Shown here: piece after piece, positions 1-64,000 of the stretch | Position numbering within the stretch: position 1 is the first letter of the stretch | Layout of the letters: every line of letters starts with the position of its first letter | NCBI RefSeq assembly: GCF_021869535.1 | Contig: NW_026262626.1 | Location: forward strand, 124,001 to 188,000 | Direction of reading: 5' to 3' | Source of the DNA: Mytilus californianus | Lineage: Eukaryota | DNA length: 64,000 nucleotides | Notes under the pieces: generated by a model | What the model was told of the DNA's origin: nothing | What the model saw: the letters and a program-made list of their open reading frames with translations, nothing else | Databases searched by the model: none | Program-made: the position numbers and the translations under genes

Positions 1-951
1 TCTAGTAGTGTACAAATTTCGATGAAAGAAATGGCAATTGTCAAAAACATTTTTTAGATCCAAAGATTTTAATAGCAGGATATTTAAAAATCAACGTGAA
101 AACTAATTACAAACTATTTAATTTAATTTGGAACACAGCATTTTATTTCAAAATGGCTAGCGGCAATTTTTGTTTTAAATATCTTGATTATGATACAATG
201 AAATCTTACCCTTGTGGTCATACATGCGTAGTTACTTAGTACACGGGAAAAGTATGTACTATGAAAATTAGAAGGCAAATATAAGCAATTTGATTGGACG
301 AGAAGTTGTAAGTATGTGCTAAATATCAATCTGTACAGATTTTAACATATACATATGATGGTTTAAAATAAATGCCTTTGGCATTTTAATCAAGGAGCAA
401 ACTTGTACATCCTAATTAGTTGAGTGAAAGGAATAACCTGAGGCTAAGATTATAGTTTATTGTTAGAACAACATATTTATAAATTGTATGTAAATAAATT
501 GGTAATGTTTTTAATTTTTATATTTTAATGTAAACATGTGAAAAAATCAATGAACTAAATACAAATAAAGATTATTATACATCCTATAATGATTAATGAA
601 ATATCAAGGTATGTTATATTTTTTTCATCATGATAAAAGTTTAAAAAGTATTTTAAAAAATCAAAGTACCAAGTGCATACTAAATATAGGAAAAAATAAA
701 TTTATAAGTTGCATCAGAAAGGCCAAAAATGTTAAAAAAATTCCCAGCAATTATTTGAATGTAATTCAAAGTAATTGAAAAGTAATTCATAATTACATGA
801 CAAAAAATGCAATGTAATTCATTACTTTCAATTACATGTAATTGAAAATATTATATGCTCAATTACACATTACATTGAATTACTTGCAAAATTGTAATTA
901 ATTACAGCTAATTACAATTACATTTTTAATAACCCCAGGTCTGTTGGCATA

Positions 952-1112
952 TACATCTTATTGCTATTTGTCCGCCATTATTGAACATTGCAAAGGGTCC
1001 CGTAAAATTTTGACGTCACAATAAAAAATGTCTGACGTCACAAAGGAAAAGTGATGGTTATATCACGTCAATAGTTCAAGTGTCGCAGATTCCCAAATAG
1101 CGATAAGGTCTA
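952..1112. mobile_element. Small MITE with 14-bp terminal inverted repeats
   Basis: CTTATTGCTATTTG (957-970) is the inverse of CAAATAGCGATAAG (1094-1107), 1 mismatch; no coding capacity. Confidence 0.55.
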
Positions 1113-1210
1113 AGAACATAATTGACCCTATGTTGACTTCTTGATGTCTTTTTGTTTTATATGTCTAGTTGTGTTGCTCCTTTTATTCATGTATCTGAAC
1201 ATTAAATATA

Positions 1211-1880
1211 AAAAAAGGAGATTTGGTATGATTGCCAATGAGACAAATATCCACCCAAGTTCAAATGAAGTGGATGTAAGGAATTATAGGCAAATGTACG
1301 GCCTTAAACAATGAGAAAAACCCATACCGTATAGTCGGCTATAAAAGGCCAGACATGAAAATATGAAACAATTCAATTGAGAAAATTAACGGCCTAATGT
1401 ATAACAAAACAATTTACGAAAAACAAATATGACAGACATGAACAAACGACAACCACTGACTTTCGACAGGCACATAAAGAATGTGGCGGGGTTAAACATG
1501 TTTGTGAGCGCTCAACCCACCCCTAACCTTAGACAGTGGTGTAAAAGCACAACATAAGAACAAACTATAAAAATCAGTTGAAAAAGGCTTAACTCATCAA
1601 ATCGATACAAAGCAGAAAAATATCAAACAAAAACACAGACCGGACTTGGCAGGGTATATATCCATCCCTCATCCCTAACAAAAAAAATACAGATCTGAGA
1701 GTACTCGCAGTTTCTAACAGCTTGTTCAAAGCTAATAACAACTAATAAAAAAAAATCATGTATCTTAGACTAAAATATCAATCAGTACACCTCCAACATC
1801 CAATGGATTTTTTTTTTACGTCATTAACAATCAGAGAAAAACATGACCTTGTGCAATGCCAAAATATATATATCGACAGA
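1211..1880 (-). mobile_element. 5'-truncated Naiad-type retroelement 3' UTR/tail with degenerate SECIS
   Basis: Reverse complement aligns by eye to the post-ORF region of the 40316-43487 element (ggcattgcacaag..tcatg..ATGAC..TGAT..ttagtct..gatgcatgatttttt..agtaactgcgagtactctca) and ends in the shared tail gtctcattggcaatcatacc. Confidence 0.7.
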
Positions 1881-2559
1881 TTGTAGTACCATGCAAGTGC
1901 ATATGTTTATAATAATAATATTAAAGTTAACATTTATGAACTGTAGCTTCGACAATCATACCAATCCTAATATATCAGTTCAAATCATTTTAATCACTTT
2001 CTCTATCTGTCTTGTTTTCATTTACAACTTGAAATTATGCAAATGCTTGTTCTTTATGTGCATCAATTCTTGTGAACAGTTATCAATTTTTTGAAATTGC
2101 CCATTACCGTAACGGTGTACAGCAATCAAATCCATTCATAAAAGAAACCTTCAACAATATAACAAACCTAAAGTGTTAAATTATAATGTGTCTAAATCTT
2201 ATTTAAATAATGCCTTTGAAGACACCCAAATGATAGCCAACTCCTCACGACGGATACGTGTATTGTTCATGAATTCTTTTTTTTTTTTTAATTTTTGTTC
2301 GCAAAAATGCCTGTGTCAGCGTTTTGTGAAATAAGACGTAAAACATTGAAATAATTATGCACAAATTAACATTTTTTTAGACATCTTACGCGCAGTCACA
2401 AATAAAAGGAAATAAATACCGCTTTGCTCACAGTGATCTGAGGTCTAGCGTTGCATATAATTCGCAAACGGAAACAGCAGACATAACCAAACGTCTCCCC
2501 GTGCTTCAGGTTTATGCTTTTATAATATACTAGATACTGGAGTGTGTGTCCGAGCGAGA

Positions 2560-4246
2560 ACACCTCTATGATAACCTGTTTCTGTATTGTTATGAGTTAC
2601 AATTTATGACTAAAATCAACAAAGACCTATCGAAACAACATCTGATACAAAAATTTGATAACACTTTTAGATATTTGGATGATATATTGGTTCTCAATAA
2701 TGACGACTTCAGTATGTACACTAAAGAGATTTATCCTGCTGAACTGACTTTAAATAAAGCTAATATTAACAATGAACACTGCCATTTCCTGGATCTTGAT
2801 ATCTATATCTTTAACGGGAAGCTTAATACCAAAATGTATGATACAAGAGATGATTTTTCATTTCCTATTGTTAGTTATCCATTTTTAGATGGTGACGTTC
2901 CCTTGTCACCATCTTATGGTGTTTATATATCTCAACTTGTTCGATTCGCTTGTGTATGTAACAACGTATTTGATTTTAACGAAAGAAACCTCTGTATTAC
3001 CTAAAAATTATTACACCAGGGTTTTCGTTATCACAAACTAGTCAAAACATTTACTAAATTTTATCATCGGTACAAGGACATGATTCGTAAATATAATATG
3101 TTGGTGGTTCATGTCTGTCATATTTGTTTTTCTTAAATTGTTTTGTTATATTTTCTGCAAATAGTTTTCTCTTTGAGTTGTTTCACATTATTCATGTCAA
3201 TGCCTTTTATAGTTGTCGTCTGTTAACTTTTACAAAAATCTTCTCCTCTGAAACTACTTGGCCACAATCATCAATATTGTTTCTAGTTTTAAAAAAATGT
3301 GTACGCTGACCCCGACTCTCAACGTAAATTTTATCATCGGTACAAGGACATCATTCGTAAATATAAATCAACATGCAGATATCTTATACGTTCAGGTATT
3401 TCACATCCAATCTTTTATGGTAATATTCTATACAAAGCACAGAAATGTCGACATTCACCTCAAAAGCTAACCAAACCGTTGAACAGACTTATTCAGAAGG
3501 GATATAGTTACGATACTGTTGTCAGGTCATTAAAGATGGCATATTTTGGTATTAATATTGATTCACTCATACGGTCTTTGCATCGGAAATAAACAAATTT
3601 ATTCTAAAACCAGTTGTTGGCATGATACGGGTTATGTTCGTCTCATATATTTTATGATGGTATGATACTAAAACCCTAACGGGAGGGATTGTGCTTGATT
3701 GTCATATGATGAAGACATAATCTTTCAATCAGTTTAATTGAGGTCTGGAGCTGGCATGTCAGTAACTGCTATATATATAGTGTAGTCCTTTGTTAATTTA
3801 CGTATCATTGTCATTTTGCTTAGTTTCTTTTGTTACCTATTCTGACATCGGACTCGGACTTCTTTTAAACTGAGTTTTACTGTGCGTATTGCTGTGTGTT
3901 TGTTTATTCTACATTGACTAGAGATATAGGGGGAGGGTTGAGATCTCACAAAACATGTTTAACCCCGTCGCAGTTTTGCTCCTGTCCCAAGTCAGGAGCC
4001 TCTGGCCTTTGTTAGTCTTGTATGTTTTTTAATTTTAATTCATTTATATGTTTTGGAGTTTAGTGTGACGTCCATTTTCATTGAACTAGTACACATATTT
4101 GTTTAGGGGCCAGCTGAAGCCCGCCTCTGGGTGCGGGATTTTCTCACTGTGTTGAAGACCCATTGGTGGTCTTCGGCTGTTTTTTACTCTTTGGTCGGGT
4201 TGTTGTCTCTTTGACAAGTTCCCTATTTTCATTCTCAAATTCTATT
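2560..4246 (+). mobile_element. 5'-truncated Naiad-type Penelope-like retroelement (RT C-terminal half, 3' UTR with SECIS); pseudogenised
   Basis: ORFs 2546-3004 and 3299-3592: DLFLYCYE-like, FRYLDDI, FLDLDI, PFLDGDVP..SYGVYISQL motifs of PLE RT. Nonsense TAA at 3002 and internal insertion 3097-3324. ORF ends at 3592 with no C-terminal GIY-YIG; about 650-bp 3' UTR follows. Probably lies in a PM20D2 intron. Confidence 0.85.
3643..3709 (+). promoter_or_regulatory. SECIS element candidate (type II) in Naiad 3' UTR
   Basis: ATGAT (3654-3658), 11 nt, AAA (3670), mini-stem CCC/GGG, 3' arm GATTGTGCT, TGAT (3696-3699); helix I TCATAT/ATATGA; helix II rich in G-U pairs. Confidence 0.7.
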
Positions 4247-4310
4247 ATTCAGTCTTTGTTGATAACTGTTTTTTTAAATTTAATTATCGAATATCGATAC
4301 ATATTTAAAG

Positions 4311-4881
4311 GGTTCATGTGGACCCTTTGGCTAAAATGGCTGAGTTTTCATCTCAAAATTTACCTTGAGTACAGACAAACCTGTGTATCTGGAAAAAGTT
4401 TTAAGACATAGCATACCCTAGATAAATAAAATTCAAATACATTTCATGTTTTAGAAAATAAGAAACTTAACTGGATTTTGCAGTGCACTTTTTTTCGTCC
4501 CTGCAGAAGATGATAAAATAAACAAACAGTTGAGTTTCACTTGATATGGTCCACTCAGTGACACAGTTAAAATCACCAATTGTTGTCAGGTATCTATTAT
4601 CCCTCTATTATCCATTTCAATCAATACAGTTCACTTCAATTATTACCTATGGGGAAGTTCTCAATTCTTTGTTTATTTTGACACCTTCTGAAGGAACGGA
4701 AAAAAGTGCACTCCAAAATCCAGTTAAGTTTAAATTTTCTAAAAAATAAAATGCATTTGAATTTTATTTATCTAGTGCATGCTAATCCTTGAAACTTTTC
4801 CAGATACACAGGTCTTTCTGTACTCAGAGTAAATTTTGAGGTGAAAAAGCAGCAAATTTAGCCATAGGGTCAACATGAACC
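4311..4881. mobile_element. Foldback-type MITE with about 200-bp terminal inverted repeats
   Basis: GGTTCATGTGGACCCTTTGGCTAAA... (4311 to about 4510) is the diverged reverse complement of ...TTTAGCCATAGGGTCAACATGAACC (about 4687-4881). Confidence 0.75.
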
Positions 4882-5351
4882 TGATTCCAAAACAACAAAA
4901 TCGTCGTGGAAGTAAAAAGAAAGCGCTTCCGGTGGCAATTTTTACCTAAATTGATATTGCTTTATTTCTATTAATCTGTTCTGTAAAATCAAAACAACTG
5001 TCAGAAAGAATGCAAAATGCTCCTAAACAACTATCTTTTAACCTATTCATGGACCATGACGAGGTTAAAAAAAAGAGGACTTGTACACCTGCAAAAGTTC
5101 TTAAACATAAACTTTATTCAATTATAGAATACGAGAACATATAATGTAAATGATTGAAATATTGACATATCTTAGAAACATGAAAAATGCAACGTTTTTT
5201 TACCGCTTTTTATCGCTAGTATATTTCCCATCAAAATGAAATGATTGAGCAATTATCCCAACTTGCACCACATCTCTTAAACTAAACGTTAGAAATGCGT
5301 CTTTATTGCATCCACATTAGTATGTTAGTTATCATTCTTTTTCTTTCATAG

Positions 5352-7228
5352 GCAACATACAAATTTGCCGATCACTTTTATTCCGCTTTAATGTCAAATA
5401 ACAGAATGGCAAAGCTGTTTGAATATAATGCGTCATCTATTGGCGTCCATATAGACAATGATCCGGATGTGGTACTTAAATATGGTGGTGCCACGGACAT
5501 GGGAAATGTATCAAGGATTGTTCCGAGTATACATCCTAAGTATTATATCGGCACAAAAATATGCAACCACAACGAAGGATTCACAACAGCTTCGGGTAAG
5601 TAATTGCGCATTTTGTTTACAATACCAGATAATCCCCAAATTCATCATTAATCTGCATAATCCTGGTAAATAAACACACACCATGGATTGTGTCTTGTAT
5701 ACAAAATTTGATTTATTGAAAACTAATCTATGGAATGAATTGAATATTATTCCAATGTCAAGTGTATTCAAATACCAACCGTCAGACTATCATTTTAACT
5801 CCTACAATTATCTATGGATACTTCTATAAGAGTGAAAATTCAGACTGTTCAGTTTAGAGACGCGTTTTAAAAAACTCCTACAAAATAAGAGGGAACACAA
5901 TATCTAGATTAAGGCTACTGTAGTTTACTGATGTTCAATTCTTGAAAACTGACTAAGAAGAGACAACTCGAGGTAACAAACACAAACGGAGTGACTCGCA
6001 TAAACTCCAAAAGAAGCGAGAACGGTTGCGTCGACAGGGTCTCATGTTATGCATGCATCACTTGCCATGCGAATCCACCCTCAGTCAAATTATCACAATA
6101 GGGAATAGGGCACAATCGGTAACATGACAGATCAGACAACAATACTGGTATGAAGGTATATAGCAAACCAAGATGCATTTTTGGTTTTCTTTTTTAAATT
6201 CGATTTGAAAGATGCGTTCAATATAGCCAACAAATGTCAAAATTTTCAGTGAAAGGACCCACATGTATAGCGGATCGTAAAGTTAAAGGATTCTGTTAGC
6301 TTCTTTTCACTTTCTAGTATAAATTCTGCTTCATCCGTACACAACAAGTCTGAGAAAGAGGTACATAGTTGGTTACTACTTGAAAGCATACTATTCCTTG
6401 ACATACAAGTCCATCAAACTGCACAGATATGTCTGGTTAATTTAAAAAAAAATCAAGTATCCTGATGATGTTAGGTTCAGAAAACCTTTTGTACGAACCA
6501 TTTTTTTCATCACGTAAGAGTTAACTCTCCCAAAAAGAAGCAGTGGTATCAGGATTGACTATTAATTTGAATTATATCAAGTTGACCCTTCCGGAACCCA
6601 TGGCTTTTTGGCGGGGTTCGTGTTGATGTTTTTAGTTTTTACTTTCCGACATTTTTTATGACTTGCCATAATTTTGGGGGTTTGTCTCCGACTTGAGAGT
6701 TTTTATTCTCCGTTTGGTATCTTCCATATCTTATTTATCTAGTTTAACTAATTGCTTTTTGTTCTGTCGGTATTTATAGATTTGCGGCGGGCATTTCCCA
6801 GTTGAAAAACTGTGAAATAAACTAATTTTAGGTTTTACCATGTATCCTTTTTGTATGACAACTCCATCTTTCAGTTTTGAGCAGAGATTATATGGTCAAA
6901 ATAGTTAAAGAAGAGTAACAATTAATATAACAAAAAGAAAAATTAAAAAATGAGTAATTGACGAATACCGTATCTATATATTCACTGTAATGAAGCCGGT
7001 AATCGTCCCCATTTTATATACCTACTGCTCTATGTGGTTTCTTCTGAATTGTATTTGATAGAGGAAGTCTCATTAATTGCTATGTATTCCTATTTTAAAG
7101 GAGACCAAGCAGCACAACCATACACATTAGCTATATCAAAAGCTTTGGCAATGACAGCATTGGATATCTACACAAAACCAGACGTTCTTAAAGAGATAAA
7201 GGAAGAATTTAATGACCTTAAACAATAG
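5352..7228 (+). CDS. PM20D2: Peptidase M20 domain-containing protein 2-like (Xaa-Arg dipeptidase/amidohydrolase), last two coding exons
   Basis: Exons 5352-5595 (catag| ... g|gtaagt) and 7101-7228 (ttaaag|, phase 1 joins GGA, stop TAG). Translation ...GGATDMGNVSRIVPSIHPKYYIGTKICNHNEGFTTASG|DQAAQPYTLAISKALAMTALDIYTKPDVLKEIKEEF matches the PM20D2 C-terminus (GSTDFGNVS..PGIHP..HTEQY..AKALAMTALD). Upstream exons not found, probably before the window. Confidence 0.88.
5960..6400 (-). pseudogene. Heavily decayed Penelope-like/Naiad RT fragment plus tail
   Basis: Minus-strand frames give DLL..DEAEFI, KKLTESFNFTIRY, VLSL and YIERIFQIEF, matching RT motif ADLFLYSYEAEF..SFNFTFRYIDDVLSL; many stops and frameshifts. 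Confidence 0.55.
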
Positions 7229-7889
7229 TATTATGACATAATAATTGTAATTAAAATGATCAAACAATTTGCGCCGTAATCGTATTACACCTCGATGTGT
7301 CCTACAGATTGTCTTTGTACTACCATCTTTACTTGGCATTACAAGTGTCTTAGTGGTTTTGTAAAAAGGATTTTTCGTAGGCAAAAAGCTCAAAATACAT
7401 AGAGATTGCATAAGATTAACATTTTCAACAAGTAATTGTGTCTGCAAATGACCTTATTTTCCTTTTCAAGTTGAATTTGTTTGTCTCTAGGATTATGAGT
7501 ATAATTCCGTTCACATATATCAACCTAATTTCCATGGTCCGTTGGTTAGGTTAGTTTTTAGTTTGTTCGAATTGGTCTGTCTCTTAGGCAATATGCAAGA
7601 ACAGGTCCGCAGTGTTTTGTAAGTGAACTAAAAACTACACATGATAGGTGAACAATATTTGGTATGAAACTTTCGGTACAGTGTTCACTAACATACAAAG
7701 TTATTTAAAAGTGGTACATTAATAAATATTGTAATCTCATCTTACGACTGTTAAGTAATAGCTACTTTGTACTAGGCGTTCAGGTGGTATTACATACAAT
7801 ATAAGGACAATGTCCGATCGTTCTTGTCTCCATAATCCTGAAAATGTTTACTTTGTTTAATTATATACAGGTTAGAACTCTGTTGTTAA

Positions 7890-8048
7890 TGTAAAAAATA
7901 CCAGGATTAACATTTTGCACGCCAGACGCGCGCATCGTCTAGAAAATACACATCAGTGACGCTCGATTAAAACAATTTAAAAAGGCCAAATTAAGTACGA
8001 AGTTGAAGAGCATTGATGACCCAAAATTCCAAAAGGTTTTGCCAAATG
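7890..8048 (-). mobile_element. Retrozyme fragment with mutated hammerhead core
   Basis: Reverse complement is homologous to 12400-12555; core reads CTGATGT..GATG instead of CTGATGA..GAAA. Confidence 0.65.
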
Positions 8049-9715
8049 AGAAGGAGATATAATGCAAGGAAGCGCTTAAACTTTTAACAGTATTTTCTTC
8101 ATACTAGTTGATTCCGACATATTAATGGAAACCTAAAACTAAAGAGTTACTTTTGTGCGGGGGTTGGATCAAAACACATTAGAAAAGAAACCACAACTGG
8201 ACCGATGTACCTTCATGAATGGAAACAATCTACCACCCAGTGGTAGCAATAAAACAATACATGATTCCGTCATAATATCGACTAGGTATACACATTTCGG
8301 AGAACATTTTCAATGTAAACCTGGTTTTGGCAGTACACTTAAAACTCGAAGAACAGTTCTTGCATGGTTAAGAATACTGGTAGTTGAATCTTTCAAGAAA
8401 AAAAACTCACGTAGACAAAACATCACAAAGTAGCAATTGGAAGAATTATAAATGATGGCATCTTTTAACTTTTTTGTTGGTGCGTCTACCAGCAACCAAC
8501 ATAGCTGTTCTACTGTTTTATGTTATATTCTGTTAAATGTTTAGTCATCATGCCAAATTGTGTAGAGGTTTTTTAACCAAACGACAAGATTAAAATCTGC
8601 TGAAGTTCCCTCGGATCCGCAAACATTTCCACATGAATACAATAGAGTATTCATTGCATAGCGTTTGTATTTATATTGGAAAAAAATGAGCAAATTTAAA
8701 AACAAATTAAATGAAGTTTATGTTAAACTTTGAATTTGCATAAGCTTATCTACAAAGTCAAATTACTCATGCTTTTTAGGGTAGCTTGATTGTACTGTAA
8801 ATACCTGACCTCTTTAAATTGCAGTAGTGTATTACAAACAAACAATACATATGGTGTCACATAAGTAATTAATTTCTTGTCACAGAGGGACACGGAGACA
8901 TGAACACATGAAATATATCACCTGTTTATTGTCAACAAATAACACATCAAACATGAATAAAATAACAATTTCTAGTAACATTTGTGGTTTTAGGAAAATT
9001 ATTCTATCAAATATACACGCATACTTTCACAAATGGTTCTGGTTAATTTAGGTGTTCTTTCTTTTCAAACCATCTGATTATAAGTCCTTGTAGCTATATC
9101 CTAAGCTATTTTAAATCTTCAAATTATGTTTTCAGCATTCATAATATCCTTCTCAATGTCAATTAGCAAGGATAAAATTATAGTTAAAAATGTAATCAAA
9201 TTATGGCAAATTAAAACAAGTAAAAGCATGTATAACAATATAATTTGTAATGGCATTAAAAAGTGCCACAACAGATTATAATAAGTTAAACGAATATCAA
9301 TTTGAACTGCAAGGTGTAACTGTAAGGAGTAACTCAAAAGTCTGTCATATCACACGCATTTACATATAATATAACATGTATAATGTGTGTACAATTATTA
9401 ATATCAAAATTTTTATTAGATGACTTGAACCAAGTTATGTATTTCAAAAGCAAATCCTGTATTCCTTATGCCCAAAACACCCACTTTTAAAAATCTCTTG
9501 TGTAATATGCCCTATTCCGTTATAAAAAATACATTTGAAGATAACAATGTTGTAAACAAAATCATTATATTTAATTAATGCTGTCTACATATACTTGTAA
9601 TCAAAAAGATTGAAATAAAGCACAACGTCGACACACTTTAAAATATATTAACATATTTAATCAGTTATTTTCAAAGAACAATTGTACCTGGTATGAGAGA
9701 GCGAAATTTCATGAC

Positions 9716-9928
9716 TACTGTGGATTCATTTATTTTCGTGGGTATCAATTTTCGTGGATTGAGGAAAACTTGCATTTTCGTGGATATTTGATTTCGTGGT
9801 TTTGCCAATCTCTGCATACAAAGCCTAAAGAAAATTTGTAATTCGTTGAACATTTAAATTCGTGGTTCATCTGTTTCCACGAAACCAACGAAAATTGGTA
9901 TCCAACGAATACTAATGAATTCACAGTA
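9716..9928. mobile_element. TA-flanked MITE (TACTGTGGATTCATT family), copy 1
   Basis: TIR TACTGTGGATTCATT / AATGAATTCACAGTA; same family at 33547-33758 and 53227-53437. Confidence 0.8.
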
Positions 9929-10347
9929 ACTGAAACTTATGGAATAAAATTTCTAGGTATTATACACAAATGTAATAGCATTATCTAACAATATCATCAA
10001 TTCTTATCTTGACAAAACTCTTGCCTATTCACAAAATTATATAATTTTTAAGTGTAACATCATATGAAAGTAAGTAAAACATGTTACACATAAATAACAG
10101 TTAAAGTTCTCGTTATGTCTGATAATTAAAATAAAACAAAAATAAAACAAAATCAACAAAGTAACATATATTTAAAAAAAAAATCATATTTTAAATTAGC
10201 TATTTTCCGTTGTAGATCAATGTAAAACAATACATTGTTTCGGAAGAAAAGGGAATTTTATGTTGTCAATATAGATCAAATTCTTGTCATGTGTATGATC
10301 TGTGGTCAGATGTTTACTGCCACATGATATGAGTCACAGAGAACAAA

Positions 10348-13300
10348 CTATTCTTTCTTGTTGCTTCCCAACTTTGAAAGGGCGTCCTCCAAAAGTGATA
10401 AATCACCTGTGGAAAGAAAAATGCAATGATATACTGAATATTAAATGAATTATACCTAGTATTGTCTTTAAAGGATAAGCATATAACATGTTTAAGAAGG
10501 TGGGTGAGTCGAAAAATGCAATGCTAACACCATGGCAAAAAGACGAAATGACAAAAACAGAACGTCCAAAAAATCATACATTGAATACTAAAGATTAAAC
10601 AATATAAACACCAAGAAAACAGGAAGGGGTGTTAAAATTTCTTCCATATGCTTGAAGCGATTTTGAATTCTTCTTTTGAGAACCCTGTAGTTCATACACA
10701 TTTTGTACAGGTTCAATTTCATAAAGTGCAAAAAGACCGACATTCCTAATTGTAAGTCCAACTAAAGTTATAAAGTTTGCGCTTTGTTAGTGTACGTCAA
10801 ATGGTTATATGATCTTATATCTAAAATGAATTGGGTTGCACAATTCTTTTAGGAATATTCTTATAAAACCAGTTGTCAATTTTCTTTTTACAATTATAAT
10901 TGTGTATCAAATTACCTTTGATTGTCTTTGTAAGATTGATTATCTGATCTTTACTGTCAATAACCTCAACGCAAAGTGTGTAAGGGTTGTATCTGACACT
11001 GAACGGTCTTGGTATGGTCGATGCAAATGCCCTGAAAGACAGAAATCATAAACATGAACGATGTAACGGATAGATAAAACATTATCCGTTTGTTGAGTGC
11101 ATACTTTGAAAAGTCTCAAGGAAGGGAATACGTTTAGACATTCCGATGAAGCTCCTAAGTATTACTCATTTTCAAATAACAAGAGTACTGTAGCGATTTT
11201 AAAGACACCCTTTTGAACAAACAACTATGATAAATGCAAAATAAAAACTGAACCTTATCGAATACTATAGTTCCTTTTTCACTTTTGCTTGATCCGCCAC
11301 TTAAGTAAGCTGTATTCGAAAATAGTTTATAAGTAGTTTTTTCCTTTTGATATCTATGGTGAATTCTACTTACAGATGATCATTGTATTTAAGACAACGT
11401 TTCATACAGAATATAGTATATGGTAGAGAGTTTTTTGAAATAAGAGTCCAAAATTGTTCCTTGACAACAACTTTGTATTCATTTCACCTTTCCCTTTTTC
11501 ATTTTAATTAGAGTTTTGACATTTTTAAACATGCTATGATACGATACATTGATAGATACATATTGACTTCGATGACGTTATTTATCATGTTACCTCATTT
11601 TCTCCTTTGCCGAATCAAAGCTATCAGCTACATAATAGATTGGTTGGAACTCTGTGATAGGATACTGTTGTTCAGCTGTCTTTGCTGGATCAAATGGTCT
11701 TGTTTCAGGCTTGTCACTTACACAGTACTAAAATAAGACCATAATCTAATGTAAAAAGCTACAATTTCGAAAGTACAAGAAACAGCAGCTCTTACTAATC
11801 TAGATAATCATGACGTCTGCTGGTATTTTTCGATTCTAGTTTGTATATATCCTCACAGAAACACTATGTTTAAAGTACCCCGACAAAAAATGTTTAGTCT
11901 CGGTAGTATATGATATTCAGTACGGTGACGGAGTATCTACAGACAGAGAAATGGTCGGATATATGTTTATTTATTTGTGTTTTTGTATAAAATTGAAGGA
12001 AATAAATACACATATGACTATTTTCGATTGTGAGATGTAATATTTTCTACAACTGGCCTAGACTAATGGAGAAATAAATAAAAATGCGAGTCCAAATGAT
12101 GACTAGAGTGAACCTTACCTCGAATTTGTTTACTTTCTCATTAAATTGTGCACAATGTGAGGAAAGAAAGATATATACGTCTGGCGTATTAAATTATAAT
12201 CCTGGTACCTATTTACACCACTGGGTCGATGCCACTGCTGGTGGACGTTTCGTCCCCGAGGGTATCACTAGCCCAGTAGTCAGCACTTCGGTGTTGACAT
12301 GAATATTAATTATATGGCCATTTTTATAAATTTCCTGTAACAAAACTTTGAATTTTTCGAAAAACTAAGGATTTTCTTATCCCAGGAAGAGATTACATAG
12401 CCGTATTTGGGTCATCTTTTTGGAATTTTGGGTCCTCAATGCTCTTCAACTTTGTACTTGTTTTGGCTTTATAACTATTTTGATCTGAGAGTCACTGACG
12501 AGTCTTATGTAGACGAAACGCGCGTCTGGCGTATTAAATTATAATCCTGGTACCTTTGATAACTATATACATGGTATTATTCCAATATAAATAAGAGAGT
12601 GCTAACAATGCAATTTTTCATATAATAAATATTTCCAAGGGGCATAACTCTTTTAAGAATAATTGATCGGCACTGATTTTCGAACTCATTCGAGACATTG
12701 CTGATATAAACATATGATACAAGTTTCATAAAATTCTGACAAGAATTGTACTCGTGAGAGCACTAACAATGCAATTTTCATATAATAAATATTTCCGAGG
12801 GGCATAACTCCTTTTTTTTATTAAATTGAGCGTTGCGGGTTGAAAAGGGGGGGGGGGGGACAACAATAGACTCCAAAGATGTCATAGGTATTAAATGTTG
12901 TTCAGGAGCCAACACTTCTTATTATGTCTTTTACGATCAAGTTCACGTCAAGGCACATGAAAAGATAGCATACCAATGTTAAATTAGATTCAATATAAAT
13001 TTAAGGACAAATTAACGTGAGAGAAAATCAATCATTGACATTCCTTGAACTCTCAAAAATGTTAAACTATCTATAGAGCAAACATTTAATACTATGCAAA
13101 AAAGATATAAGCAGTAGGAAATATCACGAATAGGAACCCGACAGGATTGTTCAATGGTAATTTTGAAAGCTTATACTAATTAGTCCAATTTTATGTGAAT
13201 TTGATCTCTGTTACTCATTTAAACAAGAATGTGTCCATAGTACACGGATGCCCCACTCGCACTATCATTTTCTATGCTCAGTGGACCGTGAAATTGGGGT

Positions 13301-16300
13301 TAAAAATCTAATTTGGCATTAAAATTAGAAAGATCCTATCATAGGGAACATGTGTACTAAGCTTCAAGTTGATTGGACTTCAACTTCATCAAAAACTACC
13401 TTGACCAAAAACTTTAACCTGAAGCGGGACAGACGGACGGACGAAGGGACGGACGGACGAACGAACGAACAGATGGACGGACGAACGGACGCATAGACCG
13501 AAAAACATAATGCCCATAAATGGGGCATAAAAAGCGGCGGAATAAATTAAAGGGAGAATCAAAACTCACGATCTCAAGTGCTTAGGAAGGGTAAGTGATG
13601 TTTTTACAACTTAACAGTTAATTCAACTGTAATCTATACATAAGCCAAATACAGTTTGAATTTATACTCAAGCCTAGTCCTAATTTGAGATGATAAAAAC
13701 TAATGTTGGAGTGTCAAATTCTAACAATGTCAACAAACATACTAGCAATTCATTTAACTTACCTGTAATTCACCAAACGACGACAACAGTCCAGCACCAT
13801 AAGCTTTTATTTCACCGTTTTGTCGACATAATCCAAACTCAACCGTAAACCAGTAACACTGAAGTGTAAATACTAATATTTAAGATACAACTACGATGCA
13901 ATGGTATTTGTATGATATCAAATTTATATAATGATTGAAACTAAGGGCTGTTCAAAAATTGATAGTGATAAGGGAGGACTGGAGGCACTCAAATTAATTG
14001 ATTGTTAACGATTGTCGTTTTCGTAGAAGTTTATAATAATTATAAGTAGAGATAAAATTTTATATAATTGATGGTTGCGCTTCAATGCGTTTTATCCTGA
14101 AACAGTCCTAACGTTATTCTTTAACGATCTTTTATGAGGAAAATTGAAAATTAACAACTCTTTATAATGTATGAATATTTGATGATTAAAGTTGCGTCTA
14201 TGCATCAAGGTTTTGTCATGGCAAACCAATAATTGCCCATAATACAAACGATGAAAAATCTTGTTTGCATCTATAACAAGTAAAACGTAAAAGAAAAAAA
14301 ACTGTTACATTAACTAACCGTAGCCAATTTTTGAATGTATTCATCTGGTGCACCAAGACTTGCCAATCCAATTTCTTGTGAGAACTGTGCAAATGATGGA
14401 TCAGCAAATAAAGGCACATGTCCAAGGACTTCATGGCATATATCTCTATAAAAATAGAATGCTTATTTTGACCAAACACGCATGTCGTTAAAAAAATGTT
14501 AACATGAAATGAGCTGTCAAACTGACAGCAAACCGGGTTTATTTAATTTGAAGGCACTTTCAGGCATGTTTGACCTGCCACGTGTTGTGCCTATTTTCCA
14601 GTTAAATCTACCAAGGACTATATCTCCTAAACGGCAAAAGTGAAATTCATCAACTTGAAACTGACCTCCATTTTATCAACAGTAATAACATATTAAAATT
14701 TGAAAAGCATTGGTTGTACGGTTCATAGATTATTAAACGGAAACAACATGAATTGAAATTTAAAAATCTATGAAGGACCATAACTCTTGAACAGAAAAAG
14801 TGAAAATTTTTAATATTTTGTTATCACTAACAACATATTTAAATTCGAAATGCATCTGTTGAACAGTTCATAAGTTATTGTTGACAGTCGCCTGTCAACC
14901 TGTACTTCTCCAAATTAATAACCGGATGTTTTCTTCGGGAAAACTCGGTTAAAAGTAAATGTTGGTATTTCATATAAAATAACAAGGTTATGGTTATTTT
15001 TGGCACACATCTCCGTAAAAAGTTATTTTAGTAATAATATTTCCACTGAATACACCAAACATGTCAAGGTAAATGCGTTTATTGTAATATATTAACAAAA
15101 CAGTTTAAAACGAAAACAATGTAAAGGTTAAAAACACATGGATAGAAAATGAAAATAGTTATTGGAAGAAAAATAGGTTTACCAAGGTTTATGGACCTCT
15201 TAATTAAATCGATAATAGGTGAAAAAGACTGCCATGTTGTAAAAGGTGTCTGTCAATAAAGCTATCGTTTTGAGATAATATTGAAAGAGAAAGCCTTAAG
15301 ATAGCATGGTCCATATAATAAAAAAGGCAAAAATCTTCAGAAAGGACAGAAGACAACTTACGGTTCTGGTGTGTACATTGGTTTTGATCCATGTCTGATG
15401 TATTGTGTAGAATGAAATACTCTGAACGCAAGACCAGCAAGGAAATCACGTGATGAAAGTAACCCAGCAACAGGCCGTAATCTGAACCCTGTGCAATCTG
15501 AAATTTCAAAATGTTAAACTGAACAAACATTAAGAAATTTAAATTCTTGATTTTGTTGTTTTTTACCATTCTGTATGTTTGTAAGGTTAAGAATAATGTT
15601 TAATATAGAGATAAAGTCATGACGAATGGTGATTTTAACGTCAAATTGCGTGAACCTATTGTTCTTCTCAGTAAAAGTCTATGTATTACTTATTACAGAA
15701 ATACGTCCTTCCAGATGAGAATAAATTAACATTTTTTAGCCAGATTGAAGCAATAATGTGTTTTACTGTCCGGTGGTAATGCGCATTACCGGTAACATAA
15801 AGTATCTACTGATATCTCTCAATGTTTGAAAGTATTTGAACAAAATAGCTGCATAATTTGGTTATTGCATATTGTATTTAGAGAATGATTGGTTGGTTTA
15901 TTGGTTTTAGGGTCCGGCTATCATTTAGGATATTGTGGACTATCGTACCAATTGTTGCAGGGTTGTTAGAGAAAGATTGTTGTAATGTTTTATAATTGTA
16001 TATTGATACTATGAAATGTTTTATAATTGTATATTGATACTATGTAATGTTTTATAATTGTATATTGATACTATGTAATGTTTTATCATTGTTTATTGAT
16101 ACTATGTAATGTTTTATAATTGTTTATTGATACTATGTAATGTTTTATAATTGTATATTGATACTATGTAATGTTTTATAATTATATATTGATACTATGT
16201 AATGTTTTATAATTGTATATTGATACTATGTAATGTTTTATTATTGTATATTGATACTATGTAATGTTTTATAATTGTATATTGGTACTACTATGTAATG

Positions 16301-19300
16301 TTTTATAATTCCATATTGATACTATGTAATGTTTTATAATTGTATGATGATACTTTAAGTGTTGTCTAATGAAAGTGAAAAGATTTTGGGACGATTTTTA
16401 CACTATTTTCTCTTACATTTTTGCCTTTCTCATTCAGACCATGATGTCTCTATACCATTGTACTTTGGTTTACGAAAATAAAGATATATATATGCTATTG
16501 TATGTAGCTGGTGGATCTGAAAAGCATGTATCCTCATTGTAACGGTATCTTAGACGGGATCCGCGATCGTTATAATTTCAAAACCTAATGTTCTCATATG
16601 TAGGTTTGTTTCAACGTTTGTTTAAAGGAAAATGTCGTGTAAACGAACAATTTTAATTTTCATCTAACGTTAATACCACTATTGGTTTACTGTTAGTTCC
16701 CGAGGGTATCACCAACTTTCCCGGCGAATAATCTTCAATAATTGAAGGATCGCTAGAAACTTAAAGAAGAGAAGTAGAGGTCAGTGCTTTAGTACTTTAC
16801 GTTCAATCACATGGTAACACCACATGCCGGTTTGTTTGAACGAAAACGTTGTGCAAACAGATAATTACGATTGTTTTGCTTCAGTCATAACATGATTCTA
16901 AAATTCGCCGTTGATAAATTCAGAAGAAATTATAAACTCACTCAGGCAAATACGACCTCAGATAAATGTGGGTTTTTTGTAGGTCCCTTTTGGTCACATA
17001 GCTCTCAACATGTTTTATTCTTATACGTTCTTGACTTTCAGGTGATTGAGTTAGAGCGTTCATAGTGAAGGTAGATCAAAAGAGTTTTTTTTCACAATAC
17101 ATTGCGTTCAATGTGTTATCATATTATACATATGCTATAAATAAGCTTTATATTGACACATTACACAGTCTCTCTGTCAGATGTTTTCAATTCTTTTTGA
17201 TCGAAGATATCTTTGATGTCTAACAATCATTCTTCTTTTTTAACCATGTTTAATTCAGTAACTATACCTGATAACATTAATTACCTTGTAAAAAGTTTGA
17301 AATATCTTGTAATTGCGGTAGATTGTCTTCTTTAAAACCACAGTTATCACACAACAGAGGGAAGATGTGGTTAAATTCACGACAAGCATGTGTTGGGTAT
17401 AGCTTTGTTAATTCTCGGAAGATTGTTCCCCTACAAAAAAACAGACATATAGTATATGGCACAGAATTGTTAATTCAAATTGCAACCTTTTTTTAATGTA
17501 ACAATACTGATAAAAAAAAATGTACTAACAAGATGAAATAAGATCGTATTGACATAGAGGAATTTCGCTCACGCGGTCTCTAAGCTGCATCAACAGATTC
17601 CAATCTGATTGAATGGCTGCAAATATCAAACAGAGCATAAAGTCCACCTCAATTGATATGACACATAGGTTTACTCTTTGTTAGCTTTGGTGAGATTGAT
17701 TTTAAATTCCGAAAATGAGACTGTAGACGACAAGCAAATAGTCTTATAACATTTAACGCTGCAGAATTATTTTCTTGTGTGGAACCTCGAGGGGGATTGT
17801 TTGGCACATGTTCGATTACGTCTTTTGTGCATGTCTCTTGCAATCACTTGTCACCTTCGAGAAAGTTTATAAACTGGGTTAGATAATCGTGTACAGTAAC
17901 AAAGTGTATATGCCAATGCATGCGTATTGTGTTTGATAATATGACTTAATTGACGTGATTATGATGATTTTTGCAAACAGCTTCTATCAAATATGAAATT
18001 TACGAACTCAACAACTCAATACAGATAGCCATTTTGTGTGATAGAATCTTACAACCTAAGTAATTAAATATCACACGTTGCAAATTCTACCAATGCATAC
18101 ATACCATGTTTTGATTTCGGCCGGTGTGTAGGTAACCCTTGGTATTTCTTGACCACTGAAAGAAAATATAAATTTAAAGCTGTTTTACATTGTGATATTT
18201 CTTATTTTCATGTTAATATATAATAAAATTTTTTTTACATTTCGAAAATCTAATACCTTAACAAAATATTTGTTTTGGAATGAATCGTTTACTTATTATA
18301 TTATGTGAAGTTGTTTAATATATTTTTCCTTTTAAAAAGTCAGTCACATTCTGTAAAATGTCAGCTTGTATGGTTTTTTTCGCGCTGATTTTTAATATGT
18401 CATTAGTAGTTCTTCATCGGGTTGCAGATAGCATGCATGGTTGCAATTTTCGGACTATCCCCCAGAGACCAATAGGTGTGGATTAAAAAAACAACTATAT
18501 AGGTCACCGTACGACCTCCAAAAATGAGCAAAACCACAACCGCATAGTTAGCTATAAAAGGATTCCGGTATGACTAAACGAGAAGCAATTCAAAAGAAAA
18601 AATACGGTCTGATTCATGCTTAAACAAGAAACTTAAAAGAAATAGGACAGAAAGCAACCAACGACGACCACTGAGTTACAGTCTCCTTACTTGGGACAAG
18701 CACATCAAGAATCAGGCAAGGTTAAGCATGTGTCCGACCCCTAGCCTTGGACAGTGGTGTAGCAGCACAACATAAGATTAAACTGTTAAAATCAATTGGA
18801 ACGGGCTTGACTCATTAGATCGACACGAAGAAAAACAAACGAAAGCAAAAATCAAAAAGTACCGATTAAGAGTACTCACAGTTTTTGAAAGCTAAATCAA
18901 TGCCAATTTTAACCAAAAAAAATGTTTTCGCAGGCTAAAATTATCCCATTTCACTTAGGTTTATCAAACTCCACTCGGTGAATTATAAACCAATTATACT
19001 TATTCAACCTCATCACAATAAGATGTGGCCAATAGTTAATCGTATATGTAGTAACTTAATTTAGTTATCTTAATCAGATCTTTTAGTGAAATGACGATCT
19101 TTAAACGGCATTTGTATATATCATTTGCAATAAAAGTCAAAGCATTATAAGACTGTGCATTTGTAGAAAAAGGTAAATGCTGATATTGTTCAGCATCAAA
19201 GTGAATTAATTATATATCCCCTCTAGTTTTGTTTTCATTATTTGAATAAAACAAATCCTATGCATGCATCAATGACAAATTTAACTTACTGTTTGTAATT

Positions 19301-22300
19301 AAATGCTATGTCTGCAAACTCTTTTCGTCTTGCTCTGTAAATTTTGTCAGTAAATCCCTATAAAGAAATAAAAATGGTATAAAAGAAAATAATTCCATAG
19401 CGGGAAATGCAAATCATGATGGTCTCGATGGTAGGTCATCCATTTTTGTATTCTTTAATTTATTATGCCATTTGTCAATTTTTTTTATATGTCTTGACCA
19501 CTATTCTCTATTCTTTATATTTCAGCACCAAATATTTTGTTATTCTTTTTTGCATTTGCCCATTTTTCTTTTATATTTTTTGGCCTTTATTCTGCACTTT
19601 TTGCCCATTATTCAGTAAACCCCATCCAAATCCTCAATCATTAAAAGTGATGGAATGAAATAAAAAAAAAAAAAAGAGAACAAAAAACGGGAAATGTTGA
19701 ACGTTTGATATTCGCTATAAAGTCGTATAGAACTACTTATATATTTTTGTGAATTGTATACTTTTGAAATGTTTATTTACATTGCTCTACATATATATGT
19801 GTAACAAAGATTGAGTATCCATTGTCATAGCGTCATGACAATGGATACTCACACTGCATAGTCATAAAATGATGATGAATGATCACAACTTTTACATGTG
19901 CTGTGTATACAACTAGATACGACGTTAATTAATGTGGTAGAAAAGATAGATATATAGTATGAATGAAAATATTTCAATAACATACCAAAAATATATTACA
20001 AACTTTTTTAGAGAATACACAAAATTGACATTTCTAAACTTACAGGATGGTCTGAATCCAATTCTGATCCGTAGCTTAAAATCTGGTTTGCAAACCGATC
20101 CAGCTCAACAATCTTTCGTGGAAACCATGGAACTGTGGAACATACAAAAATGGTTATCAAAAATGTAAGATTGTAAATCATATCAGGCAATGTAAATTTG
20201 CAGAAATTAGGAACAATCACCGCGCCGAGTTTTGAATAACATAAACGGTACCAATTTTTCTTCACCAGATGCGCATAACGACAATCAATGTCTCTTCTGC
20301 GATGCTCGAGGCAAAAATATTTAAAAATCCAAAGCTTATTAAAACGATGAGGAGCTATAAACCAAAAAGGAAAAAAAAAATATAGCCAAAGCCAGGCAAG
20401 GAACCAGAGCGTTGCATGAGGGAGAGGATGAATGATTCAATGCTTCAATGCTCGGCTAAAAATGTAGACAACAAATACTGTTTTAAAAGTGCACCTGTAT
20501 ATTTTTTTTAACTATCACAGAACTGTATACAAAGTTATTAATTTAGACTGCGTGCGCAACACAAAGTGGCAGAATAAGCAGACGGTTGATTGAGGCCGCT
20601 AAACAACAAAAAGAAGAGCATTGCATATTCACCAAAAACAGCAACCTACTGTTTTTTGCAACGTTTCTGTCGGAAATGTTTTCTGAAAAGTCATTCATTT
20701 TGTTGAAGTTCTTATTCAAAACTTTTTTGAAAAAAAGATATAACTTACTAGCATCTTTATCAGAATCTCTGGACAAAATACTAAATGTTGTAGATTTCTC
20801 CTTAAGTTCTTGTATGGCTTCTTTGAGTCCTCCGGTTTTGTTGTCACATGACACGAAAAATGCGTACAACGCCTTGTCTTGTTTGGAGGGACGAGATTCT
20901 ATATGATGTAAGTTCACACTGTGTTTCTGAAATAATTGTATCAAGACATTAATCAATGTACGATGAAATAAGAATGAAACTTATTAAGCATTTACATATA
21001 TGATGCATTGTGACGTGTATTCTTCTACTATTTTGCTGGAATTAACAACTTATTTTCACCTTTTCATTGGGTTAGGTGTTCAGGGGCGGATCCAGGATTT
21101 TTGAAAGGGGGCGTAATATGCTGGGAAATAGGATAGATACAACCAAGCGTAGCGAGGCGAAACTATTTTGGACTATTTTATGCTAAAACTCATTCATACT
21201 CGTGAGAAACAACATGATATTTCCCTTTTTCTTTTAGGGGGCGATCAAGGAATGCGTACATCTTCCACGCCCTACCCTGGATCCGCCACTGTGCGTTTCT
21301 AATGAATACCCGATAATAAATGGGGTATGAATGCTACTTATTTAGTATTTTTAATTTTCATTTATACGTTCATATGTGTGTTCTTATACGTATTCATATG
21401 ACGTACTTATATTTCCGACAATTGTTCTGGAAAAAAGGAGACATTTGCATAATTGTCAACCAACAATAGAAAAATTCACATCAAAAAATTGTCATAAGTC
21501 TGTAATTTACCACATGCCAATAATTTACTATTAGGAGTGGAATTTGTATAAGTGACCACTGGTTTTCTTATCCGTGCATTATATTGCTGTACGTGTACAT
21601 GAATTCGTAGGTTGTTTTTTTCAAGAATAAACATTTTTTTTAATATACTTTTTACTTAATCTAATTACCTCGAATATTCGCAATGCTCCACAAAGCGCTC
21701 CGACTTTCTCTGGCAATGTAAAAATTAAACTAAAGCTGCCATCAAAATCCTGTTTTTCGTCTAGATACCCATGATACTGTACGGATGAATGCTGTAACAT
21801 ACCAAAATGTTCATTAATATGAATACTCATTTTATAGTTTTTGTTCATGCATGATTCTTACAGAATAATCTATTTCACTGCAAAAGTATTAATAAACATT
21901 CATAATATCTATGTGGATCAGGTTATCTTGAAGTCGTCTTCTCACGTCACGTGATAGGTCTATGTACAATTGGTAGCAAATGGTCTAATAGAGAACAATC
22001 ATGAAACAATATACATTTATTTATTTGTTCACCCAAGAAAAGCAAATACTTCCCAAGAATCGAATAATATAATTTGTGTTTACTTTAAATCCAATGACCT
22101 AAATATTTAGTTCAATTATATTCTTAAGACATTTACTTCAACATAACACTTGTCAAGGTTTTTTGGATAGTGCCTTATCAGTAGGATAAAAAGCGAGGAC
22201 AGACCAACAAGCAATGTGTTCCTGTTCATATGAAAATGACTTGAAAATTGTGTTCAATAGAGGCAGTTGACAGTTTTAAGAAAATTACAACAATCGTTTG

Positions 22301-25300
22301 GTACCCTCACATTTATTAATACAAAACCATTGAACACAATGTATAATGAGCGTGGTAAGGTTTTTTTTTAATTTCTAGTATACTGGAATTGAAATCGGCT
22401 GGCATAATGGCCTTTACTTGTACACTAGTAATTTATTTCAAAAATGACAAAATCATAGTAAAATCGTGGTCGGAAAATAGCCGCTTAATTTATGATGATC
22501 TCCTTGAAAATAGTAATCTAATTTTCATATTTGCGGTTTGCAGATTAAGGACTGAAGCAACATGTTGTAAACGTTCTTTGAACATGGAAAGATGGCTGGC
22601 TACTTCATTCGATTTATAGAAGTGACAATACATGTGTACTACCAAAAAGTACCAAATGGTAGTTACAATCGTAACGGTTGGAGACCTTTTGCTCAAGGAG
22701 ATTTCCCCTGAATTACCTACAAATTCGACCATCAACACTTTTGTTTGACAGGAATTCATCACCCTGCTCTTAAGATTCAATAATGTATGGTTGAAAGTGG
22801 GTACATGAACTTAAATCGGAAATTGAACTTTGTAAAATTCAAAATTCATCTTATTGTTGGAGATTTGACTATGATTTTGATGTCGCGGTAAAACAGTCTT
22901 TATATATCGAATGCATATTAAGTATAGTGATGTAAAACGTTAAACTGACCTGAATACAATAAAACATAAATCCTTCCATATCAAGGCAAATCAACGATAT
23001 TACCCGATGTAGCTGTGCCGGGGTTAGTCGAATTGATGCTTTTCAACACTTTCTTTGTGTTCTCTAGTTTAATATTTAATATTTGGGTTTCTTGGATTTC
23101 TTTTTTTTTATAATAGTATTGAGATATATAAGGAATACGTGTCAATGAGATCATTTTAGTATAGTGTGTGATAATATCCTTCCGCGTTTCGCAGCAGGGA
23201 GGAAATTTACTACAGAAAAGTTTTCTGCATAAAATGCATGTTTAATCACAAGTATACTTGGTATTCAATTAAGAGCGGGAATTTTCCCACGTATTAAACT
23301 TTTTCAACCCAACACTGATAAAGTCAAGTATCTTAACTTCATTTAGACATGTCGTTTCTTTTTATCCTTTTACTTTATCATCAGGACTTCTATAAGTACT
23401 TCTTCATTTGTTCACAATATGTAAACATAAGTTTTTTCTTGAATGAACTATATATCAAACATGCATATGTCTTCTCTTGAATGAAGTATACATTAAACAC
23501 GGCTGGTAATCTACACACGCAGAACAATCGGTTCTGCAATGAAAACCGTGAGAGGATTTTCCGGTTATGCTTGAGTGGAGTAATTGTCACCGCTTCAAAA
23601 GGTATGTACATTTCTAAATCGCAATTTCCTAATTCAACTGATCAAAATATTAAAAATCGGAGAATGCTATGCTGTGGTGAATACTTTAACAAAGAGACAC
23701 ATGTATCATTTACTGTTGTGCATGGAGTAAAACTCCTACAAAATCAATCGAGTGACTCAGTAATTGCTGAAAAAAGTGACATTTAAATTTTGAGATGGTT
23801 CTATTAACAGACCTACAAGTTCAGATTTAGTTTTTTTTCTGTCAACTGGGTTGAATGTCGTTTTGGGCGGCGTGTACGCTGTCCGAAGGTGATAGACGTC
23901 TTAATAAATCCAAAAACTGCCAATTTTCATTATTTCATGCGTGAGGGGATCGGTTCTGATTGAGGACATCGTGAATGCGTGGGGGGAAGTGCAAACATTT
24001 TCTTAATCTTTGGCCTTGTGACTTTTCTCGACTTATGTGTTTTCATGTACCAGCTTTACATGGAAGTTCAGCTTTGTACGTTAAGTATATGACGTATCAC
24101 ACTGCAGGCAATGGTGGCGTGTTCTATTCATCTAAAAAATAGATTAAAGTCTTAATGCATGCACATGCACAAGAAAAAAACATAGTCAATCATAAATAGT
24201 AAGTAAGTAAGTAAGTAAGTAACTTTTATTTAGAGTCGGGCATGATATGTACAATTCAACAAGGTAAACATGAGCTCTGTAGAGCTCTTAACCGACTTGA
24301 TATTTAAAAACAAATAACAAATTATAAGCACATTTGAACCTGAAATAAATCTAAACCATTTATATTTACGTTGTAGCCATTTCCATTTCCATTGTCAATT
24401 TATATTTATTATAAACTTCAATTAAACTATGCAAGTTACTTGCCTTTCTTTGAAGTGATTGTTGCATTTTTCCATATAAAGATATGATTGCACTTCCCCT
24501 CACGCATTCACGATGTCCTCAATCAGAACCGATCCCCTCACGCATGAAATAATGAAAATTGGCAGTTTTTAGATTTATTAAGACGTCTATCACCTTCGAA
24601 CAGCGCACACGCCGCCCAAAACGACATTCAATCCCGTTGACAGAAAAAAAACTAAATCTGAACTTGTAGGTCTGTTAATAGAACCATCTCAAAATTTAAA
24701 TGTCACTTTTTTCGGCAATTACTCGTGGGACGATTGATTTTGTAGGGGTTTAACTACATGCACAACAGTAAATGATACATGTGTCACTTCGTAAAAGTAT
24801 TCACCACAGCATAGCATTCTCCGATTTTCAATATTTTGATCAGTTGAATTAGAAAATTGCGATTTAGAAATCTACATACCTTTTGAAGCGGTGACAATTA
24901 CTCCACTCAAGCATAACCGGAAAATCCTCTCACGGTTTTCATTGCAGAACCGATTGTTCTGCGTGTGTAGATTACCAGCCGTGTTAAAGTAATTCAATGA
25001 ATGAAGAATATTTTCACATGAATTATTTTAATGTATAGTATCTCGGAATATTTCCGGAAACGGTCTTTCGAACATTGGGTTTTGGACTACTTAATTTTGA
25101 AAGTACTTTTACAAATGTTTTACCCGTATAAATCGTTTTGTAGGTTTTTGTTGGAAGACGGGGTTGTCAAAAATGAGAGATGTTTTACAACTTATCCTAC
25201 AGTTAATTATTTTGATGATACAATTACACATGTTTAAATGTTTCAGTATCTACTCGAAGTAAATGTGATGTCCTCTAAGATATGTTGGCCAGTCGACAAA

Positions 25301-28300
25301 TTCAATATGTTTTATTACATGTATATATAATTCATTGCATTAAGTGTCAATATGGGAACGTACAAATATAACATGTACCAATCCGAAAACCACAAAACAA
25401 CAACATTGTATATTTATTTGGAAAACCGACTAAATGACTCCCCTGGCTGTATAGCTAGCTGGAAAACCGACTAAATGACTCCCCTGGCTGTATATCTAGC
25501 TGGAAAACCGACTAAACAGCTACATTGTCTACCTCCTGTCATTGATGAAATAAATGTTCAATTCGTTCTTAAAATAATTAAATTTTCATGCAAGAAAAAA
25601 AACGTATAAAGATATTTTATGAAATTCAGATAAATTTCCATAATATGAGTCGCACACTCTACGCGTGTCGGTTCTCAATCTTTCGACAACAACAAAAAAT
25701 GACCCGACTGAACTGCTTCTGTTCTGATCTAGGTTAATAAAAAGTGTCGCGACGTATAATGACATATCGTATTGTTCTACAGAATATTGCTGTGAAGATT
25801 ATGTATCGCCTTGAGATGAGTAATTATAATACATACAAATTGATTCATTATACAACAGGCACTGTTCAAATAGACAAATATTAATCCCTCTTTCTATTTT
25901 TGCCAATGGGATCTTAAAATAGTAAATTATCCATTCATGATGGCAAATTTGCAAGACCAGAATATTTGTCTGTAAATTGCTAATAATATTGTTTGACACA
26001 ACCTTTCCTTGATGTTTTTGAGTGATATTATTGCCTGTACTCAGCAGATATTATTGCCTGTACTCAGCAGATATTATTGCCTGTACTCAGCAGATATTAT
26101 TGCCTGTACTCAGCAGATATTATTGCCTGTACTCAGCAAGATAGTTTAAAGAGTTTCAGTCTATTCAAAGTTTGTCTTTCAGTGATTTTAAAGTATGATA
26201 TGGAGCTTACATCATTGAGACAGCTACCCACCACGCAAATAAACTTAATACAATAAGAGGGCGCACAGTATAAATTCTTCAACGATAGACAGGTATATTT
26301 ACAATATGTCGAGCTCTTAAATCGCCCTTAATCTTTAAAATAATGAAACTATATAACAAATCTTCCATCATCACCAATTGTTTTCAAACATTTAAAATCG
26401 TCCCGAATCTATTAATAATAGCAGCCCCCCCCCAAAAAAAAAAAACCCACATCTCACGTTTCTCACGATTATATAACTTTTTTTTATATCATAAACTATA
26501 AGTTGTCCAAAACAATTATCGACTAGCTCTGCTCGGCAGTATCTATTCCACTTTCGGGAATTACGCACCCCTTTCAAAAATCCTAGATCGCTCTTGAAAC
26601 GTATTTCTTATTCGCAGGTACAATAAGTTTTCATAAAGTTTTGACTATTTTCTTTTTCTCAAACCAAAGATATAACTCAAATCAAAGAGCACTACAATTG
26701 TGTAGGCGTATGTCACAAGAAAGGCAGATAATAACCAATCTTATCAAAGTTATTTAGCAGAATTGACAATTTCAATTGTATAATATTGCAATCGTTCATC
26801 AAAAATAAAATGTAAACAAAGATTAAACCGATTAAAAAGTCTTATATAGCGATTACAACAAACATGTTTAAATATCCACTACATATTAAGCAACGGCATT
26901 ACTGTAAAACATTAAACTGACCTGAATACAATAAAACATAAATCCTTCCATATTTAAAATAAAATAAATTAACGATAATATCCAATGTGGATATAAATAT
27001 AACTCTACAGCTGTGCCTGGGTCCGTCTAATTTTAATATTGCATGTATATTTCAGATGTATTTATACCATATCCGAGAACCTTCAATCATCGGTTTATAT
27101 ACGGTTGACATTTTTGATCGACAATGAAATGAATAGTTTTTTGTATTTCATCATTTTCCTATATAATTGCATCACTGTTGTATATACCTGCTGACGACCC
27201 CCATTCAATTAGTATAACATGCAGGTCTTGTGATCAAAGAAATAAAAAGAAAAGGATGCATACTTAAAATCTGCATATTTTTCGTCAAGTTATTTTTTTC
27301 TAAACTGATATTTACTAGTTTGATTTTTAGAGTAAATGGTTAATAAATTAACAACAAGTCTTCTTTAACTTACTTTTAATCTACTCGGCTGATTTTGGGG
27401 GTATTGTAGGGGTCAAGTCATATTTTCGTGTATTAAAATCGTATGTGCTAACACATTTCGGTGAGAACGCTCGTTTAAACTGTTAAACAATTTTTTGTAC
27501 ATGTATCAATAGATCGTGACAACCAGTTTTCCGTAAAATAAAGACATATTGTCTTATTTTTACATTTCATTGTTTAGATCTTGAATTTGCATAAGGTATC
27601 TATTATCTTTAGATTTTAAAACTACAGATATAGGAACCTTTTATTTCCCAACTATGCACTTGATCCCCTCTTTTTTCTTATTTGTATGGTGGGGATGACA
27701 CGCTGTTGGTGTAGGATATAGGGATTTAAAAGCTGGGATCTGGGAAAAAGAAGTGGGAAAAGTGGAAAGTGGGATACAAAAAACGGGATCTGGGAAATGA
27801 GCATCTCGTTTCACCCCCCCCCCCCCACCCCTTTTTCTTTTTGTAAGCGTCGAGAAATGACCACAGGACATGACCAGTAGCTCTTTAATGGTCGAGAGAT
27901 ATGATTACTAGTATTACATCAAAAAGAGAACATAGAAAATTACATACAATTATAAACATCACGGGATTCGTTATAAAAATTTTAAGTCAAACAATATAGT
28001 TTTAATTCAATAAGTAAATAATTTTATTTGTAAACGCGGATATGTTTAAAAGGAAATGATTAAACCTGTAAAATGACAAATTACATTGATAAACACTTCA
28101 ACTGAATGAACTGGCATATTTACAAGTAAAAAAGAGATATTTTATACTGTAGAAAATGTCAAAATTTAATGGATCGTTGTTGTAGGTGAAGTTGGTAAAA
28201 AAAGACTTGTGCAATCAAAATAATGGATTTGTCCTGTGCACCAAAAAACGACTGCTCCACAGAGATATTCAGGACGCTCCATTTGTTATAAAATATTGTG

Positions 28301-28655
28301 TCAGTATCTGTTTTATATACATTGTGTTTGTTATGGGTATAGGAAATCAATCACAACATTGGGTCTTCTCTTTGTTAAATCAATAATAAAAAAAGTATGT
28401 CATCCACATATTTACAAATTTTGCAATTATTTTCTTTATAAATATGTTAGAGGGACGATAGTTTATACTATTGCACGTATTGAAGGACATTCAATATCAT
28501 TATGCTTATCAATTTGCATTTCCAAAACTTTCCATGCAGATATTAATTATAAAAAAACTAATTATACTTACCCCAGATCCCGTTCCATTTTCAATCTTCT
28601 GTCGTTTCTCGGGAGTCGGACCATTACCGATCTTAGAACTGATTCCATTGTCCAT
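10348..28655 (-). CDS. PAH: Phenylalanine-4-hydroxylase, complete, 13 coding exons, 468 aa
   Basis: Exons (minus): 28572-28655, 21669-21791, 20749-20926, 20044-20132, 19290-19357, 18105-18155, 17285-17430, 15362-15497, 14319-14445, 13763-13858, 11594-11727, 10916-11031, 10348-10406. All GT-AG, phases join, total 1407 nt. ACT motifs GAL and IESRPS; [27 protein letters not shown]; iron ligands CHEVLGH and VEFG; YWFT (Trp, not TPH-type Phe) and ITEFQP (not TH-type Asp). Confidence 0.96.
12178..12566 (+). mobile_element. Non-LTR retrozyme / PLE pseudo-LTR, 345-nt monomer with 33-bp terminal direct repeat
   Basis: CGTCTGGCGTATTAAATTATAATCCTGGTACCT at 12178-12210 and 12523-12555; the unit starts at the hammerhead cleavage site; no ORF. 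Confidence 0.8.
12491..12530 (+). ncRNA. Minimal type I hammerhead ribozyme with intact core
   Basis: GTCA-CTGACGA-GTCT-TATGT-AGAC-GAAAC-GCGC-GTC^TGGC: stem I GTCA/TGGC, core CUGANGA and GAAA, stem II GTCT/AGAC, short stem III with palindromic GCGC loop; predicted cleavage after C12526. Confidence 0.85.
12596..12812. repeat. About 165-bp tandem core repeat (helentron-associated/HINE type), about 1.3 units
   Basis: gagagtgctaacaatgcaattttt...ggggcataactc occurs at about 12596 and about 12757. Confidence 0.55.
13222..13533 (+). mobile_element. Pearl/MgE-like non-autonomous helentron-associated element (HINE)
   Basis: AACAAG start, internal (GACG/GAAC)n microsatellite at about 13428-13492, terminal stem-loop ATGCCC-ATAAAT-GGGGCAT and AAAAA end. 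Confidence 0.7.
15981..16334. repeat. 31-bp minisatellite, about 11.4 copies
   Basis: Unit TGTAATGTTTTATAATTGTATATTGATACTA in a PAH intron. Confidence 0.95.
18485..18900 (-). mobile_element. Old degraded Naiad 3' tail (same family as 1211-1880)
   Basis: ataggtcaccgtacgacc..gctataaaagg..ggacagtggtgtagcagcacaacataag..gagtactc align with 1290-1710. Confidence 0.6.
20243..20425 (-). mobile_element. Second retrozyme/pLTR family fragment with inactivated hammerhead
   Basis: Reverse complement of 20264-20304: atcg-CAGAAGA-gacattgattgtc-GTTA-tGCGCaTC-tggt; hammerhead geometry with both core segments mutated. Confidence 0.55.
21081..21291. mobile_element. MITE with 15-bp TIR CAGGGGCGGATCCAG / CTGGATCCGCCACTG
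   Basis: Terminal inverted repeats with 1 mismatch; in PAH intron 2. Confidence 0.8.
23498..24983. mobile_element. 1.49-kb non-autonomous foldback DNA transposon with about 500-bp TIRs
   Basis: 23498 to about 24000 is the near-identical reverse complement of about 24482-24983; termini CACGGCTGG..CCAGCCGTG flanked by TTAAA on both sides. Confidence 0.9.
24198..24330 (-). mobile_element. 3' tail of a CR1/L2-like LINE or SINE
   Basis: Minus strand: GAGCTC-TACA-GAGCTC stem-loop, AATAAA, then (TTAC)n microsatellite tail. Confidence 0.5.
25419..25516. repeat. 41-bp tandem repeat, about 2.4 copies
   Basis: GGAAAACCGACTAAATGACTCCCCTGGCTGTATAGCTAGCT repeated. Confidence 0.85.
26024..26138. repeat. 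23-bp perfect tandem repeat x5
   Basis: GATATTATTGCCTGTACTCAGCA x5. Confidence 0.95.
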
Positions 28656-29990
28656 GTCTAGATTTATTTGATGCAAATATGCTGCCCGTATTTACTTTTA
28701 CAGTTGACGAAAACCGTATAAGTCACGACCTTCACATTGCTTTAAATGGAATAAATAATATTATTGGTCAAAACATGAAAACAAAGGATTCAATTGGTTA
28801 AACCTGACACACCTTTGTTCCATTTTTGTGATAAGCGTAAATACAGACAAGCTTACATAAATATAGACAATATTAAGTGATGGGCATGGATTGAAAAGAT
28901 CTTTAATCAAAACAAAGTACAATAAGAATTATCTACATGACGAAACAGTTAAATGAGCGATTGTAATCAATATAATATAAAGAACTTTAATTTTGAAAGA
29001 AAACGCCCGCAGTTTAGAGATCTTCAAATATAAGTTAAAAATGATTAAGAATAAGAATAAGAAAAGTAATAATTGAGAATAAGAATTTTATTCCAAATGT
29101 GAGGGTCCCAGAAGGCCATAGTAACATATAAACAATAACACTAGAAACATTTGAAGAACAATAAATATCGTATAAAAATACATAACAAGTAGTAAATATA
29201 CTGAGTGCAAATAGAAACATCAAAATAAAAACTCACAAATTTTATTTAAACGTGCACGGGATCATACTGTACAAAATGCAAAGGAAAATTGTTACTCTGC
29301 ATTACTTGTTCATAACATTTGTTATAGGGGTTCATTATGGAGAAATATACCATCCAAAGTAAAAACTTTTTTTTTGGGGGGGGGCTCACAAAGGATATTT
29401 ATCGCTTTTTTTTTTAAATTGAAAATTTATGCAGGGGTTGCGTTTCTTTTAGTACTCAGTATATATTGTAACGTTTACTTACTGAAGTCTCAAGTAAGTA
29501 AGAATTAAAACTGATATTTATATTAAATTGTATGAATCTTATGAATTTGTCACAATGAGATTTACATTAAAATGATTATGATGATGGATTGGTTTTTAAC
29601 GTCCAGTGGCAAATATTACCTGCATGACGAGAAAAAAGTACTGTAATATAAATATGAACCCTTATTATACTAAAACTACACGCTAAATTGGACTTAAACA
29701 TGCATCTTCACAAGGTAACAGTCTGGAAGAAGACATGCAATCCTACCAGTACATATATTATTCGGACTACGCGGCGGCCTGTCTCAGTTTTAACATACCT
29801 CCAATAAATGTTATTGTTTTAGTGGAGAGGCAGCAAATTCCAATTTTCAAGTCTTTGGTTTGACCCGAACAGGAATTTAATCTTGAATCATAGTGTAAAA
29901 ACATTGAAATATAATGGCACAGAAAAGGTTGTAAATTATAGCATTGATATTAATGTAATAGGTTGTAAGTATACGTCGAAATTTACTTAC

Positions 29991-30216
29991 CTTTTGTTTC
30001 AATGCTCAATGATCGAATTTTGAAAGATAAATCTCCCAAAATCAAAAGACGATTTTTCAATATGGCCGCCCGCAAGCAACGTTCGTTTGACTCTGCGGGA
30101 TATATAGATACGCAGCCGCGCCCGGTCAGCATGGTGACGATGCCTTGTGTAACGAATATGCTACACTCTTTGCACTTTAAGGAATCTCTGCAAAACCGTT
30201 TTAGTGTTTAGTAAGT
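29991..30216. promoter_or_regulatory. GC/CpG-rich putative bidirectional promoter with a non-coding first exon on each strand
   Basis: TATATA at 30101-30106 flanked by inverted CTGCG/CGCAG; YY1-like AATATGGCCGCC at 30059-30070; minus-strand donor AAG|GTAAGT at 29991/29990; plus-strand donor |GTAAGT at 30211-30216. Confidence 0.5.
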
Positions 30217-30672
30217 GGCATGTTGCAAGACCAGATACACCCCTCTAAATCATGTCCTCATTTTACAGTGGCAGTCCAAATTTCCCGTCCTCCATCCGGG
30301 CAGGGCATACCTATTTTTTGAATTTGTTCTCGTACATGATTTGCATGACATATTTGCCGCTGTACATTAAGCAAACAACAAAATCAGTCAATCGTTATAC
30401 CTGTGATTTATACCGTATTTTAAATATTGTGTTTAAAAACGGAAAATAATTTCTAATTTGCCGCAGCATTGTACAACCAAAATAGTCTTTAATATCCTGT
30501 ATACTATCTTGATACATACACAAAGTTTTCGAACAAGGAAACATATGAGCAATTGAATGGTCAATAAGTTGGTTTCATGCAAATTTCTAACAACTTTGAA
30601 CTTTTGTAGCACCACGCTAGATTCTGTCAAAATTGGCTCAGCTATTTAGTGGTCTCTATAAGCACATGGAGG

Positions 30673-32182
30673 AAAAACACACCAAATTTTCTCTTTTTTT
30701 CAAGTCATAAATTCTTATTCATTATAAACCAATTAAAAGTTGTTATTTGCAACCAAGCATCTCTGTCACTTATAACCTTTCCCAAAATATCGTTGGTTCT
30801 TTGTCAGGACGCCAATGTAAACACCGTGTAGCGAAGGAGAACAGTACACACTCCAGAAGTAGTATCCATCGTATTGTTCATAACAAGTGAAAATTTATTA
30901 TAATCGTAGTAGTTTATACGTCATGAACGAAGAAATCAGGACAGGACTGTGCCTATAATACAAATGAAATCTTTCGAAGAAACGACTCTTGTTTTACCCA
31001 CAAGAACTCTTAATCTATAGACTTCCTTGAAATGCCTGTACTAAGTCAGGAATATGACAGTTGTTTTCCATTCGTTTGATGTGTTTAGGCTTTTGATTTC
31101 ACCATTTTTGATATAAGGGACTTTCCGTTTTGAATTTTCCTTGGAGCTCGGTCTTTTTGTTATTTTACTTTTTGTAAGCAGCAACCGTCTATCAAGAAAA
31201 TACACACCAAATTTTCTTTTTTTTTCAAGTCATAAATTCTTATTCATTATAAACCAATTAAAAGTTGTTATTTGCAACCAAGCATCTCTGTCACTTATAA
31301 CCTTTCCCAAAATATCGTTGGTTCTTTGTCAGGACGCCAATGTAAACACCGTGTAGCGAAGGAGAACAGTAAACACTCCAGAAGTAGTATCCATCGTATT
31401 GTTCATAACAAGTGAACTTTGTGATAATCGTAGTAGTTTATACGTCATGAACGAAGAAATCAGGACAGGATTGTGCCTATAATACAAATGAAATCTTTCG
31501 AAGAAACGACTCTTGTTTTACCCACAAGAACTCTTAATCTATAGACTTCCTTGAAATACCTGTTCTAAGTCAGGAATATGACAGTTGTTTTCCATTCGTT
31601 TGATGTGTTTAGGCTTTTGATTTCGCCATTTTTGATATAAGGGACTTTCCGTTTTGAAATTTTCCTTGGAGCTCGGTCTTTTTGTTATTTTACTTTTTGT
31701 AAGCAGCAACCGTCTATCAAGAAAAATACACACCAAATTTTCTTTTTTTTTCAAGTCATAAATTCTTATTCATTATAAACCAATTAAAAGTTGTTATTTG
31801 CAACCAAGCATCTCTGTCACTTATAACCTTTCCCAAAATATCGTTGGTTCTTTGTCAGGACAGGACTGTGCCTATAAGACAAACGAAGTCAATCCAATGT
31901 CATATGAGACGTTAAAGATATACTGTAAAGGTAATAATGACGACCCTTAATCTTTCGAAGAAACGACTCTTGTTTTACCCACAAGAACTCTTAATTTATA
32001 AACTTCCTTGAAATGCCTGTACTAAGTCAGGAATATGAGAGTTGTTTTCCATTCGTTTGATGTGTTTAGGCTTTTGATTTCGCCATTTGATAAAGGGACT
32101 TTCCGTTTTGAATTTTCCTTGGAGCTCGTTTTTTTTTTGTTATTTTACTTTTTTGTGAGCAGCAACCGTCTATCAAGAAAAT
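30673..32182 (+). repeat. Tandem triplication of a 525-bp unit containing a retroelement 3' tail
   Basis: Units start at about 30677, 31202 and 31728; copies 1-2 nearly identical; copy 3 has a deletion and an extra segment of about 65 bp. Confidence 0.93.
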
Positions 32183-32934
32183 AAAATGTTATACCCAGTA
32201 GGAAATAAATAATTCATCTACATGTGCTGTTGGAATGTTATAAGGACTTCACATGTTTTTGGAATAACCATTTGGGGCCAAAAGTTAAGAAATACAAGTA
32301 TAAATATACTAGTAGTTGGGAATATCAAAATCAAAAGGGCCTTCTATCTGAACTAATTTTAAGAAAAAAGGAAATTCAAAAGCCATTGCCTTAATCTTTC
32401 ACTTTTAGCTTTTGGAAAAAAAACTTATACTGTAGCTGGTAAATTGAATAAACACTATACCAGAAAATACTAGTAGAGGACATAACGTAAACATGCACGT
32501 ATTGGGCGATGGGACATATAGTTTAAATTGAGTTATCTCCCGTTTCCCAGAAACGATTTTAAAAGATATGCTTCTTCCCCCATATCATTACAAAATGCAT
32601 TATAAGTACAAGTGATAGGTCCAATGCTTAAGTAAAGTATAACTGATGACACTTCAATGGGCGTCTCTAATATTATAGAATTACAAGCAATAAACGTGAT
32701 AAAACATTATGGATAACTCATATTTCACTCATTCTGAATCTCGATTTTGTGAGTTAGTGTTTTCCAGGAGTTAGAACTCACACATATAATGAAAAAAGAA
32801 ATTCGTTCTTCCCAAGTTACATATGTATATGGTTATCCTACTAAATATAAAGCTTCAATACGACTGTTCGGTTAACTCTTGATAATTCCATGTATAAAAC
32901 AAACAAACATAAATTGTTATGTTATGAATTAGGC

Positions 32935-33120
32935 CGTAGGCTTTTCGTTTGAATTGTTTCACATTTTTTATGCCGGGCCCTTTTATAGCCGACTATACGG
33001 TATGGGTTTTTTTCATTGTTAAAGACCATATGCTGGTCTATAATTGCTTACTACCATTTCATTTTAACTCTGCGGTGGATAGTTGTCTCATTGGCAATCA
33101 TACCATATCTTCTCTTATAA
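32935..33120 (+). mobile_element. Short Naiad 3' tail copy
   Basis: ccttttatagccgactatacggtatggg...gttgtctcattggcaatcataccatatcttct, the reverse complement of 1211-1350. Confidence 0.65.
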
Positions 33121-33546
33121 AGATAAACAGATCTACACGAACTTCAATCGTAGTGAGACAAAATGGGTCGACCGTTCAAGCATCTCCTGATACGCATGGA
33201 TTATCCATCAGACGATAAAATGTACTATCACGCCTATTCAGTAGTAAGAGGCAAAGCCTGGAACTGGAAATGTTCTGTAAGTTTTCCCTATTGTAACTAA
33301 CTCGACGAGTCTTATTTAGACTAAATGCGCGTCTTGTGTGTCTGGTATCTTTGATGACTTTTTATAGAATGCACGAACAATAACCTGCAATTTTGATAAA
33401 GAAATTAATAAATTTATGTTCTAATATGTACATATAAGTTTAAAAATATGGAAAAAATAACCGTGGTTGCATAAAAGCGCCGTATATTATAATGTATATT
33501 GGTGTATAACTATATTTTCCACGTACTTGTACTCATACATACCGGG

Positions 33547-33758
33547 TACTGTGGATTCATTTATTTTCGTGGGTACCAATTTTCGTGGATTAAGGAAAAC
33601 TTACATGTTCGTAGATATTTAATTTCGTGTTTTTGCCAAAGTCTGCATACAGGCCTATAGGTAATTTGTCATTCGTTGAACATTTAATTTCGTGGTTCAT
33701 CTGTACCTACGAAAACCACGAATATTGGTATCCAACGAATAATAATGAATCCACAGTA
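33547..33758. mobile_element. TACTGTGGATTCATT MITE, copy 2
   Basis: TIR TACTGTGGATTCATT / AATGAATCCACAGTA. Confidence 0.8.
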
Positions 33759-34102
33759 TATCTTCAGTTTATATGTACTTATGTTTGCATTTCAAACACA
33801 TTGATTGATAGTTATCAGATAAAAACTGGACTGTGTCCAGAGGTATTCATATTGACGAAACAGGTAAGTTGATCAATATATATTTCTCTAAAATATCGAG
33901 TAAAAACCCTGTCAAAATTTCTTTAATTTTATGAGACACTTTGTAAATGTCATTCTTGAATTGTGCATGGTCAGTTGAAATAGTGAACAAAACCATGACA
34001 GATAGAACTACTGAACTATGTTAAGAAATTATCCATAGATTCCACTTACTGGTACCTTATAAGAAAGCGGAATTAATTCAGTTACTGCTGAAGAGGAAGA
34101 TT

Positions 34103-34105
<3 letters not shown>

Positions 34106-34137
<32 letters not shown>
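34106..34137. repeat. (GA)16 microsatellite
   Basis: Direct reading. Confidence 0.95.
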
Positions 34138-34141
<4 letters not shown>

Positions 34142-35302
34142 AAATATAATTTACAAACGGTATTTTTGTAGATTTGCTGTTTCATTAACGTTTATCCCAT
34201 ATGTTTGTCAATGGTATTCCCGTCAATTGTAATTTTTATACCCCGTTAAGAAACGTGTTGACCCCTGTCTATCCTTTAGCTGTCCATACAGTTGTCCGTA
34301 AGTCCGTCCGTCAGTTCGTCTCTCCTGTGAAATTTTCGTAGTATTTTTCTCAGGAACTACAAAATTTTAATCAAGAGTTAACTGAATACTTAAATTTATG
34401 CAACAGTAAATTACCGCTGTTCGAATCTCATAAATCGATTAAGAAGACAAATCAAGGTAACAAACAAAAACTGAAGAACACACAATAACTACGAAGGAGC
34501 TATGCATGCATCAACTACCATTCGAATCCACCCAAGAGCACATGTGTTCATCCCTCATGTTCGGGTTTCAATGCTTTATTTTGTGCCTTTGGTATTTAAT
34601 GTATTTGCTGTTTCTTTTCTATCCCTTGCACTGAAGACCATTTTGAACTGTCAAAAGTGCCAGGTTAATGGAGTAGAAAATTATGTGTATCAATCGTTTA
34701 TGATTTTTTTTTTAATGTTTTATGGTTAGACATGAATTTTTTTTTATGTCTTATGGTTAGACAAGACGCATTCACCAATCCGTTATTGTATGATGCTAAA
34801 TTACTAATATGACTTTTTATACAATAGTAATCAATACCTATACATTGTACAGATTATCAACTGTAAACTAATTCTAACAAATGCATGACATATTTAGTAC
34901 TGGTTATATCATTATATCATATATATATAAAACTCCAATCAAAAGGTTTTAAGTAATTGACGGTATGAAATCCTTGACTTTTATACTTTACTAGGTATAA
35001 ATCGCTTACGTTCTTAAAAATCAAGGATATCATTGCAGACACAGTCTTGGCGAGCGAGTTGAAAAACATAAAGACCGAATGAAGGCATGAAGAAACATCA
35101 CTGTCCATAAAAAGAAAATTAGCAAAATGAAATTTTTGTCGTAAAATTTGATTATTTCTCTTACTCATTCCTAGTTCTCTTATCATTTGTATTACTCTAA
35201 TTTTCTTTAATCCTTTCCTTCTTCCACAGACTCTGAGTAACGGTGAAAATTTAAATATTGAAACATAATCATTGCTTCTCATTTACAGAATTGAAGAAAC
35301 AA

Positions 35303-36295
35303 ATGTCGGAGCTTCCGATACCGGTGATAGATTTATCTAGGGCCAAGACGGACCGGATACAACTAGCGAAAGAAGTCGTTCACGCCCTTGAGAACATAGG
35401 ATTTTTATACATTGATAACGTAAAAGGTATTGATTTTGATAAGTTATTCAAAATATGTCAGTGGTTCTTCGGGTTGCCAATGGAAACAAAAATGGAGTTA
35501 ACAAGAAAAAACTTTAAATCTGAAAACCACAACCTTTATCGAGGATATTTTCCTGTGGTAGAGGGCGAACCAAGCCGGAAGGAGGGATTTGAATTCGCTC
35601 GAGATGTTCCTGTAGACGATAAAACTGTTTCGCCGAACAACTGGATGTATGAAAAATCAGTTTGGCCAGAAGAAAACGGCACCGTTGCTTTTAAGGAATT
35701 CTTACAAAATATGTATGAAATAGTTCACGAAACATCACAGGAAATACTACGACTGGCTGCACTTGGATTGGGGATAGAAGAAAACTCATTCGAACATTTA
35801 TTTTCTGATAAACCATGTTCAACCTTCCGTATAATGCATTACCCTCCATGGGAAGGGAAACCTCCTGAAAACGCAATTATAGAAGATGGAAAAGTTGTGA
35901 CTACGCCTGAGCATATGGACTCCGACTTTTTAACATTGCTTCATATCTTTAATTATGATGGTCTCGAAGTTCTTAATTTGGACGGTAAATGGATAGCTGT
36001 CCCACCTAGGCCAAACAGTTTAATTATGAACATAGGTGTAACGTTCTCACGGATGATGGCTGGACGTTTTAAAGCAACCAGACATCGGGTTTTAGATATC
36101 GGGATAGATAGATTTTCAGTTCCATTCTTCTTATCTCCATCTTTTGACAGTGATATAGGAGTCAATTTCATGTCTAAGTTCACCTCAAATGGACCCGAAC
36201 ATGTTCCTGAAAAATTCGGTCCATGGCTCCTTCATCGGATCAAACACGAAATTAAATATTTTGAATATAGAGACTTGCCTGAAATAGAAGATTAA
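35303..36295 (+). CDS. 2-oxoglutarate/Fe(II)-dependent dioxygenase, IPNS/DIOX_N-like, 330 aa, single coding exon
   Basis: Acceptor ttctcatttacag|35289 precedes ATG 35303 (MSELPIPVIDLS, DIOX_N start; GFLYI; RGYF). Facial triad HMD (TPEHMDSDFLT) and ATRHRV; R-x-S (DRFSVPFF); stop TAA 36293-36295. Confidence 0.92.
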   Translation: MSELPIPVIDLSRAKTDRIQLAKEVVHALENIGFLYIDNVKGIDFDKLFKICQWFFGLPMETKMELTRKNFKSENHNLYRGYFPVVEGEPSRKEGFEFARDVPVDDKTVSPNNWMYEKSVWPEENGTVAFKEFLQNMYEIVHETSQEILRLAALGLGIEENSFEHLFSDKPCSTFRIMHYPPWEGKPPENAIIEDGKVVTTPEHMDSDFLTLLHIFNYDGLEVLNLDGKWIAVPPRPNSLIMNIGVTFSRMMAGRFKATRHRVLDIGIDRFSVPFFLSPSFDSDIGVNFMSKFTSNGPEHVPEKFGPWLLHRIKHEIKYFEYRDLPEIED

Positions 36296-37313
36296 ATATT
36301 GCAAACGAAACATGTACAAAAACCTTTAGCAACTATAAATTAGAAATATAAAAAATCGGCTATGTATTATTTGCTCAAATTTACTAATTACCAACTAAAC
36401 TCTGAGATAAATTAGTCAAAATAAAGGCAAAAATGGGATAAGAATATAAACATGCAATTTGAATTTAATTTGATAATTATATTCATGAGCATGTTTTTTA
36501 TAGTCTTTTGTAAATTCATTCATAACATTTTCAGACTCGTGTTGACTTAAAGAGCTTGACACATTGTGTAGACTCTTGTTGAAAACCGTTTGATGATCCT
36601 CATATAGATGTCTTTTTGTTGTTTGTGTCGTTAGGTTGCTATCTCCATAGCACGTATATCCACATCTCCTTTCATTTTTGTATATGGCATTTCTAATGCG
36701 GTCTTCTGATTTACTGATTGCTGTTTGGAAAACTTCCAGTGACAAATATTTCAGGCATATTCAGGACTGGAACAACTTAACAATAACTCAAAGTAGGCTC
36801 TGCAAAGTGGGGGGACCATAATTATATTGTGTAAAAATTTGGACTCTTACTTTTGAAATTGATGGTATATTTTATACGAACCATATTTTTTGTCCTTGTA
36901 GCAGGCTACCAATGGATCCCTCAAAGAGTCGTTGTAAGTGTGCTTCTAGAGACACATAGACAGCGTCGAATTTAATGTCCCCATTCCGACCGGACGTGAT
37001 TGCGTATACAGACATCACACACCGTCAAACGAACGACCCTCTTTAGCATTGATCTACATCCGACAGGAATCCAGGTGACCATATTTTTATACCCCAGTCA
37101 ACTCGCAGTTTTTCAAAAAATCTTAACCCCCTGAAAGACCAGTCAGTTAGAGACGAATTAAGCGCAATGTTGATAACGTTCCAAACGGTCTACAAAGGAA
37201 AATAAAAATAAACACTAATATAAGACATTGTTTCTCATCCCATATTCTATTGAAACGTCGTAAATATAACTAAAGAATTGATGATCACATATCTAAATTC
37301 ATGCAAGTTCTAA

Positions 37314-37888
37314 CGGTAAGCGGACAGAAAGCCACAGGACAAAAAGTCACAGGACAGAAAGTCACAAATAATTTGTGGACAGTTGTTTACAAACAGAATA
37401 TATATAAGAGAAAGATCTTGAAATATTTACTTTTTATTACATATATTCATTTTACAGTTAAGGAAATTGTTCATTAGCCTTGATAAATGAAGATTTATTA
37501 AATTTTAATATATTTACTTTTTATTACATATATTCATTTTACAGTTAAGGAAATTGTTCATTAGCCTTGATAAATGAAGATTTATTAAATTTTAATCATT
37601 CAAAGGATATATTTCTTGGCACCATGAAGCCGTTTAAGTACCAAGCGACTTTGACATTTTGTTTTCTTTATTTTATCATTATTGATATTTTTTAATAAAT
37701 TTTGTTTTCAAAGTTGGTTAACATAATATACAATAGTTCAAGAAAAATACATTTTTTTTTTAAATAAGTGATTTCTCATTCACAGAAAATAATCTCAAAA
37801 ACTGATTTATGACTTTTTGTCCTATGACTTTTCGTCCGTGACTTTTTGTCTGACTTTTTGTCCTGTGACTTTCTGTCCTACATTCGTT
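37314..37888. mobile_element. MITE with arrays of 14-bp subterminal repeats and an internal 85-bp tandem duplication
   Basis: GGACA(A/G)AAAGTCAC repeats at the left end, inverse GTGACTTT(T/C)TGTCC at the right end; duplicated block at about 37421-37508 and 37511-37595. Confidence 0.7.
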
Positions 37889-38151
37889 CTAACAACAGTA
37901 AGGGAAGTAGGCGGGATTAAGTCAAAATGTGTATTCTTCGATGGTCTGCCGAATTTTAAAACTTTCTGGCCTCTCACACATACTGCCGATTTCAATTGAT
38001 TTCATGATGAGAGACCATGTTACCAGTGTTGGTTTTTTTTCATGATTGTCGGTATTTAACCAAAAGTTGTTACAAAAACCATTAAAATAAATATTAGCGT
38101 GTTATAACGTGTACAAAACACAAGAAAACAAGGCCAATCAAAGTATAATAC

Positions 38152-38508
38152 TGTTGTGCGTTGTGCGTTTGTTTTTTCTATACATTGGCTAGAGGTATAG
38201 GGGGAGGGTTGAGATCTCAAAAAAAATGTTTAACCCCGCCGCATTTTTGCGCTTGTCAGGAGCCTCTGGCCTTTGTTAGTCTTGTATCATTTTAAATTTT
38301 AGTTTCCTGTTTATAATTTGGAGTTTAGTATGACGTCCATTATCACTGAACTAGTATACATTTTTGTTTAGGGGCCAGCTGAAGGACGCCTCCGGGTGCG
38401 GGAGTTTCTCGCTGCATTGAAGACCTATTGGTGGCCTTCAGCTGTTGTCTTCTCTATGGTCGGATTGTTGTCTCTTTGACACATTCCCCATTTCCATTCT
38501 CAATTTTA
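38152..38508 (+). mobile_element. 5'-truncated 3' tail of the 2560-4246 Naiad family
   Basis: Near-continuous similarity to 3885-4240 (ataggggggagggttgagatctc..ggggccagctgaag..gttgtctctttgac). Confidence 0.85.
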
Positions 38509-40127
38509 TAATAGTACTGAAGACAATAACCCCTGTCACCCCCTTTTTATCTTTATGTCGAACACAATGAACTGAGGTCATCCACTTTGTCTAGGATAAA
38601 TACACGGACAATACCCAATGACCTGCGGTCATACGGGATGAGTTTAAAAAATGGCCATGGGGTTTTCCCTTAGGAAAAAAAAAATAAATATAAAACTTTT
38701 ATAAAAATAAGACAAAGGAGGATGGCTTTAGGCTTTAGTCCATTTGTTAAGGGGATTTATACATACACTTGATAAAGTGTTATTTTGAATTATAGTAGAC
38801 CTTAGAGACCTAAGATTTATTTGGCTACTTTGTTTATGTCCCTTTGGTCATACAGCTCTTTTGCAAATTTTTACGTATTTATTCATCCATAGTTTTCAAG
38901 TATTTAGGTTTGAGAGTTTCTGGTGAATGCAAATCCAGACTGAAAAGTGCCAATTTCATAATGTGTTATTTCATTCATTAGTCTAGGGAAAGGACGATGA
39001 CCTTGGATGTTCTGATTTTCTAGACAAAAAAAGATTATATTAGATCAGTATCTTCTTTATTGGTATACAAAGGGAGACGACTGAGACGTCCTTATGTCAT
39101 TTTGCTATAGGTCCATATTACGGAACATACCGAAATAACCGAATGTGTACTTAATTGATAAATATGTCAGTTTTGACGAGGTTTGCTGCGTTTAAACAAA
39201 TAAAAAGAAAGAAACCCCGCGACTGTTTTCACAAAAAAAAAACTGAAGATTTAAAATATTCGCAAGCCATGAACATTTCAGTTTTAGTTACAGTCAATTT
39301 AAATAGTAAGATTTTTATTCATTGAGAGGGCCGTTGGCTAAACAAGCATAACTGTTATAATACATGCAGCGATGATTCTAGACTTGAAAATCATAAAAAG
39401 GTTTTGATCGGAAAAAAATATCATATTTTGGCATAATGAAATAGGTAATCATATATCATATCTCCTTATTTTAATATTAGCTTGAATAACAATAAATTCC
39501 GTTGGTAAAGAAAAAAAAACCTGTTGTAATCTGCATCTGTAATTAAGGTTTATTGCTAAATTTGACAAATATTTTGATTAATTGTTTACTGAAAGTCCAA
39601 TGGCAAATATTTCATGCAATTCAACAAGAAACAGGTAATTCCTAAAAAAAATTCTGTCAGACGTCAAAGCAATCACGGACTAGGTTGACGGTTGAACGGA
39701 GGTTGAAGGTCAATATAATACTTCCATGGTTTAACCCTAAAAATTTTAGACTATTTATTCAACTTTTTTTCCAACCCCCTCACCCACCCGATTAAAAAAA
39801 GATAATAAGTTCATAAGTTACTCCAACTTCCAAGCATGGACCGAAGTTCATAAAACGCAGGACTTCGGGAAAGTTCGGAAAGCCGACAACCTTGCTTCGG
39901 AAGTTGAAATTACTCCTGTTGTTGGATCCCTGCTTTGAGTTCATATCGTTCTATGGCTCAGGATCTTTTGAATATTTGGCGGTTAAAAAACGAATGTATA
40001 ATTGTCATGAACATTAAGTTTGAAGAACATATCTCTATTCATTGATTACTTATACAGTTAAGCATTGCATCAAAATAACATTATAAAAAAAATAATTAAA
40101 AAAAAAAAAACTCGCCAGAGATACCAG

Positions 40128-40235
40128 TGATCAGGTTCACAAAAAATCTTAATACAAAAGTTGATCGTAAGTCATGAACAATTCAGTATACTTACTATCA
40201 ACTTTAGTCGTAAGATTTTTTTGTGAAACTGATCA
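40128..40235. mobile_element. 108-bp PIF/Harbinger-like MITE
   Basis: TIR TGATCAGGTTCACAAAAAATCTTA / TAAGATTTTTTTGTGAAACTGATCA. Confidence 0.65.
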
Positions 40236-40315
40236 GAGGGGCCAGTTTCACAAAGCTGTCTTAGGACTAAGACACGTTTATGATGGTCTTACGACATATC
40301 TGAGTCCTAAATGGG

Positions 40316-43300
40316 TTTAATTATACGTCAGTTACATCAGACGTCAATATAGAAAATAATGTTCCTTCCACTTGAGACTGTGAAACATCTAGTTTTAGAT
40401 ATGTTCCCTATGGTCATGTTATTACAGGAGACCTCAACATCATCGAAGACCGTGATGTCAAAACTTTTCTAAAGAAAGGACCGAAATACCGTCCTCCATC
40501 TATAATAGATTGGAAACAGTGTCGTCAGGTCATTAAAGACGCTCTGTCTGCCTACTGTAAAAATTGGTGCAAACGTGAAAAATCTGATAAAAAATCTCTA
40601 GACTGTTATTTGAATAAAATTATGAATACTGTTAATATTCGAATATCTCATTTTGAAAACAATTCTGAAATTAATAATAGGGTCCATGATATTCCCATTT
40701 CTAGAATAAAAAATAAACTCCAAGTACTCGCAGAGCGGTTTGTGTTCGTACCGGCAGACAAGGCAGCCAATAATGTAGTGGTGGTATGACGCATATACTA
40801 CACGGAAGTTCTTCAAAACGAAATTATCAATTCCTCTACATTCAGGTCCGTACGCACCACTGAGTGTCAAATCGTTAACAAGCATATCACTGCCACTACC
40901 CAGCTTAAAGCCTCTTCCGAACATTTGAAAGTCCCTACCATGTACTGGTTACCGAAATTACACAAAAAACTATTTAAATTCCGTTTCATCTCCGCATCTA
41001 GTAAGTGTTCTACTACTCATATATCAGTGCTTCTTACTACCTCCCTTACTACTATCAAAGAACTGGTTATTAACTTTTGTAATAAAGCTTATGAAAATAA
41101 TGGTATTAATTATTTTTGGGGTGTTAAAAATTCTTTAGAGGTTTTAGATAAAATACATTCTTTTGATGGTCCTTTTGGTTCTGTTGACAGTAATGATTTT
41201 TCTACTCTCTACACTACACTTCCACACAATCTAATAAAGAAAAAATTTCATATTTAATAAAATGGTCTTTCGAAAAATCTCATTGTAAATTTATTTGCTG
41301 TAACTCGTTTAAAGCCTTTTTCTGTGACGAAAAAGGAAAGTATGCTAGATACACTTACTGGAAATGTGAGGATATGATTGAAGCTTTAAATTTTCTCCTA
41401 GATAACATATATGTTCGTTTCGGCGATAAAGTGTATCGTCAGGTAGAAGTTTTCCTATGGGCACTAACTGCGCCCCTTTAATTGCAGATTTATTCCTGTA
41501 TTGCTATGAATCTCAGTTTATGACCAAACTCAGTAGAGACACATCATTGTTACATTTGGTTGATACATTCAACAATACCTACCGTTATCTGGATGATATT
41601 TTTTCGTTAAATAATCCAGAGTTCTCTAAATATACTACCGAAATTTACCCAAAAGAACTTACTTTAACTAAATCTAACATAAACAGCAGCAGTTGTCCTT
41701 TTCTAGATTTAGACATTTCAATTTCTAAAGGGAAACTCCATACTAAAATTTACGACAAAAGAGACGATTTTTCATTACCTATTGTTAATTTTCCTTTTTT
41801 AGACGGCGATGTGCCTTTGGCTCCATCATACGATGTTTATATATCCCAACTCGTTCGGTATGCCCGTGTGTGTAGTGATGTCATAGATTTTAACGAACGT
41901 AATCAATGCATCACTGGTAAATTATTGAGTCAGGGATTTCGTTACCATAAATTACTTAAAACTTTTACTAAATTCTTTCATAGATACAAAGATTTGATTA
42001 GTAAATTTGGCTGTTCCTGTAGAAAACTTATTAAAAATGGTATTTCACATCCTACATTTTATGGTAATATTGTACTTAATGCGCGGAAATCATTATGTGA
42101 TCCGTGTAAACTCATCGAACCTTTAAACAAACTTATTAGTAAGGGTTATCGTACCAATGTTGTAATTAGATCTCTGAATATAGTTTACATTGGCACTAAT
42201 ATCGATTTTGTCATTAGCAAATTAAAACATAACTAAATTTGTGTTTTCTTTTCAAACGGGATGTATAGAGACACACACACGTTCATTTTTATCTATAAAG
42301 AAGTCACTCCTAACTATCCTACTACCTGTCGATACATTTATTTTTGGCATTGCACAAGTCATGTCTTCTTTGACTGTTCATGACGTTAAAATACTAAATC
42401 CCTGGGATGTATTTTAGTTGATTTTAGTCTCTGATGCATGATTTTTTATTATTAATTGTTTTGGCTTTTAACTAGCTGTCAGTAACTGCGAGTACTCTCA
42501 AATCGTACTTTCTTTTAAATTTGACCTGTTGATACTATTTGTAATGCTTTATTATTATTTTATGTTAACATGGATCTTGTCTATATACCAGCTTTGATTA
42601 TTTGGTATTTAATTTACTACAAATTTTCACTTCTTCGTACTATGAACATCAAAATTATTTCATTTTTCATTAGATGCTGTTCTTGGACATGTACATGAAG
42701 TTTTATCTAGCACTAATTGTATATTTTTATTGTTGATATTCACCCCATATGTACCAAGTGTTAGATTAGTTTTATTGATATTAAAGAAATTTCTTGGAAT
42801 TCCTAAACGGAAGATTTTATACACACAGAAGAAGAAGCATACCTAACAACAAAATTATTTTCATTAACCTGTGTATAATATGACGCAGGTTTCTTCAAAA
42901 GTGATGATTTTCTAAAAATTGTTTGAAATTTCAAAGTGATATCATACTTTAACTTTGTTTAAACCTGTTTATTTACTTTTAACTTTAATTATTTATCCCT
43001 TGTAATTTTTTATTAACTGTGTATTTGCATTCAGGTGTCACAGGTCAAATTTATTCGTTCATTGTGTGTTAATTTACGTTTTTTGATTGAGTTAAGCCTT
43101 CCAATTGATATTTTATAGTGCGTTTTTTCTATGTTGTGATGTTATACTATTGTTTCAGAAAAGGGAGAAGGTTTGGTACCAATCAAACGTTTAATCCCGC
43201 TGCAAATATTTGCACCTGTCCTGTCAGGAATCTGATTACAGTAGTTGTCGTCTGTTTATGTAGTTCATACGTGTTTCTCGTTTTTATATAGATTTGACCG

Positions 43301-43487
43301 TTGGTTTTTCCGTTTGAATGGTTTTACACTAGTAATTTTTTGGGGCCCTTTATAGCTTGCTGTTCGGTGTGAGCCAATGCTCCGTGTTGAAGGCCGTACC
43401 TTGACCTATAATGGTTTACTTTTATAAATTGTAACTTGGATGGAGAGTTGTCTCATTGGCACTCATGCCACATCTTCCTATATCTAT
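40316..43487 (+). mobile_element. 5'-truncated Naiad (N-terminal-endonuclease-class Penelope-like) retroelement with UGA-containing RT ORF
   Basis: Frame from 40316: FNYTSVTSD..PST*DC..PYGHVITGDL..KGPKYR..PADKAANNVVVV*RIYY..YWLPKLHK..DFSTLYTTLPH; 1-nt frameshifts at about 41246 and 41450; PMGTNCAP..FRYLDDI..; stop TAA at 42236 without C-terminal GIY-YIG; 1.25-kb 3' UTR. Confidence 0.9.
42372..42430 (+). promoter_or_regulatory. SECIS element (type II)
   Basis: ATGAC (42380-84) + GTTAAAATAC/GTATTTTAGT 10-bp helix II + AA at 42396 (11 nt after core) + ATCC/GGAT mini-stem + TGAT (42419-22); helix I GACT/AGTC; about 140 nt after the ORF stop. Confidence 0.88.
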
Positions 43488-44178
43488 TCACAAAGTGGTC
43501 TTAATTTACGACATCTCTTAAAGTTGGTCTTAAAGTTAGGACTACACGAGAGCTGTCTTAGGATAGTCTTAGGATAGTCATAAGTTAAGACATCGTTATG
43601 ATGTCCTAACATGAGTTGTAAACAAATATGGCTGCTGTAGATTTAATGCACATCAGACGATGACAACAAAATGTACGCATAAATAGCTCTGATTCGGTGA
43701 AAATGGGACTCCTTTTCCTGCTCATAACTAAATCTTTATAGGTTGACGGATTATCAAAATGATTTGTCAACAATGACTTTCGATGTATTTATAGCAGAAT
43801 GCACGACTTTATCCTTTAACTTTAGTATAACCGATCATACAGTGACACATTGAATTCTACTCACTTGTACAAAAAAAATGGTCATCATTTTATTCTTTAT
43901 TTTCCCTCCATTTCGTATTTGAATTTTCATATGTATATTGGTGTATTATTAATAGATTATTTATATAAATAACACTTATTTTTATATCAATTTTGCAAAA
44001 TATCTAATTATGGAATATTGTTCAATACGTTTAGTAATCTATATATCTTATGACAGGTCTTAGGATAGCTTTGTTAAACCGGTCCCAGGGACCGTGTCAT
44101 CGAAAGTGTACTAAGATTTGTCTTAAGATATATCTTAGGACAAATATTATAGGACAGTCTTAGGAAAATTTATAATTG

Positions 44179-44306
44179 ATAAATTGTCAATTTGTTACTT
44201 GTAACTGTGTAATTTCAAAATTCTTAATTCGTAAATTGTCAATTTGCCACTTGTAACTATGTAATTTCAAAATTCTTTATTCGTAAATTGTCAAGTTGCA
44301 ACTTGA
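44179..44306. repeat. 52-bp tandem repeat, about 2.5 copies
   Basis: TAAATTGTCAATTTGCCACTTGTAACTATGTAATTTCAAAATTCTTAATTCG-like unit. Confidence 0.8.
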
Positions 44307-46387
44307 AATTCAACATTTGGAACTTTGAGATTCTTTATTTGCTACTTCGTAATTCATTAAATCTTACATTCGTATACTATTTCTTATTTTGTTATTCTTC
44401 ATTTATAACCACGTACGTCACTTAAATATTTGCCATAGACACGCTGAAATTCGTATATTGATGTTTTGTAACTTGGAACATGTCGATTCGTTAAATGTCA
44501 TCGTTGTATTATTCTAACGATCATTATGACGACAGATGGTGCTCGCTTTTATTCCTCTGTGTATAAGCATCCTGTAAGTAGGAGCACCACTATATCGAGT
44601 ATATATAACCTTAGTAATTTAAATCAATTATGTACAGCCCATACATATAAAAGAAAACAAATAGATAAATAAAATGTTCGCTTTTATATGGCATATATAC
44701 AGGAACTCGGTTTAATTTTGTTTTCTGAAGACGATACTTGGCGCTGCGTTCGAGAACGGAAACTACATCATTACAGGAAAACCCGGATAATAAACGGTTT
44801 CTATTAATCCTAAAATGCGATTATCGGACCATTTGATTCTGGCTGAGGGGGAAGGGCTGACAGATATATATTAATATACATGCCTACTAAACTTTACTGG
44901 TCAAGAAGTAATTGCCGCCACCCGATTTTTCGTCCTATAAAAATTTACAAAACGTGAAACAGATAAAACATCCTACAGGGTGTTCTCCAAATACTCCCGA
45001 TTCCCGATTCCCTCCCCTTCAACTCCGGCTTTACGCCCCCTACTCCCGGGATCCCACCTTGCTCCCTTGCCAACCACTTTCCACAGTTTGCCACCAATTT
45101 GCTCTCCAAAATGAGCTCTCACAGACCCCCCAATCATGTGCAAAGATTTTCTTGGAGAAATAAAACTGTTATGAACAGATTGGCGAGAATGGTTTCTGTG
45201 AGGTCTTCTCTCTCACCAGCTAGAGAAGTACTGGTCAAAAAGTATTTCTTGCCACCCCCATTTTTGGCGCCTCACCTGTCCAAAAAGTTATACCTAATGA
45301 TTTGAAGACATAACAACTAACAGATTGCTGATATTTTGCTCTCTAAAATGAGCTGTCATATATAAAGATTTTCATGGAGAAATAAAATTAGGGTAAGCAG
45401 ATTGGCAAGATGGCGATATCTTCTCTCTGACCAGTCAGGGAGGGATGTGTCACTTTGGTTAAAAGTGGTTATAGATGTGTAATAAAAAAGAAACAGTTTC
45501 ATAGTTTTACGATCATGGTCCTTGACAAAAAATGCAGAGGGGACACCAGGACATCACACCATTATACTACTAGTATATGTCATGTCTCGACGATCTAGTA
45601 TTCATTAAGTTTTCTGGTTGGTCAGATTCCTTTAGACTATATAGATAACAAAATATTGCATATTCAAAACAGTTTTAATACATAGTATACATTAATTAAG
45701 TGAATCGTTTAAAATAATATTTCTTTGCTCATTCAATTTGTTTTGCAAAGTACAAACATGATATAAAACATTTTTATCTTCATTATTCAAGAGCCAAATA
45801 AGTAGAGATTTTTCATATATTTGCTTCTTGTATAAAAAAACAAATCATAAGATAGTTTAGTTCTTTTCAAATTTTTTTAACTCATTTCTCCCATCATTTA
45901 TTTAGTCCTAAATTTCCGGTCCAGAGCAATATTAGTCTGAATTTTCAGACATACATGTATATTCGAGGTCACCTCTATATAAAACCGACTCCCTGTATAT
46001 ATGCCATATAAAAATAAAAAAAATATTTATCTATTTGTTTTCTTTTATATGTATGTGCTGTACATAATTGATTTAAATTACTAAGGGTATATACATATAT
46101 GGAGGTGCTCCTACTTACAGGAGGCTTATACACTGAAGAATAAAAGCGAGCGCCATCTGTCGTCATAATGATCGTTAGAATAATACAACGATGACATTTA
46201 ACGAATCGACATGTTTCAAGTTACAAAACATCAATATACGAGTTTCAGCGTGTCTATGGCAAATATTTAAGTGACGTGGTAACAAATGAAGAATGGCAGA
46301 ATAAAAATAGTATACGAATGTTAGATTTATTGAATTACAAAGTCGCAAATAAAGAATCTCAAAGTTCCAAATGTTGAATTTCAAGTT
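44298..46387. repeat. About 410-bp inverted repeat arms around a 1.27-kb spacer (probable foldback element)
   Basis: 44298-44713 is the reverse complement of about 45980-46387, roughly 90% identical by eye. Confidence 0.85.
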
Positions 46388-46680
46388 TTTTTTTTGCATA
46401 TTTTTCTCTATTCTTCCTTGTTTTTGTCCTTTATTCTGCACTTTTGCCCATTATTCTCTATTTTGCAAACTCCATCCAGACGGACCCTCATGCATTGGAT
46501 AAATTAACACAGCTGCCGAGTTATTTCATCAAAGTATACATTTTATTGGACAATGAAATTGACAAATGCACAATATATTGTGTACTTCGAAATTGACACA
46601 ATTGAAATGATTAATCCTCTGTTTTTGAAAGTTACCTTGAACATTCTCAGTGTACACGAAAATTACACGTCAGGACCAAT

Positions 46681-47035
46681 ATACACCTTATCGCTATTTA
46701 GTCCAATCCGGAAAAAAACAGTCATTTAGACAACTTCCTGTTTGGGTCAACAGGCAAAAAAAAACAAAGGTCATCAGTAACGAACTGAGGGAGGGAAATA
46801 ATTAGAAAGCGATCAATAGGAAAATTTGATAGATTGTGATCCACTTTTTCGAAAAACAAATTATAGTCAAAAAAATATTTTGTTTGAGGTATTTACGATG
46901 TTTTAAACAGGTCTCATTAAAAAGTATCATACATGGTGCATTGTTTAAACAGGGTCCCAGATAGCTTCAACTGGATGAAAAAGTTGTGTAATTTTAGAAC
47001 TTATCCGGAATGGAATAAATACCGATTAGGTGTAT
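46681..47035. mobile_element. 355-bp MITE with 32-bp TIR, absent from the duplicate copy
   Basis: ATACACCTTATCGCTATTTAGTCCAATCCGGA / TCCGGAATGGAATAAATACCGATTAGGTGTAT; empty site GGACCAATTAGAAC at about 49907-49920. Confidence 0.8.
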
Positions 47036-47274
47036 TAGAACGCACAGAATAATAACTTCCCAAGAATACAATATGATGTTTAGTGGACATAAATGCGGCT
47101 CAAAATTTTTTATATTATTTCTTCCGCTGTCGACCGTTTAAGTTTAAATGGTTGTAATTTTGAACTTTAGCTGACAAGAACGAAACATTTTGAGTGATGC
47201 TGTGTCATCAGTTGTATGAGGAAACAATTACTGAAATTGAAACCAAACAACCAAAAATATAATTTTCCTTAGTG

Positions 47275-47915
47275 TCTCACAAACTGTCTTAGGACTAAGA
47301 CGTGTCTTAGGATGGTCTTACGACATATCTGAGTCCTAAATTGGTTTCACAAAGTGGTCCTAATTTAGGACATCTCTTAAAGTTGGTCTTAAAGTTAGGA
47401 CTACACGAGAGGTGTCTTATGGTGGTCTTAGGATAGTCATAAGTTAAAACATCGTTATGATGTCCTAACACGAGTTGTTAATAAATATGGCTGCTGTAGA
47501 TTTAATGCACCTCAGACGATGACAACAAAATATACGCAGACATAGCTCTGATTCGGTAAAATTGGGACTCCTTTTCCTGCTCATAACTAAATCTGTATAG
47601 GTTGACGGATTATCAAAATGATTTATCAACAATGAACATTCGATGTATTTATACCAAGAGTGCACGACTTTGAATCGACTTTATCCTTTAACCTTATTAT
47701 AACCTTATTATAACCGATCATACAGTGACAAATTGAATTCAACTCACTTGTACAAAAAAATTTCATCATTTTATTCTTTTTTTTCTTTATTTTGTATTTG
47801 AATTTTCATATGTATATTGGTGTATTATTAATAGATTATTTATATAAATAACACTTATTTTTATATCAATTTTGCAAAATATCTAATTATGGAATATTGG
47901 TCAATACGTTTAGGA
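47275..47915. mobile_element. Second, uninterrupted but end-truncated copy of the Harbinger-like MITE
   Basis: Highly similar to 40250-40318 joined to 43487-44040. Confidence 0.8.
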
Positions 47916-48930
47916 ATCTATGGGAAACACATGCTACATTTACATGTATTTTAATAGTGTAAATATTATTTGAACTATCTTTTACAATGTTTGAATTAAG
48001 ATATATTTAAAGGACATTAACTGTAAGATATTTTATTCACACTTATTATCTAGGAATAACTGGATTCTTATCGATTTGTAAAAAGTAAACTTTAACAACA
48101 GTACCGAGAATCTCATCTTCAATTTTTTTTTATAATTTTACAAAATTAAAACAGCTGGCCGACTTGCAAGTAGTTTACGATTTCACGAAATACAGATTTT
48201 AAAACCTTTGGAACTTTTCCAGCGTTTTAAAGAAAGGTTTGTTTTTATAAATTTCAGAATACCACGCAAGTTTTGTGTTTGTAAAGTAAGTTAATGTTCG
48301 CCATCGAAGTTTGTTAAATAGCTATCAAATTGAAAGGAATTATATGGTGTATGCATTCATGATTAAAACCAACAAAAAGCGCTTTTACTATACTTTTCTT
48401 CATCTTAAAGTCACCGTGAGATATTCAAAATGGAGTCATAGCGTACACCGCACTGCAAGTTCAATACAGCGCATATCACCGATTTTGGTAATTATCTTTG
48501 CTAGATTTCGATCGCGCTACATCTATAGATGCATTGCAGAACGCAGCTTCGATGTAATATTGACAAATTATTATATCAGGCAAGAAATTATAACAGATAT
48601 TGTCAGTTTGTCCGACAATCACACCACAAAATACAGAAACAATACGAACATCTGGCAATTACGGGTCACATTCAGATATATAGTAAATAACATGACAGCA
48701 AGACAAGATATCTTAAAGTCATTGTGAGATCTGCAACATGGAACTAAAGCGCACACCACACTGCAAGTTCAATACGACGCCAAAATCCAAAGGAAGAGCA
48801 TTTATATTGCTGTTTTTATTTCAAAGCCAAAGTCAAGTATATAATATCGAACAAAAGCTCACCCCTCACTGAAAGTTCAAGACGGCCCAAAGTACCTGTT
48901 TGAGAGGATTAATTTGCTGGATATCGATGC

Positions 48931-49165
48931 GTAAGGGTCTGGATGGTGGTTCTTCATTTCTGCATTCTTTAATTTATTAGATTATTTTTCTCTACTCTTT
49001 ATTTATTTCACCCAATATTCTCTATTACTTATATTTAAACAAGGGCCAGGTGTTCTTTATTCTTTATTTTTTTTGCATATTTTTCTCTATTCTTCCTTTT
49101 TTTTGTCCTTTATTCTGCATTTTTGCCCATTATTCTCTATTTTTCAAACTCCATCCAGACCCTCA
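48931..49165. mobile_element. MITE with TIR T(A/G)AGGGTCTGGATGG / CCATCCAGACCCTCA
   Basis: 15-bp TIR, internal pyrimidine-rich TATTCTCTAT repeats; partial relatives at 19530-19635 and 46388-46488. Confidence 0.7.
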
Positions 49166-51359
49166 TGCATTGGATAACACAGCTGCCGAGTAATATCATC
49201 ACAGTACGACGCAGTCCGGTAAATCCGCCCACATAAGGCTTTGATCGTATGCATTTCTGCTTAATAATATACAAATTGTATCAAATTTAATATAAATCGA
49301 TTCACTGACAAATCAATTTTGAGAAGTTTATCTCATTTGCCAAAATATATCTGAAATAAATTTTAAAATCAACAAAACAAGTGGGTCATCTATGTTTTTT
49401 TTCGGAAATGTGTTTGTCCGGTAAATCTGCCCATGGGCAGTAAATATGTATGGAGGGCCAGTTTATCACAGTTTATGAAAGGAAAAGGGGATCTATTAAT
49501 AGACCACTTATAAAGGGATTCCAGACATAAAAACGAGTTTTGTAAGCAATAATATGATTATCGTTAGCGTTAGGAACTGTAATATATATATATATATCAC
49601 TAGATATTTTCGTAATAAAGAATTTTGCTTTAAAATTTGACATACAGTAATAATAAGTACAGTTCCTATGAATAAAATGGCAAACGAATTATTCACGGAA
49701 GTGACAATTCAAAGTAAATGGGAGTTGGCGGGTTTACCGGACGGGCGGAATTACAGGACACAACTGTATACATTTTATCGGACAATGAAATCTAGCAAAT
49801 GCACAATGTATTGTGTACTTCGAAATTGACACAATTGAAAAAAATAAATCCTCTGTTTTTGAAAGTTACCTTGAACCTTCTCAATGTACACGAAAATTAC
49901 ACGTCAGGACCAATTAGAACGCACAGAACAATAACTTCCCAAGAATACAATATGATGTTTAGTGGACATGAATGCGACTCAAAGATTTTTATATTATCTC
50001 TTCCGCTGTCGACCGTTTAAATTTAAATGGTTGTAATTTTGGACTTTAGCTGACAAGAACGAAATATTCTGATTGATGCTGTGTCATCACTTGTATGAGG
50101 AAACAATTACAGAAACTGAAACCAAACAACCAAAAATATAATCATCCTTAGTGTCTAGTTGCAAAATCATGTCCAATTTTAAACGGATTGATAATAAACT
50201 TGACCGGTGTTACAGAAATCACCAAATAATGCATCACGCCCTTACACACTGTTTGGGTCGGGATATGTATTATTTAAAAAAAAAAGCTTTTGTTTTACTT
50301 GATATGTGAAACATTGTACAATGTATTTGTGTATATTTGGAATATATTAGACACATACGTTTCCGAGTGTATCTACGTTGTGATAAAGAAGCAGAACATA
50401 CCGATAGGTCAATCAAAAATCATAAGTCGAAGATAAACAGACAATTTTAATGGAGGGATGAGTGCTCGCACAAATGTTTAACCTTGCCACATTCTGCATG
50501 TACCTGTCCCAAGTCAGGAGTTGTTATCATTCGTTGCTGTCTGTTATATTTGTTTTTCGTTAATTTTTTTTAAATAAATGAATCCATTGTCTTTCTCTCT
50601 TTTGAATTGTTTGACATTTTGTCATGCCTTTTATAAGTGACTTTACAGTGTAGGTTTAAGTCATTGTTTATGGATTATGGCTAAGACAATCGGGACACAT
50701 CCGTGGTCATCTGTCACATATCTTAACGGTCAACCAAATCATGATCGCGTCCGTTAAACTTTCGAAGGGAAGACTTTATCACTAAATATATAAAATCGAC
50801 TTACAACGGTAATCGTTGATGACTACCCTTGTAAATATTTAGCTAATTTCAGTATACAGTAACTGTTGTGTAGTATTATTTAATCTTAAACGTCTCAGTT
50901 TTAATTTTAGGCTAAAATTTAAGAAAAACGAAACAAACAAATAAATCTTGAGAGAAAAAAAAAATTAACACTAACAAAAGGGAACACGATGAACAGTATA
51001 GACAATTGTAACGTTTTGCATTCAAGATTTTCAAACAAATTCATTCCATTGGAAAATTTAGGCAAACTACCAGCTTATAGATATATAAACATATTAAAGG
51101 ATAGTTCTAATCCTGAGTGGACGATTTGAATTTGCAAGTGACAAATTGTAGATCTGGACTAAATTTAAGACTTTATAGATAGTTCACATAGACGGGATTG
51201 TTTTGGCCGACACAAGCTATATATGCTATGACAATCATTTCACTAATATATTGTCAATAATGTCATCTCGTATTACAAATATTCAGGTTAGAACGATCGA
51301 TTGAAAATAGTCAATTGAAACCTAGTCCATAAAATCGAGCTTTGTATACAAGTCTTTCT

Positions 51360-51950
51360 AACGTTAGAGTACCCAAATTGCACCTATTTTGACAGTTTTT
51401 TCACCTACGTTTATTTATGATCCAGACAAAAGTTTCCATTCTGGGTTAATTTTTAGATGTATTCTTATTTACTATATAGTTCCATCAATTTAATTTTGAA
51501 TCCATATTGAATCATAGAAAAATGGGTTTGAACCAACCTCCAAACGATCCATGATTCTGTAATGAGGAGTACAAAAATTGCATACATGCTTAAATTCACA
51601 TCCTTAAAAATCGAATAACAGAGGTTTTGTTTTATTTCTTCAATTATTTAGAACAATTTGACATTAGTCCATGCTTAGTTTTCATTTTGTAAGAAATGGA
51701 TGCTTGTAACATGTTTTATTTGCTAATTTATAAAAGATGACTTTTAGTGGACGTCGCATGGCTACGTTTCCATAGATTTTACAGTTTTGTGCATATCTAC
51801 ATATATTTAGCTATGTTGAAAGACATGCATAATGTCAAATCACATAAATACAAATTGTTTAGTCTTTAAAAAAACTTGTAAGATTTCCGCTCCTTTATTG
51901 CTAAATAGGTGCAATTTGGGTACTCGGTGCAATTTGGGTACTGTGACGTT
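51360..51950. mobile_element. MITE with about 30-bp TIR
   Basis: AACGTTAGAGTACCCAAATTGCACCTATTT versus AAATAGGTGCAATTTGGGTACT(dup)GTGACGTT. Confidence 0.6.
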
Positions 51951-52476
51951 AAATATTTAAATATTTAACAATATGAGTGTTCTACTTTGAAGTTTTGGGT
52001 TTTTTCCAAGTGGTTTAAGTATGAAAAACAAAGCGTTAGGTAAACAAAGGATCCTGGTATTGTTTATTCTTAATCATTTAAGCGTTCCTAATTTTTTTGT
52101 CGCTAGTTAGCGTGCAAACTGAAAATATTTAAAGTACTCGTGTTTGAAAAACACCATCCTATTATTTTGTCATATGACATTGTATATTATCCACTTTTAC
52201 GATCGCGAAGTGCGTTATCATATAAAAATTAAATAATATATAATTTTTGTTTCGTTACGGGTTTATGCTATTTGAGCAGTCAATTTGCATTGACCGTATA
52301 ATCATTTGTGGTATACAGTCCCCGTATATCGCCTTGTTTATGACGTTGACAATGCGTTTCCGTAGAGTTTTATTTATGACGTCATTAAAAGGTACAGGTA
52401 CGCGGAATTCGCTCAAATTACAAAATGATGGTTTTTACTCTAAATATTTCATTTGGTACAGTAGTAAGAGCTGCAG

Positions 52477-52638
52477 TATATAAAGAATAATCATACATTG
52501 TCTCGAAATATAAATTTTATTTGTACTCGGCTCAAAAAAGAATAGAAGAGCTCGGCAAAGCCTCGCTTTCTACCTGTTTCTAAGCCTTGTACAAATAAAA
52601 TGTATATTTCGAGACAATGTATGGTTATTCTATATATA
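52477..52638. mobile_element. Short hairpin MITE with 42-50-bp near-perfect TIR
   Basis: GAATAATCATACATTGTCTCGAAATATAAATTTTATTTGTAC / GTACAAATAAAATGTATATTTCGAGACAATGTATGGTTATTC, 2 mismatches. Confidence 0.8.
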
Positions 52639-53226
52639 TTATGTTGTTTCTATATATAAAAACGCCATACTTTTGTTTAGAAAAAACGGGGCGTTCTACG
52701 TTTGTGACAATTTATCGTAACTTTGTGCCATTGATTATTCCTGTTTGAGCCAATGTAAGTTTAAATTGGCTGCTGAAGACAATGCACATAATGAATTGAA
52801 ATGAAATAACCATTTATTATTTTAATCATTTCGTAAAGGCCTATTATTATATGTCCAATATCCTTATACATGTAACAGGACGAGTAACTTTTCCCTAACA
52901 AGGTAAATTTCTACCTTGAGACTTGATAACTGTCTCTAATTGTACCAACAAAATAAACTATTTGAGGTTTACAATTATCTATTATGAACACCCTCTGTAA
53001 CTTAAAACTCAATTATTTCTGTTATTATGCATCTTTGGCTTTCAAATATTCGGCTTTAAGTGTTCCCGAAGAAGGTAAATCCAGAACGCTTCGAACGTAT
53101 GAAATTTATAACATGTTGTTATCAATTTTGTTTTAACAAGTGATGAACATTTACAAATGTATGTTTTGAATGTTGAAAAATATTGTACCTATTTTTATGC
53201 ATGCATTTAGTGAAATATGTCCAAAT

Positions 53227-53437
53227 TACTGTAGATTAATTTCTTTTCGTGGGTAAAAATTATCATGGATTGGGAAAACATTGTATGTTCGTGGATAATT
53301 GATTGAGAGGTTTTGGAATTGTTTGTATAGAAACCTATAGACAATTACACTTAATTGAACATTTAAATTCGTGGTTTCCCTATAGCCACGAAATCAATGA
53401 AAATTGGTAACATACGAATAAAAATGAATCCACAGTA
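53227..53437. mobile_element. TACTGTGGATTCATT MITE, copy 3 (diverged)
   Basis: TACTGTAGATTAATT / AATGAATCCACAGTA. Confidence 0.75.
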
Positions 53438-53699
53438 CTTGGTTTCTGTAATGACTTCAGGTTTCAATAGAAAAAAATATATCACTTTATTCACTTTTGT
53501 AAGTCAGCAACAACTCGTGTATTGACATGACATATCATTGATACTGTCATAATCTATAAATCAGTTGTAGTTGAATTGTTGAACTACTTTAACGCTTTTC
53601 CAACTCCGAGGTATATATAGCATATGCCTGATTTGGTGCAACTTTTTTGGAATAATTCGTCTTAACTGTTCATCGAGATTGATTTGGTCTTTTAAACTG

Positions 53700-53985
53700 T
53701 TTTCTTTTGAACGTTCATGATGAGCCTTAGGTACACGAAACGTGCATGTACCGCACTAAATATTAGCCTTGTATCTTGTATTTGATTATTTTGTTTGCAA
53801 CCACTGGTCCGATACCACTTGTCCGATACCACTGCCGGTGGACGTTTCGTCACCGAGGGTATAAATAGGCATGTGATCAGTACTCCTGTGCTACATGAAA
53901 TATCAATATTAAATGTCATTTAGCTAGATTTGGTACAATTTCTTTTGAACATTTTGGTTTTCAATGCTATGCAACTTCGTATCAG
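53700..53985 (+). mobile_element. Decayed retrozyme copy (12178 family)
   Basis: atgatgagccttaggtacacgaaacgtgc (mutated hammerhead) followed by gataccactgccggtggacgtttcgtcaccgagggtat. Confidence 0.6.
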
Positions 53986-55229
53986 ATGTCCCAATGATTT
54001 ATAAAAATTTTTATGTAAGCTATTTCTATCTTTTTAAAAGATGAGTAAGATGTGGTAAAATCTGTATCTCAGACTGCTTAGGTGAGGAGTAAAAATTTCT
54101 CAATATAAATAAGATATTTCAAAGAGGGACCCATCCATGTCAAAAACTCAAAGTAAATAATGTGCCCTTACACCAAGTCCTTGAAGGAGGTTATTAGGCA
54201 ACGACCAATCATCTTTTGAAGGGGGCATGAGATTTCTTCTAGGGACAAACATTTTGTTTTGTACTTTGATAAAAAAGAAACATCTTTTTTTCCGAACATA
54301 CACACATTTTGTATACCCCCTTATTTTCAGAGAAAACCAACTACTTTTTTCATTTCCTTTCAAAAACAATATATTTTCTGAAGAAATTAAGAATCAAACA
54401 ATTGAATTGAAATAGCCATGCCCACACCAAAACAAATGAATGGTTGGTGTCTTATTTGATCCTTTATTGATGTTTTCTGTACCTTATTTTATGTTTAAAT
54501 CGATAATTCACGCCTATGATATCATATGTTTCATGGTTTTTGGAAATTTAGTTACATTGTATATAAAAATATTTTTGAATTACTTTTTCTTTTAAAAGAA
54601 ATCCGATAAATCTTACATGTGTTTAATTATTACATATCATTACAAGAAAAATGTTTTGTGTGTACATAATATAAAACTATTATATATTTGGTTATATTCC
54701 AATTTTTAAAAATGGCTCTCATCCAATTATGTCACGAAAACTAGTGACAATGAACAATCTCAAATGGTGTCGTGTAATCAATAACCTTCCGATATTGCAG
54801 CAAGTCTATTTAAAGTGTGACACATATATTTAAATGCTTTAAATATAGATAAGGAAAATTTTCTGATATAAATACTTTTATAGATAAGCTTGACATTTCT
54901 GAAAAAGAATTAATTCCGTAATGGATATGATGTACTAGTGGTAGCCATGTATATTATAAAACCGTTGAATAAAATGAATTGCATATCTTTTATTGCAAAA
55001 CAAACTTTCAACTTATAACTTGTAACAGAAAAAAAAATGACAAAATTGTATGAAATAATATATAACGATGAAAACAATATTTATTTAGATCAACTCATAT
55101 GTAAATGTTCCCACGTACATGTTCCTTAATTAGATATGAATAAATGTAAAGAAGATATAGTGTCTACGCAATTTTGAAAAAAAAAAAAGAATTTAGAGCT
55201 AACTAGTCAGTAGACAGTTTCTATTTTTT

Positions 55230-58200
55230 GCATATACAAAAATAATAATTCCAGGATGATTTATGCTTGCTATGTTATTATAGAAATGTTCTTCAAATTC
55301 TACAGAGTTTAATAATTGAAGCTATGTTACTTAAATTTTATGTCAAATCGTCATTTTTACGAACGAAAGACTTTAAAGGAATATCATTCTAAAATTAACT
55401 TGCGTTTCCAAGAAAAGATATACATTATTTTGCTACTTTCAATATGACGGCTAAAATTAGGAACCTTCTCATATTTTTTCAGTGCAATATTGGTTTAAAA
55501 AAATCCTATCACGTGCCTTGTAAAATCAATATAAAATAGTGCGCTTATAGAAAAGCTCGTATTACAACATTTATCAACATGGACTCTGCAGAGGTAAGGA
55601 TTACTGCATAAATTGTAAAAAGGGACTGTATTTGAAATTAAAAAAAAACTACTTGTATAATTTGAGGAAATAATAGTCAAGCAAACAGTTGAAAATTATT
55701 TTTCTCACCATAACTATATGGTTAGTTGATAGTCTTGAAAATGGAAAACTATTTTTAAACAATATTTGAAATTCTTTGAAAAGAGAAGGGAAGGCAAAAC
55801 GGAACAAAATTCAAAAATTACAAAATATTAAAAAATCAACGACTTGAATATATCAAGTTAAAAAAAATGTTGGCTTATACAACTAATAGACTCTCTAAAA
55901 ATATGAGGACCATGCATACTTTATTGGTTCCTAGTGAAGTAACTGAATAAATATCATAATACAAATATTTTTAGGATGTCGATTCAAAAATAAAATTAAT
56001 GCTTTAAAGTAAAAGAAATGTAATGTAAATTATAAAACGGGCTGTCCATTTAAAGTGTTGTTACTTCAAGATTGTATGAGTATGAACAAGAACAAGTAAA
56101 TTAAAGAAAAATAAATATGAAAAAAAAATGCAAAAAATGTAACCTCTTATGTAAAATTAGATAATTACAAGGAAAAACAAGTGAATATGATAAGTCGATG
56201 GGTGGGGTTGAACTTATCAATTATAGCACAAGCTGAAAATCAGATAAAAAATATTTGTGTTATTTCATATTATGTTAACATATTAATATGATGCAGATAA
56301 ACAGATATGAGGCAAACCCCGATTTAAAACATATTATGCAAAATACATGTAAACATTCAAGATAACTAACGTGATGTCCCATGATGCTTATTTTTATCAT
56401 ATACTTAAATCTATTTTAAATCCTGCATTTGTATTTAATATAAACTCAATCAAATATCCCATTACATATGGTATTCCCCAAACTCCAGTAAAGTATAAAC
56501 CAATCGTTTTCTTTAAATCCCGGCGGATATTGAAACTTAATATTATAAAAAAATATATGTGCTTTTTGTATTACATATAAATATCAAGAAATGAGTCACA
56601 TTGTACATATGTAATCATATCTAATTAAGCGAAAGCTAATTACCAAGAATTATACCACTAACAGAGTCATTTAAAGAACATGCGACACAAAAGGAAAGAC
56701 AATAATACATGTACTTTAAGAGTTGCATAATATTCAAAAAATCAGCAAGAGAGAATTTAAGTATAAAAAGTCATCTATTTTACCCCAGATATTAAGGGAG
56801 TAACATACCGCAGTGTCTTTGCCTGTTTTGATCTTGATGCAACAACATTTATTTTAAAAACTACTAATTTTATTTGTCTTTCGACAACAGGTATGTTTCA
56901 GCGGATATATATCCACTTGCGCCAAAAATGCGTTTCTTTGCGCCAATGCTACCGTTGCTCCTCTTATTTTTAAAATACAATGCATTATATTTGCACCAAA
57001 AATGAAGTATATTATTGCGCTTATTCGGATATAAAATCTTGTTTTATAATTTTGATAAACTACTTATTAAGCGATCTTTAAAATGCCTTTTCTCAGCATA
57101 TTGATATTGTTAGTAGAATGGTATACAAAAGTGCCAGGACATCTAAAAATCCAAACATCAAATATTCGAAATTCTTAACACGAGGAAAGAGAATGAAAAA
57201 TAAAAAATACAAAACCAAAAATAAAAAATAAAATTTGAGGATTAGCTGGGATATTTCACTCCAGTATAATATATAGCACGTGTAAGCAACACAATATTTG
57301 TATACAAATTATATCTTCAGTAATAACTCTTCAGAAAAATATTTCATCGGTAACATTAAAAAAACTGCAAAAAGTTATGAGTTGAACTGTTAATATTAAA
57401 ATCGGACCAGAAATAATTTTTTTGCAATTTTTTTAAAAATTGTGTTTTTATGTGAAATAATCAGCATAATTTTCGGGATGTGAAACACTTTAAATCACTC
57501 ACTGTAGTAGAACAACACTAAGGAATTTCTCCAATGATATGGTTTTTTGAAAGAATACATTTCCATACTTTTCATATACAAAAATACTAATTCCAAGATT
57601 TGTCACATCTGTTGAGAATATATATACTAAATCAACTATACGTCCAACATTATTTACATCATTCACAAACATTTTTACAAAATGTTAATGACAAGGTTAA
57701 ACTACATTTGAAAAATATCCATAGTATATTTTTAAATGTATACACGGTTATTATTTTTTTTACAACCAAATAGGAAGGAAAACATTTGACCCGGTATAAG
57801 CTTGTGTTTATTTTTTTTCTTTAAAAAATTAAGATATTCTTCAAATTCTACAAAGAAGATTATGGAACCTCTGTCACCTTAAAAGTTTGTTGAATCGTCA
57901 TTTTTTTTTAACGTAAGATTTTGAAAGAATATTTTTTTCATATTAACTTGCTCTTCCAAGTATACATATAAAATCGTAACTTTCGATATGATGGCTAAAA
58001 TAAGAACCTTATAATAGGTTTACAGTTCAATAGAATGACCGGGAAACATCACGTGTGTTGAAATCAATATAAATCATGTTCATATAAAAGGGAACTCCTC
58101 ATATTATTACAGTTACAACATTAATTAACATGGACTCTGCAGAGGTAAGGAATGTTGTATAAGATTGTCAAAACGGACCGCATTTGATCTTTTAAATGTA

Positions 58201-61000
58201 GTTGTATAATTTTGAGGAAATAAAAATCAAGCAAATGTTTGAAAAATATTTCTTTCACCATATTGATATGACTTAAAAAGTGCCAGGGTAGCTAAAAATC
58301 TTTTGATACAACCTTTAAAACTTTTGATATAAGGAACGAGAATGCCTTAAAGACCCCCCCCCCCCCCCCTTAAAAAATCAGCGAGATCAATATTTCAAGT
58401 GGTCATTTTTTGACATTAAAACTAAAGGACTCTGAAAATATGGGGACTATCCATTCTCAATTGGTTCTGAGTGACCTACATGTTATTGAATGACTATTGT
58501 TGCAGTACAATTATTTTTGAAATATGGTTTTAAAAATATAAATGTTAGAATTTTAGAACGTGAAATTAAAGAATTAAGGAAAAGAAAAAGGAACAAATGT
58601 AATGTAAATAATTTAACTGAGGTACATATAAAACATATATAGTATTACTTCAATATTTTGTAAGTATGAACAAGAACAAGTGAATTAAAGAAGAACAAAG
58701 ATAAAAGAATGCACAGAATGTAACTACTAACTTTAAAATAAAATAAATGAAAAGAATAAAAAGTAAATGATGGGGTATTGACACAAGATGAAAAATTAGA
58801 ACAAAATATTTGTTTTTACTTCATATTATATTAAAATTAAGAAAATAAGATGCGGATTAAAGGTTGTTAAACAAAAACCAAAAGAACACAAATTATACCA
58901 ACATAGTTATTCAAGTTCACTAACGCGAGATCCCAAGATGCATTTGTTTACTTATATACTTAAAACTGGGTCATGACTCTTTTTACATTCTTGACGTATA
59001 AGCTATATAGACTCAATCAAAATCCTGATTTCCTTATTCTCCCACCTCCAGTCAAATGCAATCCAATCGTTATTCTCTAAATCCCGGCGGATGTCGAAGC
59101 TTAATAAAAAAAATTATAAAGATTGTTAGTTTTATTTTATATAAATAACTTGGGTGTACCTATAGTCATATTCAATCAAGCGGAAGCTAATTACCAAGAA
59201 TGAAACAATTAAAAGACGACATTTAAAGAATGTGTGACACAAGAGGAAAGACTACAAGTTGAATAATATTTAAAAATAGACAAGACTCAATTCATATATG
59301 AAAGGTCATCTATTTTACACCGAGAGTCTAAGGAAGTAACATTCCGCAATGTTTTTGTTTTTATCTTGATAATATTATAAGTTCACAAAATACTAATTTC
59401 ATTTCTTCCAACCACTAGTATGTTTTCGGTTGTGATATCCAATTGTGCTAAAATAGTATACGTAATGGTGCGCTCAAAATGCGTTACTTTTGCCGCAAAA
59501 CTCATTTGCACCAATGCTACCGTTACGTCCCTTATTTTCAAAGTACCCAGTACTATTTGCACCAAAAAAATAAGTATATATTTACGCCTATTTGTATATA
59601 AAACCTTCATGTATAGTTTTGACGAAATACAGGTCGATTGAAACTTTTCTTTTCTGGCCATATTGATTTGGTTAGTCGATGGACAAAAAAAGTGACAGGA
59701 TAAATAAAAATATTTATATACAATATTTGAATTTTTTTATATAAGGAAAGAGAATGCCAAAAAAAAAAACAACAAAAAAACAAAAAATAAAACATAAACC
59801 CCAAAGTATAAAATTGGCGACATAAATATTAAAAAAAATTAAAACAAACCTTTGTAAATTTCATGCGTCCGACGCTTTTCTGGATATACCTTCATCAGGT
59901 AATCAAATGATCATTTTTTGGCATTCGAAACTAAAGACTCTCTGACAATATTAGGACAATGCATTCTCTAATGTTTGGAAGTGATGAAATTGATTAGGTT
60001 TTGTAATAAAAGTATTCTTTTCGATATTGAATAAAAAAATAAATTTAGGAATTTGTTTAATGACTCTTGAATGTAAGATATAGCTATCAGTATTAGTGAA
60101 AAGGAAAATGAACTGTTATGTAAATAATTTAAGGGGCGGCACATATAAAGTGTTGCTACTTCCAAGATTGTATACATACAAACGAGAAAACTTATTACAA
60201 TAATTTAACGAAAAACAAAAATAAAAAATACACAAAGTATAGCTCCTAAATGTAATAAAAAAGAAACGAAAAGTAAATAAAATAAAGAGTTTTGTTATAA
60301 AATCCGTACAATAATCCTTCTTAAATCCTGGACTTATATTCTAATATATACTCAATCAAAATCCTGATTTCCCTATTCTCCCACCTCCAGTTAAGTGCAA
60401 ACCAATCGTTATCCTCTAAATCCCGGCGGATATTGAAACATTAAAATTACATCTTAAGAGTATTGTTACATATAAATAACACGAAATGGGAACTAATTAC
60501 CAAGAATGAAATAATTAATAGTCGTCATTTAAAGAACTTGTGATACAAAAGCAAAGACAATAATACATGTACTTTACAAGTTGCGTAATATTTAAAAATC
60601 AGTAAGAAAGAATTCAAATATGAAGGGTCATCTGTTTTACCCCAAGAGTTTAAGGTAGTAAAATTCCGCAATGACAATGCCTGTTTAATCATGATACAAG
60701 TATCTCTCGATTCATTTTACAAAGCCTTTAGAGCAAAATTTATTTGGCTTCCTACCACAAATATATTTTCGACAGCGATATACCTTTGCGCCAAAAATGC
60801 GTTCTTTTGCGCCATATCTCGTTTGTGTCAATGTTACTGTTGAGCATCTTATTTTATAAATTACCTTGTATTATTTACAGTACAGATGAAATATACCTTT
60901 GCGCCTATTCGGATGTAAATAAAACAATGAGTCTACACACACATTAAAGACCGACAATTTACACTTGCTTGAAGACTGATTTTTAAAGCTTTTTTCAACG
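55230..61000 (+). repeat. Old tandem duplication array: 1.3-1.4-kb core x3, promoter/exon block x2
   Basis: Collinear landmarks recur, e.g. TAAATCCCGGCGGAT at 56514, 59078, 60417; CTAATTACCAAGAA at about 56636, 59187, 60492; GTATGAACAAGAACAAGT at about 56080 and 58663. Confidence 0.8.
55579..55593 (+). CDS. Candidate micro first coding exon MDSAE (copy A)
   Basis: aacATGGACTCTGCAGAG|GTAAGG; upstream CACGTG and TATA-like CAATATAAAA; 25 nt identical to copy B. Confidence 0.5.
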
Positions 61001-62165
61001 TACATATTTTTCGGATTTATGTCAACTTCTTACGGCTATTGCGTGTGTACTTAACAGTTTAATTAAGGACCTTTGAAAAATAAAAGTTGGCGCAAATAAC
61101 ATATCGTAACAAAACAGAAATTAACGCTAATGTATGCATAAATGGCAAGCCGTTTTAGTATTCATTCATTCTCATATAATATATAAGATATCTCATATAA
61201 TATATAAGATATCTTATATAATCTAGTTTTTATAAGATATCTTCTACATGTAAACTTTATAAGATACCTTCTAAATTTGATAAAAGGGATAAGTCCTTAG
61301 ACATATATAAGAAAAAGAAGATTTGGTATAACTGCAAATGAGACAAATATCAACCAGAGTCCATATGACGTGAATGTAGACATCTATAGGTCGCCGTTCG
61401 AAGTAAATCTTTTATTTTCACCACCAAACGTCATACAGCAACAACTGTTGGCAAAACGTTGTCAAGAAGGTTGCATCAAACGAAATAGAAAACGCTATGG
61501 AAAAGATATAGATCCTTTGATTTTTTACTTAATTTACAATATATCAATGTTATAAAAATTCATATTATCGAACATCACTATTATCCACAAGCACATATTA
61601 TTGAACAGATGCGTTGTTCGATCACTCGTTGAATATTTATCTTGAATTGTTGCATTTTGAAACAAAAGAAATCATTACTGAGTAGTGAGTTTATATATTG
61701 AGTCCATAGCGTCGAATCATATTGCTGAAGAAGGATTAAGGTTAGTATTGTCCAAAATAATTTCCCAGACAAAGGGCAAAATTTATAAAAGAGTTATAAA
61801 CTCCCTACGTGAATGAGAAAATGGAAATTATTGATCCCTTCTGCTTGTAGTTTATATCAATTGTCCGAAGCGCTTTTCTGGCTAAACCTTCACCAAGAAC
61901 GATATAGTTGAGTATGATACCTTGTGAGCTAGAATTAAAATAGAATCAAACTGTGCAGGTCTAATACCTTGAAGTACATTAATATACGGTAAACTGGTTA
62001 TAAAAATATATCTCGCTCTAAATATGCCAAAAATGTTTGCTAATGGACATAAATATTTTGTCCTGTTTCTAGGAACCACAAAGTGCAGCCCAACCAGACG
62101 ACATTGTAGCTGTGAAGTTTACGACTAAGTTCGATAATTTGATTCCAGCGCTATCAATATTTAAG
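58130..62165 (+). CDS. Candidate divergent aromatic amino acid hydroxylase (PAH/TPH-like ACT domain) gene, exons 1-2; remainder beyond the window
   Basis: Exon 58130-58144 (MDSAE, phase 0, GTAAGG). Exon 62073-62165 (ttttgtcctgtttctag| 93 nt open |GTATAG) = EPQSAAQPDDIVAVKFTTKFDNLIPALSIFK, resembling TPH/[25 protein letters not shown] and ending at the same phase-0 intron. Confidence 0.5.
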
Positions 62166-62959
62166 GTATAGTAATTATTTACTAAATACATAAAGAGCGA
62201 ACGATGAGCATGTCTGTATAACCATGGAATTAAAATGTCAATATAATACTTCCAGGGTATTGCTCACTAATGAGTTTAACATATGTGGTCCTACCTATAC
62301 TGGCAAGCAGAACCCGTATTGAAACATCTTGCGTTAGTTATACTATGAAATAGTACGATAAAGAAAGGCAGACATTTTCTGTTAGAGCATTGCACACAAC
62401 GATAAGCAAATACGCAAGTAAACTTTTTTTCTTTAGTTGCAATTAATTTCAAGTCTTGCTTATTTTTTTTTTCTAAATTCACATAATTCTAATTGAAAAA
62501 TATTTGATGCAAAATCGCCGTTTAAAATTATTTGTAACCATGAAAACGGACAAGGTAGAAATACAATTGATAGTCAAGTCTTACTACCATGATAGTTGTT
62601 TGATTTTCACAGAGTAATGGTCAAAATTCGTTCTTTTCCTTTTTAAAATTGATGGAAAATGTAAATACTAAAATGCCATCAAAGATCAATCTGCCATCAA
62701 CAACAAATTCCTTAAAGTTCAAAACAGAAGTTATAACATATACATGGCAATGTGACAGGGTTATGTTTGTTTTTGAGCACTGATAACCCACCTAAATCTC
62801 GATTACCTGAATAACAATATGTACGTACAATACGAATCAGGTCAGAGCACATAACTCGGTGATTAATGTTTTGGGGACAACAAAAAGTAAACATTACCGT
62901 ATCAAATTATGATAAAAGTAACTGAAAGCTATCTAAAATATTCAAACTTTTGATAACAT

Positions 62960-63030
62960 ATGCACTCAAATCAATGCCATTGATATCCGAGCAGATTTCA
63001 TACAGCAATTTCATTAACGACAAGAAAGAC
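62960..63030 (-). promoter_or_regulatory. SECIS-like hairpin in an orphan Naiad 3' UTR fragment (third subfamily)
   Basis: Minus strand ATGAA (63014-63010), 11 nt, AAA, ATCT/GGAT mini-stem, ATGGCAT arm, TGAT (62973-62970); preceded by family motif GGCATTGCACAAG. Confidence 0.6.
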
Positions 63031-63779
63031 ACGATCTTGTGCAATGCCCAACGTAAATCGTTTTGGAATGACCGTTTCTAAAAAAAGAAAATAAATCGCA
63101 GAGTGTTTTCCCTAGTTTTGAAGCACAATATTTGTTTTTTTCTGTACGGATTTTGAAGAAGGTTTTTACCTCTGCAGAGTTTATAAAAATTATGTTCTAA
63201 AGTTAAAGGACCCCAACTGGTTGCCGTGAATTTCTTATGAAAATTTCTGACTGCTTCTTACAATCAATCTTTTATGGTAGTTTGAAGGACACAGTTTGCA
63301 TTAAGTTTAAAAGGTTTTTCCCCTATCAGTCTGTAATATGAATTGAATAGCTCTCACTTTTTGTTATAGTATTTGCTTAGTTTTCCCTGTTGCCATGTTT
63401 GTTTCACTTGGTTAATCCTGGAAAGTATCACATTTTTCAAACGAGCAAACGCGACAATACAACCTGATGCAAAATGTTACCTATGTATCTTACATACGTT
63501 TTTTGTAACATGCAGCCGAAAGCATGATGATATGAAAAGGTACAAAGTACCCCTAGTTCTTGATCAGTATTTATCATACAGACAGAAAATTTATGCTTAT
63601 TTTTTAAACTTCTTAAGTAGAAAATAGTTTAGTATTTTCATTCTGCACATTTCGTATGACTTAATTGAAGTCAGTAAGCATTGATGCAAAGTTATTGGAA
63701 GTTTCTATGATTTTTTTTTTATCTAATAATGTTAGAACATTTACATATTTGATGGTGTTCGTTAATCATAATTTCGTTT

Positions 63780-64000
63780 GACAACAGTACTTCAACGCAT
63801 GTTCTCTGTAGATGTTCAGTGGCTGTCGTTTGTTGATGTGGTTCATAAGTGTTTCTCGTTTCTCGTTTTTTATACAGGTTAGACCGTTGGTTTTCCTGTT
63901 TGCATGGTTTTACACTAGTCATTTTTGGGGCCCTTTATAGCTTGCTTGTCGGTGTGAGCCAATGCTCCGTGTTGAAAGCCGTACTTTGACTTATAACGGT
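63780..64000 (+). mobile_element. 3' tail of the 40316-43487 Naiad family, cut by the window end
   Basis: gtgtttctcgttt..gaccgttggttttc..ggggccctttatagcttgct..gagccaatgctccgtgttgaa matches 43270-43410. Confidence 0.85.

Follow-up and report, generated by a model that had tools for sequence, protein, structure and literature searches.

Within a 64,000-nucleotide stretch of the Mytilus californianus genome (contig NW_026262626.1, positions 124,001 to 188,000; hereafter the window, whose own numbering is used throughout), a damaged Naiad retrotransposon carries in-frame TGA codons and a SECIS-like hairpin past its stop codon, raising the question of whether these TGAs are the marks of a decaying copy or selenocysteine (Sec) codons of a retrotransposon family that encodes a selenoprotein. 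To our knowledge, selenoprotein-coding transposons are limited to four families, two from clams and two from spiders. According to our comparative analyses, the reading of this element as a Sec-recoded Naiad family is supported, and the novel aspects would be the mussel host, the five Sec codons, the presence of Sec at the CxC motif, and the switching between Sec and Cys among lineages.

Extent, state and reading frame of the window copy

The interval 40316-43488 (+ strand) represents a dead member of a young Penelope-like retrotransposon family of the Naiad type (N-terminal GIY-YIG), present in high copy number in M. californianus. Among Penelope-like elements, Naiads are characterized by a GIY-YIG endonuclease preceding the RT, a CxC linker, DKA in place of DKG, an IFD insertion between RT3(A) and RT4(B), the lack of a canonical hammerhead ribozyme, and a preference for insertion at (TA)n microsatellites, with pseudo-LTR or tandem arrangements. 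Its extent was established by blastn against 30 genome copies and three full-length copies, and the original prediction, which placed the end of the element at 42430, has to be amended, as the family homology continues to 43487/43488. The copy comprises the CxC linker (U-D-C at 40373-40381), a DKA rather than DKG motif (PADKAANNVVVV, 40751-40786), the reverse transcriptase (RT), and a 3' tail of ~1.25 kb. Full-length copies of the family are ~4.65 kb long, other copies continue upstream for as much as ~1450 bp more, and the 5' ends differ from copy to copy (blastn, genome copies). The GIY-YIG part is missing from the window copy because of its 5' truncation; in the full-length copies and in L035, a public contig of the same family, it is located N-terminal to the RT, reading LIYVVT, U and TQPKCGIQYVGQT upstream of it, and these sequences align end to end with homologues of ~900-1100 aa displaying the same domain order. 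With Pfam, the ORF pieces yielded nothing beyond a sub-threshold match to TEX10, and neither GIY-YIG nor RVT was detected, since the TGAs split the domains.

After allowing two 1-nt deletions, the Naiad ORF in the window spans 40316-42236 (~641 codons), its only in-frame stops being the TGAs at 40373 and 40787, in agreement with the ~640 codons, two frameshifts and TGA-only stops originally described. The frame is divided into the segments 40316-41250, 41251-41451 (67 open codons) and 41445-42233 (263 open codons). One base was lost after 41250 (41250-41251), where RNA contigs from two runs contain an extra G, and another within 41446-41451, where the RNA contigs also contain an extra base; the flanking frames are open at both points, and both frameshifts are genuine 1-nt losses specific to the window copy. 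Together with the greater length of the full-length copies, these losses relative to the RNA contigs confirm the truncated and frameshifted state that had been recognized from the sequence. The truncation probably arose at insertion. All genome copies readable at full length are likewise frameshifted; copy L019 has an unbroken frame of 482 codons between its second TGA and the TAA. The ORF terminates with TAA at 42234-42236, a codon found as TAA in 27 of 30 copies.

Regarding the surroundings of the element, the read parts of the 3' flanks beyond 43486-43488 are AT-rich and variable; the end of the second Naiad copy in the window adjoins (TA)5, and the flank of the 40316-43488 copy is not (TA)n. 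No tandem arrangement was seen. An Rfam search of the whole window (E<=1) returned no hammerhead ribozyme inside 40316-43488; the sole hammerhead match of the window is located at 12489-12532. Stranded RNA reads across the ORF are mostly sense, the hairpin is covered on both strands with a sense excess in X23, and the 3' tail has reads on both strands; these reads could reflect read-through or passive transcription.

TGA codons at cysteine columns and selection on the frame

The two TGAs of the window copy, both on the + strand, correspond to the first Cys of CxC (U4, 40373-40375, context NNVPST-TGA-DCETSS) and to the Cys eight residues past DKA (U5 or DKA+8, 40787-40789, context PADKAANNVVVV-TGA-RIYYTE). 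Among aligned genome copies, U4 is TGA in 18 of 19 (CGA in the other) and U5 in 22 of 25 (TGG in two, AGA in one). Genome-wide pattern counts gave 285 matches for U4, with TGA in 99 of the 100 listed and TGG in one, and 366 matches for U5, with TGA in all 100 listed. TGT or TGC was found at neither site among the copies tallied or listed; TGA is thus fixed family-wide at both positions, contrary to the TGT/TGC majority that would have refuted the original prediction, and copy-specific TGA decay is in substance refuted. Full-length copies have three further fixed TGAs, all in the endonuclease domain: U1 at Cys two of CX4CxxC, U2 at the Cys directly before GIY and U3 at Cys one of the CCHH finger; these sites were read in 6-7 genome copies and in the public contigs.

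The original prediction located both window TGAs at conserved Cys sites, and counts over 150 representative homologues bear this out: of the 97 representatives informative for the first position of CxC, 82 have Cys there, and the DKA+8 column is Cys in 64, with 25 predicted proteins terminating exactly there. Furthermore, the U4 column is Cys in 13/13 full-length Cys-type Naiads, and each of the five UGA columns holds Cys in every covering sequence among these 13 homologues.

Public contigs displayed the same pattern over longer frames. The L035 frame extends over 1005 codons and is broken by exactly five stops, each of them TGA, and the out-of-frame stops of this DNA are mostly TAA (106 TAA, 37 TAG and 42 TGA). 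In ten more contigs (46-66% aa identity), the open frames are interrupted by TGA alone, at the five-site columns, with no in-frame TGA elsewhere in these ten; the otherwise open frames of all eleven contigs reach ~800-1100 codons. The frames are unbroken after each TGA, and coding constraint persists downstream of the UGAs. Between families, pS is about 0.75 (saturated) and pN 0.14-0.38, with pN/pS of 0.2-0.5 over whole ORFs; this combination of saturated pS and low pN indicates that selection has maintained the ORF on both sides of each TGA, together with the TGAs, which are, as judged from these comparisons, fixed and selected.

The distribution of Sec and Cys also varies among lineages. One contig, L044, displays exactly a three-UGA pattern (U2, U3 and U5); its protein cluster includes a Mercenaria protein, and it groups with the mussel family in one clade with 100% support. 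On this tree, the CxC site and DKA+8 each require at least two Sec/Cys changes. We tentatively propose, as a possibility we consider rather doubtful, that five probable metal-ligand Cys positions have repeatedly switched between Cys and Sec, in either direction, within one bivalve clade of active retrotransposons, and that some of the more than 2,000 scattered SECIS-bearing 3' fragments may have been co-opted; the 43-nt SECIS core has 2,292 occurrences in the genome (pattern count). If true, this clade would constitute a natural experiment on the reasons for replacing Cys with Sec, and co-opted fragments could give rise to selenoproteins new to the host or subject its transcripts to UGA read-through.

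The 3' hairpin and the proposed decoding of the UGAs

A SECIS had been predicted ~140 nt past the TAA stop, and it was recovered at 42372-42429 (+ strand), 136 nt past the stop, by the Rfam model SECIS_1 (32.9 bits). It consists of AUGA (42380-42383), a 10-bp helix II (42385-42394 with 42409-42418), AAA (42396-42398), a mini-stem of 3-4 bp, and UGAU, with GA at 42420-42421; it may be labelled type II on the basis of its conserved C-C/G-G mini-stem only. The Rfam score lies just below the gathering score of 35, with E-values of 9e-5 (501 nt) and 0.012 (whole window); our own covariance model, R1, gave 64.7 bits for a sequence that was part of its training set. Across diverged Naiad families, the pairing of helix II amounts to 90-93%, 9 of its 10 pairs show compensatory changes, and the covariation score, measured across 9-12 families, is 0.62, as compared with 0.26 for shuffles (0/500 reach 0.62) and 0.15-0.28 for slid controls. 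Variation within the family amounts to neutral scatter plus two subfamily markers and is uninformative on structure. Folding energy is unremarkable (z of -1.6 to -2.2 for the window SECIS; -2.2, -1.6 and -0.5 overall) and weak evidence by itself; the case for a SECIS was built on covariance models and pair counts.

The placement of the hairpin is consistent among loci. Of the 13 Sec-type loci (the eleven public contigs and the two window copies), 12 have a sense-strand SECIS_1 or R1 match immediately past the stop, that of L044 scoring 38.8 bits with SECIS_1, above the cut-off. Neither model matched in the Sec-type contig L038, nor in L045, the sole all-Cys control locus, and no match was found outside the post-stop position in about 118 kb searched. 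The second window copy comprises the C-terminal part of the RT from another, diverged Naiad family (55-70% aa identity); it was identified by tblastn at 2564-3592 (+ strand, TAA at 3590-3592) with pN/pS of 0.26 in codon comparison, and is followed 52 nt past its stop by a SECIS at 3644-3708 (+ strand; Rfam, 26.5 bits). Alignment of the UTRs of the two families indicated that their SECIS elements are homologous, with compensatory changes, and that the first family has an 87-nt insertion, which in part accounts for its stop-SECIS distance of 136 nt.

With the integration of these findings, the family is considered a five-UGA Naiad whose UGAs are, with high probability on the available sequence evidence, decoded as Sec through the SECIS, yielding a multi-Sec EN-RT protein. 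A single ORF of ~1000 codons, with GIY-YIG endonuclease, CxC linker, RT and five UGAs, would be translated by ordinary eukaryotic SECIS-dependent recoding, in which SBP2, eEFSec and tRNA-Sec act on the element mRNA; two tRNA-Sec genes were identified in the host (79.6 and 77 bits, cut-off 47). Sec would be inserted at all five UGAs, where it may act at probable metal-binding or redox Cys positions, and the multi-Sec EN-RT product would drive retrotransposition. The redox or metal control linked to selenium supply that the original prediction suggested would be speculative.

Among the alternatives, the one that best survives, although unlikely, is read-through of the UGAs without Sec, by near-cognate insertion of Cys, Trp or Arg, or by insertion of Cys via the Sec machinery, with another RNA role for the hairpin. 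The decoding of five UGAs with one SECIS would be demanding; however, the hairpin holds the full SECIS core (xUGA, AA(A) and the GA quartet) with the spacing expected of it and is recognized by SECIS_1, above the cut-off in the case of the L044 element, and the strict Cys-to-UGA correspondence is a hallmark of Sec/Cys pairs. Gene callers assigned W at some of these sites (P0110), but these W calls are TGA at the DNA level. Less probable still is that the UGAs are true terminators of a non-autonomous family producing short peptides only and depending on Cys-type Naiads for its mobilisation in trans. In its favour, bivalves harbour Naiads in great abundance and families of the Cys type are known, but purifying selection downstream of every UGA, with synonymous sites saturated, is not expected in untranslated sequence, and the stops are confined to Cys columns alongside a conserved SECIS. 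Lastly, that the TGAs represent copy-specific or family-level decay and the hairpin a chance match has a negligible probability: the window copy is clearly dead, with two frameshifts and a 5' truncation, and its Rfam score is under the gathering cut-off, but the TGAs are fixed over hundreds of copies, identical Cys columns hold TGA in eleven contigs with otherwise open frames of ~800-1100 codons, a change from Cys to stop requires a transversion exactly to TGA at every site, in-frame TAA and TAG are absent despite out-of-frame stops rich in TAA, and the SECIS displays covariation and consistent placement.

The Sec-recoded reading has consequences for annotation and for the study of these enzymes. 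The Sec-coding trait of Naiads would be widespread and still evolving in bivalves, with five Sec codons reached in mussels, and ORF-based annotation of bivalve transposable elements and genes would cut Sec-Naiads at UGA; annotated 'uncharacterized proteins' of Mytilus and Pinctada, as well as symbiont MAG proteins, are Sec-Naiad fragments. SECIS-based prediction of selenoproteins in mussel genomes should meet thousands of transposon-borne SECIS, and the Sec/Cys mosaic would provide testable pairs of natural variants for the role of selenium in a GIY-YIG/RT enzyme.

Comparison with known systems

Sec-coding Naiads were already described in clams and spiders in 2021, DKA+8 site included (Craig et al., 2021, PMC8557442), in accordance with what the original prediction had stated of them; this description covers DKA+8 but not CxC. 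In the clam families, Naiad_Mmer of Mercenaria mercenaria and Naiad_Scon of Sinonovacula constricta, UGA occupies the Cys that precedes GIY-YIG, the initial Cys of CCHH and DKA+8, and a type I SECIS is located 1-21 nt past the stop or overlaps it (PMC8557442). We compared them by their published description, with the Mercenaria-like L044 as sequence proxy; the equation of U2 and U3 with these published motif sites is our own motif reading, and the exact three-UGA pattern of L044 argues for it. The mussel family resembles them in its N-terminal GIY-YIG, CxC, DKA and RT, in the UGAs at U2, U3 and U5, and in the SECIS past the stop, but differs in its host and in its number of UGAs, five against three or four, the additional predicted Sec residues being those at U1 (CX4CxxC, second Cys) and U4 (CxC, first Cys). 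In addition, its SECIS lies 136 nt past the TAA instead of 1-21 nt, and has a conserved mini-stem as opposed to type I.

In the spider families Naiad_Sdum and Naiad_Smim, for which an independent origin was inferred, UGA occurs at the Cys of CX2-5CxxC (first and second in Naiad_Sdum), before GIY-YIG and at DKA+8, without UGA at CCHH or CxC (PMC8557442). By this description, the mussel family shares with them the UGAs at the CX2-5CxxC finger Cys, before GIY-YIG and at DKA+8, whereas those at CCHH and CxC set it apart from them. Cys-type Naiads (for example, Penelope-2_CGi of oysters; here P0317, P0148 and others) have the same domain order and motifs with Cys at all five columns; in contrast to the mussel family, they have no in-frame UGA, and no SECIS in the one control locus, L045.

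Selenoprotein P is described as a multi-Sec host protein whose Sec content is very high in bivalves (Baclaocos et al., 2019, as cited in PMC8557442). Both systems would require several UGAs of one mRNA to be decoded processively, and they occur in the same group of hosts; however, the proteins are unrelated, and the single SECIS of the Naiad would serve UGAs across about 2.2 kb of ORF. Typically, Selenoprotein P relies on two SECIS elements and has its Sec residues clustered C-terminally.

Reading frame, extent and genomic setting of the window copy

The Naiad copy of the window displays on the plus strand a single open frame from 40316 to 41250, whose sole interruptions are two TGA codons, at 40373-40375 (NNVPST[TGA]DCETSS) and 40787-40789 (PADKAANNVVVV[TGA]RIYYTE). 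The frame continues, also on the plus strand, with 67 open codons (41251-41451) after a one-base shift and with 263 open codons (41445-42233) after a second one, ending at a TAA (42234-42236). Across the three pieces we counted about 641 codons, in agreement with the approximately 640 of the original prediction, which had also described two 1-nt frameshifts and, once these were corrected, only two in-frame stops, both TGA. RNA contigs of other copies bear out the shifts, as they have one additional G following 41250 and one additional base at 41446-41451; both are single-base losses private to the window copy. The predicted 5' truncation was likewise confirmed, since the sequence upstream of 40316 is unrelated and other copies extend up to ~1450 bp further. 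Conversely, the proposed end of the element at 42430 had to be corrected, because homology between copies reaches 43487/43488, giving a 3' tail of ~1.25 kb. The window copy itself is dead.

Just 5' of the insertion point is a ~108-nt inverted repeat (40128-40235; arms 81% identical) that resembles a MITE-type hairpin and has weak Rfam matches of the miRNA-precursor kind. A long hairpin at 52484-52633 (+), with a weak match to MIR8007 (38.6 bits vs a cut-off of 195), is probably another MITE-like inverted repeat. The two flanks of the Naiad copy have the short motifs cacaaag and gtcttagga in common, and thus the copy probably landed inside another repeat. The window has at least five other pieces from related Naiad families; short Naiad-related fragments, 66-88% identical to portions of the full-length element, lie at 1219-1886 (-), 32928-33112 (+), 34942-35149 (-) and 63817-64000 (+). 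A type I hammerhead ribozyme match at 12489-12532 (+; Rfam, 35.4 bits vs a cut-off of 34) probably represents the ribozyme in the pseudo-LTR of a canonical Penelope/Poseidon-type element near the Naiad copies.

When the genome (1.65 Gb, 175 contigs) was searched with a 2.2-kb query, 7,513 first-look candidates and 43 scored matches, 94-100% identical, were obtained. Their 5' ends fall at many different points, which is the usual 5' truncation from target-primed reverse transcription. Three copies are full length (~4.65 kb), all of them with frameshifts; another copy (L019) maintains 482 codons without interruption between its second TGA and the terminal TAA. Mytilus RefSeq "uncharacterized proteins" are members of this family, and the cluster of its reverse transcriptase (RT) piece at ≥90% identity includes such proteins of both Mytilus edulis and Mytilus californianus.

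Conservation of the in-frame TGA codons

Fixation was judged by per-site codon tallies across copies, copy-specific decay from TGT/TGC being the alternative. At 40373, TGA was found in 18 of 19 fetched copies (CGA in the other), and at 40787 in 22 of 25 (TGG in two, AGA in one), with neither TGT nor TGC at either site among these copies. Genome-wide pattern counts gave 285 places for the first site, with TGA in 99 of the 100 listed and TGG in one, and 366 for the second, with TGA in 100 of the 100 listed; reversed-pattern controls gave 0 matches. TGA is therefore nearly everywhere in the tallied and listed copies, and subfamily variants adjoining these codons are mostly synonymous (GAC/GAT, GTA/GTG). 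The endonuclease part of full-length copies contains three more in-frame TGAs, CNAKK[TGA]LTC, SCDIT[TGA]KTQNLIY and IYVVT[TGA]TQPKCGIQYVGQT, all fixed (6-7 of 6-7 copies).

The segment that separates the two TGAs, used as a HMMER query against 1.84 billion representatives, yielded 1,214 relatives. Among the best 150 of these, Cys occupies the first position of the CxC motif in 82 of 97 informative cases, and the position eight residues after DKA (DKA+8) is Cys in 64, with 25 predicted proteins terminating exactly there, which points to a stop codon at DKA+8 in many diverged families. One "hypothetical protein" of Pinctada imbricata (1911 aa) ends exactly at this site, and the annotated public proteins P0133, P0112, P0117, P0275 and P0276 are Naiad fragments with Sec codons as bounds. 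"Candidatus Thiodiazotropha" MAG proteins correspond to Naiad RT pieces, pointing to host DNA within symbiont bins.

At the DNA level, eleven public contigs and one all-Cys control were compared. In all eleven, the frame is open for ~800-1100 codons and the only in-frame stops are TGAs at five shared alignment columns: the second Cys of CX4CxxC (U1), the Cys before GIY (U2), the first Cys of CCHH (U3), the first Cys of CxC (U4) and DKA+8 (U5). No in-frame TGA was found outside these columns in the eleven contigs, and 13 full-length Cys-type homologues have Cys at every covered column of the five. With U for Sec, C for Cys and a dash for a column outside the contig, the U1-U5 states are UUUUU in L035 (same family, 94% identity, 1005 open codons), UUUUC in L036 and L037, -UUUU in L038, UUUCU in L039 and L041, CUUCU in L042 and L044, ---CU in L043, and ---UU in L040 and L034. 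In L034 (ENA ERZ25073293 contig, 2501-4837), the gene caller read the two in-frame TGAs as W, having apparently applied a TGA=Trp code to a eukaryotic contig; automatic genetic-code choice can be misled by such Sec-type elements.

With 106 TAA, 37 TAG and 42 TGA as the out-of-frame stops of L035, a random set of five stops would rarely consist of TGA alone. In comparisons between families, synonymous divergence is saturated (pS ~0.75) and pN is 0.14-0.38, which argues that selection has kept the coding sequence before and after each TGA, as well as the TGAs themselves. In a maximum-likelihood tree the eleven Sec-type sequences form one clade (100/100) with Mercenaria-like and mussel-like branches; on these few sequences, U2, U3 and U5 occur in both branches, U1 is characteristic of the mussel-like one, and at least two changes are needed at each of U4 and U5. 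These distributions constitute sequence-level evidence of putative Sec/Cys switching between lineages.

SECIS element, host machinery and transcription

The SECIS lies at 42372-42429 (+), with a Rfam SECIS_1 score of 32.9 bits (gathering score 35; E = 9e-5 when 501 nt were searched, 0.012 over 64 kb), 136 nt after the stop and thus close to the predicted ~140 nt. The minimum free energy (MFE) fold displays helix I, helix II and a small apical stem, with AUGA and UGAU in an internal loop and an unpaired AAA; it retains 8 of the 10 base pairs that helix II has in the SECIS_1 alignment, in line with the architecture originally described. SECIS_1 matches lie on the sense strand directly 3' of the stop, scoring 38.8 bits in the Mercenaria-like L044, which exceeds the cut-off, 28.8 in L040, 28.4 in L035, 28.0 in L036, 26.5 in the second window copy (a diverged family; 3644-3708), 26.0 in L042, and 25.0 in both L037 and L034. 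The two families in the window have homologous 3' UTRs, that of the first with an 87-nt insertion between stop and SECIS.

In a MAFFT alignment of nine elements, helix II is 93% paired with both-sided changes in 9 of 10 pairs, and its covariation score of 0.617 is well above shuffles (0.258 ± 0.042; 0 of 500 reach 0.617) and slid controls (0.15-0.28). Invariant positions are the UGA of the AUGA motif, two of the apical A's and the 3' GA; the first base of AUGA is variable (GUGA in L044), and helix I varies in register, being only ~51% paired in fixed columns. Our own covariance model, built from these nine elements and run over ~118 kb on both strands, found three SECIS outside the training set, all just after the stop (L041, 29.4 bits; L039, 23.7; L043, 22.3), none in L038 or in the single all-Cys control locus (L045), and no match elsewhere on either strand. 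A 12-sequence alignment, fitted to the model, gives similar pair counts; the mini-stem C-C/G-G is retained in 9-10 of 12, which fits the predicted type II label. With ≤3 mismatches allowed, the genome has 2,292 occurrences of the 43-nt SECIS core (control, 0).

The genome contains two tRNA-Sec matches (79.6 and 77 bits vs a cut-off of 47). A tandem array of a tRNA-like gene (G000:C154:27755505-27807263; ~728-bp period, at least 50 units) scores 42.8 bits on the same model, short of this cut-off, and is therefore probably another long-arm tRNA.

The element is present in DNA runs of two organisms and in "mollusc metagenome" RNA runs. Two raw-read RNA libraries cover the ORF at a depth of ~1-50 (from ~6% of each run), mostly by pairs whose first mate maps to the minus strand, the orientation of sense RNA if the libraries are stranded in the usual way. 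Reads also cover the SECIS, where two common variants occur, 42378 U>C in the loop and 42411 A>G, which turns a U-A pair into U·G; none of the variants listed falls at either TGA. The last ~250 nt of the element (43250-43488) display RNA at 10-50x the ORF level on both strands, consistent with many short truncated copies inside other transcripts. In run X23, 19 RNA reads link 41526 with 42841 across 7 filler bases and represent a transcribed, internally deleted family derivative without the RT C-terminus and SECIS.

Comparison with known Sec-coding Naiads

Naiads were named by Craig, Yushenova, Rodriguez and Arkhipova (2021; PMC8557442), who described four Sec-coding families with three or four UGAs, two from clams and two from spiders, the host groups named in the original prediction. 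The UGAs in these families stand at the Cys that precedes GIY-YIG, at DKA+8, at the first CCHH Cys in the clams, at Cys of CX2-5CxxC in the spiders and at a single RT6(D) position; a UGA at CxC is absent from the sites given, the SECIS overlaps the stop or lies 1-21 nt beyond, and mussel Naiads are mentioned without selenoprotein status (PMC8557442). No later paper on Sec-coding Naiads was found in our literature searches.

The second TGA of the window copy (U5) corresponds to a published Sec site, whereas the first (U4) lies outside them (PMC8557442). L044 displays the published three-UGA clam pattern, supporting the mapping of U2 and U3 to the motif names of that paper. The fixed TGAs, their Cys columns and the SECIS support the predicted Sec-recoded family in this host, and the mussel family is best read as a putative five-Sec selenoprotein-coding Naiad. 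It is a new member of the kind known since 2021, to which it adds a further putative recoded site, at CxC.

What the first reader, a model, noticed from the sequence alone, without database searches (positions are those of the whole stretch)
58130..62165. Hidden, divergent PAH/TPH-like paralog invisible to the ORF track
A 93-nt exon with strong acceptor and GT donor reads IVAVKFTTKFDNLIPALSIFK. This matches the ACT beta1-alpha1 pattern AVxFxxK..L[IV]xALx[IL]F of aromatic amino acid hydroxylases and ends at the same phase-0 intron as PAH exon 2 in this window (ALRIFE|). It joins in frame to a conserved MDSAE first exon. The G-[AG]-L motif involved in allosteric Phe binding is replaced or shortened (FDNL), hinting at altered regulation or substrate. 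An extra hydroxylase about 30 kb from PAH would matter in a taxon that makes heavy use of Tyr/DOPA chemistry. The catalytic exons are not in the window, so this is a short-motif inference.
Basis: inference. Interest (0 to 1): 0.72.

Follow-up and report, generated by a model that had tools for sequence, protein, structure and literature searches.

The report
Second mussel phenylalanine hydroxylase gene
The 93-base exon is real: it is exon 2 of a second, fast-evolving phenylalanine hydroxylase gene of the California mussel, lying head-to-head with the ordinary one, but the gene is already in RefSeq and a second mussel PAH is already reported in the literature.

Summary
Observation confirmed, interpretation supported, novelty low.

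Window 62073-62165 (+) is a 93-nt, phase-0/phase-0 exon with AG and GT borders. Eleven more exons follow on the + strand, starting 94 bases past the window's end. With a 5-codon first exon (MDSAE) they make an intact 13-exon, 428-codon reading frame.

The translation is identical to RefSeq XP_052086641.1/XP_052086642.1, "protein henna-like isoform X1/X2 [Mytilus californianus]". That protein sits on a contig of exactly this contig's length. Orthologues of 428 aa are annotated in four more Mytilus species. A 2026 preprint cites earlier work reporting two PAHs in Mytilidae.

Exon 2 encodes ACT strand beta1 and helix alpha1 in an AlphaFold model of the M. edulis orthologue. It ends at the same intron position as exon 2 of the neighbouring PAH gene.

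The paralogue keeps the iron ligands and other active-site residues I checked (dN/dS 0.08 in the catalytic part). Its regulatory domain is degenerate:
- a short N-terminal tail;
- ExVxAL replaced by TKFDNL (G46 becomes D);
- Pfam ACT and the NCBIfam PAH cut-off are both missed.

I infer altered or lost activation by phenylalanine. The MDSAE exon exists as two tandem copies (55579, 58130), and M. edulis annotation uses the upstream one.

The parts
62073..62165 (+). Exon 2 of the PAH paralogue ('PAH2', RefSeq 'protein henna-like'). 93 nt, phase 0 at both ends. Encodes residues 6-36, which hold ACT strand beta1 and helix alpha1.
   Evidence: model identical to XP_052086641.1; orthologous exon in M. 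edulis; secondary structure; island of conservation.
58130..58144 (+). First coding exon, downstream copy B (ATG..GAG|gtaagg, MDSAE), with a TATA-like box and a CACGTG motif upstream.
   Evidence: In M. edulis this copy reads MDSAD|gtattg.
55579..55593 (+). First coding exon, upstream copy A, with an identical 15-nt coding sequence and gtaagg donor. It is the orthologue of the first exon used in the M. edulis annotation.
55218..59571 (+). Tandem duplication with a period of about 2.55 kb and about 79% identity over the 900 nt aligned around each exon 1. It carries promoter plus exon 1 twice (about 55218-57003 and 57560-59571). A third partial copy of the intronic part lies at 60344-60673.
   Evidence: Both copies have separate orthologues in M. 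edulis.
10347..28655 (-). The canonical PAH gene ('PAH1', XP_052086639.1, 468 aa), lying head-to-head with PAH2. Exon 1 is at 28655-28572, exon 2 at 21791-21669 (ends ALRIFE), and the last exon at 10406-10347. The two start codons are about 27 kb (copy A) or 29.5 kb (copy B) apart.

Best explanation
Shown: window 62073-62165 is exon 2 of a 13-exon gene. It lies at G000 contig C46:179579 or 182130 to 199259, + strand, and exons 3-13 lie just beyond the window's end. The gene encodes a 428-aa aromatic amino acid hydroxylase of the phenylalanine hydroxylase (PAH) type. It is a paralogue of the canonical PAH gene, which starts about 27 kb away on the opposite strand. It is conserved at 428 aa in five Mytilus species and is under purifying selection.

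Shown: the protein keeps the three iron ligands, the other active-site residues I checked and the C-terminal helix that forms the tetramerisation coiled coil in solved PAH.

[quoted passage not shown] It has lost most of the N-terminal tail, with about 16 residues before beta1 against about 47 in PAH1. It has also lost the ExVxAL motif of the allosteric phenylalanine site, now TKFDNL. The domain evolves several times faster than that of PAH1.

Inferred, at roughly even odds: the enzyme still makes tyrosine from phenylalanine with tetrahydrobiopterin and iron, but it is no longer switched on by phenylalanine in the way PAH1 should be. It would then be either constitutively active or controlled in another way.

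Untested: two tandem promoter plus first-exon copies may give alternative transcripts encoding the same protein.
For: Gene structure and identity:
- Downstream Biopterin_H and PAH-model exon hits on the + strand.
- 13-exon model with one stop, at the end, and all AG/GT borders.
- Identical to RefSeq XP_052086641.1/.2 on a 42,634,926-bp contig, the same length as C46.

Conservation:
- Orthologues in M. edulis, M. trossulus, M. galloprovincialis and M. coruscus, all 428 aa.
- The same exon structure in M. edulis.
- A 1407-nt Logan contig with an uninterrupted ORF of 421 aa, 71% identical, from another sample. This reads as a spliced transcript.
- dN/dS is 0.12 overall, 0.077 in the catalytic part and 0.25-0.37 in exon 2, with dS about 0.35.

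PAH type:
- The best PDB hits are full-length rat and human PAH at 512 bits, against TPH2 at 479 and TH at 462.
- NCBIfam scores are PAH 613.8, TPH 536 and TH 516.
- Foldseek's top hits are full-length PAH with 413-417 aligned columns.
- Positions matching H285, H290, E330, R270 and S349 are invariant, and W326 is at least 90% conserved, in a 99-sequence alignment. PAH2 carries the consensus residue at each.

Regulatory domain:
- AlphaFold2 gives beta1 18-23, alpha1 25-37, beta2 42-49, beta3 57-63, alpha2 70-80 and beta4 83-87, with pLDDT about 85-91 over residues 21-60 and residues 1-14 disordered.
- The Phe-site motifs ExVxAL (43-48), NLTIxS (61-67) and YxF (77-79) come from PMC4822156.
- PAH2 has TKFDNL, SISHVES and YDF, whereas PAH1 has EKVGAL, NLHHIES and YAF.
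- G46 is G in 98% of the 92 other PAHs in the alignment and D in all five Mytilus PAH2.
- Between M. californianus and M. edulis, PAH2 differs at 39 of 428 residues and PAH1 at 9 of 468. The regulatory parts differ at 19 of 90 and 3 of 128.
Against: - No transcript or enzyme data for this species were available here, so expression rests on RefSeq models and one Logan contig from a relative.
- The loss of phenylalanine activation is inferred from motifs only. Two of the three site motifs are partly kept (SISHVES, YDF), and the ACT fold is predicted with good confidence. A working allosteric site of changed specificity is therefore not excluded.
- PAH2 falls below NCBI's curated cut-off for tetrameric PAH (613.8 against 704.8), so 'same function as PAH' is not guaranteed.
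- The active-site lid tyrosine (Y138) is alanine in Mytilus PAH2, which could change kinetics or specificity.
Confidence: 0.85

Rival explanations
1. PAH2 is a normally regulated PAH. The ACT domain is merely divergent in sequence and still binds phenylalanine at the dimer interface and activates the enzyme.
For: - An ACT fold is predicted with pLDDT about 85-91.
- The H-x-E-S part of the NLTIxS motif and YxF are kept in M. californianus.
- dN/dS of the regulatory part is 0.26-0.28, so it is still constrained.
Against: - ExVxAL is replaced in all Mytilus PAH2, with G46 to D at a site that is G in 98% of other PAHs.
- The Logan orthologue is further degraded (PVKNL, IQSRE, KDV).
- YxF is HDF and ESRP is ESRQ in the M. 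edulis group.
- The N-terminal tail is cut to about 16 residues.
- The Pfam ACT and TH_ACT scores are below threshold.
Confidence: 0.3
2. PAH2 has changed substrate, for example to tryptophan (a non-neuronal serotonin route) or to tyrosine (free DOPA), rather than only changing its regulation.
For: - One exon (8/9) scores higher with the TPH model than with the PAH model.
- The lid residue Y138 is A.
- Titles and abstracts returned by the paper search report that PAH enzymes of other animals hydroxylate tryptophan (PMC9898190, PMC12315947, listed; abstracts only, papers not read).
Against: - W326 is kept (YWF, not the YFF seen in the TPH-like hits).
- The position aligned to V379 of PAH is Ile in both PAH1 and PAH2. 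That V379 in PAH and Asp425 in TH are specificity determinants is from memory, not tested here.
- Over the whole protein, PAH is the best model by 78 bits.
- PAH1 has the same pocket residues, so nothing in the pocket sets PAH2 apart.
Confidence: 0.1
3. The gene is a decaying duplicate, or the exon is a chance open frame picked up by gene predictors.
For: - The exon alone has no significant database match.
- The regulatory domain evolves fast.
Against: - The frame is intact and all splice sites are canonical in two species.
- The length of 428 aa is kept in five species.
- dN/dS is 0.12 overall and 0.077 in the catalytic part.
- The exon is an island of conservation in an unalignable intron.
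- A spliced transcript exists in a more distant relative.
Confidence: 0.02

Closest known systems
RefSeq 'protein henna-like isoform X1/X2 [Mytilus californianus]' (XP_052086641.1, XP_052086642.1), with its 428-aa orthologues in M. coruscus, M. edulis, M. trossulus and M. galloprovincialis
   Same: Identical in sequence to the 13-exon model built here. The orthologues are 90.7-96.7% identical, without gaps.
   Different: Nothing differs: this is the same gene. The public records name it only by similarity. Nothing found here discusses its regulatory domain.
The 'second PAH' of Mytilidae, reported in work cited by bioRxiv 10.64898/2026.08.17.745212 as its reference 36
   Same: [quoted passage not shown] Four such genes are found in this genome too: two PAH-type at C46:0.13-0.20 Mb, a TH-type at C46:18.59 Mb and a TPH-type at C57:31.03 Mb.
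   Different: The cited primary paper is not in the library and could not be read. My quick tree puts PAH2 with a Pinctada and a Littorina protein, outside the main lophotrochozoan PAH group. An AU test does not reject a mussel-specific duplication (p=0.243).
Mammalian phenylalanine hydroxylase (PDB 5DEN, 5FGJ, 6N1K, 6HYC)
   Same: - Same three-part architecture of ACT regulatory domain, catalytic domain and C-terminal helix.
- 52-54% identity to the full-length chains in the Foldseek hits.
- Same iron ligands and pocket residues among those I checked.
- Nearly the same intron positions and exon lengths (from memory of the human exon lengths, not tested here): 68, 136, 96, 134 and 116 nt.
   Different: - The N-terminal autoregulatory tail is reduced. 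Residues 1-14 are disordered and beta1 starts at residue 18, against about residue 35 in rat PAH.
- ExVxAL becomes TKFDNL.
- There is a 6-residue deletion in the linker before WFP, which is WIP here.
- Y138 becomes A and C237 becomes R.
- Relative to my memory of the human gene, exon 6 is split in two and exons 8 and 9 are fused. PAH1 of the mussel shares this layout.
The canonical mussel PAH next door (PAH1, XP_052086639.1, window 10347-28655, - strand)
   Same: 59% identical overall. The exon-intron layout matches from exon 2 on, and exons 4-12 have the same lengths.
   Different: PAH1 passes NCBI's PAH equivalog cut-off (756.6 against 704.8) and Pfam ACT (32.8 against 27). PAH2 fails both, at 613.8 and 12.9-16.3. 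PAH1 keeps all three Phe-site motifs and a long N-terminal tail. It evolves about four times more slowly.

Membership tests
Biopterin-dependent aromatic amino acid hydroxylases (Pfam PF00351) | Catalytic domain matches the family profile above the gathering score. | tested here: met
   P0392, which is identical to the window's gene product, scores 550 bits against a cut-off of 22.7 over residues 92-420. Exon-by-exon hits on the + strand downstream of the window are also over the cut-off.
Biopterin-dependent aromatic amino acid hydroxylases (Pfam PF00351) | The 2-His-1-carboxylate iron site (H285, H290, E330 in PAH numbering). | tested here: met
   H257, H262 and E302 of PAH2 align to these residues. 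They are invariant columns in a 99-sequence alignment.
Tetrameric phenylalanine 4-monooxygenase (NCBIfam TIGR01268, equivalog) | Whole-protein score at or above the curated cut-off of 704.8 bits. | tested here: not met
   PAH2 scores 613.8 bits. That is its best model, 78 bits above TPH. PAH1 scores 756.6 and passes. I therefore call it PAH-type or PAH-like, not an equivalog of PAH.
Tetrameric phenylalanine 4-monooxygenase (NCBIfam TIGR01268, equivalog) | Closer to PAH than to TH or TPH in sequence and in tree position. | tested here: met
   PDB scores are PAH 512, TPH2 479 and TH 462 bits. The tree roots it inside the PAH group with support 99.
ACT domain (Pfam PF01842 / PF21417 TH_ACT) | Sequence match above the gathering score of 27 bits. 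| tested here: not met
   PAH2 scores 12.9-16.3 bits with ACT, and the M. edulis orthologue scores 15 bits with TH_ACT. PAH1 scores 32.8 with ACT (M. californianus). With TH_ACT, PAH1 scores 28.9 for the M. trossulus orthologue and 26.2, just under the cut-off, for M. californianus.
ACT domain (Pfam PF01842 / PF21417 TH_ACT) | [quoted passage not shown] | tested here: met
   The AlphaFold2 model of the M. edulis orthologue (90.9% identical) gives E18-23, H25-37, E42-49, E57-63, H70-80 and E83-87, with block pLDDT of 85-91 over residues 21-60. Foldseek aligns 413-417 columns to full-length PAH. This is a prediction, not a solved structure, and it was made on the orthologue.
Allosteric phenylalanine site of PAH (PMC4822156) | Motifs ExVxAL (43-48), NLTIxS (61-67) and YxF (77-79). 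| tested here: not met
   ExVxAL is TKFDNL. NLTHIES is SISHVES. YxF is YDF in M. californianus and M. coruscus, and HDF in the M. edulis group. Binding itself is not testable with these tools.

The most novel reading that the evidence does not exclude
PAH2 is a deregulated phenylalanine hydroxylase that is not gated by phenylalanine. Mytilid mussels would keep it beside the regulated housekeeping enzyme to supply tyrosine at high flux. The demand could come from DOPA-rich byssal proteins in the foot glands, or from melanisation in haemocytes. Similar short paralogues seen in other molluscs would be parallel solutions to the same demand.
Probability: 0.25. Interest if true: 0.5.

Novelty: already known. 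Interest (0 to 1): 0.22.

Why it matters
That is a useful check on the method. The gene itself is already modelled in RefSeq for this genome and for four sister species, and a second PAH in Mytilidae is already reported.

What I did not find discussed elsewhere is modest:
- The paralogue lies head-to-head with the canonical PAH gene.
- It carries two conserved tandem copies of promoter plus first exon.
- It has lost the ExVxAL part of the allosteric phenylalanine site and most of the N-terminal tail.
- It evolves about four times faster than its neighbour while its catalytic core stays under strong constraint.

If enzyme assays showed that it is no longer gated by phenylalanine, it would be a natural example of how regulation of PAH can be removed. 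It could also be a lead for tyrosine supply in animals that use much DOPA.

Tried and rejected
- Exon 2 alone against NCBIfam, Pfam and PDB sequences gave no hit.
- The search for homologous proteins with the open frame of exon 3 (62 aa) found no candidate, because of the length window.
- The search of representative proteins with exon 6b returned mostly fragments. No near-identical protein appeared, and the best identity was 72%.
- Alignments of one long public protein with many exon pieces were scrambled by MAFFT and dropped. The first row of the third one turned out to be a vertebrate-type TH.
- An alignment of P0067 with four exon references was clean, and that search found the Mytilus proteins.
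Exons were searched by reference. The joined coding sequence was built only inside scripts from stored files, to translate it and compare it with stored proteins and loci.
- The idea that PAH2 is older than Mytilidae is left open. The quick tree groups it with Pinctada 358 aa and Littorina 433 aa, but the AU test does not reject a Mytilus PAH1+PAH2 clade (p=0.243), and long branches are involved.
- The loci of those two proteins each hold a single hydroxylase gene within 10 kb flanks, so synteny gave no answer.
- The primary paper behind the preprint's statement on two PAHs could not be found in the library.
- Two papers mention 'henna' or 'phenylalanine-4-hydroxylase' transcripts, one in mussel haemocytes after Vibrio challenge and one among byssus-related genes of the green mussel (PMC6697025, PMC7971044). 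Neither says which paralogue, so they are leads only.
Full report
**Where the window lies.** The window is G000 contig C46:124001-188000, + strand. Later results identify the genome as Mytilus californianus: RefSeq proteins of that species sit on a contig of 42,634,926 bp, which is exactly the length of C46.

**The observation.**
- At 62073-62165 the + strand reads tcctgtttctag|GAA...AAG|gtatag and translates without a stop to EPQSAAQPDDIVAVKFTTKFDNLIPALSIFK.
- At 58130-58144 it reads ATGGACTCTGCAGAG|gtaagg, which is MDSAE.
- The 31-residue exon alone matches nothing in NCBIfam, Pfam or the PDB sequences, even at E=10. The motif resemblance by itself is not evidence.

**What lies downstream.**
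- A six-frame search of the whole genome with Pfam Biopterin_H and with NCBI's PAH model found four aromatic amino acid hydroxylase genes.
- One is on the - strand inside the window (C46:134.3-152.7 kb).
- One is on the + strand starting just past the window's end (C46:188.1-197.9 kb).
- One is at C46:18.59 Mb and matches a TH better. One is at C57:31.03 Mb and matches a TPH better.
That test is passed.

**The gene model.** I fetched C46:188001-204000 as L021 and L022 and placed exons by frame, AG/GT borders and the profile hits.

| Exon | C46 coordinates | Length (nt) |
|---|---|---|
| 1 | 182130-182144, or the copy at 179579-179593 | 15 |
| 2 | 186073-186165 (the finding) | 93 |
| 3 | 188094-188253 | 160 |
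| 4 | 189712-189800 | 89 |
| 5 | 190128-190195 | 68 |
| 6a | 191211-191261 | 51 |
| 6b | 191871-192016 | 146 |
| 7 | 193266-193401 | 136 |
| 8/9 | 194379-194505 | 127 |
| 10 | 195809-195904 | 96 |
| 11 | 197024-197157 | 134 |
| 12 | 197809-197924 | 116 |
| 13 | 199204-199259 | 56 |

- The total is 1287 nt, or 428 codons plus one stop at the end. Every border is AG or GT.
- Exon 2 joins exon 3 as ...ALSIFK|NHDVSISHVESRPSK. This mirrors ...ALRIFE|[15 protein letters not shown] of the neighbouring gene, with the same phase-0 intron.
It was built only inside scripts from the stored files.

**Public proteins.**
- Exon-sized queries cannot reach full-length proteins in the large protein search.
- I therefore aligned one public protein (P0067) with four exon references and searched with that alignment.
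- This returned 428-aa proteins named 'protein henna-like' or 'phenylalanine-4-hydroxylase' from M. trossulus, M. edulis and M. galloprovincialis. They begin MDSAEEP.SAAQ...AVKFTTKFDNLIPAL.
- Their clusters also hold XP_052086641.1/XP_052086642.1, 'protein henna-like isoform X1/X2 [Mytilus californianus]', and a M. coruscus protein.
- The M. californianus protein is identical, residue for residue, to my model.
- The canonical neighbour is XP_052086639.1, 468 aa. Its first exon is at window 28655-28572.
- The finding is therefore exon 2 of a gene that NCBI has already modelled in this genome.

[quoted passage not shown] **Conservation.**
- The M. edulis locus (L027) is collinear with the window.
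- It has the same 13 exons with the same lengths and borders. Joined, they translate exactly to the annotated M. edulis protein.
- Between the two species dS is about 0.35. dN/dS is 0.12 overall, 0.077 for residues 91-428, 0.26-0.28 for residues 1-90 and 0.25-0.37 for exon 2 alone.
- Exon 2 is 81.7% identical in DNA. The flanks drop to about 50%, the level of shuffled sequence, apart from 66% in the first 100 nt upstream.
- A 1407-nt Logan contig from another sample (SRR34486192) carries an uninterrupted 421-aa reading frame, 71% identical to the M. edulis PAH2. It has the same short N-terminus, so it reads as a spliced transcript of an orthologue in a more distant relative.

**What kind of enzyme.**
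- The best solved relatives are full-length rat and human PAH at 512 bits, ahead of TPH2 at 479 and TH at 462.
- NCBIfam gives PAH 613.8, TPH 536 and TH 516 bits. The PAH score is below the curated cut-off of 704.8, which the neighbour PAH1 passes with 756.6.
- The iron ligands (H285, H290, E330 in PAH numbering) and R270, S349, W326, F254, T278 and E286 are all present.
- The position aligned to V379 of PAH is Ile in both mussel paralogues. From memory, this position helps to set Phe against Tyr specificity. Nothing in the pocket points to tyrosine or tryptophan as a new substrate.
- In a 99-sequence alignment, Mytilus PAH2 departs from residues that are at least 90% conserved at 25 sites. 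Most changes are conservative. The notable ones are G46D, F121I, Y138A (the active-site lid tyrosine, from memory), C237R and P314S/A.

**The regulatory domain.**
- An AlphaFold2 model of the M. edulis orthologue, made with the 99-sequence alignment, has mean pLDDT 84.
- It shows beta1 18-23, alpha1 25-37, beta2 42-49, beta3 57-63, alpha2 70-80 and beta4 83-87. Residues 1-14 are disordered.
- Foldseek aligns 413-417 columns of the model to full-length PAH structures.
- In sequence the domain is degenerate. Pfam ACT scores 12.9-16.3 bits against a threshold of 27, while PAH1 scores 32.8.
- The crystal structure of the human regulatory-domain dimer places phenylalanine between ExVxAL (43-48) and YxF (77-79) of one protomer and NLTIxS (61-67) of the other (PMC4822156).

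| Motif | PAH1 | PAH2 |
|---|---|---|
| ExVxAL (43-48) | EKVGAL | TKFDNL |
| NLTIxS (61-67) | NLHHIES | SISHVES |
| YxF (77-79) | YAF | YDF, or HDF in the M. edulis group |

- In addition, ESRP has become ESRQ in the M. edulis group.
- The Logan orthologue is degraded further.
- The tail before beta1 is about 16 residues, against about 47 in PAH1.
- PAH2 differs between M. californianus and M. edulis at 39 of 428 residues, 19 of them in the first 90. PAH1 differs at 9 of 468.
- From this I infer, but cannot show, that activation by phenylalanine is lost or changed.

**First exon.**
- The MDSAE exon and about 1.8 kb around it are duplicated in tandem, with a period of about 2.55 kb and about 79% identity. 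Both copies carry CACGTG and a TATA-like box upstream and the gtaagg donor.
- Each copy has its own orthologue in M. edulis, so the duplication is older than the species split.
- In M. edulis the annotated gene starts at the upstream copy. The downstream copy there reads MDSAD|gtattg.
- RefSeq lists two M. californianus isoforms with the same protein. That would fit alternative use of the two first exons, but I could not check it.

**Origin.**
- A quick maximum-likelihood tree of 56 proteins places PAH2 inside the PAH group. It joins the Logan protein (support 99), then a Pinctada and a Littorina protein, outside the main lophotrochozoan PAH clade.
- These are long branches. An AU test does not reject a clade of Mytilus PAH1 plus PAH2 (p=0.243).
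- A mussel-lineage duplication, as reported in the literature, remains compatible with the data.

**Verdict.** The gene is already known from annotation and the literature, so the interest is low. The remaining open point is functional: whether this paralogue has escaped phenylalanine gating, and in which tissue it works.

Noticed in passing
window 55218-57003, 57560-59571 and 60344-60673: Promoter plus first exon of the paralogue is duplicated in tandem, with a third partial copy of the intronic part. Both full copies keep ATG, donor, a TATA-like box and CACGTG. Each has its own orthologue in M. edulis, which suggests two alternative promoters kept by selection.
   Followed up: partly
proteins P0342 and P0314 (Potamilus, Sinanodonta, 429 aa), P0360 (Crassostrea virginica, 436 aa), P0354 (Bradybaena, 435 aa), P0218 (Littorina, 433 aa): Several other molluscs have a second, shorter PAH-like protein. 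Where I looked (Potamilus 429, C. virginica 436 and Littorina 433), the N-terminal tail is truncated and the ExVxAL motif is altered. In the quick tree the Potamilus/Sinanodonta, C. virginica and Bradybaena ones nest inside their own lineage's PAH, so they look like independent duplications with a similar outcome.
   Followed up: partly
proteins P0391 (M. californianus isoform X3, 372 aa), P0382 (M. galloprovincialis isoform X3, 393 aa), P0388 (M. trossulus, 369 aa): RefSeq predicts shorter isoforms of the paralogue. One ends after residue 372, so it lacks the C-terminal helix. Two start at or after exon 3, so they lack exon 2 and half of the ACT domain.
   Followed up: no
G000 C46:18592251-18603008 (+) and C57:31028634-31040111 (-): The other two aromatic amino acid hydroxylase genes of the genome. 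The first matches a TH better and lies on the same contig as the PAH pair, 18 Mb away. The second matches a TPH better.
   Followed up: partly
protein P0001 (821 aa, representative library): An 821-aa protein matches the hydroxylase catalytic domain twice, with TPH-like motifs. It is either a tandem fusion or a merged gene model. Its origin is unknown.
   Followed up: no
protein P0383 (1105 aa, 'uncharacterized protein [Mytilus edulis]'): A 1105-aa M. edulis RefSeq protein sits in the same 90% cluster as the 428-aa paralogue. It is possibly a read-through or merged model at the same locus.
   Followed up: no
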